From positions 128,001 through 192,000 of the forward strand of contig JBMNEZ010000001.1 in assembly GCA_050949045.1 (NCBI GenBank): a stretch of DNA of 64,000 bases, in the 5' to 3' direction. Source of the DNA: Candidatus Izemoplasmatales bacterium. Its GTDB lineage: Bacteria > Bacillota_I > Bacilli_A > Izemoplasmatales > Hujiaoplasmataceae. The notes under the pieces were generated by a model. It was not told the origin of the DNA. It saw only the letters and a list, made by a program, of their open reading frames with translations, and made no database searches. The position numbers and the translations under genes are program-made. Of the stretch, positions 1 to 64,000 are shown piece after piece; the stretch's first letter is position 1, and each line of letters opens with the position of its first letter.

Positions 1-343
1 AAAGAATTGTGCCTATAAGCGAATATTCGGCGAGTATGCTCATAAAGAAACTGTATATCAGCGCGACAAAGGCGAAATACATGAGAAAACGTTTATAACT
101 CAAGATATCTAAAATCATGGGGTTATTAACAAGAAAACTCTCGCCAACGCTTGCGCCGATGGCAATCATAATAAATATGACTGCCAAGATGTCCGCCGCC
201 ACGACCTCGCGAGAAACGTTTCCGCCGTTAAATTCCGAAGCGCAGTTCAGTGCATACAAGAATAGTGCAACAACCGCAAGCACCAGCGCCAGAACGGATA
301 GATAAAAACTCGTTTGTTTATAGAACATTTTGATTTTATTCAT
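1..343 (-). CDS. Hypothetical multi-pass membrane protein (3' end outside the window)
   Basis: Not in the ORF track. ATG at 343 preceded by AAGGGAGAG; open to the window edge: MNKIKMFYKQTSFYLSVLALVLAVVALFLYALNC..., about 3 hydrophobic segments. Confidence 0.7.
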   Translation of the reverse strand, partial: MNKIKMFYKQTSFYLSVLALVLAVVALFLYALNCASEFNGGNVSREVVAADILAVIFIMIAIGASVGESFLVNNPMILDILSYKRFLMYFAFVALIYSFFMSILAEYSLIGTIL

Positions 344-399
344 AGTTCTCTCCCTTACATAAGCTTTTTACATTAAGAGACTGTAAAGCAAATAACGGT

Positions 400-2517
400 T
401 TATCCTCTCTTTACTCCGTCTTTTAGATAATATTCATAATCAAACATCGTCAACTCGACTGACGAGTAAAGATATATGCAGTCTATGATCGGCGCTTCAG
501 AATGGAAGGTTCCGCCGTGATTTTTGTTATTGCTGACGAGTAACGTAATTAAGTTGGTGCCTTTCTTGAGCGTCAAGCCTTCAATAATAAAGATGTCTTC
601 AAAGGGCGTTTTGTCCGTTGACAAGTCGCCAGACTCTACCAAGTTCGCCATCGGCAAGTACATTCCGCCGTATGCCAACCACGTTTTCGGCTCCGCGCCT
701 TCCCACTCGCCGTTAACGACTATTTTGAAATCGGTATCTGAAATAAAGTTGTAAAGAGGTCCGCCTTCTTCTTTGGACTTGGCCCCAAAGAACTGGTACG
801 ATTCGCTGGAAGCGCGGATATAAAGCACGGCATCGGTCTCTTCTTCTTCAGCTTCGATCACAAAATCAAGAGAGGCGCCGTAATAATAAAGTTCTCTGAC
901 AAAATACCCGTTGCTGACATTGCCGCCACGGACAAAGGTATGATCCATTATCAATCCCTCTTCGAAGGAGTTGGTCGATGTTCCTTGACCTAGCTTGTCA
1001 TGAAAATTCACTGCTTCCGCTTCAAAAGTATACTTTTTGAGCATTTTGCCATATACATTCGTATCTGCGATTAGATTCATGCTCGTACTGAACTTCGTTG
1101 TGAAGGCTTTGTCCCTGTACCAACCTGCAAAGACATAATTAGCTATGACTGGATCTTGAGGGGAGTTGTTCCCTACTGTTCCGTTATATTCCACTTCGAC
1201 TAAGGCGTGTGAGACGTCGCCGGCGCCGATATCATAGTAGTAATTCACTTTGATATCTTCATATTGCACCGCATCTTCAATCCATTTTGCGTAGAGCGTC
1301 AGATCACTGACTACGGGTGTATCCGCTAGAGTAAACTGATTGAGGCATCCGGGCTCGGTAAACCAACCGCCGAATGAATAGCCATCCCGTGCCAGCACTG
1401 AGAAATTTTGAATATACTTTTTATACTTGATAGTTTGTTTCGCGGGCTGTTCGGGCGGATTTTCAAAGTTGTAATCAAATTTGATCTCATATTCGCTTAA
1501 TGTCCAACCGGCATAAACAGTCAGATCATCGTTGATGCTCGAAAGGTCAGCGAGATGCTCTTGAGGAAGAGGGTCTTCCGAATTGGGATTGGTTTTGATC
1601 ATGTACCAACCGGCAAAATCGTGCCCCACGTAGGTCAAGGCGTCTTCTATTGTCTCTGCCTCTGTTTCAATCGAGGTGTTTTTGGCGACCAAATAGCTCA
1701 AGTTCAAGCTATCGTCAAGAACGCCGCCGTTTAGATTGAATGACACATTGTAGGCATTGCGGCTCCAACGCGCATAAATGGTAACATTTGAATCGAGCGG
1801 CGTTTCAAAATCAAAAGGTTCACCGCCGGTCGGCTTGGTATACCAACCGACAAATTCATATTGATCCCTTGTAGGTGCATCTACACTGATTGCTTCGCCC
1901 AGTTTTACCGCTTTGACGACGGGTGCGGGCGAACCGATATAGTTATAATCTATTGTCAAATATGCTTTTTGTTTTGACCATCCAGCATAAAGAGTAATGT
2001 CACTGGATACTGCCGAATCAAAATCATAGACCTGTGTACATTCTTTGTCTGTATACCAGTTAACAAAAGCATAAGTCTCATCTTCATCGTAAATGGGATT
2101 CTCGGGTAAGGCAAACACTGAATCTTTTTCGATTGCATATATTTCATCCATCGTCCGGTAATTAAGGAATTTCAAAGTGACGAGGCTTACCGCGTCATTT
2201 CTTTGCCATTTCGCATAAACGGTAATATTGTCATTCAATGGCTGCAAATGATCATATGCCACCGTTGCATCTTCTTTTTCGCTTAACATCCATCCTACAA
2301 AGTCAAAACCTGTACGTGAAGGATTGGCGGGAAGAGTGATAGACTGTCCTGCTTCAACGGTGATTTTTGCATAAATTCCCTGATAATTGTCATGAAAAAA
2401 GACAGTATGCACTTTAAGTCTTTCATCTTCGACGGGACGACCACATGCACCGAGGGCACTTATACATAATATCAAGAGAGATATAAACGGGATAAAGAAA
2501 TATAGTTTCTTATTCAT
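400..2517 (-). CDS. Lipoprotein with six InlB B-repeat (Listeria-Bacteroides repeat) domains and a C-terminal CBM6/CBM35-like domain
   Basis: Start moved to ATG 2517 (AAAGGAG RBS). Lipobox LGA-C; six repeats of P.R.GY.F.GWY...ITLYAKW; C-terminal YTFEAE...SNG...LKKGTNLI...PIIDCI. Confidence 0.8.
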   Translation of the reverse strand: MNKKLYFFIPFISLLILCISALGACGRPVEDERLKVHTVFFHDNYQGIYAKITVEAGQSITLPANPSRTGFDFVGWMLSEKEDATVAYDHLQPLNDNITVYAKWQRNDAVSLVTLKFLNYRTMDEIYAIEKDSVFALPENPIYDEDETYAFVNWYTDKECTQVYDFDSAVSSDITLYAGWSKQKAYLTIDYNYIGSPAPVVKAVKLGEAISVDAPTRDQYEFVGWYTKPTGGEPFDFETPLDSNVTIYARWSRNAYNVSFNLNGGVLDDSLNLSYLVAKNTSIETEAETIEDALTYVGHDFAGWYMIKTNPNSEDPLPQEHLADLSSINDDLTVYAGWTLSEYEIKFDYNFENPPEQPAKQTIKYKKYIQNFSVLARDGYSFGGWFTEPGCLNQFTLADTPVVSDLTLYAKWIEDAVQYEDIKVNYYYDIGAGDVSHALVEVEYNGTVGNNSPQDPVIANYVFAGWYRDKAFTTKFSTSMNLIADTNVYGKMLKKYTFEAEAVNFHDKLGQGTSTNSFEEGLIMDHTFVRGGNVSNGYFVRELYYYGASLDFVIEAEEEETDAVLYIRASSESYQFFGAKSKEEGGPLYNFISDTDFKIVVNGEWEGAEPKTWLAYGGMYLPMANLVESGDLSTDKTPFEDIFIIEGLTLKKGTNLITLLVSNNKNHGGTFHSEAPIIDCIYLYSSVELTMFDYEYYLKDGVKRG

Positions 2518-2543
2518 TGCATACTCCTTTATTTGACAATTAA

Positions 2544-2615
2544 CGGATAATGTTGGGATATTCTTTATCACAACGATATTTTACCGCGCATTAAAGAATA
2601 ATCCCAACATATCCG
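2544..2615 (-). other. Long intergenic stem-loop between the GH3 and lipoprotein genes
   Basis: cggataatgttgggatattcttta ... taaagaataatcccaacatatccg inverted repeat, about 22 bp stem, only a weak U-tract. Confidence 0.6.
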
Positions 2616-2670
2616 CCTGCTTAATTGATTCTTTCTATTGTCTTAAAATCTTTATTGCTTGTTTCTTTTG

Positions 2671-5600
2671 TTAATCAGACTTCCTGCGTTTTAAGAATAG
2701 TACTCCGAGAGACAGCAATCCGGTAACGAGGATTCCGGTTCCGGTTAGCGAGCTTCCGCATCCGCTTATCGGTTCTGCATCTTTTCCAGCAGGACCGGCA
2801 GGACCGGCAGGACCAGCTGCACCAGCATCGCCCTTGTCGCCCTTGTCACCTTTATCACCTTTAGCACCAGGATCACCCTTAGCACCAGGATCTCCCTTAG
2901 CACCAGGATCACCCTTAGCACCAGGATCGCCCTTGGCACCAGGATCGCCCTTAGCACCAGGATCGCCCTTTTCGCCGGCAGGGCCAGCTGGGCCTTCAAT
3001 GACACCAAGATTAACAACAGTGCCGTCTGAGAAGGTTACGAGCAATTCGCCTTCGTCGTTAATTTCCGTGGAAGCGATGCTGCCGTGTCCTACGACGATG
3101 GTGTATTCAGCGGAGCCTTTAATCCATCTATCAAATATTCCTTGTACGGTCACGGTGAAGGTTCCGATTTCGTCTGTGCTTCCAGTGATGATGCCTGTTT
3201 TTCTGTTCAATGCCAAACCTTCAGGCAGCATTCCGGAGGTAATTTGATAATCAAATATCGTTGCTTTATCTTTGGCGCCCGCAAAGCCAACATCAAGACT
3301 GACTGTTTCTTTCGCATCGACGATGAATTTGCCGGGAGTCCATTGAGATACGATGATACCGTTTTGAGAATGACCTGCATTTGCATATTCGCTATACATG
3401 ATCATGGCGCTGTAGCGAACAATGTACCATTGGTTATTGGAATAGTAAATGTCCTGCGTAGTATCCTGAGTTAGCGCTTCAGCTTCTGCAGGAACGAATT
3501 CACCGGCTGCGTGAGCCGCAATAAACCTATAATAACTTACACTGGTTTCTCCTGTAATCTTAACAAGATCGTTGATATTATAGGCTTTGGTAACGTCGAA
3601 TTCTTCAAATCTGGATGCATCCTCACCACCAAGTGTTTTTCTTCCAATATAGACGCCGCCAAGCGAGCCGGTAAGCTCATTGACATATTCCGGATCCCAA
3701 CGGCCTGAATAGGTGTTGTTTGCCGGGGTGCCCAGGTTGGTCGTGTTGTTTCCGCCAGGAGCGTGGTTGTGGCCAGTGCGAAGCATCAGGTCTTCAGAAG
3801 CGACATTGGCTTGTGGCGAGTACATATCGGGATGGAAGAAGAAGTTTGGACGGCCCCATTCCTCGCGTACAAGGATGTTGCACATATTGAAGCTCACCGG
3901 GGTAGGAACTGAACCGATACGGCCAAACGCCGACATCGCACCTTCGCTATTGCCTTCTTGAATCGCAATTTGCCATGGCTTCAAGTAGATTTCTCGCAGT
4001 GCCTGTTCTGAAACCCAAGCAAAGAGGTCACCCGAGTTACGATTGGTTTCTTGGTCGTTCAAGAGCATGTGTTTCAAGTGGCTTGTTACGCCGCGATCTT
4101 GAATGCCCTTGACAACTGCCTGAGCCATCCAGCCGGCATGGAAACCATCTTGTGAATAGTACTCGTTGTTACGACCTGAGAAAGGAGTCCGATGGAAGTT
4201 GATAGCCGGATTGAGCCATTGTGTTCTCTTGGTGTTCGTATTCAAGTTCTTTAGCAGGCCCATGTTGGCAGTGACTGCCCCTTGTTTGTAGCCAAGCTCA
4301 AGATTCCAGGTTGCTCCGATTGTCGCATTGCAGCACCAGGTGTATGTACCGTTAAAGTTAGTCGGGGAGTCAGCAATACCGCCAGTGGGAATTCCGAGGT
4401 TGGGAACAGGGTTACCATTGTTACCGCCACTCCAGCAAGCTGTATAGAAGTCGTTCCATGTCCACTGGTTCATGAACTTAAGCCAGACTTGTCTGCCCGT
4501 CATGCCGGCAAACTTGCCTTTGGCGATCATGCTGTCGTCATTGAAAACAATGCCGTTTAACTCACCAAACAGGATCCAATCATCGCCCGCAGCTTCTTTT
4601 GCCAAAGCTTGATAATCGGTATTTCCTACTTTGTTGGGAATTTGACTCCATCCCTCCATCATGGCGGCAGTAACGTCATAAAGTCCCGCTTGATTGCCAA
4701 GATAGCCGTTTAGACCTGCATCGCCTATAAATAATTTATCAGAGTATACATAATCACCGGTGTTGGTCTTCGTCTGTAACTCCGCTTCCATCACATCAGC
4801 GATATAAGAGGCATGAGTTACTTCTTCAACGTTGGCATCTTCGCCTGTTTTGATAAGTCTCATCGAAGCTGAGAAGTTTTGGCAATTTGTTCTGGTGTTG
4901 AAGGAAGCGCCCACTGCAATCGCCGCTGTGACTCTGACATTGTTGGTTGTTTCGCCGCCCCAACGAGTCGATTTGTATGTTACAAAGTCGCCTACTTCAT
5001 AAGCTTGAGTGGCAATTCCGTTTGCGATCGGGCCGTTGTCTTTAAAGACAATCGTAGCGATAGTTTTGATGACTTTGTAAATTCTATTACTGTCTACCAG
5101 ATAAGAATTTAGTGGAAAATCGCCGTCCACTGAAATTGGTGGAATAGCCTCGGTGTCCTTTGTGGCTTTATAAACCGCTTTACTATCTTCCACTCCAAAC
5201 TCATCATTAGTTTTATAAGCAGTTGATGTGGAGAAGTAAGCATACTCAGGCTTCCATTGATTCAGATCATAATTGTGATAATAATCCATCAAATCCGCAA
5301 ATGCCTTCGTGACGATCAAGCCACCGTCAAAGACGCCGGACAGTGTATCGACTTCCGCTTCATTAAATGGTCCCGCAGCATGATTTGCTTTAAACTTGTA
5401 ATAACTTACATTAGATGTTCCTGTCACTCCAGGTGTTACTGTGGTTATTTTGACAACATCGCCGATCACATAGGCTTTTGTAATGTCGAATTCCGAAAAG
5501 CTGGAAACAGGAACGCCGTCAACCGTGGTGACGGGAGCTTTTGGGAATGTCTGGACCATGTCAGATCTGGAAAGCAACTCTTGTTCTTTACTGAACAACT

Positions 5601-7281
5601 TGTCGTCATCATCAATTACGCCGTCGCCGTTCCAATCCACATCATTATTGCGGAGAGAATTGCTTCTGCCGTTTTCTTTCGAGAAAAGGTTCACAATTTC
5701 ATTGTCGGAAAAGTCGTCAAGTGCAAGTTTCGCATCGCCGTTGATTGTCAAAGTAATTTTTGCCGTAGCATTTGTGCAATGCGAGGTGTTGGAGGCAAAC
5801 AGATTGTATACTCCGCCTTCCAACTCAAAGCCCTTGAATCCGTTGCTATTCGCATCGGCATAATCATAAGAAGCCATATCTTGCAAATTAACATCGAGTT
5901 TCATAATCTGAAATTCGCCAGGATTGAGAAGATTTGTCTTTGCATAGGCAACCAGATTTACGGAAGCTTTTTCGATTTCTCCTCTTGTATAAGGAGCCTG
6001 TGAATAGATTTCCACTACTTCTTTGCCTGCCTCATCACCAGTATTCGTCACTTTGACGATCAGAGAAACCGTCTTAATCTTGGCAGGCGAGAATAATGAA
6101 GAACTGATATCCGCTTCATCAAGTTCACTGTGTGTGATCGACAAGATTTCCGTATTAAAGCTGGCATAAGACAAACCATAGCCGAATGGATAGACGACAT
6201 TGTCGGCATACCATGCGTCTGCCTGGGCTAAGCCGCCCGGCGAGCCGGCTTTACTCAATACGCCGTCGACATAATTCAGGTTTCCAGCCAGAATTTCCGC
6301 GTAAACGGTCTCATAATACTTGTATCCGATATAGATATCTTCGGAATAATCCACACCATGCAGAGAAATCGGGACCGGTTGGCTGCCGTCTTCTCTTAAA
6401 TATTTGTTGCTGCCAGCATCATTTTGAACGTTCGCAATGGAGTTGTACCAAGTTGGATCGAGCGAAAAGTCTTTTGGCCACACGTCAACGAGTTTGCCAG
6501 AGGGGTTCCACTCGCCGCTTAACAATTTTGGAATCGCCTTGATCCCATTTGCGCCGGGACGTCCGATATACATAATCGCATCCACTTTATTGTCATTATG
6601 AAGATTGTACATCTCCATTGGAGTGGATGTATTAAGAAGAACGACGACTTTGTCGCAGAGAGCCGCGGCCTTATCGATCATAGCAATTTCCTTTGCTGTA
6701 AGCATCAGGAAGTGTTTGAGATCGTTACCGTCTGAGTTTCTAGCCAAGCGTTTATGTTGCCAACCGCCGATGTTTTCTACTGCATCATTGGCAAGTTCGC
6801 TTGTTGCTACAGCAAGGTCTGATCCTTCACCGCCACCGCGTTTGAGAACCACAACTGCCACATCAGCGAATCCTTCAACATCTTTTGAGGCTGCCCCTGC
6901 AGCAGCATCCTCATTGATCAGAGTTGGATTCACCTCAAACCCATCGGCATCAAGCACGTCGATTACTTTATGGCTACCGCCCTGTAAAGAAGCTGCCGCA
7001 GCACCGAATACCGTTACGCCTTTGGCTTTGCTAAAAGGCAAGGCGTTATCTTTGTTCTTGAGCAGAACAGAGCCTTCTCCGGTAAGTTGAATATTCAATT
7101 CTGCAGCTGCGGCAGTAGCTTCGTCCTGCGTCTCATAGGTGGGAATCGCAATCCCGCCGTTGGCAGCGTAGGCACGAGAGCCGCTAAACAGGTATGCTGA
7201 TACCGCAGTCGCAAGCGCCAAAGTCAAAACCAGCATACATTTTCCAAGTATAAACCCGTTGTTTTTGCTTCTTCCTTTCAT
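2671..7281 (-). CDS. Surface-anchored GH3 glycosidase (reversed domain order, FnIII, inserted beta-modules, putative Ig, collagen-like stalk, C-terminal TM)
   Basis: Signal peptide; [30 protein letters not shown], then [34 protein letters not shown]; Gly-X-Y run; C-terminal TM + KRRK; AGGAGG RBS. Confidence 0.92.
2779..2994 (-). repeat. Collagen-like repeat, 24 Gly-X-Y triplets (18-bp GDPGAK unit x6 plus 9-bp GDK/GPA units)
   Basis: Tandem ccttagcaccaggatc(a/g/t)c units, in frame within the GH3. Confidence 0.95.
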
Positions 7282-7801
7282 AAATCTTTCCTCCTAAAAT
7301 ATATTTTATATTAATAGTAACTACGACAGTTATCTATGATTTTAATTGCTATCGGTAGTTACATCTGATTTTAAGGTTAGTCCTTGGATAGATTTCCATA
7401 TATGAATACAAGATGCAAGACATATTGCAATCAGCCTTACAAGAAAGAAAAGATAATGAATGAATATAGAGCGGGCATAAAAATAGGATTGGTTTATGCA
7501 TACAAACAAAAAAAGTACACAAATCCGTTATATTCTGATCAGTAACTGATAATAAGCAGTCAAAAAATCAACAGTTTACAGAATGGTATACTTGCTTGAT
7601 TGAAAGATTGCTATCCACAAAAGCGCCAAAAATGAGTCAAAGCATGCAGGCACTAAAGATAAATGATATAAGAAAACGCTTTCAATCAACTTTACCACAA
7701 CATAAAGAAATTTTCAATGTTATTCAAAGCAGAATGCCTATTATTGCGGTTTTGATGCGTAACCTTAGAAAATATGTGCAGTGTTAATAAGCTATACATA
7801 A

Positions 7802-10156
7802 TTAAGAAACACTGATTTCTTGGCTGTTCGCTCCGTATTTGCTTGTTGCCATAACGATGATTTTTTTACTGTTGTTGTCGGGTCTGATAATAGCCTGTGC
7901 TTGGCCGTAATACGTGTCGGTAATATCGGTTGTATAGCCTCTAGCGTTATATGGGCAACCGTTGCCCAACCCTAGAAGTTTGCCGCCTTTGACGGATACT
8001 TTTATCTCCGCTTTTTCAAAAGGTTTCACAACTCCGTTTTTATCAGTCAAACTGATGTTCACGTAACACAGGGAGTTTCTCTTTACAGAGTTTTTTTCGG
8101 GTTTCAATGTGAGTATTGTTTCTGGTTGTGCCGTTTTCAATGAAGTTCTGGCAATCTCATTATTATCTTTATCCAAAGCGACCGCGATGACTTCGCCGTC
8201 ATAATATCTAGCAGAATAGATGACTTTGCAGTCCTTGCGTGTCCTTTTAACGCCGATCAAGCGATTATTGATGTATAGTGCCGCCTTGTAAGCGCGAGTG
8301 TATACCTCAATTTTTGTTTTTTTACCGTTGTAGCCGTTCCATGCCCAGCTTTGCAGGGCATTGGTCATTTTCCAGGCCGAGGGAGAATGCCGCTTACTTG
8401 TAATGCTGACTGGTCTGACGGCAATATTGATCTTGTCTAACTCGAAAGCCACGCGCGTGTAGGCGAGTTCCGCGGTTTTGTTGCCGGTGATATCTATTCT
8501 TCCCGATCCTGCTGTCAGCCATCCGACGCCTTGATTAAACTCGGGGGCATATTCTTTGTATTCCCATGCGCCTACGCCCACTTCGCCGAGATAGTCAATG
8601 CCTGCCCAGACGAAATCGCCAATCAATGAAGGATGTTTTTTGGCTAATTCATAAAATTTGTAGGCGTCTTTACAAAAGGTTTCTGTTCCCAGAATAACGC
8701 GATTCGGATATTTTTTGATATCTTTTTTGTAACGCAGAATGCCATAATTGTATCCTGCGACATCCAACTTCGCGAAGGCAGCTCTTGTCTTGAGGTCGCA
8801 GCCGCGCAGAGTGGCACCCAGTTTCATGAATTTATCACCGAACAACCCGGCGAAGTAATTGAAGAAAGCACTGCCCACAGGTTTGTTTTTTTGCGCTTTT
8901 TTGTCACTGTATACGCCAAAGCCGAGAGAATACAAATAATTGAAGAAGATGTTAATGCCGCATGTTACCGGTCTTGTGCTATCGAGTTCATGGCAATAAT
9001 CGGTCATTTTTCCGCAAAGCTCGATGCCTCTTTTTTCCGATGTTTCCGCCACTTCATTGCCGATTGAATACATGATCACGCTGGGATGATTGTAATCCTT
9101 ATCTATCATTGCTTTTAAGTCTTGTTCGTAATTGCTTTCCACATTCGTGGCATAATCATATTTAGTTTTATGAATATACCACATGTCGACATATTCATCT
9201 ACCACCAGCATGCCGAGGCGATCACAGGCAGTGAGCAAGGCTTTGGAACAGGGGTTATGCGCCGAGCGGATAGCATTATACCCGCTTTCCTTAAGAATCC
9301 TTATCTTTCTTTCTTCAGCGAAATCATAGGCGCACGCTCCAAGCAAGCCGTTATCATGGTGGATGCAAGCTCCGCGAAGGATAATTCTCTCGCCATTGAT
9401 ACAAAAACCCTTACTGCTATTGCATTCGATCTCTCTGATGCCAAAGGTTTCTTCGAGGGAATCGTTCTTGAAATCGACGCGACAGCGATAAAGATTGGGC
9501 GCATTAGGACTCCATAATAGGGCGTTTTTAATTTCGGCTTTGACTTTTAAAGCGCCTTCACTATAACCAGAAAACGAATAAACTGATCGGCCTTTATCAT
9601 CGTACAAAGACAAAGAAACATCGCCCTTAGCAGTGGTATTAATCGAGATTTCTACTGTTGCCGGAAAATATGAAAGTGTTTTGATCTTAACGCCATTTAT
9701 TTCAATATGTTCTTTTTCCGCCAAGTACATGAATACCGGGCGATAGATGCCGGCACCCGAATACCAACGGCTGTTCGGCTGGTCAGAATTTTTAACCAAC
9801 ACCTTGATATTGTTTTCTCTATCAAAATGAACGTAAGCGCTTATTTCAAAGTGAAAACCGGTATATCCATAATCGTGAGAAAACACTTTTTTGTCGTTTA
9901 TCAATATTTCAGCATTCCGGTATATTCCTTCGAATTCAAGAAAAATTTTCTTATTTGAATATTCTTGGGGGACAAAAAAATCTTTTTCATAAACATAATC
10001 ATAGGCTTCAAACCAACTTATGTTGACCCCGCCGGCGCTGTCACGGCTCCTATTTTCATGAATCATCGCATCATGAGGAAGGGTAATATCAATTTTATTA
10101 CCCTCCTTATTCGCCCTGTGGTATTTCCAATTGTCGTTGAACGGTATTTTATTCAT
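7802..10156 (-). CDS. Glycoside hydrolase family 2 (beta-galactosidase-like)
   Basis: RWYSGAGIYR, GACIHHDNG, IRSAHNP, MYSIGNE (acid/base), GTE (nucleophile region), GDFVWAG; no signal peptide. Confidence 0.9.
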   Translation of the reverse strand: MNKIPFNDNWKYHRANKEGNKIDITLPHDAMIHENRSRDSAGGVNISWFEAYDYVYEKDFFVPQEYSNKKIFLEFEGIYRNAEILINDKKVFSHDYGYTGFHFEISAYVHFDRENNIKVLVKNSDQPNSRWYSGAGIYRPVFMYLAEKEHIEINGVKIKTLSYFPATVEISINTTAKGDVSLSLYDDKGRSVYSFSGYSEGALKVKAEIKNALLWSPNAPNLYRCRVDFKNDSLEETFGIREIECNSSKGFCINGERIILRGACIHHDNGLLGACAYDFAEERKIRILKESGYNAIRSAHNPCSKALLTACDRLGMLVVDEYVDMWYIHKTKYDYATNVESNYEQDLKAMIDKDYNHPSVIMYSIGNEVAETSEKRGIELCGKMTDYCHELDSTRPVTCGINIFFNYLYSLGFGVYSDKKAQKNKPVGSAFFNYFAGLFGDKFMKLGATLRGCDLKTRAAFAKLDVAGYNYGILRYKKDIKKYPNRVILGTETFCKDAYKFYELAKKHPSLIGDFVWAGIDYLGEVGVGAWEYKEYAPEFNQGVGWLTAGSGRIDITGNKTAELAYTRVAFELDKINIAVRPVSITSKRHSPSAWKMTNALQSWAWNGYNGKKTKIEVYTRAYKAALYINNRLIGVKRTRKDCKVIYSARYYDGEVIAVALDKDNNEIARTSLKTAQPETILTLKPEKNSVKRNSLCYVNISLTDKNGVVKPFEKAEIKVSVKGGKLLGLGNGCPYNARGYTTDITDTYYGQAQAIIRPDNNSKKIIVMATSKYGANSQEISVS

Positions 10157-10172
10157 CTTAATATTTCAGTTC

Positions 10173-11789
10173 TTATTTGTCTTTAGAAGCTTGAGCTCTT
10201 TTCTCTTTTTTCTCTTGCTCTTCTCTTTCCGCTTCTTCTTGTTCTAAGCGCAAGCGCTCTGCCGGATCCAACCAGACGCCGCCTGCGGCAAGGACTTCGG
10301 CTTTTTGATAGGCAAGGATCTTCTCCTGGTCTTCTTTCAAGTTCTTTTCAACATTAAGGAAAATCATCAATACGGCAATGATTGCATAACAAATAAGTTC
10401 CACAAGCAGAAACGAGATTACAAAAATATTTTCAACATCCGGGCCAACACCGACAGAAGGATCATAATCACTGTTTAACAACATGAAATTGATAAAGGCC
10501 ATGGATACTCCTAGCAAGCCAACCATGATCGATCCATAAACCGCCATTGTAAAACCGTCGCTTCGGAAATGGTTTTTCGCTTCAAGATGGTCAAGCACGT
10601 CAGAAAGCAAAGCCAAAGACACGTACATTGCCGGGATTGAACCGATTCCTTTCAAAACGATACCGGCGCATACCCAATAGAAGTTGTTAACATCAATGAA
10701 ACTCAATGCCCCGCCCAATACCGAGATGATCATTCCGATCAAAATCGATTTCTGCTTGGTCAGTTTGTTTGCGATAGGCCACGCAACGACCATTCCGATT
10801 GCGGTCGGTATTCCGCCAACTATGCCAAGCAAGCCCATTGCCTGGCCGCCCGTTATCGTTCCTTTCAGAACGTAATCGCAAAAATAGGTCATCGAACCGT
10901 TTTTTACAAGGCCGCCCAGTTGAAACAATAGAAAATAGACAATAATCAACCACCAGTATTTGTTGGAAACAACAGCCTTTATCTGTTGAAGCATGGGGAT
11001 TGTTTTTTTCTCAATGTCTAATTTCACGCCTTCTTCGGTAATTCTTTCGCGAGTATTGTAGTATTCGATCAGTACGCCGACAAAAGTAATCACCGAGAGC
11101 ACGATGACAAATATCTTCCAATTATTCAAGCTGGCGGCGGCGTTTATTACCTCTACACCGCCGGGTCCCTCTTCCAACACAAACAACAAATGCTGGAAAA
11201 AGATCGGTACGACCGCACTCGCCACAATCCCGACAGCCGCAACCGCCGAAGCATTGGAAAAAGTTGACAACAGCCCCCGTTTCTTGGGGTTTCTTGTTGA
11301 AAGAGCGACCATCGAACTGTGGCTGGCGTAAAATATCGGATAGAAAAACGCATAGTAGAGATTATAGGAAATGCAAATCCAAATCATTTGCACTGTTACG
11401 TTTGTACTCGGAACCATAATGACAGCCAACAAACCAACAGGCAACAACAAGGAAGAAAGCAACATATAAGGCCTAGCCTTGCCTTGTGAAGTTCTGGTTT
11501 TATCTATCAATCTGCCGCTCAGTAAATTTCCAATAATAACTAGTATTACGGAAAGCAAGGGCAACAAAACTGAGATGTACCCGAAAGTGGCTTTGTTTGT
11601 CCAGCCAATGACATCCGAATAATAGCGGTTTAAGTAAGAACCGAATACCGCATTAGAAATCAAAGCAAGAAAAGGACCGATAAAATACCCCAAGATCATT
11701 TCCTTGGGTTTTACTTCTGCGGACTTAATGGTTGTCCTCAGGAGCGGGTTATCCATAAACCCCTTTTTGACTGTTTGTTCTGTTGCCAT
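10173..11789 (-). CDS. MFS transporter, glycoside-pentoside-hexuronide (GPH) family
   Basis: About 12 TM segments; D(K)TRT..GKARPY motif; charged C-terminal tail; GGAGG RBS. Confidence 0.88.
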   Translation of the reverse strand: MATEQTVKKGFMDNPLLRTTIKSAEVKPKEMILGYFIGPFLALISNAVFGSYLNRYYSDVIGWTNKATFGYISVLLPLLSVILVIIGNLLSGRLIDKTRTSQGKARPYMLLSSLLLPVGLLAVIMVPSTNVTVQMIWICISYNLYYAFFYPIFYASHSSMVALSTRNPKKRGLLSTFSNASAVAAVGIVASAVVPIFFQHLLFVLEEGPGGVEVINAAASLNNWKIFVIVLSVITFVGVLIEYYNTRERITEEGVKLDIEKKTIPMLQQIKAVVSNKYWWLIIVYFLLFQLGGLVKNGSMTYFCDYVLKGTITGGQAMGLLGIVGGIPTAIGMVVAWPIANKLTKQKSILIGMIISVLGGALSFIDVNNFYWVCAGIVLKGIGSIPAMYVSLALLSDVLDHLEAKNHFRSDGFTMAVYGSIMVGLLGVSMAFINFMLLNSDYDPSVGVGPDVENIFVISFLLVELICYAIIAVLMIFLNVEKNLKEDQEKILAYQKAEVLAAGGVWLDPAERLRLEQEEAEREEQEKKEKRAQASKDK

Positions 11790-11801
11790 GTTAACCTCCG
11801 T

Positions 11802-14357
11802 TTATTTTATTTTTTGATCAAAAGAAAACTCACCGCTATGCAAAAGTTTTTCCTCACCGTTAGGCATGATTAAATGGCACTTAGTCCCAACGGGAATTTC
11901 CACATCAATATTGAATCTGTCATCTTCTATCCGCCAACTGCTCTTTATCATTCCATAGGGGGCTTCAAAAGATGCCGAGGCGAATGTTAGTCCGCCGCCT
12001 AAAACGGGTTTTATTCTGAATTCGGCATAGCCTCCCTTGATGGGTTCGATACCCGCGATTCTCTTGTAAAAGAAGTTGCCTACAGCACCATTGGCATAAT
12101 GGTTGAAAGAAACCATTCCCTTGGTGCCGTCATCGGCTCCGGTATTAGATCCACCGTCAGGTTTTAGAGCATCCCAACGCTCCCAAAGCGTGGTTGCCCC
12201 GGCTTTAACTTGATAAAGCCATGAAGGGCAGCTTTCCGTAAGCAGCATCTTATAAGCGTCTTCCACATGGCCATTATCACAAAGGGCAAAAAGAATATAC
12301 GGCGTTCCGGGGAAACCGGTAGCTATGTTGTAATTGTTTTCTCTGACGAGCCTCGCCAGGTTCGCCGCTGCTTTTGCTTTGGTTTCCCCCTTGAAGACTT
12401 CGTAGACGATAGGCAACACGTAAGCGGTTTGGAACTCGTTTTTCAACTTGCCGTTGCCGTCGGTAAACACTTTTATGTATGCATCGGAAATTTCTTGATA
12501 TAAATTATTGTAATATTGTGCATCCTCGCCGTATCCCAATTCATTGGCGATCTTGACCATCAGCCTACAAGAGTTGGCGAAGCATGCCGTAGCTGTCCAT
12601 TTCCCCCTTCTCATCCAGGCCCATAGGCCGAGATTGGGCGCACACCAGTCTCCGTAATGATGGCCCAAACTCCAGATGCGTCTCCTTGTGCCGAAAGAGA
12701 AGAGCTGCGCCCAAAACTTGCACGCCTTGAGATACCTTTTCATTGAATTGTAATTTGATTTCAAAACTTTGATATTGCCCCTTGCTTGGTATTCCGCCCA
12801 AGGGACCAGTATGCAACTATCTCCCCAATGGTCGATAGCCATTACGAAAATGGATTCATAGTTTGTAGGAAAGACCACATGGGGTATGGTAACCGGGATC
12901 CCACCAGTCCTTTTTTGATCGGTACGCAGATCCCTTAGCCATTTGTTATAAAAACGCGAGGTGTCGAAATTGAAAGATGCAGTGGCGGAGAACAGCGCAA
13001 TGTCTCCCGTCCAACCCATTCTTTCATCACGCTGGGGGCAGTCCATCGGAATATCGACAAAGTTGGATTTGGTGCTCCATACAATATTGCTTTGCAGTTG
13101 ATTGAGCAATTCGTTAGAGCAGTTGAATGTCCCCGTTCTTTTGATATCTGAATATAATGCCAGGGCGGATAATTTCAAATCTTTTTGCTTTATTCCTTCG
13201 ACGCTTACATAACGAAAACCCATAAATGTAAATGAGGGGGAATATTCCTGCTTTTTATTGCCATTGCAGATATAGGTAAGTTCTGCTTTGGCACTTCTTA
13301 AAGGCTTTGTAAAGAGTTTGCCATCCATTAGAATTTCGGCATGCCTGAATATGATTTTCTGGTCTTTTTTGCAATTAGAAAAGCTCGCTTTGATTACTCC
13401 TGCGAAATTCTGTCCGAAATCATATATTAAAGTGCCATCATCCAAAGTAGTTATTTCGATTGGTTTAAACTCTTCATGGGCACGGACGAGATCGCCGTAT
13501 GTTACGCGTAAAACGGGATTGAATTTGACCTTTTCAATACCAGCGTCAATCCAAGAAGATTCGTTTAAGTCAACTCTGGCATCATAAACTTCGCCGTCAT
13601 AAAAATCGGCTTCCCTTACAGATCCCTCTCTTGTGACAAGCCAGGTGTTGTCTGTGCCGATAACAGCGGTTGTGCCATCTGTATACTCAACTCTTATTTC
13701 GCAAAGGAATGCCTGCTTTTTCGCAAAGATCCTATTTCTGAGGCTGTGGGTGAATTTTCCTACCGCCCAACCACCGCAGACCGTTGCGGTGAGGATGTCT
13801 TTTCCGCTTAGATTATCGGTGATGTCGTAAATCTGATACTGCATTTGGTTATGATACGATGTAAAGCCGGGGGTAAAATAGTCTTTGCCAATCTTCTTTC
13901 CATTGATGTTGATCTCGTATATCCCCAAGGCCGTGCTACAAACCCGCACTCGCTTAATTGGCTTTTCAAAGACTAGTTCTTTTTTGAATACCATCGGCTC
14001 GGGAGACACTTTTTTCCGTGTGAATTTATATGTGGGATCGCTTATCCACGCACCCTGCCACGGAAGGCCCATCCTTCCTGTTTCAAAGGTGGTTTGTGCC
14101 TCCGCTTTTTGGGAATGGTTATCCTCGGCCACCACATTGACGAGATAGGTGGTAAATGGTTTGAGTTTTTCGCCGCCATAGGAAATACCGATCTGGCTAT
14201 CCGTTGTTGTATTCCAGCCGTTGACGCTGATTTTTGCTTTGTTTAACCTAGTATCGGGAATATCGCTTTCAAGCGCAAAAGAAAACTGCGGTCGCTCCTT
14301 ATCGGTGATACAGTTTTCTTTTAGATTCTCGGTCTTGATGTATGATATTTTCAACAT
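11802..14357 (-). CDS. GH78 alpha-L-rhamnosidase-like protein
   Basis: YDFGQNFAG, FTFMGFRY, DCPQRDERMGWTGD, TTLWERW, SFNHY. Confidence 0.9.
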   Translation of the reverse strand: MLKISYIKTENLKENCITDKERPQFSFALESDIPDTRLNKAKISVNGWNTTTDSQIGISYGGEKLKPFTTYLVNVVAEDNHSQKAEAQTTFETGRMGLPWQGAWISDPTYKFTRKKVSPEPMVFKKELVFEKPIKRVRVCSTALGIYEININGKKIGKDYFTPGFTSYHNQMQYQIYDITDNLSGKDILTATVCGGWAVGKFTHSLRNRIFAKKQAFLCEIRVEYTDGTTAVIGTDNTWLVTREGSVREADFYDGEVYDARVDLNESSWIDAGIEKVKFNPVLRVTYGDLVRAHEEFKPIEITTLDDGTLIYDFGQNFAGVIKASFSNCKKDQKIIFRHAEILMDGKLFTKPLRSAKAELTYICNGNKKQEYSPSFTFMGFRYVSVEGIKQKDLKLSALALYSDIKRTGTFNCSNELLNQLQSNIVWSTKSNFVDIPMDCPQRDERMGWTGDIALFSATASFNFDTSRFYNKWLRDLRTDQKRTGGIPVTIPHVVFPTNYESIFVMAIDHWGDSCILVPWAEYQARGNIKVLKSNYNSMKRYLKACKFWAQLFSFGTRRRIWSLGHHYGDWCAPNLGLWAWMRRGKWTATACFANSCRLMVKIANELGYGEDAQYYNNLYQEISDAYIKVFTDGNGKLKNEFQTAYVLPIVYEVFKGETKAKAAANLARLVRENNYNIATGFPGTPYILFALCDNGHVEDAYKMLLTESCPSWLYQVKAGATTLWERWDALKPDGGSNTGADDGTKGMVSFNHYANGAVGNFFYKRIAGIEPIKGGYAEFRIKPVLGGGLTFASASFEAPYGMIKSSWRIEDDRFNIDVEIPVGTKCHLIMPNGEEKLLHSGEFSFDQKIK

Positions 14358-14589
14358 AACAGAATACCTCCCATTTACAAATCAAAAGGTGTTATTGCGG
14401 AATGCCTGCCATAACATCATTATTAATTGCCGTTTGCGATAACTGTTATCATCAAATCACCTATCACAAATAACCGTAATATGTAATTTTCATTTATTGA
14501 TTTTATATCATCATTATCTAAAATCATTACATTTTTTTCAATGCCTATTTCCTAAATTATTGGTTTTTAAACGTAATCTTAGCGTAACG

Positions 14590-14615
14590 AAAAAAGGATA
14601 GTAAATTATCCTTTT
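14590..14615 (-). terminator. Probable intrinsic terminator after the histidine kinase gene
   Basis: aaaaggata-6nt-tatcctttt inverted repeat with flanking A/T tracts. Confidence 0.5.
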
Positions 14616-14678
14616 GTTTTTGCTTTCATTATTCTTATGTAGCATGATTATTTGACTACATAACGGCAGATAGAAAGC

Positions 14679-15956
14679 TTAATCGGTTGTCGGTATCAGG
14701 ATATTCAACTGAAACAGATTGTTTTTTGTATCAATGGAGAGGATCCCTCCATATTTTTCTACGATCATCTTGATGCTTTTCATCCCAAATCCGTGATAAT
14801 TTTTATCGGCTTTTGTTGTTTGAGGCAAATCATCAAACATGTTGATATTGCCTTGATACTGGTTTTCTAGGTGTATCGATACCATGTTCATATTTTTTTT
14901 GATATGAATGCTGATAGTCTTGTTGTCGCTGTCGATGTTTTGCACCGCTTCGATCGAATTATCAAGCGCGTTGCCAAAAAGAGAGTAGATATCAGACGAG
15001 CGCATGAAGGAAAGAATATTGCCGTCAGCTATGCAATTGATTTTTATATTGTATTTTGCGCACGCATATGCCTTTTCAAATAGGATGATATCCAAGGCTT
15101 CGTTACCGGTTCTTAAGTTTATGTCGAACATTGATATTATTTCGTTTAACTCTCCGATTTCTTCAGAGCTGATTCGGCCTTCAAGTTGAGACAATTGATG
15201 TTTCATATCATGGAATTTGACATTGAATAGTTCAAAAGTGTGCTTGGAGGATCGCAACTGTTTTTTTTGTAGAACAAGCATCTGCTCCAAGGTTGCCAAT
15301 TCTTTACCTTTGAAAGTGATTTCTAGCAAGCTGTATTGATAGCTTAGAGTTAATAAACAACATAAAATATCATAAATGGCAAGCATAGAATATACTGAAT
15401 AGTCTTCCCTGTAACTGTATTGACCCAACACAATGGACACTAATGTCAGGGAAATGGTCAGCAGTATGATTTGATTGTTTTTGAACGCCGTAATATCGTA
15501 TCTTTCCAAACGTTTAGCAAACAGAAAATAGAAAAGCACGTATACAATCGGCAAAGCCGCAAAATAAAAGATCGAAGTGTCAGCCAGCCCGAATTTAATT
15601 TCACCGATGCTTTGAAATATTTCTCCGAGTTTATAGGCGCTGTGCTGAGTGGCGAAGGCGCTGATTTCACAAAAAATAGCGGTTCTTAAAGGTATTTTGA
15701 AACAAAACATCAATAGCATGGTTGTGATAATCACAATTGATGTGAATTTCAATATATCCCAAGGAGTATAACGCGTTTCAAAAAAATTCCAAATAAATAG
15801 TATTAAGATCAGTATCGAAAAGCACAAAAGCACGCGAAGAAGAAAATGGTTCCGTCTTTTTAGAGTATAGACAAACATGATGTTTGTAATCAGCATTTCG
15901 AGGCCAAAGCCATATTTCTCAAACAATTCTTTTATAAACTCAAAAAATGGGCTCAT
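14679..15956 (-). CDS. Membrane sensor histidine kinase (AgrC/LytTR-associated GHKL type)
   Basis: 6-7 TM segments, FHDMKHQ H-box, FGNALDNSIEA N-box, TTK...HGFGMKSI G-box; ATGA overlap with the response regulator. Confidence 0.9.
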   Translation of the reverse strand: MSPFFEFIKELFEKYGFGLEMLITNIMFVYTLKRRNHFLLRVLLCFSILILILFIWNFFETRYTPWDILKFTSIVIITTMLLMFCFKIPLRTAIFCEISAFATQHSAYKLGEIFQSIGEIKFGLADTSIFYFAALPIVYVLFYFLFAKRLERYDITAFKNNQIILLTISLTLVSIVLGQYSYREDYSVYSMLAIYDILCCLLTLSYQYSLLEITFKGKELATLEQMLVLQKKQLRSSKHTFELFNVKFHDMKHQLSQLEGRISSEEIGELNEIISMFDINLRTGNEALDIILFEKAYACAKYNIKINCIADGNILSFMRSSDIYSLFGNALDNSIEAVQNIDSDNKTISIHIKKNMNMVSIHLENQYQGNINMFDDLPQTTKADKNYHGFGMKSIKMIVEKYGGILSIDTKNNLFQLNILIPTTD

Positions 15957-16669
15957 ACAAAATTACCTTGCCCCAACCAGTCCGCAAGTTCCATCAGAAA
16001 TTTCTTCTTTTTTGGATGACTGATTAGAAGCGTATCATCATTTTTCATCAATATCGTCATTCCGCTTATCGACTTGATATATCTTGGGTTGACCAAATAA
16101 CAGTTGTTGCAGCGCATAAAATTGTTGGGTTTCAAACGCTTTTCATATTCGGTTAACGATCCGGTAGCCACTACTGTCTCTTCATTGGTGTGAAAATGAA
16201 TTTTATGCCCGGTCACTTCTAAATACAACAATTCGCTGATTGGCAATCTAATAAAACCACGGGCTTTTGAGATCACAATCTCAGCATCTTGATTGGCTCT
16301 CACGATTTTCAGCGCTTTATCCATTTTTTGAGCTATGGTAGCGTAATTTACAGGCTTTACAACAAAATCTAAGGCATCGACCTCGTACCCCTTAACGGCA
16401 TATTGAGCCATGTTAGTAACAAAAATTATAATTACCTGTTTATCGGCCCGCCTTATTTTTCTAGCGGCTTCAAGTCCGTTGATATCAGGTATTTCGATAT
16501 CCATGAAGATAATATTGTAAATCTTTTTGTATTCCGATAAAAAACTGACCGCTTCATCAAATTTTTTAATATTCAATTTTACATTGTTTAATTCAGAGTA
16601 TTTTTTTAGATAATTTTCTATTAAGTTCGAATCAGATGCGTTGTCTTCTACAACGGCTACATTTATCAT
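15953..16669 (-). CDS. LytTR-family response regulator
   Basis: VVED, FMDIE, VKP receiver motifs; FMRCNNCYLVN LytTR domain. Confidence 0.93.
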   Translation of the reverse strand: MINVAVVEDNASDSNLIENYLKKYSELNNVKLNIKKFDEAVSFLSEYKKIYNIIFMDIEIPDINGLEAARKIRRADKQVIIIFVTNMAQYAVKGYEVDALDFVVKPVNYATIAQKMDKALKIVRANQDAEIVISKARGFIRLPISELLYLEVTGHKIHFHTNEETVVATGSLTEYEKRLKPNNFMRCNNCYLVNPRYIKSISGMTILMKNDDTLLISHPKKKKFLMELADWLGQGNFV

Positions 16670-16756
16670 TTTCTAGACCCCCTTACTGCTTACTGAGATG
16701 ATGGGCATGATGAGGCAATGAATTAATAGAACGTTTTCATCGCATCGGTGTTGTCT

Positions 16757-18046
16757 CTATTTTAGATTAAAGGCAATATCGATCTCATCGATCCGATCTT
16801 GGGTGATGGGATTGATCGATCCGATTTTTGTCGCATCGATGATAGTCTTCGCAGTGAATTCAGCGACTTCCAATCTGTCGAACGCATTGATGATGGTGGA
16901 GCCAACGGTTAATACAAAATCATTTTCCGCCAGAATGACGGGGGTGGATCGGTTGATTTTGTCGACCAAAGCTTGTGGATTCAAGATAGACAATCCATAG
17001 GGAATGCGAACCAAATCACGGATCATAATGTAAGACTCCGGAATCGTGCGGGGGTCAATCGGTGCTTTTGTAATGCCAAAAGCCATCATATGCGTTGGTT
17101 GGGCGATGACGATTGCATTGACTTCGGGATGACGATCATAAATCAATTTATGCAAATCAACTGAACGTGAAGGCTGTTTTCCGTATTCACGTAAACCATT
17201 TTGAATGAGAACAATCTCTTCGGGCTCTAAGTATTTTCGGTCAATCCCATAAGGAGTGATCAGGAAGTTATTTTCATCCAGTCGCTGTGAGAAGGTTCCC
17301 ATCGTGCTGGTGAACAAGTCTTGGTCATATGCCCGATGGATGAGAGCACACATCTCCTTGCGTGCTTTCTTTTCTTGTGAGGTAATTTCAACGGGCTGGA
17401 ACTCGTCAGGGAGTTTTTGGCCTTTTTTCAGATTGAGTTTGATTTCCTCGTCGGTTAAGGCGGTGGCTTCACCCAACTGTTTTGCGATAATGTTCAATTT
17501 GGCGCAGTGTTCCAAGGTTTCAAAAATCTTGAATGCGTTAAACATATTATCGGCACAAGCTACAACGCCATGATTTTCCATGATGACGACGTTATGCCCC
17601 TTAGCGAACTGGGCGGATATTTTTCGTCCCAGTTTTTCACTCCCGGGCAAATCATAATCCGCAAAACCGATTTCACCGCAAACCAAATGAGGCAAAGGGA
17701 TGATTTTTGTATTCGGGACTTTGCCGACCAAACTGAAACTAACCAATGAATGTGGATGGGCGTGAAGGACAGCTTTCACATCGGGCCTAACTTTATAGAC
17801 GTGTTTATGAAAGGGGGTTTCCACAGAAGGACGGTGCTTTCCGATTACCCTTCCATCCGGCTTTATTTGGCAAATGTCCGCGGTGGTCAAGGCGCCTTTG
17901 TCAATTCCAGAAGGCGTGATCCAAATATCGCCTTTATCGTCAAGGATGGACAGATTTCCTCCCGATGTGGTTGTCATTTGTTTCTTATAAATCCGATTGA
18001 TCAACAAGACAATTTGTTCTGCAGGATGCATATGCACAAAATTCAT
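16757..18046 (-). CDS. Class II aldolase/adducin-family protein with two tandem domains (fuculose/rhamnulose-phosphate aldolase-like)
   Basis: Domain 1: GGNLS, ITPSG, PSVE, LHAH, MENHG (Zn ligands intact). Domain 2: GTFS, ITPYG, PSRS, IAQP, AEND (ligands lost). Confidence 0.85.
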   Translation of the reverse strand: MNFVHMHPAEQIVLLINRIYKKQMTTTSGGNLSILDDKGDIWITPSGIDKGALTTADICQIKPDGRVIGKHRPSVETPFHKHVYKVRPDVKAVLHAHPHSLVSFSLVGKVPNTKIIPLPHLVCGEIGFADYDLPGSEKLGRKISAQFAKGHNVVIMENHGVVACADNMFNAFKIFETLEHCAKLNIIAKQLGEATALTDEEIKLNLKKGQKLPDEFQPVEITSQEKKARKEMCALIHRAYDQDLFTSTMGTFSQRLDENNFLITPYGIDRKYLEPEEIVLIQNGLREYGKQPSRSVDLHKLIYDRHPEVNAIVIAQPTHMMAFGITKAPIDPRTIPESYIMIRDLVRIPYGLSILNPQALVDKINRSTPVILAENDFVLTVGSTIINAFDRLEVAEFTAKTIIDATKIGSINPITQDRIDEIDIAFNLK

Positions 18047-18309
18047 TTGTACCTTCCTTTCCCTTGAAAATGCTAGAAACCTTGATATTCTCCCTTGACT
18101 TTGATTGAGTAGAGGATGTTCTCAAATTCCCTTGCTTAATGAAGCCATGTCATGAAACCTCCTCAAGAAATTGGCTTTACTGAAATTTTTGAGTTTACAC
18201 GCCACTGATTTATCATAAATGTTGCCGGGGATATCCTTGAACGTTATTTTTCTTTTTCCTAAAATTTTTTTGGAGTGATAAACTGTGATTTTGGCATTTG
18301 ACACCCTTT

Positions 18310-19683
18310 TTAGATGCGAAAAAGCGCATCTTTGACAAGCTCGCCTACGGTAGGATGCGGATAGATGAGGCGCTTGATTTCTTTGATATCGATTTCCAGA
18401 TTCAGCATCGCGCCCAAGAATACGGCGATCTCGCTAGCGTATAATGATAACATATGCGCACCGATCAACGTATTTTTCTTTTGGTCGATGATCAGTTTGA
18501 GAAAGCCTCCGCGGTCATTGCTTTCAGCCATGTGGCGCCCTGAATAGGCGATCGGCAAGGTTACGGTTTTGAAGTCGTATCCCGCTTTGTTGGCATCAGC
18601 CTCCGTATAACCAACCGAGCACGCTTCTAATGAAGTGTAGATGACCGAGGGGATGACATTATAATTGATTTGATCTTTTTTGCCGGTCAGATTGTTGAAA
18701 CAGACTTCGGCTTCCCGGTATGCCGTATGGGCAAGCATGACTTTGCCGTTGACATCGCCGATGGCGTAGACATTGGCGACATTGGTATTCATCTGTTCAT
18801 CTGTAACGATGGAACCGTCTTTTCTTAATTCAACATTTATTGATTCCAAACCGAGGCCTGCCGTGTTGGCTTTTCTGCCGGCGGACAATAAGGCACAGTC
18901 ATGAGTAATAGTGTGGTATTGTTGGTTGTTGTCTAGATATGTGATTTTCTGTGGTTCGATTTTCGTAACTTTAGCATTTAAGATTAAGGCAACGCCTTTT
19001 GCTTTGAGAAGTCTTTTCAATCCCTTGGAAAGGTCGGCGTCGATTCCGCCGCCGATATCAGGCAACATCTCGATGATGGTTACTTCGCTTCCCACTTGAG
19101 AGAAATACATCGCCATTTCAAGTCCGATCACGCCGCCGCCGATTATACTGAGTTTCTGGGGTATTTCTTGAAGATCGAGAATCTCTCTGCTTGTCAACAT
19201 TGTACCATTTTTGATTGCATCGGTCAAACCTTCGATAGGCGGAATAAATGGTATAGAACCGGTGGCGGAGATCAACTTTCTGCCGGTATATTCGACATCA
19301 CCAACAATAATGGTGAAACCGGAAGCGGTCTTTCCTGTGATTTTTGCAGACCCACTGACTACATCGACATTTGCTGACTTCAACATGTAGTCTACTCCAG
19401 CGACCAAAGTTTTGACAACTTGATTTTTGCGTTTGACAACTGCACGCTGGTCATATGAAACATCTTTGACATGGATGCCGTAATCGGCTCCATGTTTTGC
19501 ATGACTGTAAAGCTTGGCGCTGTGCAGAAACGCTTTGCTGGGGATGCAACCCTCATTCAGACAGACTCCACCCAGTTTGTTTTTTTCCACTATCAAAGTG
19601 CTCAGACCGGCTTTTCCAGCTAGAAAAGCCGCATGATAGCCTCCCGGCCCGCCGCCAATGACGATTAAATCATAAACATTCAT
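18310..19683 (-). CDS. lpdA: Dihydrolipoyl dehydrogenase
   Basis: GGGPGGY, GGVCLNEGCIPSK redox disulfide, GGGVIGLE, HPTVGE; start moved to ATG 19683 (GAGGAGG RBS). Confidence 0.92.
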   Translation of the reverse strand: MNVYDLIVIGGGPGGYHAAFLAGKAGLSTLIVEKNKLGGVCLNEGCIPSKAFLHSAKLYSHAKHGADYGIHVKDVSYDQRAVVKRKNQVVKTLVAGVDYMLKSANVDVVSGSAKITGKTASGFTIIVGDVEYTGRKLISATGSIPFIPPIEGLTDAIKNGTMLTSREILDLQEIPQKLSIIGGGVIGLEMAMYFSQVGSEVTIIEMLPDIGGGIDADLSKGLKRLLKAKGVALILNAKVTKIEPQKITYLDNNQQYHTITHDCALLSAGRKANTAGLGLESINVELRKDGSIVTDEQMNTNVANVYAIGDVNGKVMLAHTAYREAEVCFNNLTGKKDQINYNVIPSVIYTSLEACSVGYTEADANKAGYDFKTVTLPIAYSGRHMAESNDRGGFLKLIIDQKKNTLIGAHMLSLYASEIAVFLGAMLNLEIDIKEIKRLIYPHPTVGELVKDALFRI

Positions 19684-20045
19684 CTTCTGCCTCCTCTTTT
19701 GGGCCTTTTCAATAAAACGGATATCTACAAAAAGCATATCACAGTATCAAACTTTTACATAGTCGATTTTGTGAAATATGGAGTGTCGTTGCCTTGGTTC
19801 GAGTATTTTTTCATCACTTTTAACCTGTTAATTTAACTAATTCATGTAATCAATCAATGCTTGTCATATCAATTATAACAGAAAACTACAAACTATTCTC
19901 AAAACTCATTTATGAGTTTGCTGGACTTATTTATGGTCGTGTTATCCAAATTATTTTGTATTTTGTATCGCCATATTGGTTGTTAATACAAATCATGTAT
20001 GAATATTGACAGATTATGCCCTGTTAATTTTATTGCGGAATCATT

Positions 20046-20055
20046 GTGATATAAT
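20046..20055 (+). promoter_or_regulatory. Extended -10 promoter candidate for the GH3 gene at 20292
   Basis: gTGaTATAAT; no good -35 at 17 bp spacing. Confidence 0.4.
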
Positions 20056-20291
20056 GAATTTAACGAAATAAAGAAAGCGTTTTACTAACACAAAGCTATC
20101 ATTTTTATAAATTTTTTCTCTTTTCAATAACTTTAGAATAACGTTTGGAGAAGCGCGTTGTTGTTGACGGCTTTCTTCATATGAACTTAATATCTCTAAC
20201 GGTTTTATGAAACAAAATGGATCAAGGCAGATTTTCCATGCGTATATTAGGATGAAAATCCATAATATAAAAAATATATAAGGAGGAAAAC

Positions 20292-23200
20292 ATGAAAAGA
20301 TCGACGTTTTCAAAAATCGAAATGAGTACAAGACGGATTGCTCTTGTCGCAGTTATGCTTTTCACTGCGCTTTGTTTTGTATTCGTTTTGATGTCATCAT
20401 CTGCAGCGCAAGCCGAAGGCTTGGGTGGTACAGGCTATACAACAGCTTATTCCAGCCAAGAAGAAGTGTATGACGCTGCCAATCTGTTCAATGAACGGAT
20501 GGTTGAGGAAGGAATTGTTCTTCTAAAGAATGTTGACAATGCCCTTCCACTTGCTAAGGGCTCGATGATCAACGTGCTTGGCAAAAACTCTGCCAACATT
20601 GCGATCGGAGGAACCGGTTCAAGTACCGGATCAGGATCCGTAGAAGCCAGAAAGGCAATCAGCTTGTACCAAAGTTTGGCAAATGCGGAATTTGTACTCA
20701 ACCCTGCACTCGTAGCATTCTACGAGAACAACACATTATCCGGAACCGGAAGACGAGCTCCGAATATGGGTGCAAATCTTACGGGCTTGAGCACCGGAGA
20801 AACTCCTCCGGAAATGTATTCTGCGGAATTAAAAGCTACCTATGCTGATTATGATGATGCATCAATCGTCGTAATTACTCGTATTGGTGGTGAAGGTTAT
20901 GATCTCCCAACAACGATGCTAGCTAGTGGGCTACCAATGGCTGGATCTTTAGAAGGGGATCATTACTTAGAGCTTGACTTATATGAAAAAGCGATATTTG
21001 CTTCTTTGGAAGAGGATCCAAGCGTTAGCAAAGTTATCGTAATCGTCAATGCCAGCCAGCAAATGGAACTTGGTTTCTTGAATGATTCCGTTAATTACTC
21101 CAAAGTCAAAGCAGCGATTTGGGTCGGTGGACCTGGACAATCAGGCGTTGCCTCTATCGGAAGAATATTGAATGGCGACGTTAATCCGTCCGGACGTCTC
21201 GTTGATACTTTTGCCGCAGACTTCTCCAAAGACCCTGTGTGGTACAACTTTGGCAATTCTGGTGGCAGGCATACGAATGGCACTCTCGACGAAGAAGGCA
21301 ATTTCACCACTCCTAATGGATATCCCCGTTTCGTAAACTATGAAGAGGGAATCTACCTAGGCTATCGTTATTGGGAAACTGCCGGCTACGATAAAAACGA
21401 TAACTGGGCTTGGTATGACCAAAATGTTGTATTCCCGCTTGGCTATGGTTTGAGCTATACCTCGTTTAGTTGGGAACTCGTTGGCGAGCCAACCATTCCT
21501 ACCACTTTCACTGCGACCGCTGAAGTTGAAGTAACCGTAAAAGTTACCAATACAGGCTCTGTTGCAGGAAAAGATGTTGTTCAACTGTATTACACAGCTC
21601 CTTACTACAATGGTGGCATTGAAAAATCGTATGTTAGATTGGCCGACTTTGCCAAAACGCCACTGCTTGAACCAGACGCCTCTGCTAATGTTACAATGAA
21701 AGTTTCACTTAAGGACCTTGCATCATATGACTATAACGATGCCAACGGCAACGACTATAAGGGCTATGAACTTGAAGCTGGGAATTACGTTTTTAGAGTA
21801 TTGAAAAACGCCAATGCCCGTTCGGTTAACGGCGTTGCCGACTTCACGATGACTGTTCCTGAAGATAATGAAAAACCGGCAACTGCAGGCAAAACCGGAG
21901 TAATGTTTACACACGATGAAAAGACCGGCGCCTTAATCAAAAACCTGTTCGATGATGTATCGCAAAAAGCCATTAACGGTACACTTGAAGACAAAGCGAC
22001 CGAGGCTGTTAGAGACAGTGGCGGCTTCATGAATGTCATGACACGCGCCACAGAGAGTGGCGGTCTTGCCGGTACTATCCCAACAGACTATCCGAGCAAC
22101 GAAAAACGAACTGTTTCGGCGGCGTTCAGAAATTCTTATGCGACACCGTCCAATACAGCAACTCGTGACGCTGCCGACTTGGTCAGTCCATGGTACAAGG
22201 AAGAGTTTCCAACACAAGCCGCCAACGATCAGGGCGAAGTGACAGTCTTCTTAAAAGATTTGATTGGAAAAGATTTCGATGATCCTCTTTGGGACGCTTT
22301 CCTCAATCAGATGACATATTACGAAATGGCATATCTTATCGGTCACGGAGCTTTCCATACATACCCAATCGAAAGATTAGGAAAACCATGGTCTGTCGAA
22401 ATTGACGGACCGGTTGGATTGGTTCCAAGACAGGTAAACGGACCATTGATGGATATCAATAATCATGTATCATGCGTATATGCGACACAACCCGTAGTCG
22501 CAGCAACCTGGAACAAGGAATTGGTCAAAGAATATGGCCAAATGACTGGAGAAGAATCAATTTGGGGAAATACCAACTATGCATATTCAGGTATTTATGG
22601 CCCCGGATTGAACATTCACCGTTCACCGTTCTCAGGACGTAACTTCGAGTATTACAGTGAAGATGGTGTTTTATCAGGAAAAATGGCCGGAGCTTACTGC
22701 TTAGGAGCGTACGAGAAAGGCTTGTACACAATGATGAAACACTATGTGCTCAATGACCAAGAAACGAACCGAAACGGTATCCAAACTTGGGCAGATGAGC
22801 AGACAATGCGTGAAATCTACTTCTTGCCTTTTGAAAAAGCTATTAAAGATGGAAATTCAAGAGGAGCGATGGCTGCTTATAATAGTATTGGCAAGACCTG
22901 GACCGGTGCAAGCTATGCCTTGATGACCGACTTGACTCGTAATGAGTGGGGATTCGAGGGAATGATTATCACTGACTGGGGTTCATATTCAGCTACGACA
23001 AACAACTGGATGATTCGTGCCGGAACCGATTTGTTGCTTGGCGGAAGTAGGGAAGGCACTCTGATTTTTGAAGGAGCCGATCTCACGCCCACACATGCTT
23101 GGGCGCTCAGAAGAGCAACCAAAGCCATAATGTTCACCGTTGCCAACAGCAACGCAATGATACCGAGACTACAGTATGCTGCCGGAGCAGCTCCCAGTCC

Positions 23201-25490
23201 TTTCCGAACCGGGATTGAGTATTCGATGGATGCTTCCGGAGTCTCCGGAAACTATGATTTCGGCGAATTTGAAGTAACGTATTCAGCAGATGAGCGTTTG
23301 CCTGAAGGATTGGAAATCGATCCTGAGACTGGCCTCATAACTGGTATCATTGCGGCAAGCGGAGCCTCACAGTCCTACACGTTTACTGTCACCGGCAGTG
23401 TTCCTGCGGGTACAGCGCTTACCGATGCCGTTTCTCGAGAATTCACCATTAATCAGGCAAGCATCACAGAAATCCCCGCCTTGGCTAATGGCAGGGTCGG
23501 GGTACCATATTTCTCCGATGCAATTCAAATATCATTAAACTTGGAGATTGACCCAAGTGAAATCACATATCAGTTGGATCCGGGTCTAAGGCAAGGTTGG
23601 ACATGGATAAGACGTGGTTCAGCAGCGCTTCCTCAAGGACTAGTGATCAATAATGACGGAACGATTACCGGTACACCGACTCAGGCAATTACTAGAACGG
23701 TTACTTTCCTAGTTTCTGCGCCCGGTTTCGTAGACACATTGATTACTCGCACTATAACTATCTTGCCAGCAATTCCGGTGATCACATTTGGCGATGCAAT
23801 ATTACCGGCGGGAGAAGTGGGCTCTCAATACGAAGCACAACTCGTTGCCAGTGGCGCGGAGGGCATCACCTTTGCTTCAGAAAATCTCCCTGCAGGATTA
23901 ACGCTTGCCGCTAACGGCTTGATCTCTGGAACTCCAACAGTCGTAGGAACTTATCTCTTTGAAGTAACCGCTTCAGCGGAAGGCGCAACATCAACTGTTG
24001 CTTCAATCGCTCTTAACGTAGCCGAGGAAGCTGAAATAATCCTTCCTGCCATCGTATTCAACGACAGGAAGCTTGATGCTGGAAAAGTCGGTGTTGCATA
24101 CAGCGCGACTCTTACTGCTAGCGGAGCCGATGGCATCACCTTTGCTTCAGAAAATCTCCCTGCAGGGTTAACGCTTGCCGCTAACGGCTCGATCTCTGGC
24201 ACTCCAACTGAAGCCGGAACTTATCTCTTTAAAGTAATTGCTTCAGCGGAAGGAGCAACATCAACTGTTGCTTCAATCGTTCTTAGCGTAGCCGAGGAAG
24301 ATGAAGTAATCCTTCCTGTCATCGTATTCAGCGACAGGAAGCTCGACTCTGGAAAAGTCGGTGTTGCATACAGCGCGACTCTCACTGCTAGCGGAGCCAC
24401 AGGCATCACCTTTGCTTCAGAAAATCTCCCTGCAGGGTTAACGCTCGCCGCTAACGGAAAACTTTCTGGTACTCCGACTCAAGCTGGAACATACCTTATT
24501 ACAGTGACTGCTTCTGCAACTGGTGCGCAATCGGCAACTGCTTCAATCGTTCTTAGCGTAGCCGAGGAAGATGAAGTAATCCTTCCTATCATCGTATTCA
24601 GCGACAGGAAGCTCGACGCTGGAAAAGTCGGTGTTGCATACAGCGCGACTCTCACTGCTAGCGGAGCCACAGGCATCACCTTTGCTTCAGAAAATCTACC
24701 TGCAGGATTAACGCTCGCCGCTAACGGAAAACTTTCTGGTACTCCGACTCAAGCTGGAATATACCTTATTACAGTGACTGCTTCTGCAACGGGCGCGCAA
24801 TCGACAACTGCTTCAATCGTTCTTAGCGTAGCCGAGGAAGATGAAGTAATCCTTCCTGTCATCGTATTCAACGACAGGAAGCTCGATGCTGGAAAAGTCG
24901 GTGTTGCATACAACGCGACTCTCACTGCTAGTGGAGCCACAGGCATCACCTTTGCTTCAGAAAATCTCCCTGCAGGATTAACGCTCGCCGCTAACGGAAA
25001 ACTTTCTGGTACTCCGACTCAAGCTGGAACATACCTTATTACAGTGACTGCTTCTGCAACGGGCGCGCAATCGACAACTGCTTCAATCGTGCTTAGTGTT
25101 TCCCCCGCTGCTGCAACCGAGGCACCGGCAATTTCATTCAATAGTGCATTGTTGGCTTCTGGAACTGTAGGAACAGCATACAGCGCGACTCTCACTGCTA
25201 GCGGAGCCGAAGGCATCACCTTTGCCTCAAGCGACCTACCTGCCGGCTTGACTCTCAACGAAGACGGATCTATCTCTGGCACTCCGACTCAAGCTGGAAC
25301 ATACTTGTTCACAGTTACGGCCTCTGCTACTGGAGCACAATCGGCTACAGCATCAATTGCGATTCACATTGCATCAGTAGCCGCTCCGATAACTGGTTGC
25401 GCATCAGCTTTGACCGTCTCGACGATCATCATGACATTGTTGACGTCAATGGTAGCTGGAGTCTTCATCTTTATCAGGAAACGTCAATAA
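20292..25490 (+). CDS. Surface-anchored GH3 glycosidase (reversed domain order) with eight putative Ig domains and a C-terminal TM
   Basis: Signal peptide; VLLKN, RIGGEG, YLGYRYWE, HRSPFSGRNFEYYSED, KHYVLNDQE, IITDW nucleophile motif; LPxGL..ISGTPT Ig-like units; ITGC-TM-RKRQ end; AGGAGG RBS. Confidence 0.93.
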   Translation: MKRSTFSKIEMSTRRIALVAVMLFTALCFVFVLMSSSAAQAEGLGGTGYTTAYSSQEEVYDAANLFNERMVEEGIVLLKNVDNALPLAKGSMINVLGKNSANIAIGGTGSSTGSGSVEARKAISLYQSLANAEFVLNPALVAFYENNTLSGTGRRAPNMGANLTGLSTGETPPEMYSAELKATYADYDDASIVVITRIGGEGYDLPTTMLASGLPMAGSLEGDHYLELDLYEKAIFASLEEDPSVSKVIVIVNASQQMELGFLNDSVNYSKVKAAIWVGGPGQSGVASIGRILNGDVNPSGRLVDTFAADFSKDPVWYNFGNSGGRHTNGTLDEEGNFTTPNGYPRFVNYEEGIYLGYRYWETAGYDKNDNWAWYDQNVVFPLGYGLSYTSFSWELVGEPTIPTTFTATAEVEVTVKVTNTGSVAGKDVVQLYYTAPYYNGGIEKSYVRLADFAKTPLLEPDASANVTMKVSLKDLASYDYNDANGNDYKGYELEAGNYVFRVLKNANARSVNGVADFTMTVPEDNEKPATAGKTGVMFTHDEKTGALIKNLFDDVSQKAINGTLEDKATEAVRDSGGFMNVMTRATESGGLAGTIPTDYPSNEKRTVSAAFRNSYATPSNTATRDAADLVSPWYKEEFPTQAANDQGEVTVFLKDLIGKDFDDPLWDAFLNQMTYYEMAYLIGHGAFHTYPIERLGKPWSVEIDGPVGLVPRQVNGPLMDINNHVSCVYATQPVVAATWNKELVKEYGQMTGEESIWGNTNYAYSGIYGPGLNIHRSPFSGRNFEYYSEDGVLSGKMAGAYCLGAYEKGLYTMMKHYVLNDQETNRNGIQTWADEQTMREIYFLPFEKAIKDGNSRGAMAAYNSIGKTWTGASYALMTDLTRNEWGFEGMIITDWGSYSATTNNWMIRAGTDLLLGGSREGTLIFEGADLTPTHAWALRRATKAIMFTVANSNAMIPRLQYAAGAAPSPFRTGIEYSMDASGVSGNYDFGEFEVTYSADERLPEGLEIDPETGLITGIIAASGASQSYTFTVTGSVPAGTALTDAVSREFTINQASITEIPALANGRVGVPYFSDAIQISLNLEIDPSEITYQLDPGLRQGWTWIRRGSAALPQGLVINNDGTITGTPTQAITRTVTFLVSAPGFVDTLITRTITILPAIPVITFGDAILPAGEVGSQYEAQLVASGAEGITFASENLPAGLTLAANGLISGTPTVVGTYLFEVTASAEGATSTVASIALNVAEEAEIILPAIVFNDRKLDAGKVGVAYSATLTASGADGITFASENLPAGLTLAANGSISGTPTEAGTYLFKVIASAEGATSTVASIVLSVAEEDEVILPVIVFSDRKLDSGKVGVAYSATLTASGATGITFASENLPAGLTLAANGKLSGTPTQAGTYLITVTASATGAQSATASIVLSVAEEDEVILPIIVFSDRKLDAGKVGVAYSATLTASGATGITFASENLPAGLTLAANGKLSGTPTQAGIYLITVTASATGAQSTTASIVLSVAEEDEVILPVIVFNDRKLDAGKVGVAYNATLTASGATGITFASENLPAGLTLAANGKLSGTPTQAGTYLITVTASATGAQSTTASIVLSVSPAAATEAPAISFNSALLASGTVGTAYSATLTASGAEGITFASSDLPAGLTLNEDGSISGTPTQAGTYLFTVTASATGAQSATASIAIHIASVAAPITGCASALTVSTIIMTLLTSMVAGVFIFIRKRQ
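23780..25380 (+). repeat. Six tandem 270-bp repeats encoding 90-aa putative Ig domains
   Basis: ggcatcacctttgc recurs at 23862, 24132, 24402, 24672, 24942, 25212 (exact 270-bp period); central copies nearly identical. Confidence 0.95.
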
Positions 25491-25539
25491 TTGCATCAAA
25501 CTCATTTACACAGATAGATTAACTTGATATAATTCGTTT

Positions 25540-25576
25540 GGAACGCTATAGGCAGATTACTGTCTATAGCGTTTCC
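25540..25576 (+). other. Intergenic stem-loop between the GH3 and lipoprotein genes
   Basis: ggaacgctataggcag-atta-ctgtctatagcgtttcc, about 16 bp stem, no immediate U-tract. Confidence 0.65.
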
Positions 25577-25630
25577 GACGATTATTTTTACTATCTATCT
25601 TAGCTGTAATCACAATTTTGGAGGAAATCC

Positions 25631-26797
25631 ATGTTAAAAAAACTACTTATTCTACTGACTATCTTCGTATCAACAACAATACTAATAGCGTGTGTTGATA
25701 CAACGACAACTGTGGGTATGGTTAAAACAACAACGACTGTTTCTGGTTCCACAAGTACTTCTGTTACCAATACTCCCAAAACAACTACTTCCGCGATCTC
25801 CCCTTCCACAACAACCACTTCCATCAGCACCGCCCCTCCCGGGACAACCACTTCCATCAGCACCGCCCCTCCCGGGACAACCATTCCCATTAGTACCACT
25901 CTTCCCGTAACAACCACTGACGGCACGACTTCGATCAATACCGGACCGGCGACATTGAATTATCAAGGCGCCGCATTGGCCAATGGTACAGTTGGGATAC
26001 AATACTCTGCTAACATCAATACCGCAACCGGCGCTAGTGGAATCACATACTCTTTGAAGTCGGGAAGTTTGCTTCCAGACGGATTGTCGCTTGCAGGAGG
26101 TATTATCACAGGGATTCCGACTGTCGCAGGGACAAAGCAATTTGTAATTGTTGCCGACGCGAGCAACGCGGTTGCCCCAGTAGAAGCGACTTTCACGATT
26201 GTAATCGAAGAAGAAGAGCCTACTGGTCCAAAAACATACATTTTTGAAGCCGAATATGTTGATTTCACCGATGTTTGGGGTTCAGGGTGGTCAAATACCC
26301 AAACCGAATGGGGGATGGTTGCCGGCGATGGGGTCACAACACCGGTAAGCAATGGGATGTATGTCGCCTACTTTGTTCCCCCGGCGGGATCTTTAAAATT
26401 CCCCTTCACTTCTGATGCAGCGGGGACAGGTAAACTAACCTTCTCTATGGTCTCGGAGTATGTTAAAAACTGGTTTGGCGAATTTGATGCGATTCATCTG
26501 AATCCCGAGATCATGAAACTCAAGATTAATGGCACCGAGATAAGCTACGAGGTATTTGTATTGGGTGTTAACGGACCTACAGAAGCCTTCAAAGAATACG
26601 TCTTTTTGGAAGAATTTGCCATTCGTCAAGGTGAAAACATGATTGAGATTATCATGGAATCATCCAACGATTATTTCCCCGGAAGAGTTGGGGGAGGCCC
26701 AAACGTTGACTACATGAAGATCGAATCTGAATTGAACTTGGTTATGAAAAAAACTTGTTCGACAGTCGATGAAGTCATCTTACGACGAGGTTATTAA
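25631..26797 (+). CDS. Lipoprotein with Thr/Pro-rich linker, putative Ig domain and CBM6/CBM35-like domain
   Basis: Lipobox LIA-C; T-rich stalk; LPDGLSL..ITGIPT; YIFEAE...SNG...RQGENMI...PNVDY; GGAGG RBS. Confidence 0.8.
   Translation: MLKKLLILLTIFVSTTILIACVDTTTTVGMVKTTTTVSGSTSTSVTNTPKTTTSAISPSTTTTSISTAPPGTTTSISTAPPGTTIPISTTLPVTTTDGTTSINTGPATLNYQGAALANGTVGIQYSANINTATGASGITYSLKSGSLLPDGLSLAGGIITGIPTVAGTKQFVIVADASNAVAPVEATFTIVIEEEEPTGPKTYIFEAEYVDFTDVWGSGWSNTQTEWGMVAGDGVTTPVSNGMYVAYFVPPAGSLKFPFTSDAAGTGKLTFSMVSEYVKNWFGEFDAIHLNPEIMKLKINGTEISYEVFVLGVNGPTEAFKEYVFLEEFAIRQGENMIEIIMESSNDYFPGRVGGGPNVDYMKIESELNLVMKKTCSTVDEVILRRGY
25811..25883 (+). repeat. Perfect 33-bp tandem repeat (2.2 copies; TTTSISTAPPG)
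   Basis: acaaccacttccatcagcaccgcccctcccggg at 25811 and 25844. Confidence 0.9.
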
Positions 26798-26808
26798 TAA
26801 TTATCCAA

Positions 26809-26850
26809 AATACTACACAACGCATTTTTTGTTGTGTAGTATTGATTTTG
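26809..26850 (+). terminator. Probable terminator after the lipoprotein gene
   Basis: aatactacacaac / gttgtgtagtatt 13-bp stem followed by gatttt. Confidence 0.6.
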
Positions 26851-27473
26851 GCATTGAAAAGGGCAAAAAATAGCATTTGTTTTGTAATGTCTTTACATAA
26901 TTAATAACTTGATTGAAAGTACTTGTTTTCTAATAGTCTATCTTTCAAACCAATCAGCATTTTGCCTGATAGGTTTCAACACATCATATAAACTAGCAAT
27001 CGATAATTAATTAAATAATTATCTTGTTGCCGTTATTTTGTGAGGATTTCTAAGCGTATCCAATTCATATGCTTGGGTGAGATGGCAAATATTGTACTGT
27101 AATTTGACAAGAGCCTTTGATTGCACGAATATTTTTCTATTCAGAATTGCTTTGCGACTTAAAAATACTTGGAATCAATGGTTTTCTTTATGCAATTTAG
27201 TTGTTTTTGATCCGAACTTGTTTTTAAGGCTGAGCATCATAGTATAAATCTGTCAGCCATTCAGCGGCTATGTCTTGTGCTCGGCCTGGATAACCGTAAT
27301 TGAAGTTTCATATTCAAAATCATGTAGGTATTAATCAGCATAATAACTTTTATGATTTGAATTATAATTCAAACTAGGACAGTCGATTTTTCTTTATTCA
27401 GTATTAAATTTAGGTTAAATATATAATATAAATTTGACAATATTTTCCAATGATTTACAGAGGGGGAAAAAAG

Positions 27474-30431
27474 ATGAAGATAATATGGAAAAACTTAAGC
27501 ACAAGAATATGGCTAATCATATCAGCAATACTTTCTTTCTTAATGCTCATAACCATAATAGCTGTGCAAATACCGTTTTTGAGTCAAACGATGAATACAT
27601 TGTTTGGCGGAGAAAGAAGAATCATTACCAGCCCTTCCGGCGAGAGTTATATGTATTATGAATCTGATTACTTTTCGAAAGCGTTGACCTTGCAAGAGGC
27701 CAATAAACTTAACGAACAAATCGTCGGAGAAGGCGTAGTGCTTCTAAAAAATGATAATAACGCGCTTCCAATTACCGGCTCTAAAGATATTAGTGTTTTT
27801 GGCAAGAATTCAGTCAATCTAGTTTATGGCGGATCGGGATCCGGTGAAAAAAGCGATATGCTCGATACGGATTTATATAGCAGTTTAGAAGACGCGGGAT
27901 TTACGACAAATCCTATTTTAAAAGCGTTTTATAAAGATAACTCCAAGTCTGGTAACGGGCGACCAGCCAATCCTTCAATCGGCGCTCAGTTAACCGGATT
28001 TCCAACTGGAGAAACACCAATTTCAAGTTATACACAGGATGTCAGGAACAGTTATAACCAATATGATGACGCCGCGATTGTCGTTTTTTCGAGAATCGGC
28101 GGTGAGGGCTATGATCTTCCGAGAACGATGCAAGTAAGCTTTACTGATCCTTCTGCAGTAGAAGGGGCTTCCAGCGCCCAGGATCACTATCTTCAGCTAG
28201 ACGCCAATGAAAAGGCGCTTCTTGAAGAAGTAAAAGCAAACTTCAGCAAAGTAATCGTTTTGATCAACAGCGCTACGACGATGGAACTGGGCGATCTTCA
28301 AGACGATGATGAAATCGACAGTATTCTTTGGATTGCCACAACCGGAGGAACGGGAATCAATGCAGTAGGTGATGTGTTGAGCGGCAAGATCAACCCTTCC
28401 GGTCGTACTGTCGCGACATATGCAAGAAACTTTAGAAACGATCCGACTTGGCATAACTTCGCATATAACGGTGTTAAAAACGGCAACCGTTACGTGGTTG
28501 GCGAAATTAATAGACCGTTCTATTTCGTTGATTATGAGGAAGGCATCTATGTCGGGTACCGTTATTATGAAACCAGAGGATTTGAAGAGATAAAGGCCAA
28601 TCCAGCTAGCACGTGGTACGAAGACAATGTCGTTTATCCTTTTGGTTTCGGATTGAGTTATACATCGTTTAAATGGGAAATAAGCTCCACATCATACCCT
28701 GATGAGTCCGTCTTGACTAAAAACGGAGTTATTGAAGTGACAGTGAAAGTTAAAAACACAGGCACTGTAAAAGGCAAAGAAGTTGTCCAATTATATTACA
28801 CGGCGCCATATACGAATGGCGGCATCGAAAAAGCCCATGTCGTGTTGGGGGCATTTGCCAAGACCAATGTGCTAAATCCTAACCAAAGCCAAGAACTAAA
28901 ATTGAGCCTAAAAGTCATGGATATGGCATCTTATGATTATAATGATGCCAATAACAACGGATTTAAAGGTTATGAACTTGAAGGCGGGAACTATGAGATC
29001 AAAATTATGAAAAACGCTCATGAACTGGTTGATTCTCTGACATACTCGGTTCCTGCAGGTGGGTTCAAAGTCGACTCTGATACCGAGTATGGAGTTCAGC
29101 CTGAAAATCGTTTTGATGATGTCAGTTCCAAGATTAATAGTGTTAATGTCGAGCAAACCGGCGGAACGATGACACTTATGTCAAGGGCGAATTTCGCTGG
29201 CACGATGCCTTCGACACCGACTCTCGCCGATCGTACAGTTAGTTCCGGATTCATTGACAGTCTAGCCTATCCCCAACAACCATGGACTGTGGATCAGGGC
29301 AAGCCGTATTACACAGCTAATGCTCCGATTCAGGCAAGTTCGGAACTATCGGAAAACGAAGTCAATTTAATGCTTTACGACATGATCGGCGTCGCTTACG
29401 ATGATCCTTCATGGGACACTTTCCTCAACCAATTGACGGTCGGGCAGATGGCTACTCTGATTGGCAGCGGCAACTTCCACACCGAGCCGCTTGTCAACCT
29501 CGGAAAACCGCGGACAACGGATCCCGACGGACCTGTCGGGTTCACCAATTTCATGGAAATCGGCGAAGCCACCGTCTATGACACCTGTTTTTATGCCAGT
29601 CCCTCGATTGTCGCGGCCACTTGGAACGTCGAACTCGCTTTTGAACAAGGCAAGATGGTCGGCAACGAAGGCATTTGGGGGAATGACCGGGGCGATCAGG
29701 CTCCTTATTCGGGCTGGTACGCTCCCGCTGTCAATATCCACCGGACTCCCTTCTCGGGTAGGAACTGGGAATATTACAGTGAAGATGGATTCTTGTCGGG
29801 TAAAATGGCAGCCAATGTGATTTTGGGAGCGAAGGAAAAAGGGGTCTACACCTTTATCAAACACTTTGCCGTCAACGATCAGGAGACGAACCGCGATTCG
29901 AACGGCTTGTTGACATGGCTTGACGAGCAGACGATGCGCGAGATCTATTTGAAACCGTTCGAGATGGCTGTCAAGGAAGGCAAGACGACCGCGATTATGT
30001 CATCATTTAACAGACTCGGCAAGGTTTGGGCAGGCGGAAGCTACGAATTGCTGACGGAAGTGTTGCGGAACGAATGGGGATTTAAAGGCACGGTTATCAC
30101 CGACTACAACGTTTATGCCCATATGCCCGCAGACCAGATGATTCGTGCCGGTGGCGATTTGAACCTGATCCAAGACAAGCGTCCGACGACATCAAACGAA
30201 GCTTTGACCAGCACTCAGATATCATTGATGCGCCAAGCTTCAAAGAACATCCTGTTCACCGTAGTCAACAGCAACGCGATGAACGGCTTGGGGGCCAACG
30301 CCACCATCAGATACATTTTGCCGCGTTGGAAAGTTGCGATGATCATCATCGAAAGTTCAATTGCCGGGTTGATTATAATCTCCGGGGCCATCTTGATTAC
30401 TAGTGTTTACAAAAAGAAACCGATTGTTTAA
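27474..30431 (+). CDS. Membrane-anchored GH3 beta-glucosidase (reversed domain order, N- and C-terminal TM)
   Basis: Start ATG 27474 after [56 protein letters not shown]. Confidence 0.93.
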   Translation: MKIIWKNLSTRIWLIISAILSFLMLITIIAVQIPFLSQTMNTLFGGERRIITSPSGESYMYYESDYFSKALTLQEANKLNEQIVGEGVVLLKNDNNALPITGSKDISVFGKNSVNLVYGGSGSGEKSDMLDTDLYSSLEDAGFTTNPILKAFYKDNSKSGNGRPANPSIGAQLTGFPTGETPISSYTQDVRNSYNQYDDAAIVVFSRIGGEGYDLPRTMQVSFTDPSAVEGASSAQDHYLQLDANEKALLEEVKANFSKVIVLINSATTMELGDLQDDDEIDSILWIATTGGTGINAVGDVLSGKINPSGRTVATYARNFRNDPTWHNFAYNGVKNGNRYVVGEINRPFYFVDYEEGIYVGYRYYETRGFEEIKANPASTWYEDNVVYPFGFGLSYTSFKWEISSTSYPDESVLTKNGVIEVTVKVKNTGTVKGKEVVQLYYTAPYTNGGIEKAHVVLGAFAKTNVLNPNQSQELKLSLKVMDMASYDYNDANNNGFKGYELEGGNYEIKIMKNAHELVDSLTYSVPAGGFKVDSDTEYGVQPENRFDDVSSKINSVNVEQTGGTMTLMSRANFAGTMPSTPTLADRTVSSGFIDSLAYPQQPWTVDQGKPYYTANAPIQASSELSENEVNLMLYDMIGVAYDDPSWDTFLNQLTVGQMATLIGSGNFHTEPLVNLGKPRTTDPDGPVGFTNFMEIGEATVYDTCFYASPSIVAATWNVELAFEQGKMVGNEGIWGNDRGDQAPYSGWYAPAVNIHRTPFSGRNWEYYSEDGFLSGKMAANVILGAKEKGVYTFIKHFAVNDQETNRDSNGLLTWLDEQTMREIYLKPFEMAVKEGKTTAIMSSFNRLGKVWAGGSYELLTEVLRNEWGFKGTVITDYNVYAHMPADQMIRAGGDLNLIQDKRPTTSNEALTSTQISLMRQASKNILFTVVNSNAMNGLGANATIRYILPRWKVAMIIIESSIAGLIIISGAILITSVYKKKPIV

Positions 30432-30487
30432 TACTGATTTTTCAGCATCAAATCTGAAATAACGTCAAAACCTGTTAATCTTTACTA

Positions 30488-30528
30488 AAAATAGGTATCG
30501 TTTCCAACAAATGATACCTATTTTCTTT
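30488..30528 (+). terminator. Intrinsic terminator after GH3
   Basis: aaaataggtatcgttt / aaatgatacctatttt + cttt. Confidence 0.7.
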
Positions 30529-30738
30529 AAGGTGAGGAGAAGAGAGTCTTTTTTCATTGTAACATCGCCATAATTCTTTGGTTTATCAGGGCCTACTTTC
30601 AAGGACTTGCTTTACTAATGATATTCTTTTTCTCCTATACTAACATAAGGGTTGACCGCCTCCGCCTAGACGAAGTGTTTTTTCTCTAATTATTGAAGTT
30701 GAACTCAATTGTATCAATATGCAATAAGCTCAAATACA

Positions 30739-30771
30739 TAGAACAGCCGGCTTGACAAGCCGGCTGTTCTA
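30739..30771. repeat. Perfect 33-bp palindrome (probable terminator of the minus-strand operon); degenerate copy at about 36517-36547
   Basis: TAGAACAGCCGGCTTG-A-CAAGCCGGCTGTTCTA. Confidence 0.85.
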
Positions 30772-30828
30772 CATGTTATTAGAAGATGTTATGAAAGAAA
30801 CTTATAGGCATCAAATTTGATTAACGGA

Positions 30829-30864
30829 TTAGCTCAGTTTCATGCGAAATGTCAGAAATTTGTA
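30829..30864 (-). pseudogene. 3'-end vestige of the GT2 gene
   Basis: Translates YKFLTFRMKLS*, versus YKILTRRIKLG* at the end of the intact GT2 (36600-36635); downstream DNA also aligns (TAATCCGTTAATCAAATT vs TAATCCATTATTCGAATT). Confidence 0.75.
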
Positions 30865-30871
30865 GATGGGA

Positions 30872-31597
30872 TTAACTTTCCTTTTTTTCCAGTTCTTCTT
30901 TTTTCTCTTTACTTTGTGGGAATATGACTTTGAAGATTGGGAAGAATACCCAGAAGGAGATCGCGGAGTAGATGATCATGGTAATGAAGTCGGCGATCGT
31001 TTCACCGGTTGCGCCCCAACCCCAAATATTCATAAGCAAATTGTAGATCGGTACCGTGTACAACCCTCTGGCGGCCGAGGCAAAGATGGTTATCGCCACA
31101 TAGGCGACAGCGTACCAAAAAGCGGCCTTCCAGGGATTGCCATCGGATTTGAATGTGATGTTTCTTTGGGCAAAGAAGTTGATGACCTGGGCAATTAACA
31201 AAGTGATTTGAACAGCGAGGAAAAAGGCGAGACCGCCACCACCGCCGCTTGCCAGAGTCCCGGCTTTAAAATCAAAGATAAAGTAGTCCGACCCATCAAT
31301 GTTCTTCCCTAGTTGCCAGATTTGGAAATTAATGTTGATAAGATTGGTCTTCGCAAAAATGGCTTTCAGGATCGGCATCAAGATCATCTGTAAAACGGTA
31401 ACGCCGTTACTTAACATGAAAAACACAAGAAATTGAGCTACGTTCGGGAATCTCTTTTTGAACTTTTTCCAGAGATTGACCCACCATTGGACAAAACGGG
31501 ATTGACCTAACTTTCTAAAAAATTCTTTGACTTTACTTGGTTTTTCTTCTTGTGTGACCGGAGCTTCAACTTCGGCCATTTCTTTTTCTTCACTCAT
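30872..31597 (-). CDS. GtrA-like membrane protein
   Basis: 4 hydrophobic helices with the QFLVF...SN and INFFAQRNITFKS pattern typical of GtrA-like proteins; ATGA overlap with the GH3 stop. Confidence 0.6.
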   Translation of the reverse strand: MSEEKEMAEVEAPVTQEEKPSKVKEFFRKLGQSRFVQWWVNLWKKFKKRFPNVAQFLVFFMLSNGVTVLQMILMPILKAIFAKTNLININFQIWQLGKNIDGSDYFIFDFKAGTLASGGGGGLAFFLAVQITLLIAQVINFFAQRNITFKSDGNPWKAAFWYAVAYVAITIFASAARGLYTVPIYNLLMNIWGWGATGETIADFITMIIYSAISFWVFFPIFKVIFPQSKEKKEELEKKES

Positions 31598-34044
31598 GCC
31601 TCTTTCACCTTTCTATTTTTTGTTTTATTTTTCTTTGAACGTTTTTTTCCTTCCGCAAAGAATTTGCCCAAGCCTTTGAAGAAGCGGCCGTTGAACATCA
31701 TGATCAGGCCATCAAGCTGTCCCATGGTGATCATCCCGCCGGACATATGGGCGAGCCCTCGCATTGGCAAATGGAGAACTCCCATTGCCAGAGTATTGGA
31801 CAATGATCTCATTCCAAAGAAACGAAGGAACTTGATCGCAAAGCGGACGCCACCGGAAAAAGCTCTTCCGACCCACCGCTTGGAGTACCTCAACTGTTCA
31901 ACGGTCGTGTTGTATCCAACAACGAGGCGGTTCTTTTTATAAAAATCATATGTTGCCTTCGGCACGGGACGGCCGAGGATGTTTTCGAATTCTTCGCTTG
32001 AGACGTCTTGGATCTTACCTGTCGTATAAAGAGGAATCTTCGATAATGATACCGGCGACTTCAGTTCCGTTCCTGTGACAGAGACCACTTTGCTCAATTT
32101 GATATCTTGGGAGGAGGAGCCTACCATAATATCATAATCCGCAGTCTCGACTTCCCATTGATTGGTGAGCGGATTATAGGTTTCAAAGGCTTCCTTGTCG
32201 AGCTTGATCTTGACTGTCTTGCTTTCTCCTGGGCGGAGTTCGACTTTTGAGAATCCTTTTAGTTCTTTTTGTGGGCGGTAAACTTTTGAGTTCTTCGCGC
32301 GAATATAAACTTGGACAACCTCTTTGCCGGGCATTTTTCCGGTGTTCTTGAGTTTGAAACTCACTTCTTCAAAAGAGGCCGAGAGATCGGAATAAGCAAA
32401 AGAGGTATAGGACAGACCATAGCCGAATGGATATCTGGGTTTGACGCCGGCAGTATCGAAGTAGCGGTAACCGACATATAGGCCTTCGCGGTATTCGGCA
32501 GTCATCTGTTTGCCGGGATAATTTTGGGAAGTGGGCGTATCCTCATATTTGAAGGGAATCGTTTCGGAGAGTTTCCCCGAGGGATTCACCTTTCCGACAA
32601 GGATATTCAGTGCAGCTCTTGCGCCGGCTTGCCCTGCAAGCGAAGTATGGAGGATAGCGTCTGAACGATCCGCAAAATCCATTTCAACGGCACTGCCGCA
32701 AGCTAGGACAACGACAAGTTTCTTGCCGAGGCTGGCGAGTTTGTCGAACAACTCCATCTGATTAAGCGGCAGTTTGAGATTGCTGCGGTCGATTCCTTCG
32801 ACTTCGCTAAATTCGTCAAGACCGATATACAACAAGATTGTGTCTGCTTTCTTGGCAAGTTTGACTGCTTTTCTGATTCGACAGCTGCTTTTTCTGCCAT
32901 AGCGACTATAACCCTGCTCGTAACCAACGTATTGAAGATCATACTCACCAATGGCGTCAACGGCATTGTCCAGCTTTGTCGGATTTACTATCGAAGAGCC
33001 GGCTCCCTGATAACGAGGTTTCTTGGCGAAGTCACCGATGATGGCGACTTTCTCCTGTGACTTAAGCGGGAGAGCGCCCTTGTCATTTTTTAAAAGGACG
33101 ATTGACTCTTCCGCGATCTTCTGCGCTAACAGGTGATTGGCTTCGTTATCAATAACGACCTTGCTTTCCTTGACAGCTTTGCTTGTGTCAAAGATCAAAG
33201 TCAATAGTCTATCAAGGTTCTCGTCAAGCAGCGATTCGGGGATGGTTCCGTTTTTGACAGCCGCGACGATTTCGTCATTTGTCTCTCCGCCTGTGGTTGG
33301 CATTTCCAATTCATTTCCGGCTATCAATCCCTTAACCCGGTCGTTCGATCCGCCCCAGTCGCTGACGACAACTCCCGGGTACTTCCATTCTCCACGAAGG
33401 ATGTCTCGCATAAGGGGGATATTCTCATTGGTATATTCGCCGTTGACTTTGTTGTAAGAGGACATGATGACTTTCGGCTTTCCTTCTTTGATGCCGATTT
33501 CAAACGGTCTGAGGTAGATTTCTCTCAAGGTGCGTTCATCGATGATTGAATCAACGGCCATCCTTCGGAATTCCTGATTGTTGGCGGCGAAGTGTTTCAA
33601 ACAGCCGGAAACACCGGCTGACTGGATTCCTCTGATGTAAGCGGCGGCCATCTTTCCGGCAAGCAGGGGATCTTCGCTGAAATACTCGAAGTTACGTCCG
33701 CAGAGCGGGTTTCTTTTGATGTTGATTCCCGGGCCAAGGACAACGTTGACTTTCTGGCTGACTGCCTCTTTGCCGAGAGAAGTACCCAGCTCCTCACCGA
33801 GTTTTTCATCCCAGCTGTTGGCGACAGTGGCGGAAGTTGGATAGCACGTTGCCGGAATACTGGCATTTAGCCCTAACTGGTCGGCAGCGGCCGCTTGTTT
33901 CCTTAGACCGTGGGGCCCATCCGAAAGAAAAATACTGGGAATTCCGAGTTTCTCCAGATTCATTGTGGTCCAGAAGTCTTTACCCGACATAAAAGAGGCT
34001 TTTTCTTCCAAAGTCATTTTCTGGATGATTGCTTGATTTTTCAT
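31594..34044 (-). CDS. GH3 beta-glucosidase, cytoplasmic, canonical domain order (copy A)
   Basis: [47 protein letters not shown]; start set at ATG 34044 to match copy B (816 aa). Confidence 0.93.
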   Translation of the reverse strand: MKNQAIIQKMTLEEKASFMSGKDFWTTMNLEKLGIPSIFLSDGPHGLRKQAAAADQLGLNASIPATCYPTSATVANSWDEKLGEELGTSLGKEAVSQKVNVVLGPGINIKRNPLCGRNFEYFSEDPLLAGKMAAAYIRGIQSAGVSGCLKHFAANNQEFRRMAVDSIIDERTLREIYLRPFEIGIKEGKPKVIMSSYNKVNGEYTNENIPLMRDILRGEWKYPGVVVSDWGGSNDRVKGLIAGNELEMPTTGGETNDEIVAAVKNGTIPESLLDENLDRLLTLIFDTSKAVKESKVVIDNEANHLLAQKIAEESIVLLKNDKGALPLKSQEKVAIIGDFAKKPRYQGAGSSIVNPTKLDNAVDAIGEYDLQYVGYEQGYSRYGRKSSCRIRKAVKLAKKADTILLYIGLDEFSEVEGIDRSNLKLPLNQMELFDKLASLGKKLVVVLACGSAVEMDFADRSDAILHTSLAGQAGARAALNILVGKVNPSGKLSETIPFKYEDTPTSQNYPGKQMTAEYREGLYVGYRYFDTAGVKPRYPFGYGLSYTSFAYSDLSASFEEVSFKLKNTGKMPGKEVVQVYIRAKNSKVYRPQKELKGFSKVELRPGESKTVKIKLDKEAFETYNPLTNQWEVETADYDIMVGSSSQDIKLSKVVSVTGTELKSPVSLSKIPLYTTGKIQDVSSEEFENILGRPVPKATYDFYKKNRLVVGYNTTVEQLRYSKRWVGRAFSGGVRFAIKFLRFFGMRSLSNTLAMGVLHLPMRGLAHMSGGMITMGQLDGLIMMFNGRFFKGLGKFFAEGKKRSKKNKTKNRKVKEA

Positions 34045-34129
34045 AATTAAGGATCGTCCAATCTGTATGAAATTTTGAAAAACTAGCGACAATGTCTTTA
34101 TTGACTTAAGCGCTAACAACTATATTAAC

Positions 34130-34192
34130 ATTCTATCATATAAATAAGATAGCGCCACGACATTGAGCATATTTTGTTGATATCTAGGCATA
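34130..34192 (-). promoter_or_regulatory. Promoter of GH3 copy A: extended -10 plus candidate LytTR direct repeats
   Basis: Minus strand TATGCCTA (34185-34192) and TATGCTCA (34164-34171) with a 21-bp period; poor -35; TGaTAGAAT at 34130-34138. Confidence 0.5.
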
Positions 34193-34197
34193 CATTG

Positions 34198-35553
34198 TCA
34201 AGTTTCCGCACGAGGAATGGGAATCAAAATGATCAAGCGAAACCAGTTGTTGCTAGTTGTGATTGAGACGTTTCCTCCGTACTTTTCGACGGTGCTTTTG
34301 ATACTTTTGAGCCTGTATCCATGGAAGCGAGTGTCTTTCTTGGTAGTAACGAAATTTCCATGAGAGATTTGAAGCGGATTCAAGTAAAAGTTCTCGAACC
34401 GAATCAACAACAATTCATTTTCTGCATAGGTTGCAATTTTGATCAATCGCTTCTCTTTGTCATCGATTTTGAGGACGCTTTCGATCGCATTGTCAATCGC
34501 ATTTCCGAAGATCGAACAAAGATCCATCGCCGAAATGAAATTTAACAGTTTTCCATCTGCGATACAAGTAACGATGATATTATTATCGAGACAAGTGATC
34601 AGTTTTGATGTCAAGATCGTGTCAAGAACCTCATTCCCAGTCTTATACTGGGCCTCGTAATACTTGATGCTGTTCTCCAAATCTTCTAGATATTTTTTAC
34701 GGATGTCAGCGTCTTTTTCAGTACGGATGGCGATGATTTGGTTCTTCAAATCATGATATTTCTGATTGATGATATTGATACTGTCTTGTGATATGCGATA
34801 TTGCTCGTATTGTTTATACAAGAGGGTTTCCATTGCATTAAGATCCATTTTTGACTTAACATTTAATTTGTGCTCTCTTTGGGAGTAAAGAATCAAGATT
34901 CCGGCGAAATCGACAAGCATGCGGATAATTAAAATTTCAGTAGGGTATCTGCCGGAAAGAGGTGTATTGGAACTAATAAAACTGATATTGCTGATGAGAA
35001 AGATCATGATGCCGATGCTGGCAAAAGATAAAAAATCGTTTCGATTAACCTCAATGGTTATTCCTTTTTTCAAATAGCGAGATTCGATCATCAAGAAAAC
35101 CAGAAAGACAAGTCCATAAATCAAGACTAAAAACAACTCATCAAAAAAAACAAAAGAAATATTGAAAGTCCGAATAGTATAACGATACATATGCCAGTAA
35201 AGAGAGGTAGCGAACTCAGAAATCACGAAAGCAAGAACCGTGATGTATCCCGCGTTGTTAATACTTTGCTTAGTTGTAGTATAGATGAAAAGAAACATTA
35301 ACAGAAAAGCAAAGATCGTTCTCAGAATCCATAGTTTCAGTGGGAAAGTACTTGTCAGCAATTGAAAACCGATCATTGTGATAGCAAAACCGACAATTGT
35401 TAAATACAAAATGACTTTCTTAAGGCGTTTTTTGGCAAGTATGATAAAAATTAAACAAAACAGCCATTCTGCAATTCCGGCATATAATCTGATTCTGGTA
35501 TATAATTCGATTCTGGCAAATAATCCGGGAATAATAAGTAACAATTCGGTCAT
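34198..35553 (-). CDS. Membrane sensor histidine kinase (GHKL, LytTR-associated)
   Basis: About 7 TM segments, YHDLKNQ, FGNAIDNAIE, TTK..HGYRLKSI (Arg where Gly is expected). Confidence 0.88.
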   Translation of the reverse strand: MTELLLIIPGLFARIELYTRIRLYAGIAEWLFCLIFIILAKKRLKKVILYLTIVGFAITMIGFQLLTSTFPLKLWILRTIFAFLLMFLFIYTTTKQSINNAGYITVLAFVISEFATSLYWHMYRYTIRTFNISFVFFDELFLVLIYGLVFLVFLMIESRYLKKGITIEVNRNDFLSFASIGIMIFLISNISFISSNTPLSGRYPTEILIIRMLVDFAGILILYSQREHKLNVKSKMDLNAMETLLYKQYEQYRISQDSINIINQKYHDLKNQIIAIRTEKDADIRKKYLEDLENSIKYYEAQYKTGNEVLDTILTSKLITCLDNNIIVTCIADGKLLNFISAMDLCSIFGNAIDNAIESVLKIDDKEKRLIKIATYAENELLLIRFENFYLNPLQISHGNFVTTKKDTRFHGYRLKSIKSTVEKYGGNVSITTSNNWFRLIILIPIPRAET

Positions 35554-36260
35554 GCTTTGCCTCCAAAATGATTAGCTAAGGCTTCGAGAAATTCCTTTTT
35601 TCTAGGTCTGCTAATCTTGAGTTCGGCATTGTTGACGATCACGAAATCACCTTTGACACCCTTGACTTTATCAAGGTTGACAAGGAAACAGTTGTTACAC
35701 CTGAAAAACTGGCCTTCATTCAACTCCCCTTCAATCTTCTTCAAGGGCATTCTTAATGTGTGATCTCCGTTTTTTTCGTGAACGATTAGATAATGTTTCA
35801 TCGTTTCAACATAAAATATTTCGTTGATGTTGACACGCACAACGCCGTCTTTGGTTGTTAGGAGAAGTGATTTGTCTTTTCGCGATTTAATTTTGGTGAT
35901 TGAGTAACTGATCTCTTGTGAAAAAGCGAAGTAGGGGACCGGTTTCAGCAAGAAACTGTGTGCCTTGACTTCATATCCTTTTATTGCATACTGAGGCATA
36001 TTGGTGATGAAGATGATGATGACTTCTTTGTCAAACTCACGGATTTTCTTAGCGGCCGACATTCCATCAAGGCGTTTCATCTCAATGTCTAAAAGGATGA
36101 TATCGTAATTCGGCTTATAGTAAGTTGCGATCTCATCACCATCTTGAAACTTTGTGATGTCTATGATGACATCATTTTCTTTTTCATACCTTTTGAGCAA
36201 TTTTTCAAGGACATCCATGCATTCGGGATTGTCTTCGACGATTGCGACCTTGATTCTCAT
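35550..36260 (-). CDS. LytTR-family response regulator
   Basis: IVED, LLDIE, LKP; FFRCNNCFLVN; ISRPRKK; GAGGTG RBS. Confidence 0.93.
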   Translation of the reverse strand: MRIKVAIVEDNPECMDVLEKLLKRYEKENDVIIDITKFQDGDEIATYYKPNYDIILLDIEMKRLDGMSAAKKIREFDKEVIIIFITNMPQYAIKGYEVKAHSFLLKPVPYFAFSQEISYSITKIKSRKDKSLLLTTKDGVVRVNINEIFYVETMKHYLIVHEKNGDHTLRMPLKKIEGELNEGQFFRCNNCFLVNLDKVKGVKGDFVIVNNAELKISRPRKKEFLEALANHFGGKA

Positions 36261-36482
36261 TGTTCACCTCTAGACATAAGGAGATCAGTTACTTTTTTCA
36301 ATCGTTATAACAAAATGATGCTAACTATTGAAAAACAAACTCAGATACTGTAAAGGCATTGGTAAGACGCTGTACTCGGTGGGGAAAGACCATGCCGGTA
36401 ATAGAGAGCCCCATTTAGCAGACTTTAATAAAAAAGGGGTAATAAGCAACACCAATAGTTTATTGAATTGCTTTCTAATCAG
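36257..36482 (-). pseudogene. Collapsed vestige of the lgt-family gene
   Basis: 36441-36482 matches lgt 41006-41047 at 40/42 nt; gtggggaaagacca (36379) = 40703-40716; 36257-36382 aligns with the lgt 3' end 40355-40491, including the ATGA overlap with the RR start. Confidence 0.85.
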
Positions 36483-36599
36483 GTAGACCCTATTTTTTGA
36501 CCCTTATGGCTATACATAACAACCGGCTTGTCAAACCGACTATTTTAATATCATATAAATGTAACGAAGCAACTATAGATAACGAATTCGAATAATGGA

Positions 36600-37637
36600 T
36601 TAACCCAGTTTGATACGGCGAGTCAATATTTTATATCCGGCGGTCATTATGATGCCCCTGAGACGCCAGGGCAGCCAATTGACTATCACAGGCATTCCCC
36701 TCCATCTAAGGAAACGGTAGAGATCACGGTCACGATCCTTGACATATTTCCATAATTTAGACAAGGCTTGGCGCCGTTCTTTTCCGTCTTTTGCGACCGT
36801 GAAGAAGATCGTGATCATCATGATGGCCGACAGACAGTGAAGCATATATCTTCTAAGACCTTTCTCCATCTTCATGATTTGGGCATAACTATGTGCGTTG
36901 ATCATTTCCTTCATCACTCTGATTTGCTGGTCATATCGGTTGGTGAAAACACGGATATTGACGGATTGATCCACACGTCCGATGAAGTAGTGATAAAGGT
37001 TGATGTCAAGATAGTAGAGATTCTGCATTTCTGGAAGCGGGGCATAGGAATAGATATTGTCGACATAAAACGTATGGTGAGGCAACTTAAGCCCGCTTTT
37101 GCGCAATTTTTCTGTTTTGTAGGTCAGCGAATGCATCATGATGACCTGGGCGGCATAAAATTTTCCAACTTGTGACCATCTTAAAAAGCAGTTGCTTTTG
37201 AAATGGCGTGAGAAGCGCCTGACAAAAAATTTGCCCTCATTAACTTTGTCATAGACAAAGTTCGTAATGTAGAGGTCTGGCAGTTTCTTTTCCAAAAGGT
37301 GCTCTTTGATTGTCGATAGCAATGTATGAAGTGACGACGTGTCAAGCCAGTCGTCGGAATCGACAACTTTGAAATAGAGTCCGGTCGCATTTTCCAAGCC
37401 GGCATTTACACCAGATCCGTGGCCACCATTGGCTTGGGAGATCACCTTGACGATATTTGGGTATTTTTTTTCATATTGACGGGCAATCTTTTCAGTGCCA
37501 TCGGTCGACCCATCATTAATGATGATGATCTCGACCTCGTCGCCGCCGGGGATCAACGAATCCAAGCAATGTGACAAATAAGCTTCGGAATTATACGCGG
37601 GCACAGCGAATGTAAGAAACTTTTCTTTAGGCGCCAT
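36600..37637 (-). CDS. Glycosyltransferase family 2
   Basis: VPAYN, INDGSTD, NGGHG, VDSDD, YVDN, YFIGR..QS. Confidence 0.92.
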   Translation of the reverse strand: MAPKEKFLTFAVPAYNSEAYLSHCLDSLIPGGDEVEIIIINDGSTDGTEKIARQYEKKYPNIVKVISQANGGHGSGVNAGLENATGLYFKVVDSDDWLDTSSLHTLLSTIKEHLLEKKLPDLYITNFVYDKVNEGKFFVRRFSRHFKSNCFLRWSQVGKFYAAQVIMMHSLTYKTEKLRKSGLKLPHHTFYVDNIYSYAPLPEMQNLYYLDINLYHYFIGRVDQSVNIRVFTNRYDQQIRVMKEMINAHSYAQIMKMEKGLRRYMLHCLSAIMMITIFFTVAKDGKERRQALSKLWKYVKDRDRDLYRFLRWRGMPVIVNWLPWRLRGIIMTAGYKILTRRIKLG

Positions 37638-37640
37638 TGA

Positions 37641-37676
37641 CTAATCTTCCTTTTCGGTCATTTTTTCTTTACTCAT
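37641..37676 (-). pseudogene. 11-codon vestige of the GtrA-like gene (in-frame N-/C-terminal fusion)
   Basis: ATG AGT AAA GAA AAA ATG ACC GAA AAG GAA GAT TAG = MSKEKMTEKED*; the intact gene starts MSEEKEMAE, ends EKKES* and has the same ATGA overlap with GH3. Confidence 0.7.
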
Positions 37677-40123
37677 ACACTTGTCGCTTGAGTTTTCTTT
37701 GCTTTATTTTTCTTTGAACGTTTTCTTCCTTCCGCAAAGAATTTGCCCAAGCCTTTGAAGAAGCGGCCGTTGAACATCATGATCAGGCCATCAAGCTGTC
37801 CCATGGTGATCATCCCGCCGGACATATGGGCAAGCCCTCGCATTGGCAGATGGAGAACTCCCATTGCCAGAGTGTTGGATAATGATCTCATTCCAAAGAA
37901 ACGAAGGAACTTGATCGCGAAGCGGACGCCACCGGAAAAAGCTCTTCCGACCCACCGCTTGGAGTACCTCAACTGTTCAACGGTCGTGTTGTATCCAACA
38001 ACGAGGCGGTTCTTTTTATAAAAATCATATGTTGCCTTCGGCACGGGACGGCCGAGGATGTTTTCGAATTCTTCGCTTGAGACGTCTTGGATCTTACCTG
38101 TCGTATAAAGAGGAATCTTCGATAATGATACCGGCGACTTCAGTTCCGTTCCTGTGACAGAGACCACTTTGCTCAATTTGATATCTTGGGAGGAGGAGCC
38201 TACCATAATATCATAATCCGCAGTCTCGACTTCCCATTGATTGGTGAGCGGATTATAGGTTTCAAAGGCTTCCTTGTCGAGCTTGATCTTGACTGTCTTG
38301 CTTTCTCCTGGGCGGAGTTCGACTTTTGAGAATCCTTTTAGTTCTTTTTGTGGGCGGTAAACTTTTGAGTTCTTCGCGCGAATATAAACTTGGACAACCT
38401 CTTTGCCGGGCATTTTTCCGGTGTTCTTGAGTTTGAAACTCACTTCTTCAAAAGAGGCCGAGAGATCGGAATAAGCAAAAGAGGTATAGGACAGACCATA
38501 GCCGAATGGATATCTGGGTTTGACGCCGGCAGTATCGAAGTAGCGGTAACCGACATATAGGCCTTCGCGGTATTCGGCAGTCATCTGTTTGCCGGGATAA
38601 TTTTGGGAAGTGGGCGTATCCTCATATTTGAAGGGAATCGTTTCGGAGAGTTTCCCCGAGGGATTCACCTTTCCGACAAGGATATTCAGTGCAGCTCTTG
38701 CGCCGGCTTGCCCTGCAAGCGAAGTATGGAGGATAGCGTCTGAACGATCCGCAAAATCCATTTCAACGGCACTGCCGCAAGCTAGGACAACGACAAGTTT
38801 CTTGCCGAGGCTGGCGAGTTTGTCGAACAACTCCATCTGATTAAGCGGCAGTTTGAGATTGCTGCGGTCGATTCCTTCGACTTCGTTAAATTCGTCAAGA
38901 CCGATATACAACAAGATTGTGTCTGCTTTCTTGGCAAGTTTGACTGCTTTTCTGATTCGACAGCTGCTTTTTCTGCCATAGCGACTATAACCCTGCTCGT
39001 AACCAACGTATTGAAGATCATACTCACCAATGGCGTCAACGGCATTGTCCAGCTTTGTCGGATTTACTATTGAAGATCCGGCTCCCTGATAACGAGGTTT
39101 CTTGGCGAAGTCACCGATGATGGCGACTTTCTCCTGTGACTTAAGCGGGAGAGCGCCCTTGTCATTTTTTAAAAGGACGATTGACTCTTCCGCGATCTTC
39201 TGCGCTAACAGGTGATTGGCTTCGTTATCAATAACGACCTTGCTTTCCTTGACAGCTTTGCTTGTGTCAAAGATCAAAGTCAATAGTCTATCAAGGTTCT
39301 CGTCAAGCAGCGATTCGGGGATGGTTCCGTTTTTGACAGCCGCGACGATTTCGTCATTTGTCTCTCCGCCTGTGGTTGGCATTTCCAATTCATTTCCGGC
39401 TATCAATCCCTTAACCCGGTCGTTCGATCCGCCCCAGTCGCTGACGACAACTCCCGGGTACTTCCATTCTCCACGAAGGATGTCTCGCATAAGGGGGATA
39501 TTCTCATTGGTATATTCGCCGTTGACTTTGTTGTAAGAGGACATGATGACTTTCGGCTTTCCTTCTTTGATGCCGATTTCAAACGGTCTGAGGTAGATTT
39601 CTCTCAAGGTGCGTTCATCGATGATTGAATCAACGGCCATCCTTCGGAATTCCTGATTGTTGGCGGCGAAGTGTTTCAAACAGCCGGAAACACCGGCTGA
39701 CTGGATTCCTCTGATGTAAGCGGCGGCCATCTTTCCGGCAAGCAGGGGATCTTCGCTGAAATACTCGAAGTTACGTCCGCAGAGCGGGTTTCTTTTGATG
39801 TTGATTCCCGGGCCAAGGACAACGTTGACTTTCTGGCTGACTGCCTCTTTGCCGAGAGAAGTACCCAGCTCCTCACCGAGTTTTTCATCCCAGCTATTGG
39901 CGACAGTGGCGGAAGTTGGATAGCACGTTGCCGGAATACTGGCATTTAGCCCTAACTGGTCGGCAGCGGCCGCTTGTTTCCTTAGACCGTGGGGCCCATC
40001 CGAAAGAAAAATACTGGGAATTCCGAGTTTCTCCAGATTCATTGTGGTCCAGAAGTCTTTACCTGACATAAAAGAGGCTTTTTCTTCCAAAGTCATTTTC
40101 TGGATGATTGCTTGATTTTTCAT
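37673..40123 (-). CDS. GH3 beta-glucosidase (copy B, near-identical to 31594-34044)
   Basis: Same motifs; offset 6079 bp; GGAGG RBS. Confidence 0.94.
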   Translation of the reverse strand: MKNQAIIQKMTLEEKASFMSGKDFWTTMNLEKLGIPSIFLSDGPHGLRKQAAAADQLGLNASIPATCYPTSATVANSWDEKLGEELGTSLGKEAVSQKVNVVLGPGINIKRNPLCGRNFEYFSEDPLLAGKMAAAYIRGIQSAGVSGCLKHFAANNQEFRRMAVDSIIDERTLREIYLRPFEIGIKEGKPKVIMSSYNKVNGEYTNENIPLMRDILRGEWKYPGVVVSDWGGSNDRVKGLIAGNELEMPTTGGETNDEIVAAVKNGTIPESLLDENLDRLLTLIFDTSKAVKESKVVIDNEANHLLAQKIAEESIVLLKNDKGALPLKSQEKVAIIGDFAKKPRYQGAGSSIVNPTKLDNAVDAIGEYDLQYVGYEQGYSRYGRKSSCRIRKAVKLAKKADTILLYIGLDEFNEVEGIDRSNLKLPLNQMELFDKLASLGKKLVVVLACGSAVEMDFADRSDAILHTSLAGQAGARAALNILVGKVNPSGKLSETIPFKYEDTPTSQNYPGKQMTAEYREGLYVGYRYFDTAGVKPRYPFGYGLSYTSFAYSDLSASFEEVSFKLKNTGKMPGKEVVQVYIRAKNSKVYRPQKELKGFSKVELRPGESKTVKIKLDKEAFETYNPLTNQWEVETADYDIMVGSSSQDIKLSKVVSVTGTELKSPVSLSKIPLYTTGKIQDVSSEEFENILGRPVPKATYDFYKKNRLVVGYNTTVEQLRYSKRWVGRAFSGGVRFAIKFLRFFGMRSLSNTLAMGVLHLPMRGLAHMSGGMITMGQLDGLIMMFNGRFFKGLGKFFAEGRKRSKKNKAKKTQATSV

Positions 40124-40264
40124 AATTAAGGATCCTCCAATTTGTATTAAATTTTAAATAATACCAGCAACTATGTCTTTTAAAGGATTTAGCGCTGACA
40201 TCTATTACTGATATTCTATCATAAATACAAGAATGCATGCCATAATAATAATGAAATTTACTAT

Positions 40265-40358
40265 TGTTAAAATTTTAGCGTATTGATAATAAAGATTAAA
40301 AATGACTTTCTTGTCAATTTCGTGGAATTTCTTCGATGAACACGAAAATGATTCTCAT
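40265..40358 (-). pseudogene. Collapsed vestige of the LytTR response regulator
   Basis: Begins MRIIFVFIE (intact MRIKVAIVE) overlapping the lgt stop as ATGA, then GACAAGAAAGTCATTTTTAATCTTTATTATCAATACG aligns with intact GACAAAGAAGTCATCATCATCTTCATCACCAATATG (DKEVIIIFITNM). Confidence 0.75.
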
Positions 40359-41170
40359 TGTTCACTTTTAGAAATAGGCAAGTCAGTTGCCTTCTTGTTT
40401 GTTTTTGCTTTGCATAGCAAAATGATGCCAGTTATCATGAGTAAGAAACTCAAATACTGTGAAGGGGTTGGAAAAACATTGTGTTCAGTGGTGATGAAGC
40501 CAAAGATACTGCCGCGGTCGTCTCCGCGGATCAGTTCCAACAATATCCTCCAGCCGCCGTAGGCGATAAGATATGTTTCCAGTTGATAACCCCTCAAGCA
40601 TTTGAGATTGGCAAGCACGAAAAACAAAACGAACAGAAATAACGCTTCGAACAACTGAACCGGAAAGAGAGGAATTCCAGGAAAGGCATCATGAGCATGG
40701 CCGTGGGGAAAGACCACACCGAGAAAGGAATCAGTCGGAATTCCGTAACAACAGCCGGCTAGGAAACAACCGATCCGACCAAAGGCATGCGCAAGGACAA
40801 CACCGATGATCACAGTGTCCATAATGCTTTTTATGCCTCTGTTATCAGCTTTATAGACGAACTTCAAGAGAACAAGCAAACAGGCGACGCCGCCGATAAG
40901 GCCACCGAGGAAAGAGATCGTTCCGAAAGACCACTTGCCCTCTTTGATGGAATGGAATATCCCATCGAACAAGAATGAGGAGAACAAAGCGAATAACAAA
41001 GAGACAATAAGCAACACCAATAGTTTATTGGATTGCTTTCTATTCAGCCCGTCATGATTCTCGAGTCTTCTGGCAACGAAAACGAGCATTAACAATACTC
41101 CCACACAAATCATCAAGTCATATAGAGGAATAGTATAGCCGAACACTTCCGGCAACAAGAATGGATACAT
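40355..41170 (-). CDS. lgt: Prolipoprotein diacylglyceryl transferase (Lgt)-family protein
   Basis: MYP start (ATG 41170, GAGGGG RBS); SFLGGLIGG, GRIGCFLAGCCYG, FPVQLFE, RILLELIRGD; Cys-rich paralog-type motif. Confidence 0.8.
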   Translation of the reverse strand: MYPFLLPEVFGYTIPLYDLMICVGVLLMLVFVARRLENHDGLNRKQSNKLLVLLIVSLLFALFSSFLFDGIFHSIKEGKWSFGTISFLGGLIGGVACLLVLLKFVYKADNRGIKSIMDTVIIGVVLAHAFGRIGCFLAGCCYGIPTDSFLGVVFPHGHAHDAFPGIPLFPVQLFEALFLFVLFFVLANLKCLRGYQLETYLIAYGGWRILLELIRGDDRGSIFGFITTEHNVFPTPSQYLSFLLMITGIILLCKAKTNKKATDLPISKSEQ

Positions 41171-41360
41171 GGGACCCCTCCTTATCAAATATTGTATCAT
41201 TTGTTGGCATATTCACGCACTCTCTTTAATGAATTAGGTATGAAAATATTGTTTGAGAAGGATTTTCATCATCTCATCGACAGAATCAATATAGATGTAT
41301 GATAAAATATAATTGAATGATACGATAGAAAACAAAAATAAAAAAGGCAGGTGCATCATT

Positions 41361-42467
41361 ATAAAAAAATATGATTATTTGATTGTTGGTTGTGGTTTGT
41401 TCGGAGCAACTTTCGCCGAAAAGATGCATAGTTTTGGAAAACGTTGTCTCATTATCGACAAGAGAGACCACATAGCGGGAAACGCCTATACAGAAAGAAA
41501 AAACGGCATTTTGGTTCATGTTTACGGAGCCCACATCTTTCATACCAATGACGAGGAAGTTTGGAACTATGTTAACCGTTTTTCCCGTTTTTCCCGTTTT
41601 ATCAACTCGCCACTTGCGTATTACAAAGGCGAAATCTACAATCTTCCCTTCAACATGAACACCTTTTCAAAAATGTGGAAAATCACCACTCCCAAAGAAG
41701 CAAAAGAAATCATCGAAAAACAAAGAAAAGAGTACGGAGTTCCAAATCCGGTCAATCTGGAAGAACAAGCGATCAATTTGGTTGGGAAAGACATCTACGA
41801 GAAACTCATTAGAGGTTATACAATGAAACAATGGGGTGTCGATCCCAAAAAATTACCTCCTTCCATCATCAAACGGCTGCCGGTCAGATATACGTACGAC
41901 AATAATTATTTTAACGACTATTACCAAGGTATTCCCGAAAAAGGTTATACTGCTCTGGTCGAGAACATGATAAAGGGAATTGACCTGACCTTGAACGCCG
42001 ATTACTTTGACAACAAATCCGTGTATGATGAATTAGCAGAAAAAATCGTTTATACGGGACCGATAGACCGTTTCTTTGACTATCGGTTTGGCCGACTTGG
42101 GTATCGTTCGCTTCGTTTCGAACACGAGCTGTTACCAATTGCTAATTTCCAAGGTAATGCCGTGGTTAACTACACGGATTTTGCGATACCCTATACAAGA
42201 ATCATCGAACATAAATTCTTTGAGAAAAATGATCAAGAAGAAACCATCGTCACCAGAGAGTATCCAGCCGATTTTACAAAGACAAAAGAACCCTATTATC
42301 CGATCAACGATGAGCACAACACAAGAATTTATGAACAATATCGCGACCAAAGTAAAGATTATCCAAACATCATTTTTGGCGGCAGGTTGGCCGAGTATCG
42401 CTACTATGATATGCATCATGTTATCAAGAGTGCACTCAATATGGCAAATATGCTTATGCATAAGTAA
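41361..42467 (+). CDS. glf: UDP-galactopyranose mutase (start codon uncertain)
   Basis: YDYLIVGCGLFG, HIAGNAY, YGAHIFHT, YQGIP, YTRIIEHK, EPYYP, GRLAEYRYYDM. Confidence 0.93.
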   Translation: MKKYDYLIVGCGLFGATFAEKMHSFGKRCLIIDKRDHIAGNAYTERKNGILVHVYGAHIFHTNDEEVWNYVNRFSRFSRFINSPLAYYKGEIYNLPFNMNTFSKMWKITTPKEAKEIIEKQRKEYGVPNPVNLEEQAINLVGKDIYEKLIRGYTMKQWGVDPKKLPPSIIKRLPVRYTYDNNYFNDYYQGIPEKGYTALVENMIKGIDLTLNADYFDNKSVYDELAEKIVYTGPIDRFFDYRFGRLGYRSLRFEHELLPIANFQGNAVVNYTDFAIPYTRIIEHKFFEKNDQEETIVTREYPADFTKTKEPYYPINDEHNTRIYEQYRDQSKDYPNIIFGGRLAEYRYYDMHHVIKSALNMANMLMHK

Positions 42468-42507
42468 GTAGATCTCTCAATTTTAAATACTTGGTCAAAA
42501 ACAACAA

Positions 42508-42545
42508 AAAACTGTCAATTAAGTCCGATTGACAGTTTTATTTCT
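42508..42545 (+). terminator. Intrinsic terminator after glf
   Basis: aaaactgtcaat / attgacagtttt. Confidence 0.7.
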
Positions 42546-42760
42546 TAGACGAATATTATGCTTACTTGCAAATGGCATTAGACGCTCATCCCACTCGCTG
42601 GGAGCGTTGCCTTTGCGGTTAATAATGAGCACATCACCGCCAAAACCAACAGTATTGATTAAAAAGGTAAAAATATCGGAAAGGTGGATTGAATTATTGT
42701 ATAATCGGTTATATAATTTATAATATAAAAACTTAATGATATTTTTAGAGGAGATTCATA

Positions 42761-45181
42761 ATGAAAAAACTAATTATGTTAGGTTTCGCATCTCTTTTTT
42801 TTATTGCTCTCGTAGCTTGTGACGAACTTACTAGCATATCGGGCTTGCCGACTAATCCCTTTACGACAATAAGCGATGTCGTGACAACCACTACCACTGA
42901 CACCGAGACCACTTCAGTTGGTCAAAAAACAACAACCATTACTACCGTACCGGTTACGACCACTGCACCAACAACCAAAGTTACTACTGCACCGGTTACG
43001 ACAGCGGTACCAACAACTACTGTTACTACTGTACCGGTTACTACAACGATGCCAACAACCACTGTTACTACTGCACCGGTGACAACAACAGAGGAACCAA
43101 TCGAAGAAGATCCTTTTGTTCCGGGAGCTGGAGGTGTTCTTGCCGAAAGGGCACCGTCAGAAAACGCAGAAGGAAAATTCGGAGGTCTCATGCTCGCCAA
43201 GGTCAATTGCTGGCGAAGCATTGTAGGTACCGATTACTTTGTCGAGATAGATTTCCCCTCTCCTAGCCAGTTTGATGGAACATCATATACCTTACAGTAT
43301 TATGACACAGTCAGTTCGACATGGAAAGACTATGTATATTATGATAGGACTGTGACATTTACAGATGAAAATAACGGTTATTACGGTTTAACTGTGTCTG
43401 AGTCTCGAACTTTGAGGTTACTTTTGAATGGCGGTCCCATGGCGGGATACACATCCAATGAAGAAAGTTATACTTTGCCAACAATCAAATGCCGTTTCGA
43501 CAGCTACACTGTCGATATGAGTATCAATGAGGAAGGCATCATGTACCCTTACGTCGGTTTCACAACAAGAGCTTCCTTTGAAGCCACCAACTTCGAGGGT
43601 GAAACCGATATCGATGTGACAAATACGCTGATTTACAAGTGGTATCGTGTTGATCCGGTTACTTATAAGCAAACCTTGATCGCTTCTGCGACCGGGCAGA
43701 CCGAATACGATGCGACAATGGATGATGCCGGCTACTATATCATGGTGAGGGCAGAAGGAGACCAAAACAGCTCCTCGGGTTTTTGGCAGGTATTGGTCGG
43801 GCCTGTCGTTGTCGCTAACCCTTGCTTTGTCAGAAACGAGAGCGCTACCGGATTCACTGTCAATCTTTACTATGAAGTTTCAGGGCTCGATCCGGCTTTG
43901 TTTGAGATTTTCGATCAGGACTGGAATGAAGTTGATATTCTTTCCATTGTCAAGGGAGAAAATGATGCAACCTATATCATCACTATCGATGATGCGACCA
44001 TCACCAACTTTTACTCGATCGCCTATAATAGCGGGTTTTGGACAATGCAGTTCAATATGTCCATGGGCGGTGGAGAATTCCATCATTTCACCGAGATATT
44101 GTTTGTCGAAGTTATACCGACAGAAGGAGAAGGAGAGCAAGAAGATCCCTTTATTCCGGGAGTTGGGGGTGTTCTTGCTGAAAGAACGCCGTCAGAAAAC
44201 GCAGAAGGGAAATTTGGAGGTCTTATAATCACCGAGGCCGATTGCTGGCCAGGTTTTTCGGAGTCTCCTGAATACCGGGTTATCATTAATTACCTTTCCC
44301 CTGGCCTATTTGGTGGAACATCGTATACCTTACAGTATTATGATACAGCCAGTTCGACATGGAAAAACTATATGCATAATGATGAGGTTTTGACATTAAC
44401 GACAGAAGTTGATGATTATTACGGTCTTGCCACTTTAACTGTATCCGAGGCTCGTACTTTGAGGTTGCTTTTAAATGGCGGTCCCATGGCGGGATACACA
44501 TCCAATGAAGATAGTTATATTCTGCCAACGATTAAATGCCGTTTCGACGGCTATGCTATCGATATGACCATCAACGAGGAAGGCATTATATACCCTTACG
44601 CCGGTTTCACATTGAGAGCTTCCTTTTCCGCCATCAATTTTGCGGGGGAAACCGATGTCGATGTGTCAGATACGCTGATTTACAAGTGGTATCGCGTTGA
44701 TCCGGTCACCTATGAGCAGACCTTGATCGCTGCCGCGACCGGACAGACCGAATACGATACAACGATGGCCGATGCCGGCTACTATATCATGGTCAAGGCA
44801 GAGGGAGACCAAACCAACTCCTCGGGTGTATATCAGGTATTGATTGATTCTATCGTCGTTGCCGTTAACCCTTGCTTTGTCAGAAACGAAAGCGCCACCG
44901 GATTTACTGTCAATCTTTACTATGAAGTTGCAGAGATCAATCCGGATTTGTTTGAGATCTTCGATCAAGATGAAAATGAAGTTGATGTCCTATCCATCGT
45001 CAAGGGTGAGAATGACGCAACCTATATCATCACTATCGATGATGCGACCATAACTAACTTTTACACAATCGCCTATAGCACAGAGTCTTGGGCGATGCAG
45101 TTCTATACGCTCATGAGCGATGGAGAAACCTATTATTACAGCGAGATGTGGTTTGTCGAACTTGAACCGATAGAAGAATAA
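42761..45181 (+). CDS. Acidic lipoprotein of unknown function with a Thr-rich linker and two ~345-aa repeats
   Basis: Lipobox LVA-C; 14-aa T/P/V repeats; GAGGAG RBS; repeat units start EDPF(V/I)PG. Confidence 0.85.
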   Translation: MKKLIMLGFASLFFIALVACDELTSISGLPTNPFTTISDVVTTTTTDTETTSVGQKTTTITTVPVTTTAPTTKVTTAPVTTAVPTTTVTTVPVTTTMPTTTVTTAPVTTTEEPIEEDPFVPGAGGVLAERAPSENAEGKFGGLMLAKVNCWRSIVGTDYFVEIDFPSPSQFDGTSYTLQYYDTVSSTWKDYVYYDRTVTFTDENNGYYGLTVSESRTLRLLLNGGPMAGYTSNEESYTLPTIKCRFDSYTVDMSINEEGIMYPYVGFTTRASFEATNFEGETDIDVTNTLIYKWYRVDPVTYKQTLIASATGQTEYDATMDDAGYYIMVRAEGDQNSSSGFWQVLVGPVVVANPCFVRNESATGFTVNLYYEVSGLDPALFEIFDQDWNEVDILSIVKGENDATYIITIDDATITNFYSIAYNSGFWTMQFNMSMGGGEFHHFTEILFVEVIPTEGEGEQEDPFIPGVGGVLAERTPSENAEGKFGGLIITEADCWPGFSESPEYRVIINYLSPGLFGGTSYTLQYYDTASSTWKNYMHNDEVLTLTTEVDDYYGLATLTVSEARTLRLLLNGGPMAGYTSNEDSYILPTIKCRFDGYAIDMTINEEGIIYPYAGFTLRASFSAINFAGETDVDVSDTLIYKWYRVDPVTYEQTLIAAATGQTEYDTTMADAGYYIMVKAEGDQTNSSGVYQVLIDSIVVAVNPCFVRNESATGFTVNLYYEVAEINPDLFEIFDQDENEVDVLSIVKGENDATYIITIDDATITNFYTIAYSTESWAMQFYTLMSDGETYYYSEMWFVELEPIEE
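43106..45178 (+). repeat. Internal duplication with a 1035-bp period
   Basis: gaagatcc starts at 43106 and 44141; long identical blocks such as aatggcggtcccatggcgggatacacatccaatgaaga. Confidence 0.9.
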
Positions 45182-45206
45182 TTACGATTATAAATGACTT
45201 ATTACG

Positions 45207-45240
45207 AAAGAGGCATCGTCCAACCGATGTCTTTTTCTTT
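45207..45240 (+). terminator. Intrinsic terminator
   Basis: aaagaggcatcg / cgatgtcttttt + cttt. Confidence 0.7.
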
Positions 45241-45320
45241 ATTGCAGCGGATATTGCCTCTCAGATTGAATCAAATTTCTTGATATGGTAATATGTTTTT
45301 GAATCAAAGGAGCGATGTCT

Positions 45321-46088
45321 ATGAGTAATAAAGAACAGAAACAACTGATCCTTGAAGCGAGAAAAATACTGAGGTTTGACTACACCGAAGACAGAGAACC
45401 GACTGACCAAATGAGAAAGATTCCTCAGCCGCCTTTGGTGAAAGAAGCTTCTTCAGAAGAGATTGTCAGATTGCCGAGAGACTTTAATTCTCTCAAACTG
45501 AATAACGATGTTCTCGATATCATTTACAACCGTGAGAGCCACCGCATTTTCACAGAAGAAAGTGTGACGCTGTTGACTCTTTCCTTCTTGTTGTGGGCGA
45601 CCCAGGGAATCAAGTCGATCAGGGGCGAGAAATACGCTACTTTCAGGACGGTGCCATCAGGCGGAGCCAGACATCCTTTCGAAACATATCTGATCGTTAG
45701 AAAAATCGATGGTTTGAAACCGGGCAAATATCATTATCTTCCTATGAAACATGAATTGGAGTATCTGGGGAGCGATCCGGATCTTGATACCAAAATCGGT
45801 ATATCCTTGGCTAACCAGAGATGGGCGGTGTCGGCCAATGTTGTGCTTTACTGGTCGATTGTTCCCTATCGCGGCGAATGGCGCTATGCCGAATTTGCTC
45901 ATCGGATTATGCTTATCGATATCGGGCATGTTTGTCAGAATCTTTACCTTGCCTGCGAGGCTGCAGGGTTGGGGACGTGCGCCATTGGCGCGTTTTCAAG
46001 AGAAAATTGCGACAAGTTGTTCGGGCTTGACGGCGAGGAGGAATTCACGATTCTGGCCGCCCCTGTTGGTAGTGTACCTAAAAAATAA
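45321..46088 (+). CDS. SagB/ThcOx-family nitroreductase-like oxidoreductase
   Basis: RESHRIF, RTVPSGGARHPFE, GKYHY, IDIGHVCQNLYL, LGTCAIGAF; second ATG chosen by RBS spacing. Confidence 0.88.
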   Translation: MSNKEQKQLILEARKILRFDYTEDREPTDQMRKIPQPPLVKEASSEEIVRLPRDFNSLKLNNDVLDIIYNRESHRIFTEESVTLLTLSFLLWATQGIKSIRGEKYATFRTVPSGGARHPFETYLIVRKIDGLKPGKYHYLPMKHELEYLGSDPDLDTKIGISLANQRWAVSANVVLYWSIVPYRGEWRYAEFAHRIMLIDIGHVCQNLYLACEAAGLGTCAIGAFSRENCDKLFGLDGEEEFTILAAPVGSVPKK

Positions 46089-46285
46089 AACACCGATAAA
46101 GAAAATACCTTCTAGCGTTTTTGAAGAAAAAGACGAATTGAATCTGTCATTTAGCAAAGTAATAATTGCGGTTAGATATTGTATAGATTGAATCAATCAT
46201 TCTTTTGTTCATGGCTGTTAACTATGGCCAAAAGGCTTTATTTTTGGATACTATTACGCTATAATATTTTTGAAGGCAGGGTGAT

Positions 46286-47800
46286 ATGGTGTATACGATC
46301 AACGGAACTGATCTTGATTTGAATGCTTTCATCAAAGTCGCAAGATTCAAGGAAAAAGTCGCCATCTGCAATAACAACAAACCTCTGATTGAAGAGGCAA
46401 GCAGATTTGTCCAGAGTATCGTGAATGGCGATGGCCCCGTATACGGCATCAACACCGGTTTTGGCAAACTATCCAGCGTAGTGATTAAGCGCGAGGAAGC
46501 CAAAAAATTGCAACAAAATCTTTTGATGAGTCACGCTTGTGGCATAGGCGAGCCTTTGGCAGAGGAAATCGTGCGTGGAATGATGTTGTTAAGGGTTAAT
46601 GCCCTTGTCAAAGGCTATAGTGGAATCAGGCTTGAAGTACTTGAGAAAATGGTCGAGTTCCTCAACAAGGATGTTGTTCCTGTCGTTTTTTCCCAAGGGA
46701 GCCTTGGCGCCAGCGGCGATCTTGCGCCCTTGTCGCATATGTCTCTGCCGCTGATCGGTCTTGGAGAAATTTATTTTCAGGGTGAACGCTATCCTGCAGA
46801 AAAAGGACTCAAGATAGCCGGCATCGTTCCGCTTGCCGCTCTTGAGGCCAAAGAAGGACTGAGCCTCATCAACGGTACCCAAGCGATGACTGCTATCGGA
46901 GCTTTTGTTCTCAATGATGCTTTCGTGCTTGAAAAAACCGCATCTTTGACACTTGCGATGACGCTTGAGGCATTGGAAGGAATCATTGATGCATTTGACC
47001 CGAAAGTCCACGAACTCAGGAATCATCAGGGCCAGATGGATGTCGCCAAGAGGATTAAAGGAATCCTTTCAGGCAGTGGATTGATTACAAGAGACGGTGA
47101 AAAAAGAGTTCAAGATGCTTACTCATTGAGATGTGCACCCCAAGTTCACGGTGCTTGTCTCGATGTTTTGCGATATGTGAAAAGCATTATCGAAAAAGAG
47201 ATGAACGCGGTTACCGACAATCCAATCATCTTTGCCGAAACCAAGGAAGTGATTTCAGCGGGTAATTTCCATGGTGAGCCGCTTGCTCTTTCTTTCGACT
47301 ATCTAGGGATGGCGATTAGCGAACTTGCGAATATCAGCGAGAGAAGGATTGAACGCCTAGTCAACGTTTCGCTTTCAAACGGGTTACCGCCGTTTTTAGT
47401 CAAGACTCCCGGCATCAACTCGGGCTTCATGATCGTCCAGTACAGCGCAGCGTCCCTAGTCAGCGAGAACAAAATCTTGGCGCATCCGGCAAGCGTGGAC
47501 TCAATTCCCTCGTCAGCCAATCAAGAAGATCATGTCTCAATGGGAACAATCAGTTCAAGGAAGGCGCATGAGATTCTGAAAAACACCGCCGGCGTTATCG
47601 CAATGGAGCTGATGACCGCAGCACAAGCACTAGACTTTCGCGGACATGAAAAGCTGGCTCCCATAACCAAGGAAGCTTTCAACCACCTGAGAAAAAGCGT
47701 TCCTTTCGTTGAAAACGATATCGTGATGTATCCATTAATCCATGCTTTGACTGCTGCTGTTCTTCGCGGTGAATATGCAAACTATAATGTGGAGGTATAG
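46286..47800 (+). CDS. hutH: Histidine ammonia-lyase
   Basis: VYGINTGFG, SHACG, GSLGASGDLAPL (MIO Ala-Ser-Gly), QDAYSLRC, NQEDHVSMG. Confidence 0.96.
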   Translation: MVYTINGTDLDLNAFIKVARFKEKVAICNNNKPLIEEASRFVQSIVNGDGPVYGINTGFGKLSSVVIKREEAKKLQQNLLMSHACGIGEPLAEEIVRGMMLLRVNALVKGYSGIRLEVLEKMVEFLNKDVVPVVFSQGSLGASGDLAPLSHMSLPLIGLGEIYFQGERYPAEKGLKIAGIVPLAALEAKEGLSLINGTQAMTAIGAFVLNDAFVLEKTASLTLAMTLEALEGIIDAFDPKVHELRNHQGQMDVAKRIKGILSGSGLITRDGEKRVQDAYSLRCAPQVHGACLDVLRYVKSIIEKEMNAVTDNPIIFAETKEVISAGNFHGEPLALSFDYLGMAISELANISERRIERLVNVSLSNGLPPFLVKTPGINSGFMIVQYSAASLVSENKILAHPASVDSIPSSANQEDHVSMGTISSRKAHEILKNTAGVIAMELMTAAQALDFRGHEKLAPITKEAFNHLRKSVPFVENDIVMYPLIHALTAAVLRGEYANYNVEV

Positions 47801-47806
47801 CCTCAT

Positions 47807-49825
47807 ATGAAGATCAAAGCAATCAATTTGGGGATGATTTTTGAGGAGTTGCCCGAGCATCCTGGTTTTGTTCCTGGGATTCGCAGAGCTCCCAAAAGAG
47901 AAGCCAACTTATCTCCAAGCGACATTGAACTCGCGCTCAAGAACGCATTGAGATACATCCCGGAGAAATGGCAAACCCAACTCGCCGAGGAGTTTTTGAC
48001 AGAACTGACCGAGATGGGCAGGATCTATGGTTACCGCTTCCGTCCCAAAGGCAGGATCAGAGGGCTATCAATCGACGAGTATCGCGGCAGCACGCTTGAA
48101 GGCAAGGCTTTTCAGGTGATGATCGACAACAACCTTGATTTTGAAATCGCGCTCTATCCGTATGAACTTGTCACTTATGGAGAGACCGGATCGGTCATGC
48201 AAAACTGGATGCAGTACCATTTGGTTAAGAAGTATTTGGAGATGATGAATAACCGCCAGACACTGGTCATGATTAGCGGTCATCCTCTCGGACTGTTCTC
48301 GTCATTTGAGCATTCGCCAAGGGTCTTGATGACTAATGGATTGATGATAGGTCAATTTGACAATCAGCAGCACTTCAATCGCGCAGCCGCTCTCGGAGTC
48401 GCCAATTACGGCCAGATGACAGCCGGTGGTTGGATGTATATCGGTCCCCAGGGAATTGTCCATGGAACATATTCGACCTTGTTGAATGCCGGAAGAAGCA
48501 TTCTTAAGATCCCCGCAGACAAAGATTTGGCGGGGAGGCTTTTTGTCTCCTCAGGCCTAGGCGGCATGTCGGGCGCTCAGGGCAAGGCAATCGAGATTGC
48601 CGGAGGCGTCGGCATCATCGCCGAAGTGGATAAATCACGGATCGATACCAGATACAAACAGGGGTGGGTCAGCGTTGTGACCGAATCGCCTGAAAAAGCG
48701 TTCCATCAGGCAAATCAGGCTATGGCATCGAAAAGGCCTCTGGCGATTGCCTTTCATGGGAACATCGTCGATTTACTGGAATATGCCGTCAAGGAAAAAA
48801 CAAAGATTGATCTCTTGTCGGATCAAACCAGTTGCCATGCGGTATATGACGGTGGTTACTGCCCCGTTGGCATCTCTTTCGCCGAAAGAACGGCGATGAT
48901 CTCAAAGGATAAGGACAACTTCCGAAAACTCGTTGATCTCAGTTTGGCACGTCATTTCAAGGCAATTAAGGAACTTGTTGCCAGCGGCACGTATTTCTTT
49001 GATTATGGGAACAGTTTTTTGAAAGCAATCTATGATTCAGGAATCAAAGCGGTCTGCAAAAACCAAACAGACGATCTTGATGGTTTTATCTGGCCAAGTT
49101 ATGTCGAGGATATCATGGGACCGCTACTTTTCGATTATGGCTATGGACCATTCCGCTGGGTTTGCCTAAGCGGTAAAGACGATGATCTTGACAAGACCGA
49201 CCAGGCGGCCATGGCAACGATCGACAAAAATCGGCGTTTCCAAGATTACGACAATTATATGTGGATAAAAAACGCGAAAAAGAATGAACTTGTCGTCGGC
49301 ACTAAGGCGAGAATTCTATATCAGGACGCCTATGGCAGAATGAACATCGCCCTCAAGTTCAATGAAATGGTCAGAAATGGTGAGGTCGGTCCGATCATGC
49401 TTGGCCGGGACCACCATGACGCCGGAGGGACGGACTCACCATTCAGAGAAACAGCAAACATCAAGGACGGTTCGAACATCATGGCGGAAATGGCAACCCA
49501 TATCGCCCTTGGCAACAGTGCCAGGGGGATGAGTCTGGTCACGCTCCATAACGGTGGCGGTGTTGGCATCGGCAAAGCTATCAACGGCGGATTCGGCATG
49601 CTTCTCGATGGGTCCTTGCGCGTTGACGAGATCCTAAGAAGCGCGGTTTTGTTCGATGTCATGGGTGGCGTCGCAAGACGCGCCTGGGCGCGAAACGAGA
49701 ATGCCCGTGAAACCGTCGAAGACTTTAACAAAATCGACAACAATTCGCTCATCGGGTTGCCTTATCTTACGAATGACGATCTGATTAAGGATATCTTGAA
49801 CAAGCACCGGAAAAAGGGAGGATGA
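47807..49825 (+). CDS. hutU: Urocanate hydratase (long form)
   Basis: GRIYGYRFRP, YGQMTAGGWMYIGPQGIVHGT, GLGGMSGAQ, SDQTSCH, GRDHHD, HNGGGVG. Confidence 0.95.
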   Translation: MKIKAINLGMIFEELPEHPGFVPGIRRAPKREANLSPSDIELALKNALRYIPEKWQTQLAEEFLTELTEMGRIYGYRFRPKGRIRGLSIDEYRGSTLEGKAFQVMIDNNLDFEIALYPYELVTYGETGSVMQNWMQYHLVKKYLEMMNNRQTLVMISGHPLGLFSSFEHSPRVLMTNGLMIGQFDNQQHFNRAAALGVANYGQMTAGGWMYIGPQGIVHGTYSTLLNAGRSILKIPADKDLAGRLFVSSGLGGMSGAQGKAIEIAGGVGIIAEVDKSRIDTRYKQGWVSVVTESPEKAFHQANQAMASKRPLAIAFHGNIVDLLEYAVKEKTKIDLLSDQTSCHAVYDGGYCPVGISFAERTAMISKDKDNFRKLVDLSLARHFKAIKELVASGTYFFDYGNSFLKAIYDSGIKAVCKNQTDDLDGFIWPSYVEDIMGPLLFDYGYGPFRWVCLSGKDDDLDKTDQAAMATIDKNRRFQDYDNYMWIKNAKKNELVVGTKARILYQDAYGRMNIALKFNEMVRNGEVGPIMLGRDHHDAGGTDSPFRETANIKDGSNIMAEMATHIALGNSARGMSLVTLHNGGGVGIGKAINGGFGMLLDGSLRVDEILRSAVLFDVMGGVARRAWARNENARETVEDFNKIDNNSLIGLPYLTNDDLIKDILNKHRKKGG

Positions 49826-49828
49826 GCG

Positions 49829-50806
49829 ATGGCAAATATCGTTGAAGCGGTTCCCAATTTCAGCGAGGGACGCGATCAGGAAAAAATCAAACGGTTGATG
49901 AGCGTTTTTTGCCATCATCCGGACATTAAAATCGTCAACTGCGAACCCGACGCCGACTACAATCGGACAGTGGTCACTTTGCTTGGCGACGGTGAAAAGA
50001 TGGTTTTTGCCCTGATGGATCTTGTCGGTGCCGCAGTCGATGAAATCGATCTCAATCACCACAAGGGAGAGCATCCCCGCATGGGGGCTGTCGATGTCAT
50101 CCCCTTTATTCCGATCGAGGGCGTCGCCATGAAAGAATGTGTCGCTTACGCGGAAAAACTAGGATCAATGATCAGTGACAAATACCAGATCCCCGTGTTT
50201 TTATATGCCGAAGCCGCTCGAAATGAGGAAAGGGCGGCGCTTCCGAATATCCGCAAGGGCGAATTCGAAGGCATGAAGACGAAAATCACCGAGCCAAAGT
50301 GGCATCCTGATTTCGGTGAGGCGAAAATTCACCCGACTTTTGGAGTTGTCGCCGTCGGCGCAAGACCGTTCTTGATCGCCTATAACATCGATCTCGCAAC
50401 TAAAGACGAAGAGATAGCGAAAACAATCGCCAAGGCGATCAGAAAGTCAAACGGCGGTTTCCAATACATTCAGGCCGGGCCTGTGTTTCTCGAAAAACGA
50501 GGGCATGTCCAAGTGACGATGAATATCCTTGACTACAAAAAGAACCCTATTTACCGGATCTTTGAGACTGTCAAGATGGAAGCCAGGAGATATCACGTCA
50601 AAGCGACCGGAGCCGAGATCGTCGGGATGATTCCCAAAGATGCGCTCATTAGATCTTTGGAATATTATCGTGCAATTGGTGATTGCCAAGCAGATTTGAT
50701 CAAAGCTGATCTTGACGGGATTGCCGAAGCCGCTTGTAAACATCTATTGCTTAGAGATTTTTCCAAAGCGAAGATCATTGAATCCTATCTTGAGGACCGC
50801 CGATGA
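49829..50806 (+). CDS. ftcD: Glutamate formiminotransferase
   Basis: VPNFSEGRD, YNRTVVT, GEHPRMGAVDVIPF, GARPFLIAYN. Confidence 0.92.
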   Translation: MANIVEAVPNFSEGRDQEKIKRLMSVFCHHPDIKIVNCEPDADYNRTVVTLLGDGEKMVFALMDLVGAAVDEIDLNHHKGEHPRMGAVDVIPFIPIEGVAMKECVAYAEKLGSMISDKYQIPVFLYAEAARNEERAALPNIRKGEFEGMKTKITEPKWHPDFGEAKIHPTFGVVAVGARPFLIAYNIDLATKDEEIAKTIAKAIRKSNGGFQYIQAGPVFLEKRGHVQVTMNILDYKKNPIYRIFETVKMEARRYHVKATGAEIVGMIPKDALIRSLEYYRAIGDCQADLIKADLDGIAEAACKHLLLRDFSKAKIIESYLEDRR

Positions 50807-52059
50807 AAGCAAGTCTGTTAATCCATAATATCAGCCATCTCTATACGCAAGCCAACGAACCTCCGGTTCGGGGCAAAGCTATGAAAGACATCGTCTGTCT
50901 CGATGATGCTTTTGTTGCTTGTGATAATGACCGCATCATCGGTTTTGGCACCGGAGAATTCAATGACTATGTTTCAAACACCACGCTTCTTTTTGATGCA
51001 AAGGGGCTAATCCTTTTACCGGGATTGATTGATTCCCATACCCATCTTGTTCATGGGGGATCGCGCGAAGACGAGTTTTCACTGAAAATTAAAGGAGTCT
51101 CCTATTTTGATATTTTGAACCGTGGCGGCGGGATTCTGAGTACGGTCGCCAAGACCAGAAACGCGAGTTTTAAAGAATTATACGATAAAGCTCGGGAGTC
51201 GCTTGACGAAATGCTTCTCTATGGTGTGACCACCATTGAAGCTAAATCTGGTTACGGGCTCGATCTTGAAACCGAGATCAAACAACTAAAAGTCGCAAAA
51301 AAACTCAATCATGACCATCCAATCGACATCATCTCCACCTATCTTGGAGCCCATGCCGTTCCCAAAGAGTTTCTGAATAGAAAACAGGCATTTGTCTCGA
51401 AAGTCATCCAAGATCTTGAAATCATCAAGGACAAGGAACTCGCTAGATTTGTCGATGTCTTTTGTGAAGAGGGTGTTTTTGGCCTCGAAGAAACGGAAGC
51501 CATCATCAAGCGCGCCAAGGAACTGGGATTTATTCCCAGACTCCACGCCGATGAGATGCATCACCTTGGCGGAGCTGGACTTGGAGTTGATTATGAGGCG
51601 GCGAGCGTTGACCATCTGATGGCGATCAGCGATAGGGATATCGAAAAACTTGCCCATAGCAAAACGATCGCCAACTTGTTGCCGGCAACCTCGTTCTTTC
51701 TAAACAAAGACTATGCGCCAGCCCGAAAATTGATCGACAAAGACGCTGCCGTTGCGATTGCGAGCGACTACAATCCCGGCTCGACGCCTTCGGAGAACTT
51801 TCAACTGACGATGCAATTGGCGGGCATCAAACTGAGGATGGATCCTAAGGAGATCTTGACGGCTTCGACGATCAACCCTGCTTATCTTCTCGGGATTCAC
51901 AACGAATGTGGCAGTATTGCCATCGGCAAAAAAGCTGATCTGGTCTTGTTTAAGGCCAAGAACATTGATTATTTAATCTATCATTACGGTATCAACCATA
52001 CCGAGCACGTTTTCAAAAACGGCCGCATAGTGGTCAAAAACCGGCAACTCTGTTACTGA
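50803..52059 (+). CDS. hutI: Imidazolonepropionase
   Basis: PGLIDSHTH, GGGILSTV, EAKSGYGL, DVFCE, HADE, SDYNPGS. Confidence 0.95.
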   Translation: MKASLLIHNISHLYTQANEPPVRGKAMKDIVCLDDAFVACDNDRIIGFGTGEFNDYVSNTTLLFDAKGLILLPGLIDSHTHLVHGGSREDEFSLKIKGVSYFDILNRGGGILSTVAKTRNASFKELYDKARESLDEMLLYGVTTIEAKSGYGLDLETEIKQLKVAKKLNHDHPIDIISTYLGAHAVPKEFLNRKQAFVSKVIQDLEIIKDKELARFVDVFCEEGVFGLEETEAIIKRAKELGFIPRLHADEMHHLGGAGLGVDYEAASVDHLMAISDRDIEKLAHSKTIANLLPATSFFLNKDYAPARKLIDKDAAVAIASDYNPGSTPSENFQLTMQLAGIKLRMDPKEILTASTINPAYLLGIHNECGSIAIGKKADLVLFKAKNIDYLIYHYGINHTEHVFKNGRIVVKNRQLCY

Positions 52060-52070
52060 TGGAGGTTGGA

Positions 52071-52718
52071 ATGAAACTTAGTGAACTGACAATCAGCAAA
52101 TTTCTTGATAAAATCGATTCGAAGTCACCGACGCCCGGTGGAGGCTCTGTCAGCGCTTTGGCCGCAGCCATCGGTGTGGCACTGGTGCGAATGGTAGGGC
52201 ATTTCACAATCGGTAGAAAACGCTTTGAAGCCCTCGATGAATCCGTGAAAGCAGAATTCATCTGCTTGTTTTCCGAGATGGAGAGCATAAAAAACCAATT
52301 TATTGACGCCATTGATCGGGACACCGAAGCCTATAATGAGGTCATGAAAGCCTACAAGTTGCCTAGTGACGATCAGAAAGCACTTGAAATCAGAAACAAA
52401 GCAATTCAAGAGGCAACGATTGGCGCAATTGAAGTTCCTCTCGGTGTGACAGAGACCGCCTTTGCCTTTTTAAGCAGAATCGCGCCGCTTGTCAGTTATG
52501 GCAACCCGAACACGATTTCTGATATGGGAGTTGGGATCATATTGGTCGCGAGCGCCATCGAAGGAGCGATTCTGAATGTCAAAATCAACCTTGCCGGTCT
52601 TGAGGACCGGAACTTGGCTATCAACTATCAAGAGAAAGTTCACCATATACTTGAACAAACGAATCTCCTGCGGGATGGACTGATCAAATCCATCCATGAG
52701 ACATTAAAAATCGAATAA
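52071..52718 (+). CDS. Formiminotetrahydrofolate cyclodeaminase
   Basis: SKSPTPGGGSVSAL, D.D.EAY, SD.GVG, LNVKINL; ATG 52071 after GGAGG. Confidence 0.9.
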   Translation: MKLSELTISKFLDKIDSKSPTPGGGSVSALAAAIGVALVRMVGHFTIGRKRFEALDESVKAEFICLFSEMESIKNQFIDAIDRDTEAYNEVMKAYKLPSDDQKALEIRNKAIQEATIGAIEVPLGVTETAFAFLSRIAPLVSYGNPNTISDMGVGIILVASAIEGAILNVKINLAGLEDRNLAINYQEKVHHILEQTNLLRDGLIKSIHETLKIE

Positions 52719-52903
52719 AGAAGGATAACGTTAATTTTTTATTGACATAGCCGATGTCGCAGCCAGACCTTACAAAGTGTTTTTTGAAATGATCAAGTAT
52801 CCGTTCATAACCAAAAGATAGCGGTTTTTCACGAAAAATCAAGGCATAAATGGGAGAGATCCCATTTTTATTATAGAAAAGAATAGTAGAGAAATCAGAT
52901 TGC

Positions 52904-52932
52904 TTGACATATGACAACCTGTCATATAAAAT
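52904..52932 (+). promoter_or_regulatory. Sigma-A promoter with an overlapping palindromic operator
   Basis: TTGACA (52904)-17 bp-TAAAAT (52927); ATATGACA-acc-TGTCATAT at 52909-52927. Confidence 0.8.
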
Positions 52933-52959
52933 GATAACGAAAAATAAGAGGTGATTTTT

Positions 52960-53592
52960 TTGCCGTCAAAGACATTTATGAACCTTCCCAAAGTGAAACA
53001 GGAGCGCATTTTGGAAGCGGCCAAAAAAGAGTTCTCAGAAGCAATGTTCTCCGATGTTTCAATCAACAGAATTGTCAAGGCTGCTTCAATATCAAGAGGA
53101 AGCTTCTATATGTATTTTTCAGACAAACATGATTTGTTGATATACTTGCTTGAAAATTTCCAAAAACAATTCGACCAGAAATTAAAGTCGCTCGGTGAGG
53201 TCGCCGGTGGTAATATCAAGAAACTTATACTCGGACTACACGATTATCTGTTTACGGCGATAGCGGCGGAAGAAAACTGCAATTTCCTCACTAACTACTT
53301 TACCTATTCGCTATCTGCTTCTGTGAAAAATCACCATCAGGCAAGATCAATGGTTAGCTCGATGACAAAGTTGAGAGAATCGTTGCTTGAATATGTGGAC
53401 AAGAATCAGTTTGACAAACACTACGAAGACGACTTGGAAACAATCATCGATGCTCACCTCATCATTTTAAAACATACGCTCGCAAAAGCGTATCTTCAAA
53501 AAACCAACAGTAAGAAGAGCCGCAAAGATTTAGAGAAACTTCTTGGGATTCTCAAAGACGGCTATCAGAAAAAAGAGGAAAAAAATGCTTAA
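52960..53592 (+). CDS. TetR/AcrR-family regulator
   Basis: TTG start after GAGGTG; MPSKTFMNL..K..RI; HTH ISRGSFYMYF.DK.DL. Confidence 0.9.
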   Translation: MPSKTFMNLPKVKQERILEAAKKEFSEAMFSDVSINRIVKAASISRGSFYMYFSDKHDLLIYLLENFQKQFDQKLKSLGEVAGGNIKKLILGLHDYLFTAIAAEENCNFLTNYFTYSLSASVKNHHQARSMVSSMTKLRESLLEYVDKNQFDKHYEDDLETIIDAHLIILKHTLAKAYLQKTNSKKSRKDLEKLLGILKDGYQKKEEKNA

Positions 53593-55798
53593 ACTGATTG
53601 GAATTGACAAGAGCTATACAACCGGGTCTTTCACTCAAAAAGCTTTGAGCAAAGTGACACTCGACTTCAGAAAAAATGAGTTTGTCACTGTTTTGGGGCC
53701 TTCTGGGTGCGGTAAGACGACTTTGCTCAACATCATCGGGGGTCTCGATCACTTTGATCGGGGAGATTTGATCATCAGCGGCAAGTCGACCAAGGATTTT
53801 AGCGAAGTCGAATGGGACATGTATCGCAACAATTCGATCGGCTTCATTTTTCAAAACCACAATCTAATTCAGCATCTGAATGTACTCCAGAACGTCGAGA
53901 TGGGTATGACTTTGAGCGGGGTGAACGCCCACGAGCGGAAGCGCCGTGCCCAAGAAGTACTAGAACAGGTCGGTCTTCGCAATCATATGCACAAGCGCCC
54001 TAATCAACTTTCTGGCGGGGAATCGCAAAGAGTAGCCATTGCACGCGCTCTGGCAAATAATCCAGATGTCGTCCTCGCAGATGAGCCGACCGGTTCGCTC
54101 GACTCTGTCACCAGTATCCAAATTCTTGACCTTGTCAGTAAAATTGCCAAAGACAAACTGGTGATCATGGTTACCCATAACGCCGAAATGGCCGAGCGGT
54201 ACGCCACGAGAATCATCAAGCTGAAAGACGGCGAAGTAATCGACGACACGAATCCGGTCAAAGAGGATGATGAACTCAAAACCGAGTTCAGTTTAAAGAA
54301 AACTGCCATGAGTTTCAAGACTGCGGTCATCTCATCTTTGAATAACATCAAAACCAAGCTTGGAAGGACTTTTCTGACAGCTTTTGCCGGCAGTATCGGC
54401 ATTATCGGCATCGCGCTGATTATGTCGCTGTCAAATGGGATGGATCAGGAGATTGCGAACTTTGAACGCGACACCCTCTCGGGTTATCCGGTCGCAATCA
54501 CCAACTCCAAATTCGACTTTCAAAAGATTATGGAAATGGAAGAGGATGATCTAGTCTCCTTTCCTGAAACAAACTACGCTACCGCCTTTGACGAGAACCG
54601 CCTACAACAATTCTTTTCCCCGAACATCATCACCGATGATTATGTCGAATACGTCAATGACTATGTGACGAACATCGCTCCCGAAACGATCGCTGGCGTC
54701 AAGTATGTTCGGAAGATGAATCTGTCCTTGTTGCGGTATGACGAAGAAAGCGACGCCTATATCGAAATATACAATGAAAGAAAAACGGCAATACCTCAAA
54801 GCTCTGGCAATGTCTTTGGCTTTGTTTCAAGCCGGTTCACGCTCCTGCCGGATGGCAATGTGTATGGAAATAACTACGATTTGATCTACGGTGCTTATCC
54901 GGACAATAATCTTGATGAAGGCAAAATTCAGGTCGTTATTGTTGTTGATGAATATAACAGAATCTACAAATCAACGCTAGAGCGCCTTGGTTATGACGTT
55001 GATGCTCAAACTGAATTCATGTTTCAAGATATCGTCGGCAGGAATTTCAAATTGTTTGTCGGTGTCTATGATGAGTCGACCAGCGGTCTCGATCAAGCGC
55101 TTGATGTGGAGATCTCCGGCATCATCCGGATCAAACAGGGATCTAATGTCCATCTGCTTTATAACGGTTTTGGCTATACCTCCGATATTGTGGAATATCT
55201 GGCCGCAACATTTCCGAGTGAAGTCGGCGACATCAGCGGCATTTATATCTATCCTTTCAGTTTTGAGGAAAAAGACGAATTGAAAACCTACCTTGACGCC
55301 TACAACAACGAGTTTGAACCAGGTAGTGACGAGAGGATTGATTACGTCGATCAGGCAGCGACATTCACGGCGATGGCGAGCGGTATCGTTGACACGATTT
55401 CGATTGTTCTTGTCGCCTTTGCATCGATCTCTCTCATCGTCTCTTCGATCATGATCGCGATCATCACCTACATCTCCGTTTTGGAACGCACCAAGGAGAT
55501 TGGCGTCTTGCGGGCTTTAGGCGCCAGGAAGAAAGATATCGCCCGGGTTTTCAATGCCGAAAACATCCTGATTGGCTTTGCTTCGGGGATTGTCGGTATC
55601 TTGGTCGCCGCACTTTTGATAATCCCGATCAATCTGATCATTGAAAAACTGGCAGAAATGGGCAATGTCGCGAAACTATCGCCATTGCATGCGATCGCGT
55701 TGATTGTGATAAGCGTCTTTCTTGCTCTTGTGGCCGGGTTGATTCCTGCGCGGATGGCCTCAAAGAAAGATCCTGTCATCGCCCTTCGTACTGAATAA
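53585..55798 (+). CDS. MacB/FtsX-type ABC transporter, fused ATPase-permease
   Basis: GPSGCGKTT, LSGGESQR, ADEPTG, VTH; SVLERTKEIGVLRALGA; DPVIALR; ATG 53585 after GAGG. Confidence 0.93.
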   Translation: MLKLIGIDKSYTTGSFTQKALSKVTLDFRKNEFVTVLGPSGCGKTTLLNIIGGLDHFDRGDLIISGKSTKDFSEVEWDMYRNNSIGFIFQNHNLIQHLNVLQNVEMGMTLSGVNAHERKRRAQEVLEQVGLRNHMHKRPNQLSGGESQRVAIARALANNPDVVLADEPTGSLDSVTSIQILDLVSKIAKDKLVIMVTHNAEMAERYATRIIKLKDGEVIDDTNPVKEDDELKTEFSLKKTAMSFKTAVISSLNNIKTKLGRTFLTAFAGSIGIIGIALIMSLSNGMDQEIANFERDTLSGYPVAITNSKFDFQKIMEMEEDDLVSFPETNYATAFDENRLQQFFSPNIITDDYVEYVNDYVTNIAPETIAGVKYVRKMNLSLLRYDEESDAYIEIYNERKTAIPQSSGNVFGFVSSRFTLLPDGNVYGNNYDLIYGAYPDNNLDEGKIQVVIVVDEYNRIYKSTLERLGYDVDAQTEFMFQDIVGRNFKLFVGVYDESTSGLDQALDVEISGIIRIKQGSNVHLLYNGFGYTSDIVEYLAATFPSEVGDISGIYIYPFSFEEKDELKTYLDAYNNEFEPGSDERIDYVDQAATFTAMASGIVDTISIVLVAFASISLIVSSIMIAIITYISVLERTKEIGVLRALGARKKDIARVFNAENILIGFASGIVGILVAALLIIPINLIIEKLAEMGNVAKLSPLHAIALIVISVFLALVAGLIPARMASKKDPVIALRTE

Positions 55799-55890
55799 CA
55801 AACTGATCAAAAGATCGGTTTCTTATTACTCTGTTTTAAAGATAGAGTCGTTTTGTTAGTTTGACATAGTCTATATTTTGGCTGTCGATT

Positions 55891-55900
55891 GTGATATAAT
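55891..55900 (+). promoter_or_regulatory. Extended -10 promoter candidate for the 55931-58673 operon
   Basis: gTGaTATAAT 30 bp before the start codon. Confidence 0.5.
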
Positions 55901-55930
55901 ACAAAATTATTAAAATTAAGGAGCGTGACC

Positions 55931-56638
55931 ATGACTGACATCAGGGCGAAGATTGCGGAAATTCTTAACAAAGAAGAAGATTTCACCGATGAGTTCGCTG
56001 TTCCCAAAGATGATTTGATCGAGACACACGGCGAATACGAGTATGAAGAACTTTATTCCGACATCTATGTGATAATCAAAAACATTGAAGATTTTTATGG
56101 CGATCATTCCCATCCCAAAGCCGCCGCGCTCCTTGAATCTTTCTTGCTTGAGACGATGATCGTTCTTAAAGAAGATCCGGAGGTAATTGTCGTCGAATCC
56201 GGCGATTTCTTTTGCCGGTCGACGAGTTTCACTCCTGACTCTAAAGCAGTGATGCACCTTTTTGAAAATGTCGTCTGGATCAACTCGATGGCTGAACTCT
56301 ACAACCAGGCGCTCACCGATGTCGGATTGTTGCCAATGGAATTGGGAATCGGTGTCGTCACTTTCCCTCGCGAGGCGATCAATGAGGAATTGGAAGAGGA
56401 AAGATATCCCGGATCGGACATTGAATTCGACTATGGCATTGATTTTCAAAACACGGCAATGAAATTGGCGATTATCGCCAATACTGAAGGCAGGGAAACG
56501 ATTATCGTCAACGATATGGCTTATGATTTTTTGCTTGAAGTTGACAGAGCTTTCTTTGAGGAAAATCTTGTCAAGGAGTATCTCAAAGAAGAGGAAATGA
56601 CTGTGTTTCACGGGAACATCGTTACGGATGACATTTAA
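55931..56638 (+). CDS. Acidic protein resembling a degenerate class III nucleotide cyclase
   Basis: Motif order SDIYVIIKN / SGD / LGIGV / NTAMKL / IIVN..Y / FHGNIV; ATG 55931 after AAGGAG. The CDS is solid; the family call is tentative. Confidence 0.55.
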   Translation: MTDIRAKIAEILNKEEDFTDEFAVPKDDLIETHGEYEYEELYSDIYVIIKNIEDFYGDHSHPKAAALLESFLLETMIVLKEDPEVIVVESGDFFCRSTSFTPDSKAVMHLFENVVWINSMAELYNQALTDVGLLPMELGIGVVTFPREAINEELEEERYPGSDIEFDYGIDFQNTAMKLAIIANTEGRETIIVNDMAYDFLLEVDRAFFEENLVKEYLKEEEMTVFHGNIVTDDI

Positions 56639-56661
56639 TCAGTCAGAAACAGGAGGAAGCC

Positions 56662-57870
56662 ATGGATTTATTCAAAAAGTGCTATGATTTCACGACCGTT
56701 GATGAGTACAAAGCGATGGGTATATATCCTTACTTTCACTCTCTTGAGACTAAACAGGATATCGAGGTGATGATGGAAGGCAAAAGGCGGATTATGATCG
56801 GCTCGAACAACTATCTCGGCTTGACTGGCGATGAGCGAGTCATCAATGCCGGCATCAAGGCGATTGCGGAGTTTGGCTCGGGAGTATCCGGCTCCCGGTT
56901 TTTGAACGGCACACTCACGACCCATATAACCCTAGAAAATGAATTGGCGGAATTTTTAAACAAAGAAGCCTGTCTCACCTTTTCGACCGGATTTCAAACC
57001 AACCTCGGCATCATTTCTGCCATCGCGGGCAGAAATGACATCATCTTTTGTGATCGGGAAAACCACGCCTCAATCTACGACGGGGCAAAACTGAGTTATG
57101 CGACCATGGTAAGATATCGTCATAACGATATGAAGGATTTGGAAAAGAAACTCAAGGAGGCTGACCCGGGCAAAGGCAGATTGATCATTACCGACGGTGT
57201 CTTTTCGATGTCCGGAGATATTTGCCGGCTTCCGGAAATCGTTGCTTTAGGCAAGAAATACCACGCCAGAGTGATGGTCGACGATGCCCATGGCCTCGGT
57301 GTGCTAGGTGAACACGGCAGAGGCACCGCCGAACATTTTAATCTTGAAAACGAAGTTGACATCATCATGGGCACTTTCTCGAAATCGCTTGCCAGCCTCG
57401 GCGGCTATATGGCAGCCGAACATGCTGTTGTCAACTATGTCAAACATAAGTCAAGACCATTTATCTTTTGCGCCGCAATCACTCCGGCAAATGCGGCGGC
57501 CGCCTTAACTTCGCTTAGAATCCTTAAAGCCGAACCGGAACGTCCGAAAGCCCTGTTGGCGATTGCCGCTTATATGCGCAAAAGGCTGCTTGAAAAAGGG
57601 CTCAAGATTCTCGAGTCTTCGATTGCCCCGATCATTCCCATATATACCTACACCGCGCTCAGGACACTCGTTGCCTGCAAGATGCTCTATGATCGCGGTG
57701 TCTATGTTAATCCGGTGTTGCCACCGGCAACCCCTGAGGGCGAATGCCTGATCAGAACAAGTTACACAGCTACCCATACCAAGGAATTGATGGATGAAGC
57801 GGCCGACATCATCGCCGACGTCCTCCATAATCTTCCCGAAAACGACGCTGAATTGTTGGGTCAACTATGA
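56662..57870 (+). CDS. PLP-dependent alpha-oxoamine synthase, serine palmitoyltransferase-like
   Basis: GIYPYF, GSNNYLGL, GSRFLNGT, STGFQ.NLG, NHAS, DGVFSM.GD, DDAH, GTFSKS (PLP lysine), VNPV.PPA; AGGAGG RBS. Confidence 0.85.
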   Translation: MDLFKKCYDFTTVDEYKAMGIYPYFHSLETKQDIEVMMEGKRRIMIGSNNYLGLTGDERVINAGIKAIAEFGSGVSGSRFLNGTLTTHITLENELAEFLNKEACLTFSTGFQTNLGIISAIAGRNDIIFCDRENHASIYDGAKLSYATMVRYRHNDMKDLEKKLKEADPGKGRLIITDGVFSMSGDICRLPEIVALGKKYHARVMVDDAHGLGVLGEHGRGTAEHFNLENEVDIIMGTFSKSLASLGGYMAAEHAVVNYVKHKSRPFIFCAAITPANAAAALTSLRILKAEPERPKALLAIAAYMRKRLLEKGLKILESSIAPIIPIYTYTALRTLVACKMLYDRGVYVNPVLPPATPEGECLIRTSYTATHTKELMDEAADIIADVLHNLPENDAELLGQL

Positions 57871-58673
57871 AAAGAAGTGATCAAGTAGTGGTTGTTACCG
57901 GCGCTTCCAGCGGTATCGGTCTGGAAACAGCCTCCCTTTTGTCGTCAAAAGGGATGAAGGTCTATGGATTGTCGCGCTCAAAGCCTAGAGGAAAATATTC
58001 CTTTAACCACCTCATCGCTGATGTCACCTCGATTGAGACGCTTCAAAAAGCCGCAGACCTCATCAGAGAATCCCAAGGTGGCATTGATGTGCTCATCAAT
58101 TGTGCCGGCATCGGGATTGGTGGCGCCGTCGAGGAGACCGATGAAGCAGATTATGACAATCTCTTTAATGTCAATGTCAAAGGTGTCTTTCAGACTACCA
58201 AGGTTTTTTTACCTCTGCTTCGCGAGGGAAAGGACAAGAAAATCATCAATATTGGTTCCATTGCCGGCATCTTACCGATACCTTTCCAAACTTTCTATTC
58301 GATGTCAAAGGCGGCTATCCAATCTTTTTCGGAAGCTTTGCGAAATGAACTGAGACCATTTGGTATCGAAGTGACCACCGTGCTTCCCGGAGACACCAAA
58401 ACCGCATTTACCAGTAATCGGAAAAACAATCCAATCTCAGAAGAATCCCCTTATGCCGAGAGACAAGCCCGCTCGCTCAAAAAGATGGAGATTGACGAGC
58501 AAACGGGAAAATCTCCAATATCGGTAGCCAATGTTATTTTTAAACTGATTAACAGAAGACGCTTGCCGGTCCAGGTCGCCATCGGATTTGAATACAAGCT
58601 GTTTGTCTTTTTGAACCGGATCCTGCCTAAAAGGCTGGTAAACTGGATTCTCTACCAAATATACGGAAAATGA
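57867..58673 (+). CDS. Classical short-chain dehydrogenase/reductase
   Basis: TGASSGIG, NCAG, IGS, YSMSK, LPGD; ATGA overlap with the upstream gene. Confidence 0.92.
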   Translation: MKRSDQVVVVTGASSGIGLETASLLSSKGMKVYGLSRSKPRGKYSFNHLIADVTSIETLQKAADLIRESQGGIDVLINCAGIGIGGAVEETDEADYDNLFNVNVKGVFQTTKVFLPLLREGKDKKIINIGSIAGILPIPFQTFYSMSKAAIQSFSEALRNELRPFGIEVTTVLPGDTKTAFTSNRKNNPISEESPYAERQARSLKKMEIDEQTGKSPISVANVIFKLINRRRLPVQVAIGFEYKLFVFLNRILPKRLVNWILYQIYGK

Positions 58674-58926
58674 TCAACAAAACAAACAGAGCCACTTTTC
58701 AATTCTTTGTAAGGCAGAAATGTTTAGAGGGATGCGGATAGTCGCAAGAAATACCTCTGACAATTATCCATCATTATTTGAGAGTTTCTTAGAAGTCGTT
58801 TAAAACGACGTAGCGGTGTTAACGAGGAAAGTATCGATCGCCATTTAATGTCAGGGGATGTCGTCTCGAACGCTTTTTTGATAAACTGAATAATTTGTTT
58901 TCAAGAAAATTCTCATCCGAGGAGTT

Positions 58927-59499
58927 GTGATTGTGTACCGAAGACTGTTTGCGGACTATCTTCCTGTCAACGAACAGGAAGAAAAGGACAAGGAACTCAT
59001 CCTATCTTTTATCAACAAGAATAATGATGCTCTTAGCAGAGACAATCTGACTGCCCATGTGACTGCCTCTGCTTTCGTTATCAACAAAACCATGGAGAAA
59101 ATCCTCTTCGTGTACCACAAAATCTATAATTCCTGGTCTTGGGTCGGTGGTCATAACGACGGCGATCCGGATTTGCTCAAAGTCGCGATCAAAGAAGCGA
59201 AGGAAGAAACGGGTGTCACCGAGATTGAACCCTATCAAGACTCGATCTTCACGCTTGATGTGATCTATGTTCCTAACCATATCAAAAAAGGCAAATACGT
59301 TTCCGATCATCTGCATCTAAATGCGGCGTTTTTATTGTTCGCTGATGATCTCCAGAAATTAACAGTCAATCTTCAAGAGACAAAAGATGTCCGGTGGTTT
59401 TATATTAGCGAGGTTCTCGATTATGTGAGCGAGCCAAGAATGATACCGGTATATCAGAAAGCATTTTCGAAAATAAAAGCGATCCGAAACGGTATTTAA
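58927..59499 (+). CDS. NUDIX hydrolase
   Basis: HVTASAFV, GGHNDG.......AIKEAKEETG Nudix box, HLHLN; true start may be GTG 58933. Confidence 0.88.
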   Translation: MIVYRRLFADYLPVNEQEEKDKELILSFINKNNDALSRDNLTAHVTASAFVINKTMEKILFVYHKIYNSWSWVGGHNDGDPDLLKVAIKEAKEETGVTEIEPYQDSIFTLDVIYVPNHIKKGKYVSDHLHLNAAFLLFADDLQKLTVNLQETKDVRWFYISEVLDYVSEPRMIPVYQKAFSKIKAIRNGI

Positions 59500-59803
59500 A
59501 CTGTTGGCATTATTGGGACTCAACCACAAGGGTCCAGATTATGTTTATCAAAATGATTTTTCTATTACATTTTCGTGAAAATGAACCTTATCCGCCGTTT
59601 TAGATTGTTGGCAATTCCCGAGACTGACGATTCCTGTTGGCGGGTGTAGGCTTTCAAGTCAAGGGATGTAAACGACAATAGAATATTTGAATAACGTCAC
59701 AAATTGGCAAAACCTGTTCAATCAAAAAGATACTAAAGAGAGCATGGGAGCATTTCACCTGGTATTGTGATTTTAAAACATATATTTAGGAGTTGAAACA
59801 AAT

Positions 59804-60220
59804 ATGAAATCTTATCGCAAGGAACTATGGTTCCATACCGACAAAAGGCGGGCCTACATCAACATCACTCATCAAGTTGAGGCCTGCATTAGGGAAAGCG
59901 GCGTCAGCGAAGGCCTGGTTTTGGTCAACCCGATGCATATCACCGCCAGTGTTTTCATCAACGATGATGAAAGTGGTCTGCATCATGATTTTGAGAGATG
60001 GCTTGAAAAACTCGCCCCCGAGAAACCATATAGTCAATATGAGCACAATGGCTATGAGGATAATGCGGATGCCCATTTAAAAAGACAGATCATGGGCAGG
60101 GAAGTAGTCTGTGCAATCACCGCTGGGAAACTTGATTTCGGCACCTGGGAACGGATCTTCTATGCCGAGTTCGACGGCAAGCGGGACAAGCGCGTGCTTG
60201 TCAAGATTATTGGCGAGTAA
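59804..60220 (+). CDS. yjbQ: YjbQ/UPF0047-family protein
   Basis: [31 protein letters not shown]. Confidence 0.9.
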
Positions 60221-60280
60221 GTTGCCAGGAAAAAATATGGTGTAGATAGATTTTGATCAAGAACAAAGACTCAAAGTGTT

Positions 60281-60311
60281 AAAAAACTCTCGGATGATCC
60301 GAGAGCTTTTC
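60281..60311. terminator. Bidirectional terminator between convergent genes
   Basis: aaaaaa-ctctcgga-tga-tccgagag-ctttt. Confidence 0.75.
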
Positions 60312-62291
60312 TTATTTGCCGGTTTTGTTTTTCTTGGATGACAGATAGAGACTGTTGACTTTGTTGAGGCGGTCCATCACCTTCATTGCTTGTAAGCGGA
60401 AAGCCTCGATAGCCTGATCGTCAGCCGAATAGGGATCGTAGATAATCTCATAGCCATCGTTCGAGAACAGGGCATCGGTGAAGATAGATGAAAGTTTATG
60501 GGAGTAGAAAATCTGTTCTGATTCAAGGAACACCGAATCACCGAGATACTTGTCCTCATTGAAGGGGATGCCGAGGAGATCAAGGAGGGTGGGAACGATC
60601 ACATAGGGAGAAGTGAACTTGGTGATGCTGGTTGATTCGGTCTCAAAGTAATCCAGATATGTCTTTGTGAGGAGAGGATTGTAGATGCACATGAAAGTTT
60701 CATACATTTCGCTCCGGTAATACTCTTCGGCGGTCGTGTCGAAGATAGCGAGTGCCAGTTCATGATAGTAGACATTGTGATCACCATAGATGACGATGAT
60801 CGTATCTTCAATCAGGTGGTTTTCCTCCAAAGAAGCTAAAATTTTGCCAAGAGCAACGTCAAAATCCATGATCGCCGCCTGATAGTGTCTGATCCTGAGT
60901 TGATTTAACTCGGTGCTATCATAAAGAATGTTGAACCAAGTTCCGTCTTCCTTGGCTTGATCGATCAAATCAAAGTATCCGAGTTCCTCAAACAAAACTT
61001 GGTTCTCGGGTCCGTAATTATAAGGACCATGTGAAGAAAAAGAGGTCCAAAAAGAATAGAAGGGCCGATCAGTGTCGATTAATAAGGGCAGGATTTGATC
61101 GAGAGTGATGGAATCGAGAGTGTAATCACCGTCCCATTTTGGCAACGGCAGATCGGGATTAATCTCGTCATGAAAATAACAGTTTTCAAAACCAAGCATC
61201 GGCATCAAATCGCCGCGACCGTAAAAAGAAGGCTCATTGTCATGGAAATAAGAAGTGTTGTATGTGTCATTCAGTAATTCGGCGAGAGAGAACGAGAAAT
61301 CATAATCATAGAGCGAAGGGCTGAAGTTTACTGAAGGGTAGTTGCCGGCAATTGCAATCATCTCGGATTGATTGGTCTTGTTTTCCGAGTAGTTGTTGGC
61401 GAAATACAGCCCTTCGCGGGTCAGCCGATAAAGATTAGGCGTCAGATGCTCGTTGACGGCGAACGATTGTCCGGATTCGAGCATGATCGTGATGATGTTT
61501 TTGCCTTCAAGAAGACCGAAGAAAGGCGATTTTTCAAATACCAGCAGAGGGCCGGTGGTCTTTGTTGATTTGGTTGTCTCGATTGGAACTTTAGGTTCAG
61601 TCGTCACTAGGGGTTCTATCGGGATAGTCGCAGTCGGTTCCGGTTCACTGTCATCGATGAAATGGCTCAAAGCGATGATGTTTTGTGATTCCTTGAAATA
61701 GTATCCAAGTAGCCCATAACTTTCCAGATTCGCTCTTTTGAAAGCGGTAATATTCTCAATCTCATTGTATCTTTTCATCAAGGGAGTTTCGCTGGTGAAA
61801 TAACCGACAAGAACTAGGGCGATGAAAGCAAAAGCGACCAACGCGTTACGATAATAATTGGTGATTTTCGGACGTTTTTTGATGATGGTAATCAAAACGA
61901 TATTCACCGCGATAAAGACGAGCAATACAATAGTACCGGTGATAATGCTCGGGATGGAGAGAAAGTCGAAGTTGAAAACAGCTTGGGCTTCGTCGAGCAA
62001 CTGGAGTTGCTGGAGAGTGAACAGGTCGAAATTGACACCGTACATGGTCGCATTAATTAGAAACAATGACAAGATGAAAGTAAAAACAAGCGATAGATAA
62101 GCTAACGACAGTTTTAAAGATTTGATTAGGAAAATGACTGATGCCAGTCCCAAAGCTAACATAAAGTCGATAATAAGAAATTTGGGAAGGAAAGTGAAAT
62201 TGACCCAGCGGAACGTGATCGCCTCAATAATGATGAAGAACAAGAGGAAGCAAAGGATCACGCTGCCTTTTTGTAAAAGCAGTCTTTTCAT
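60312..62291 (-). CDS. LTA-synthase/sulfatase-superfamily membrane protein
   Basis: 5 N-terminal TM segments; NIITIMLES, TPNL, KTNQSE (Thr nucleophile position), SSHGPY, YGDH; AAGGAG RBS. Confidence 0.82.
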   Translation of the reverse strand: MKRLLLQKGSVILCFLLFFIIIEAITFRWVNFTFLPKFLIIDFMLALGLASVIFLIKSLKLSLAYLSLVFTFILSLFLINATMYGVNFDLFTLQQLQLLDEAQAVFNFDFLSIPSIITGTIVLLVFIAVNIVLITIIKKRPKITNYYRNALVAFAFIALVLVGYFTSETPLMKRYNEIENITAFKRANLESYGLLGYYFKESQNIIALSHFIDDSEPEPTATIPIEPLVTTEPKVPIETTKSTKTTGPLLVFEKSPFFGLLEGKNIITIMLESGQSFAVNEHLTPNLYRLTREGLYFANNYSENKTNQSEMIAIAGNYPSVNFSPSLYDYDFSFSLAELLNDTYNTSYFHDNEPSFYGRGDLMPMLGFENCYFHDEINPDLPLPKWDGDYTLDSITLDQILPLLIDTDRPFYSFWTSFSSHGPYNYGPENQVLFEELGYFDLIDQAKEDGTWFNILYDSTELNQLRIRHYQAAIMDFDVALGKILASLEENHLIEDTIIVIYGDHNVYYHELALAIFDTTAEEYYRSEMYETFMCIYNPLLTKTYLDYFETESTSITKFTSPYVIVPTLLDLLGIPFNEDKYLGDSVFLESEQIFYSHKLSSIFTDALFSNDGYEIIYDPYSADDQAIEAFRLQAMKVMDRLNKVNSLYLSSKKNKTGK

Positions 62292-62395
62292 CGCGATACT
62301 CCTTAATTGAGAGTATTATAGCATTATCTTGTTTATTAATACACCAAATGCATTTATATTGGCAAGAAATATTTGTTATTTCCAGTAAAAAAGGG

Positions 62396-64000
62396 TCAGA
62401 TTCCGACCCTTTGTTTCAACAATTCAAGTTGCACTGCCAATGGTTCTGGCAACAAGTCTCCATATATTTTGTAGTGTTCCTCAATCAAGGCGATTTCCGC
62501 TTTCCAGGCATTCTTGTCGATCTCGAACAGTTGGTCGATTACTTCCCGGTCGATTTCGAGTCCTTCAAGATCGAGTTCTCCCGGCGCGGGGATGATGCCC
62601 ACCGGCGTGGGCGATCCCTTCGTCGTTCCTTCTGATTGCTCGAATACCCATTTGAGAACGCGGCTGTTTTCGCCGAAACCCGGCCAAAGATACTTTCCAT
62701 TCTTGGATTTGCGGAACCAGTTGATGCAGAAAATGAGCGGCAGTTTATCCTTCGAGGTGAGTTTACCCATCTTCAGCCAGTGCTCGATGTAATCGGCGAT
62801 ATGATAACCGATGAAAGGCAACATCGCAAAGGGATCGCGTCTGATTTTGCCGATTTGATCAGAGATGGTCGCGGCGGTGATCTCCGATCCCATGATCGAA
62901 CCGAGGAAGACGCCGTGTTCGTAATCGTAGCTTTGATAGATCAGAGGGATTGTCGTCGGCCTGCGGCCGCCAAACAGCATCGCCGCGATCGGAACTCCTT
63001 CGGGGTCTTCCCAGTTGTCGGCGATCGAGGGACAATTCCTTGCTGGAGCGGTGAAGCGGCAATTCGGATGGGCTGCTTTTGTCCCCAGATCGGGATACCA
63101 GTCGTTGCCGCGCCAGTCGATCAGGTGCGCCGGGGGCGTCTTAGTCATATCCTCCCACCAGACATCACCGTCATCGGTGAGAGCGACATTGGTGAAAATA
63201 GTGTCTTTCTCGATCGTCCTCATCGCATTCGGATTTGAATCCCACGAGGTTCCGGATGCGACTCCGAAAAATCCCGCCTCGGGATTGATGGCGTAGAGCC
63301 TGCCATCATCCTTGTATCTCAACCAAGCGATGTCATCGCCGATGGTTTCGGCTTTCCATCCTTGAAGCGTTGGCTTGATCATCGCCAAGTTGGTTTTTCC
63401 ACAGGCGCTCGGGAAGGCGCCGGTGATATATTTGACCTTTCCCTTTGGAGAAGTGAGTTTCAGTATCAGCATATGCTCTGCCAGCCAGTTTTCCCGGCGT
63501 CCCTGACAGGAGGCAATCCTCAGCGCGAAGCATTTCTTGCCGAGAAGCGCATTGCCGCCGTATCCGGAACCGTAGGACCAAATCATGTTTTCTTCAGGAA
63601 AATGCGCGATGAACTTGTTTTCAATCGGCGTGCATGGCCATAGGGGATCTTCTTGGCCGGGCAGAAGCGGATAGCCGACAGAATGGAGCCCCTTGACAAA
63701 ATCAGCGCCTTGATTGATGAGAGCGAGTACCTTGGCCCCGGTTCTCGTCATAATATGCATATTCAAAACGACATAAGGACTATCGGTTATTTCGACGCCG
63801 ATCTTGGAAAAGAGCGAACCGATCGGTCCCATTGAGAAGGGGATGACATACATGGTCCTTCCACGCATGGAGCCTTGATAATGCCGGTGCATCTCTTCTT
63901 TGAGAATATCGGAACGGATCCAGTTGTTGGTGGGGCCAGCGCTTTTTTCTTCCGCTGTCGCAATGAAAGTCCGTTGTTCAATCCTGGCGACGTCGGAAGG
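62396..64000 (-). CDS. pckG: Phosphoenolpyruvate carboxykinase (GTP), 5' part outside the window
   Basis: Frame open to the window edge ([14 protein letters not shown]); [41 protein letters not shown]. Confidence 0.95.

Follow-up and report, generated by a model that had tools for sequence, protein, structure and literature searches.

The locus described here, part of a window of 64,000 nucleotides (the whole stretch of DNA that was analysed), very probably descends from two tandem copies of a sugar-processing operon of six genes with the order lgt-RR-HK-GH3-gtrA-GT2, which deletions would have reduced to lgt-GH3-GT2 and RR-HK-GH3-gtrA. The GH3 pair was likely homogenised by conversion, and selection against collapse likely maintains the arrangement. 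The process itself is already known, as TDRL and, in bacteria, as SNAP; the value of the locus lies in its completeness, which is unusual for a natural example of gene-order change by this known route.

The host is an uncultured digester bacterium (Izemoplasmatales), and its genome, probably metagenome-derived, is labelled G000; G001-G009 are its congeners, X denotes sequencing runs and L relatives' loci. On the minus strand the present order is lgt-GH3-GT2-RR-HK-GH3-gtrA:

40355-41200, minus strand: intact lgt-family gene, right copy (PF01790; below the NCBIfam lgt cut-offs)
37673-40123, minus strand: intact GH3 beta-glycosidase, right copy, 816 aa
36600-37637, minus strand: intact GT2 glycosyltransferase (PF00535)
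35550-36260, minus strand: intact LytTR response regulator (RR), left copy (PF00072 and PF04397)
34198-35553, minus strand: intact GHKL sensor kinase (HK), left copy (PF14501)
31594-34044, minus strand: intact GH3 beta-glycosidase, left copy, 816 aa from ATG
30872-31597, minus strand: intact GtrA-like membrane protein (PF04138, 21.8 bits against a cut-off of 26.1)

The Pfam search agreed with the names that an earlier reading of the same DNA (the sequence-only reading) had given to lgt, RR, HK, GH3 and GT2, with GtrA below the cut-off; gtrA orthologues in relatives stand at 79-87%. The lgt gene is the second, non-canonical lgt of the genome, the canonical one lying at G000:C1:1290709. A convergent GH3 gene (27450-30431) faces the palindrome end of the locus, and between the two (30432-30740) no remnant was found of the CAAX-protease gene that follows GT2 in relatives. 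The return of every gene except GH3 to single copy, proposed earlier, holds for five of the six genes, GH3 being intact twice. Both ATGA overlaps (lgt/RR and GH3/gtrA) are present in the sequence; in G004 and G008 a gap of about 28 bases separates lgt from RR, so the lgt/RR overlap is specific to the G000 lineage. Rfam gave one match, at chance level (23.4 bits, cut-off 114).

The missing second copies have left the following remnants:

40278-40358, minus strand: RR vestige, in which an internal piece of RR follows directly on its 5' end (20/29, 17/23 and 17/24 against live RR)
37641-37676, minus strand: gtrA vestige, the first ~24 and last ~12 bases (8/9, 10/11 and 9/12 against live gtrA)
36512-36547, minus strand: weakened copy of the terminator-like hairpin (-8.6 against -28.8 kcal/mol)
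36257-36510, minus strand: lgt vestige in several blocks (36/38, 19/23, 36/50, 18/22 and 27/35 against live lgt, with a putative outermost block at 12/17)
36402-36444, plus strand: 43-base left-end remnant of a presumably IS3-type insertion sequence, inside the lgt vestige
30829-30864, minus strand: GT2 vestige, 3' end with stop codon (24/36 ungapped at the expected place)
30739-30771, no strand: perfect palindrome of 33 bases, likely terminating transcription in both directions, opposite the convergent GH3 gene

The vestiges share a single register, each at the place expected from the other copy. Significance was judged against 2000 dinucleotide shuffles, none of which did as well as the lgt blocks at 36482-36427 (50/56) and 36356-36307 (41/52), the RR vestige at 40333-40278 (41/56) or the GT2 3' end with the terminator at 30846-30734 (83/113); two equalled the lgt block at 36392-36379 (14/14). 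The gtrA vestige is weak alone (31/2000 shuffles with the shared ATGA, 1092/2000 without) and lies in register. A GT2 stretch of 47 bases alone was equalled by 592/2000 shuffles under free local alignment, and the ungapped 24/36 at the expected place by only one other of ~2.7 million genome positions. Alignment against shuffles found no HK remnant in the right copy, where the best HK match (22/2000 shuffles) is already explained by RR. The four vestiges, the absence of HK on the right and the perfect and decayed palindromes of the sequence-only reading are thereby borne out, as is its remark that ORF callers would not see such scars: at 36-250 bases they escaped the gene callers, a trap where they carry the history.

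Two of the proposed spans changed. The RR vestige, given as 40265-40358, stands to ~40278, and 40277-40265 belongs to the GH3 promoter; within the lgt vestige, given as 36257-36482, the lgt blocks stand and 36402-36444 is the insertion-sequence end. The window holds only this 43-base left end, and a first pattern scan for the element gave no match. Four other copies of the left end occur in the genome, and the full element, in L167 and L159, has terminal inverted repeats around HTH_Tnp_1 (orfA) and rve (orfB) ORFs, an architecture for which we take it to be of IS3 type. The 3' end of the lgt vestige carries the ribosome-binding site of RR, and the gtrA vestige, in translation an 11-codon frame, holds the likely ribosome-binding site of GT2; that of the RR vestige has decayed. 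The duplication junction lies near 36511, at the outer edge of the lgt vestige. No trace is left of the first ~125 bases of the left lgt, which may have been cut at this junction rather than lost later. The proposed microhomology in lgt (CCAC/gtgg, joining 40703 and 40488) is present in the sequence.

Relatives with the predicted single order exist: the congeners G008, G004 and G006 carry lgt-RR-HK-GH3-gtrA-GT2, in G008 on one contig with both flanks as in G000 (glf and the convergent GH3) and in G004 and G006 split over two contigs each. An rpoB+gyrB tree pairs G000 with G004 as its sister (support 100 for DNA, 80 for protein), and the single copy is therefore ancestral; this tree gives the direction in which gene order changed. 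Vestiges and live copies differ at 76 of 329 sites, and this 23% is a lower bound because the blocks were picked for aligning. Polarised changes number 30 on vestiges and 3 on live genes, with 39 ambiguous, in an earlier block set that included 18 IS-derived bases. The first lgt block is nearer to its own lgt (50/56) than to relatives' lgt (29-34/56), which points to an origin of the vestige in the same lineage.

The two GH3 copies (31571-34149 and 37653-40232) form a direct repeat, 3.6 kb apart and 97.9% identical. They differ at 4 of 373 fourfold sites (1.1%), against 63-66% to G004/G008 and 32 of 110 third-position sites in the vestiges (Fisher p=1.5e-18), and thus resemble each other more closely than the duplication's age, judged by vestige divergence, would permit. 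Identity drops to 77% just upstream, and drops after codon 807. Alleles at 38033, 38036 and 38057 that occur in neither G000 copy make up all the depth in X6 and X7, as they do in X13 and X15 at the corresponding sites of the left copy, with X5 and X12 matching G000; such sharing across copies is only suggestive, because a contig of a repeat may conceal one of its alleles. Since the vestiges have diverged far more than the GH3 pair, and alleles are shared across copies, the pair has likely been kept near-identical by gene conversion; recA is intact in G000. Duplication with reciprocal loss, as read from the sequence alone, is supported, and that reading left out GH3 homogenisation and SNAP. 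The pair illustrates a trap, in that a 98% identical gene pair can far exceed its apparent age.

The promoters of the two copies have diverged:

40124-40277, minus strand: right GH3 promoter region (84/109 against the left promoter)
34167-34200, minus strand: two direct repeats with a period of 21, the predicted site for LytTR binding in the left GH3 promoter

The right promoter keeps a putative extended -10 and has lost the LytTR-type repeat pair (score -5.8, against 27.1 on the left). The left pair has the top score among 2,712,242 genome positions, under a matrix built from 9 of the 14 relatives' promoters viewed, some homologous to the left copy, with anchors picked by eye; L082, L097, L118, L121 and L155, which show no clear period-21 pair, were left out. 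Known LytTR promoters have two imperfect direct repeats with this period just upstream of the promoter, in the account of PMC6193735; the predicted left site resembles them in arrangement and differs from the known one in repeat sequence.

The proposed history would begin, after the split from G004, with a tandem duplication of ~8 kb, its junction having the terminator on one side and the 5' part of lgt on the other. Inactivation, including the IS3-type insertion in the left lgt, would have been followed by deletions rejoined at short repeats (CCAC, TATT, AAGA-AATCC, TATGC), and the remnants that survived would mostly be those containing the ribosome-binding site, promoter or terminator of an adjacent gene; the ribosome-binding sites of dead RR and dead gtrA would have decayed. 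RecA-type recombination would continually convert the GH3 copies, and crossover products, lacking GT2, RR and HK, would not take over. The prediction is that the right GH3-GT2 unit, its LytTR repeat pair lost, no longer depends on the regulator and that the left GH3-gtrA unit remains under it.

An assembly chimera joining the loci of two strains, the alternative named by the sequence-only reading, might be suspected of a probably metagenome-derived genome whose short-read contigs cannot cross a 2.5 kb repeat. It is extremely unlikely, because the new junctions are present in contigs from five DNA runs, each of a different study (X5 record 9; X6 records 17 and 26; X7 record 25; X12 record 6; X13 record 5); these five belong to a set of 14 DNA runs in which at least 50% of the words occur. 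All five show the unique loop (GH3 end-GT2-dead lgt-RR-HK-GH3 start), which is bridged in runs not marked as the assembly's possible sources. This evidence consists of contigs, and no single contig or long read spans both GH3 copies; depth over the loop is about that of the flanks and higher over GH3 (29.5 against 13-18.4 in X6, 4.7 against 2.9 in X5). It is improbable that a conspecific or very closely related donor supplied the second copy, which then integrated in tandem as a merodiploid and decayed likewise. In gene trees the positions of RR and HK within the G000/G004/G006/G008 clade differ slightly from those of lgt, gtrA and glf, but the inner nodes concerned are supported at 79 or less, the vestiges and the live copies have lineage-specific features in common (the extended lgt 3' end matches its own lgt at 27/35 and relatives at no more than 8/35), and vestige differences are not concentrated at third positions (25:19:32 by codon position, against 131:77:408 in live G000/G004 orthologues; Fisher p=7e-5). 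Separate events, namely a recent duplication of GH3 alone long after a local rearrangement had left the vestiges, would explain the pair's low fourfold divergence without conversion; this is highly improbable, given that a gtrA start follows each copy and a homologous promoter, diverged to 77%, lies ahead of it, and given the single register and the shared alleles.

A reading that disputes only the conversion/no-collapse and regulatory steps falls a little short of an even chance: losses were random, the regulatory split is a by-product, and GH3 has two copies through chance or because of dosage. The presence of two GH3 paralogues of this subfamily in 17 of 80 loci examined fits extra copies being beneficial in general; being 67-83% identical, those in Clostridium, Paenibacillus and others are older paralogues and were rejected as the same event. 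A candidate new sigma-70 promoter in the right spacer (-35/-10 at 40270-40242) was likewise rejected, at chance level (21 sites, 20.9 expected). G009 bears on both sides. It too has lost RR, HK and gtrA from its lgt-linked copy, and these losses are independent of those in G000, common ancestry being ruled out by different breakpoints and by the tree, which places G009 outside the G000/G004/G003 clade; against randomness, the match involves about three free choices and is weak support (n=2 lineages). The promoter of its resident GH3 still has the repeat pair (25.5 bits), so decoupling from RR did not recur. Its second RR/HK/GH3 groups with G005. Reciprocal loss in G009 is only partly shown, because its 72-base gtrA spacer does no better than shuffles (534/1000, 636/1000) and no gtrA was found in the 91% complete genome. 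The converse, a directed resolution, is less likely than not: the lgt-linked copy would shed RR, HK and gtrA in both lineages, and in G000 the LytTR site too, yielding a constitutive GH3-GT2 and an inducible GH3-gtrA whose GH3 genes recombine yet cannot collapse. If true, this would be a natural end-stage case of SNAP locked by accessory genes through regulatory subfunctionalisation.

For the tandem-duplication history preferred here, the closest known process is TDRL in animal mitochondrial genomes, in which, in the account of PMC3283314, a tandem duplication is followed by loss of one copy of redundant genes and the order is permuted. The match drawn earlier holds for the contiguous tandem duplication and changed order, not for one-copy loss; because GH3 is intact twice, TDRL is incomplete. 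The present case also differs in concerning a bacterial accessory operon with GH3 homogenised, and the randomness of its losses is doubtful. SNAP in bacteria comprises duplication and asymmetric inactivation in both arms, after which the old order is not regained (Brandis and Hughes 2020, PMC7055797; Cao et al. 2022, PMC9016547). As outlined there, it starts with selection in a new niche and locks via essential genes over large segments; the locus shares the duplication and the inactivation in both arms, but its segment is ~8 kb and its genes look accessory. Close GT2, RR and gtrA orthologues were not found in four of nine congeners (G001, G002, G003 and G007; 74%, 78%, 100% and 97% complete), so that, with a second lgt in the genome, we only infer a lock; the split genes may be needed conditionally. 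As the signature to look for, Brandis and Hughes 2020 (PMC7055797) give pseudogenes matched by active copies, and they report that modern genomes had yielded no direct evidence. Our literature search, which covered few subscription journals, returned no natural bacterial case with vestiges and nothing on this locus. The locus shows that signature, with outgroups, direction, breakpoints and population data in hand. Concerted evolution is described for prokaryotic paralogues such as tuf (in the material of PMC6053082), and the GH3 paralogues are likewise closer within the genome than to orthologues; they differ in being accessory glycosidases arranged as a direct repeat, in which a crossover would remove the intervening genes.

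Contigs of the RNA runs X15 and X16, which give neither expression level nor strand, cover GH3, gtrA, GT2 and RR patchily and leave most of HK uncovered. A second LytTR/GHKL pair is encoded at 14679-16669 and might cover for a loss of RR-HK.

The duplicated lgt locus of G000, the genome studied, is a real and well-documented case of a known process. The single order lgt-RR-HK-GH3-gtrA-GT2, postulated as ancestral in the sequence-only reading, exists in relatives: G008 carries on one contig glf, this operon, a CAAX-protease gene and a convergent GH3 gene, and G004 and G006 have the same order, each over two contigs. In G005 the cassette lacks lgt. The tree places G000 as the sister of G004, so the double form is derived. 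Because no close orthologues of GT2, RR and gtrA turned up in G001, G002, G003 and G007, and a canonical lgt is present elsewhere in G000, the operon appears to be accessory. Just outside the window (G000:C1 120907-121740) lies a CAAX-protease gene with 49% identity to the one that relatives have after GT2; G000 has no such gene in the stretch from the terminator to the convergent GH3.

A chimeric assembly of two strains' loci was weighed against contigs of five studies (DNA runs X5, X6, X7, X12 and X13), none marked as a possible source, and these bridge the new junctions. GT2 continues through dead lgt, RR and HK to the GH3 start (X5 record 9), and the GH3 end continues through dead gtrA, GT2 and dead lgt to RR (X6 record 17, X7 record 25); GH3 is joined to the dead-RR spacer (X12 record 6) and to gtrA and dead GT2 (X6 record 26). 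No record in these contigs spans both copies, and depth, which is no copy number, is higher over GH3 than over the unique parts. A chimera is very unlikely. X6 and X7 show many differences over window 40184-40784 (dead-RR spacer and lgt) and few over RR-dead lgt-GT2, which suggests a recombined block in those strains.

Comparing the window with itself recovers the GH3 repeat at 97.9% identity, together with two pieces of lgt and the region around the terminator. Of the four vestiges originally proposed, lgt, RR and GT2-plus-terminator beat shuffled sequence, whereas gtrA is weak on its own and support for GT2 depends on its position or its flank. No HK remnant was found in the right copy by self-comparison or shuffle tests of the locus, in agreement with its reported absence. 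Between the corrected vestige blocks and the live genes there are 76 differences in 329 sites. They divide 25:19:32 among the codon positions, a distribution that live orthologues do not show; judged from sequence, genes decay in this way once their function is lost. Polarization with outgroups, which used the block set preceding this correction, placed 30 changes on vestiges and 3 on live genes, with 39 ambiguous.

The supposed lgt vestige at 36257-36482 is only partly lgt, as 36402-36444 within it matches four other G000 sites and corresponds to the left end of an insertion sequence that is complete, with terminal repeats and HTH and integrase frames, in related loci L167 and L159; from this architecture we take it to be IS3-type. 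Besides the one in the window, four left-end remnants of this element lie at G000:C1 65171-65356, 837947-838104, 1096864-1097047 and 1321700-1321813. By the simplest path, the element would have inserted near lgt 40725, followed by a deletion from within it as far as lgt 41006, with TATT at the join. Left lgt lost another 215 bases in a deletion joined at CCAC, bearing out the microhomology noted earlier. Two joins at shared words shape the right copy: AAGA-AATCC links the RR 5' end to an internal RR piece, and TATGC links this piece to the GH3 promoter. With these deletions, everything else of RR was lost, as was the whole of HK. The copy-copy junction lies near 36511, directly behind the hairpin, and since nothing there matches the first ~125 bases of lgt, left lgt may have been truncated at the duplication itself.

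The surviving remnants appear to be largely what neighbours use. Putative ribosome-binding sites of RR and GT2 sit in dead lgt and dead gtrA, respectively, and a putative GH3 promoter and terminator lie behind dead RR and dead GT2, respectively; decay has affected the purine-rich sites read in front of dead RR and dead gtrA. The palindrome after right-copy GT2 is decayed as described, with the hairpin weakened from -28.8 to -8.6 kcal/mol; the reason may be that no gene converges on it, or that read-through feeds RR-HK.

The GH3 copies show 10 differences in the first 2385 bases and differ at 4/373 fourfold sites, compared with 63-66% of fourfold sites against G004 and G008 and 29% of vestige third positions; identity falls at both edges. 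Three GH3 alleles absent from both G000 copies make up all depth in X6, X7, X13 and the RNA run X15 (contigs can hide alleles), and X5 and X12 match G000 at these sites. recA is intact in G000. The GH3 pair has thus probably been kept alike by gene conversion. Since conversion and crossover share a pathway, the survival of the locus through 23% decay, with the loop between the GH3 copies present in 5/5 DNA runs, is indirect evidence of selection against collapse.

In relatives, a repeat pair of period 21, the spacing of LytTR sites (PMC6193735), lies between HK and GH3. In a genome scan with a matrix built from 9/14 relatives' promoters, the left GH3 site ranks first (27.1) and a non-homologous site before a large GH3 gene at 20292 second (23.0). 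As the right spacer scores -5.8, RR is predicted no longer to control the right GH3-GT2 unit. A third, weaker repeat set lies near G000:C1:958247-958268. Other features in the window are:

14679-16669 (-): second pair of LytTR response regulator and GHKL kinase, lying upstream of genes for rhamnosidase, MFS transporter, GH2 and GH3
19986-20019 (+): second-ranking site, with the same spacing to an extended -10 element; the downstream GH3 has 1732 aa with Ig repeats
23846-25357 (+): internal repeats of ~270-base period in the 1732-aa GH3 (putative Ig domains)
34109-34118 and 40192-40201 (-), also near 20075 (+): motif downstream of -10, conserved in both GH3 promoters and relatives
42761-45181 (+): 806-aa lipoprotein-like ORF with a ~1035-base internal duplication, 81% identical

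The repeat sites may also be targets of the second LytTR pair. The motif at 34109-34118 and 40192-40201 presumably resembles a cre/LacI-type operator.

G009 has the order lgt, RR 3'-end remnant, both HK-end remnants, GH3, a 72-base spacer and GT2; the RR and HK remnants were equalled in 0-1/1000 shuffles. It also has a divergent RR-HK-GH3, grouping with G005. G009 lies outside the G000/G004/G003 clade, and its RR/HK loss is therefore independent. The parallel is partial, because its GH3 promoter retains the period-21 pair, the 72-base spacer is not demonstrably gtrA and gtrA was not found in G009.

As proposed, the structure fits tandem duplication-random loss (PMC3283314), except that both GH3 genes are retained. 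In its working, the locus resembles a late stage of SNAP, a published model of bacterial gene-order change (PMC7055797, PMC9016547, PMC8046335); it lacks that model's feature of essential genes, and so is not filed as proven SNAP.

G000 is 1.36 Mb in one contig and 98% complete, and the window covers G000:C1:128001-192000. Among the matches listed, the closest named relatives by gtrA belong to Candidatus Izemoplasmatales, and the metagenomes carrying the window's DNA are from digester and bioreactor. The surroundings form a glycan-use region with more GH3, GH2, rhamnosidase and transporter genes and the second LytTR/GHKL pair. Among the best 80 of 392 loci found through gtrA, a cassette of RR-HK, GH3, gtrA-like, GT2 and glf recurs in variable order. 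The nearest relatives of GH3 are beta-glucosidases; presumably, sugar freed by GH3 or provided by Glf passes to GT2 and GtrA at the membrane. In three Clostridium loci (L095, L126, L130), the cassette reads GH3-gtrA ... GH3-GT2, with GH3 paralogues sharing 80-82% identity; the modules are split as in G000, but the split is older. Elsewhere in G000:C1, 648781-650045 and 653156-654416 form a direct repeat of 1.27 kb whose two units, 83% identical, lie 4.4 kb apart; it may reflect another old local duplication.
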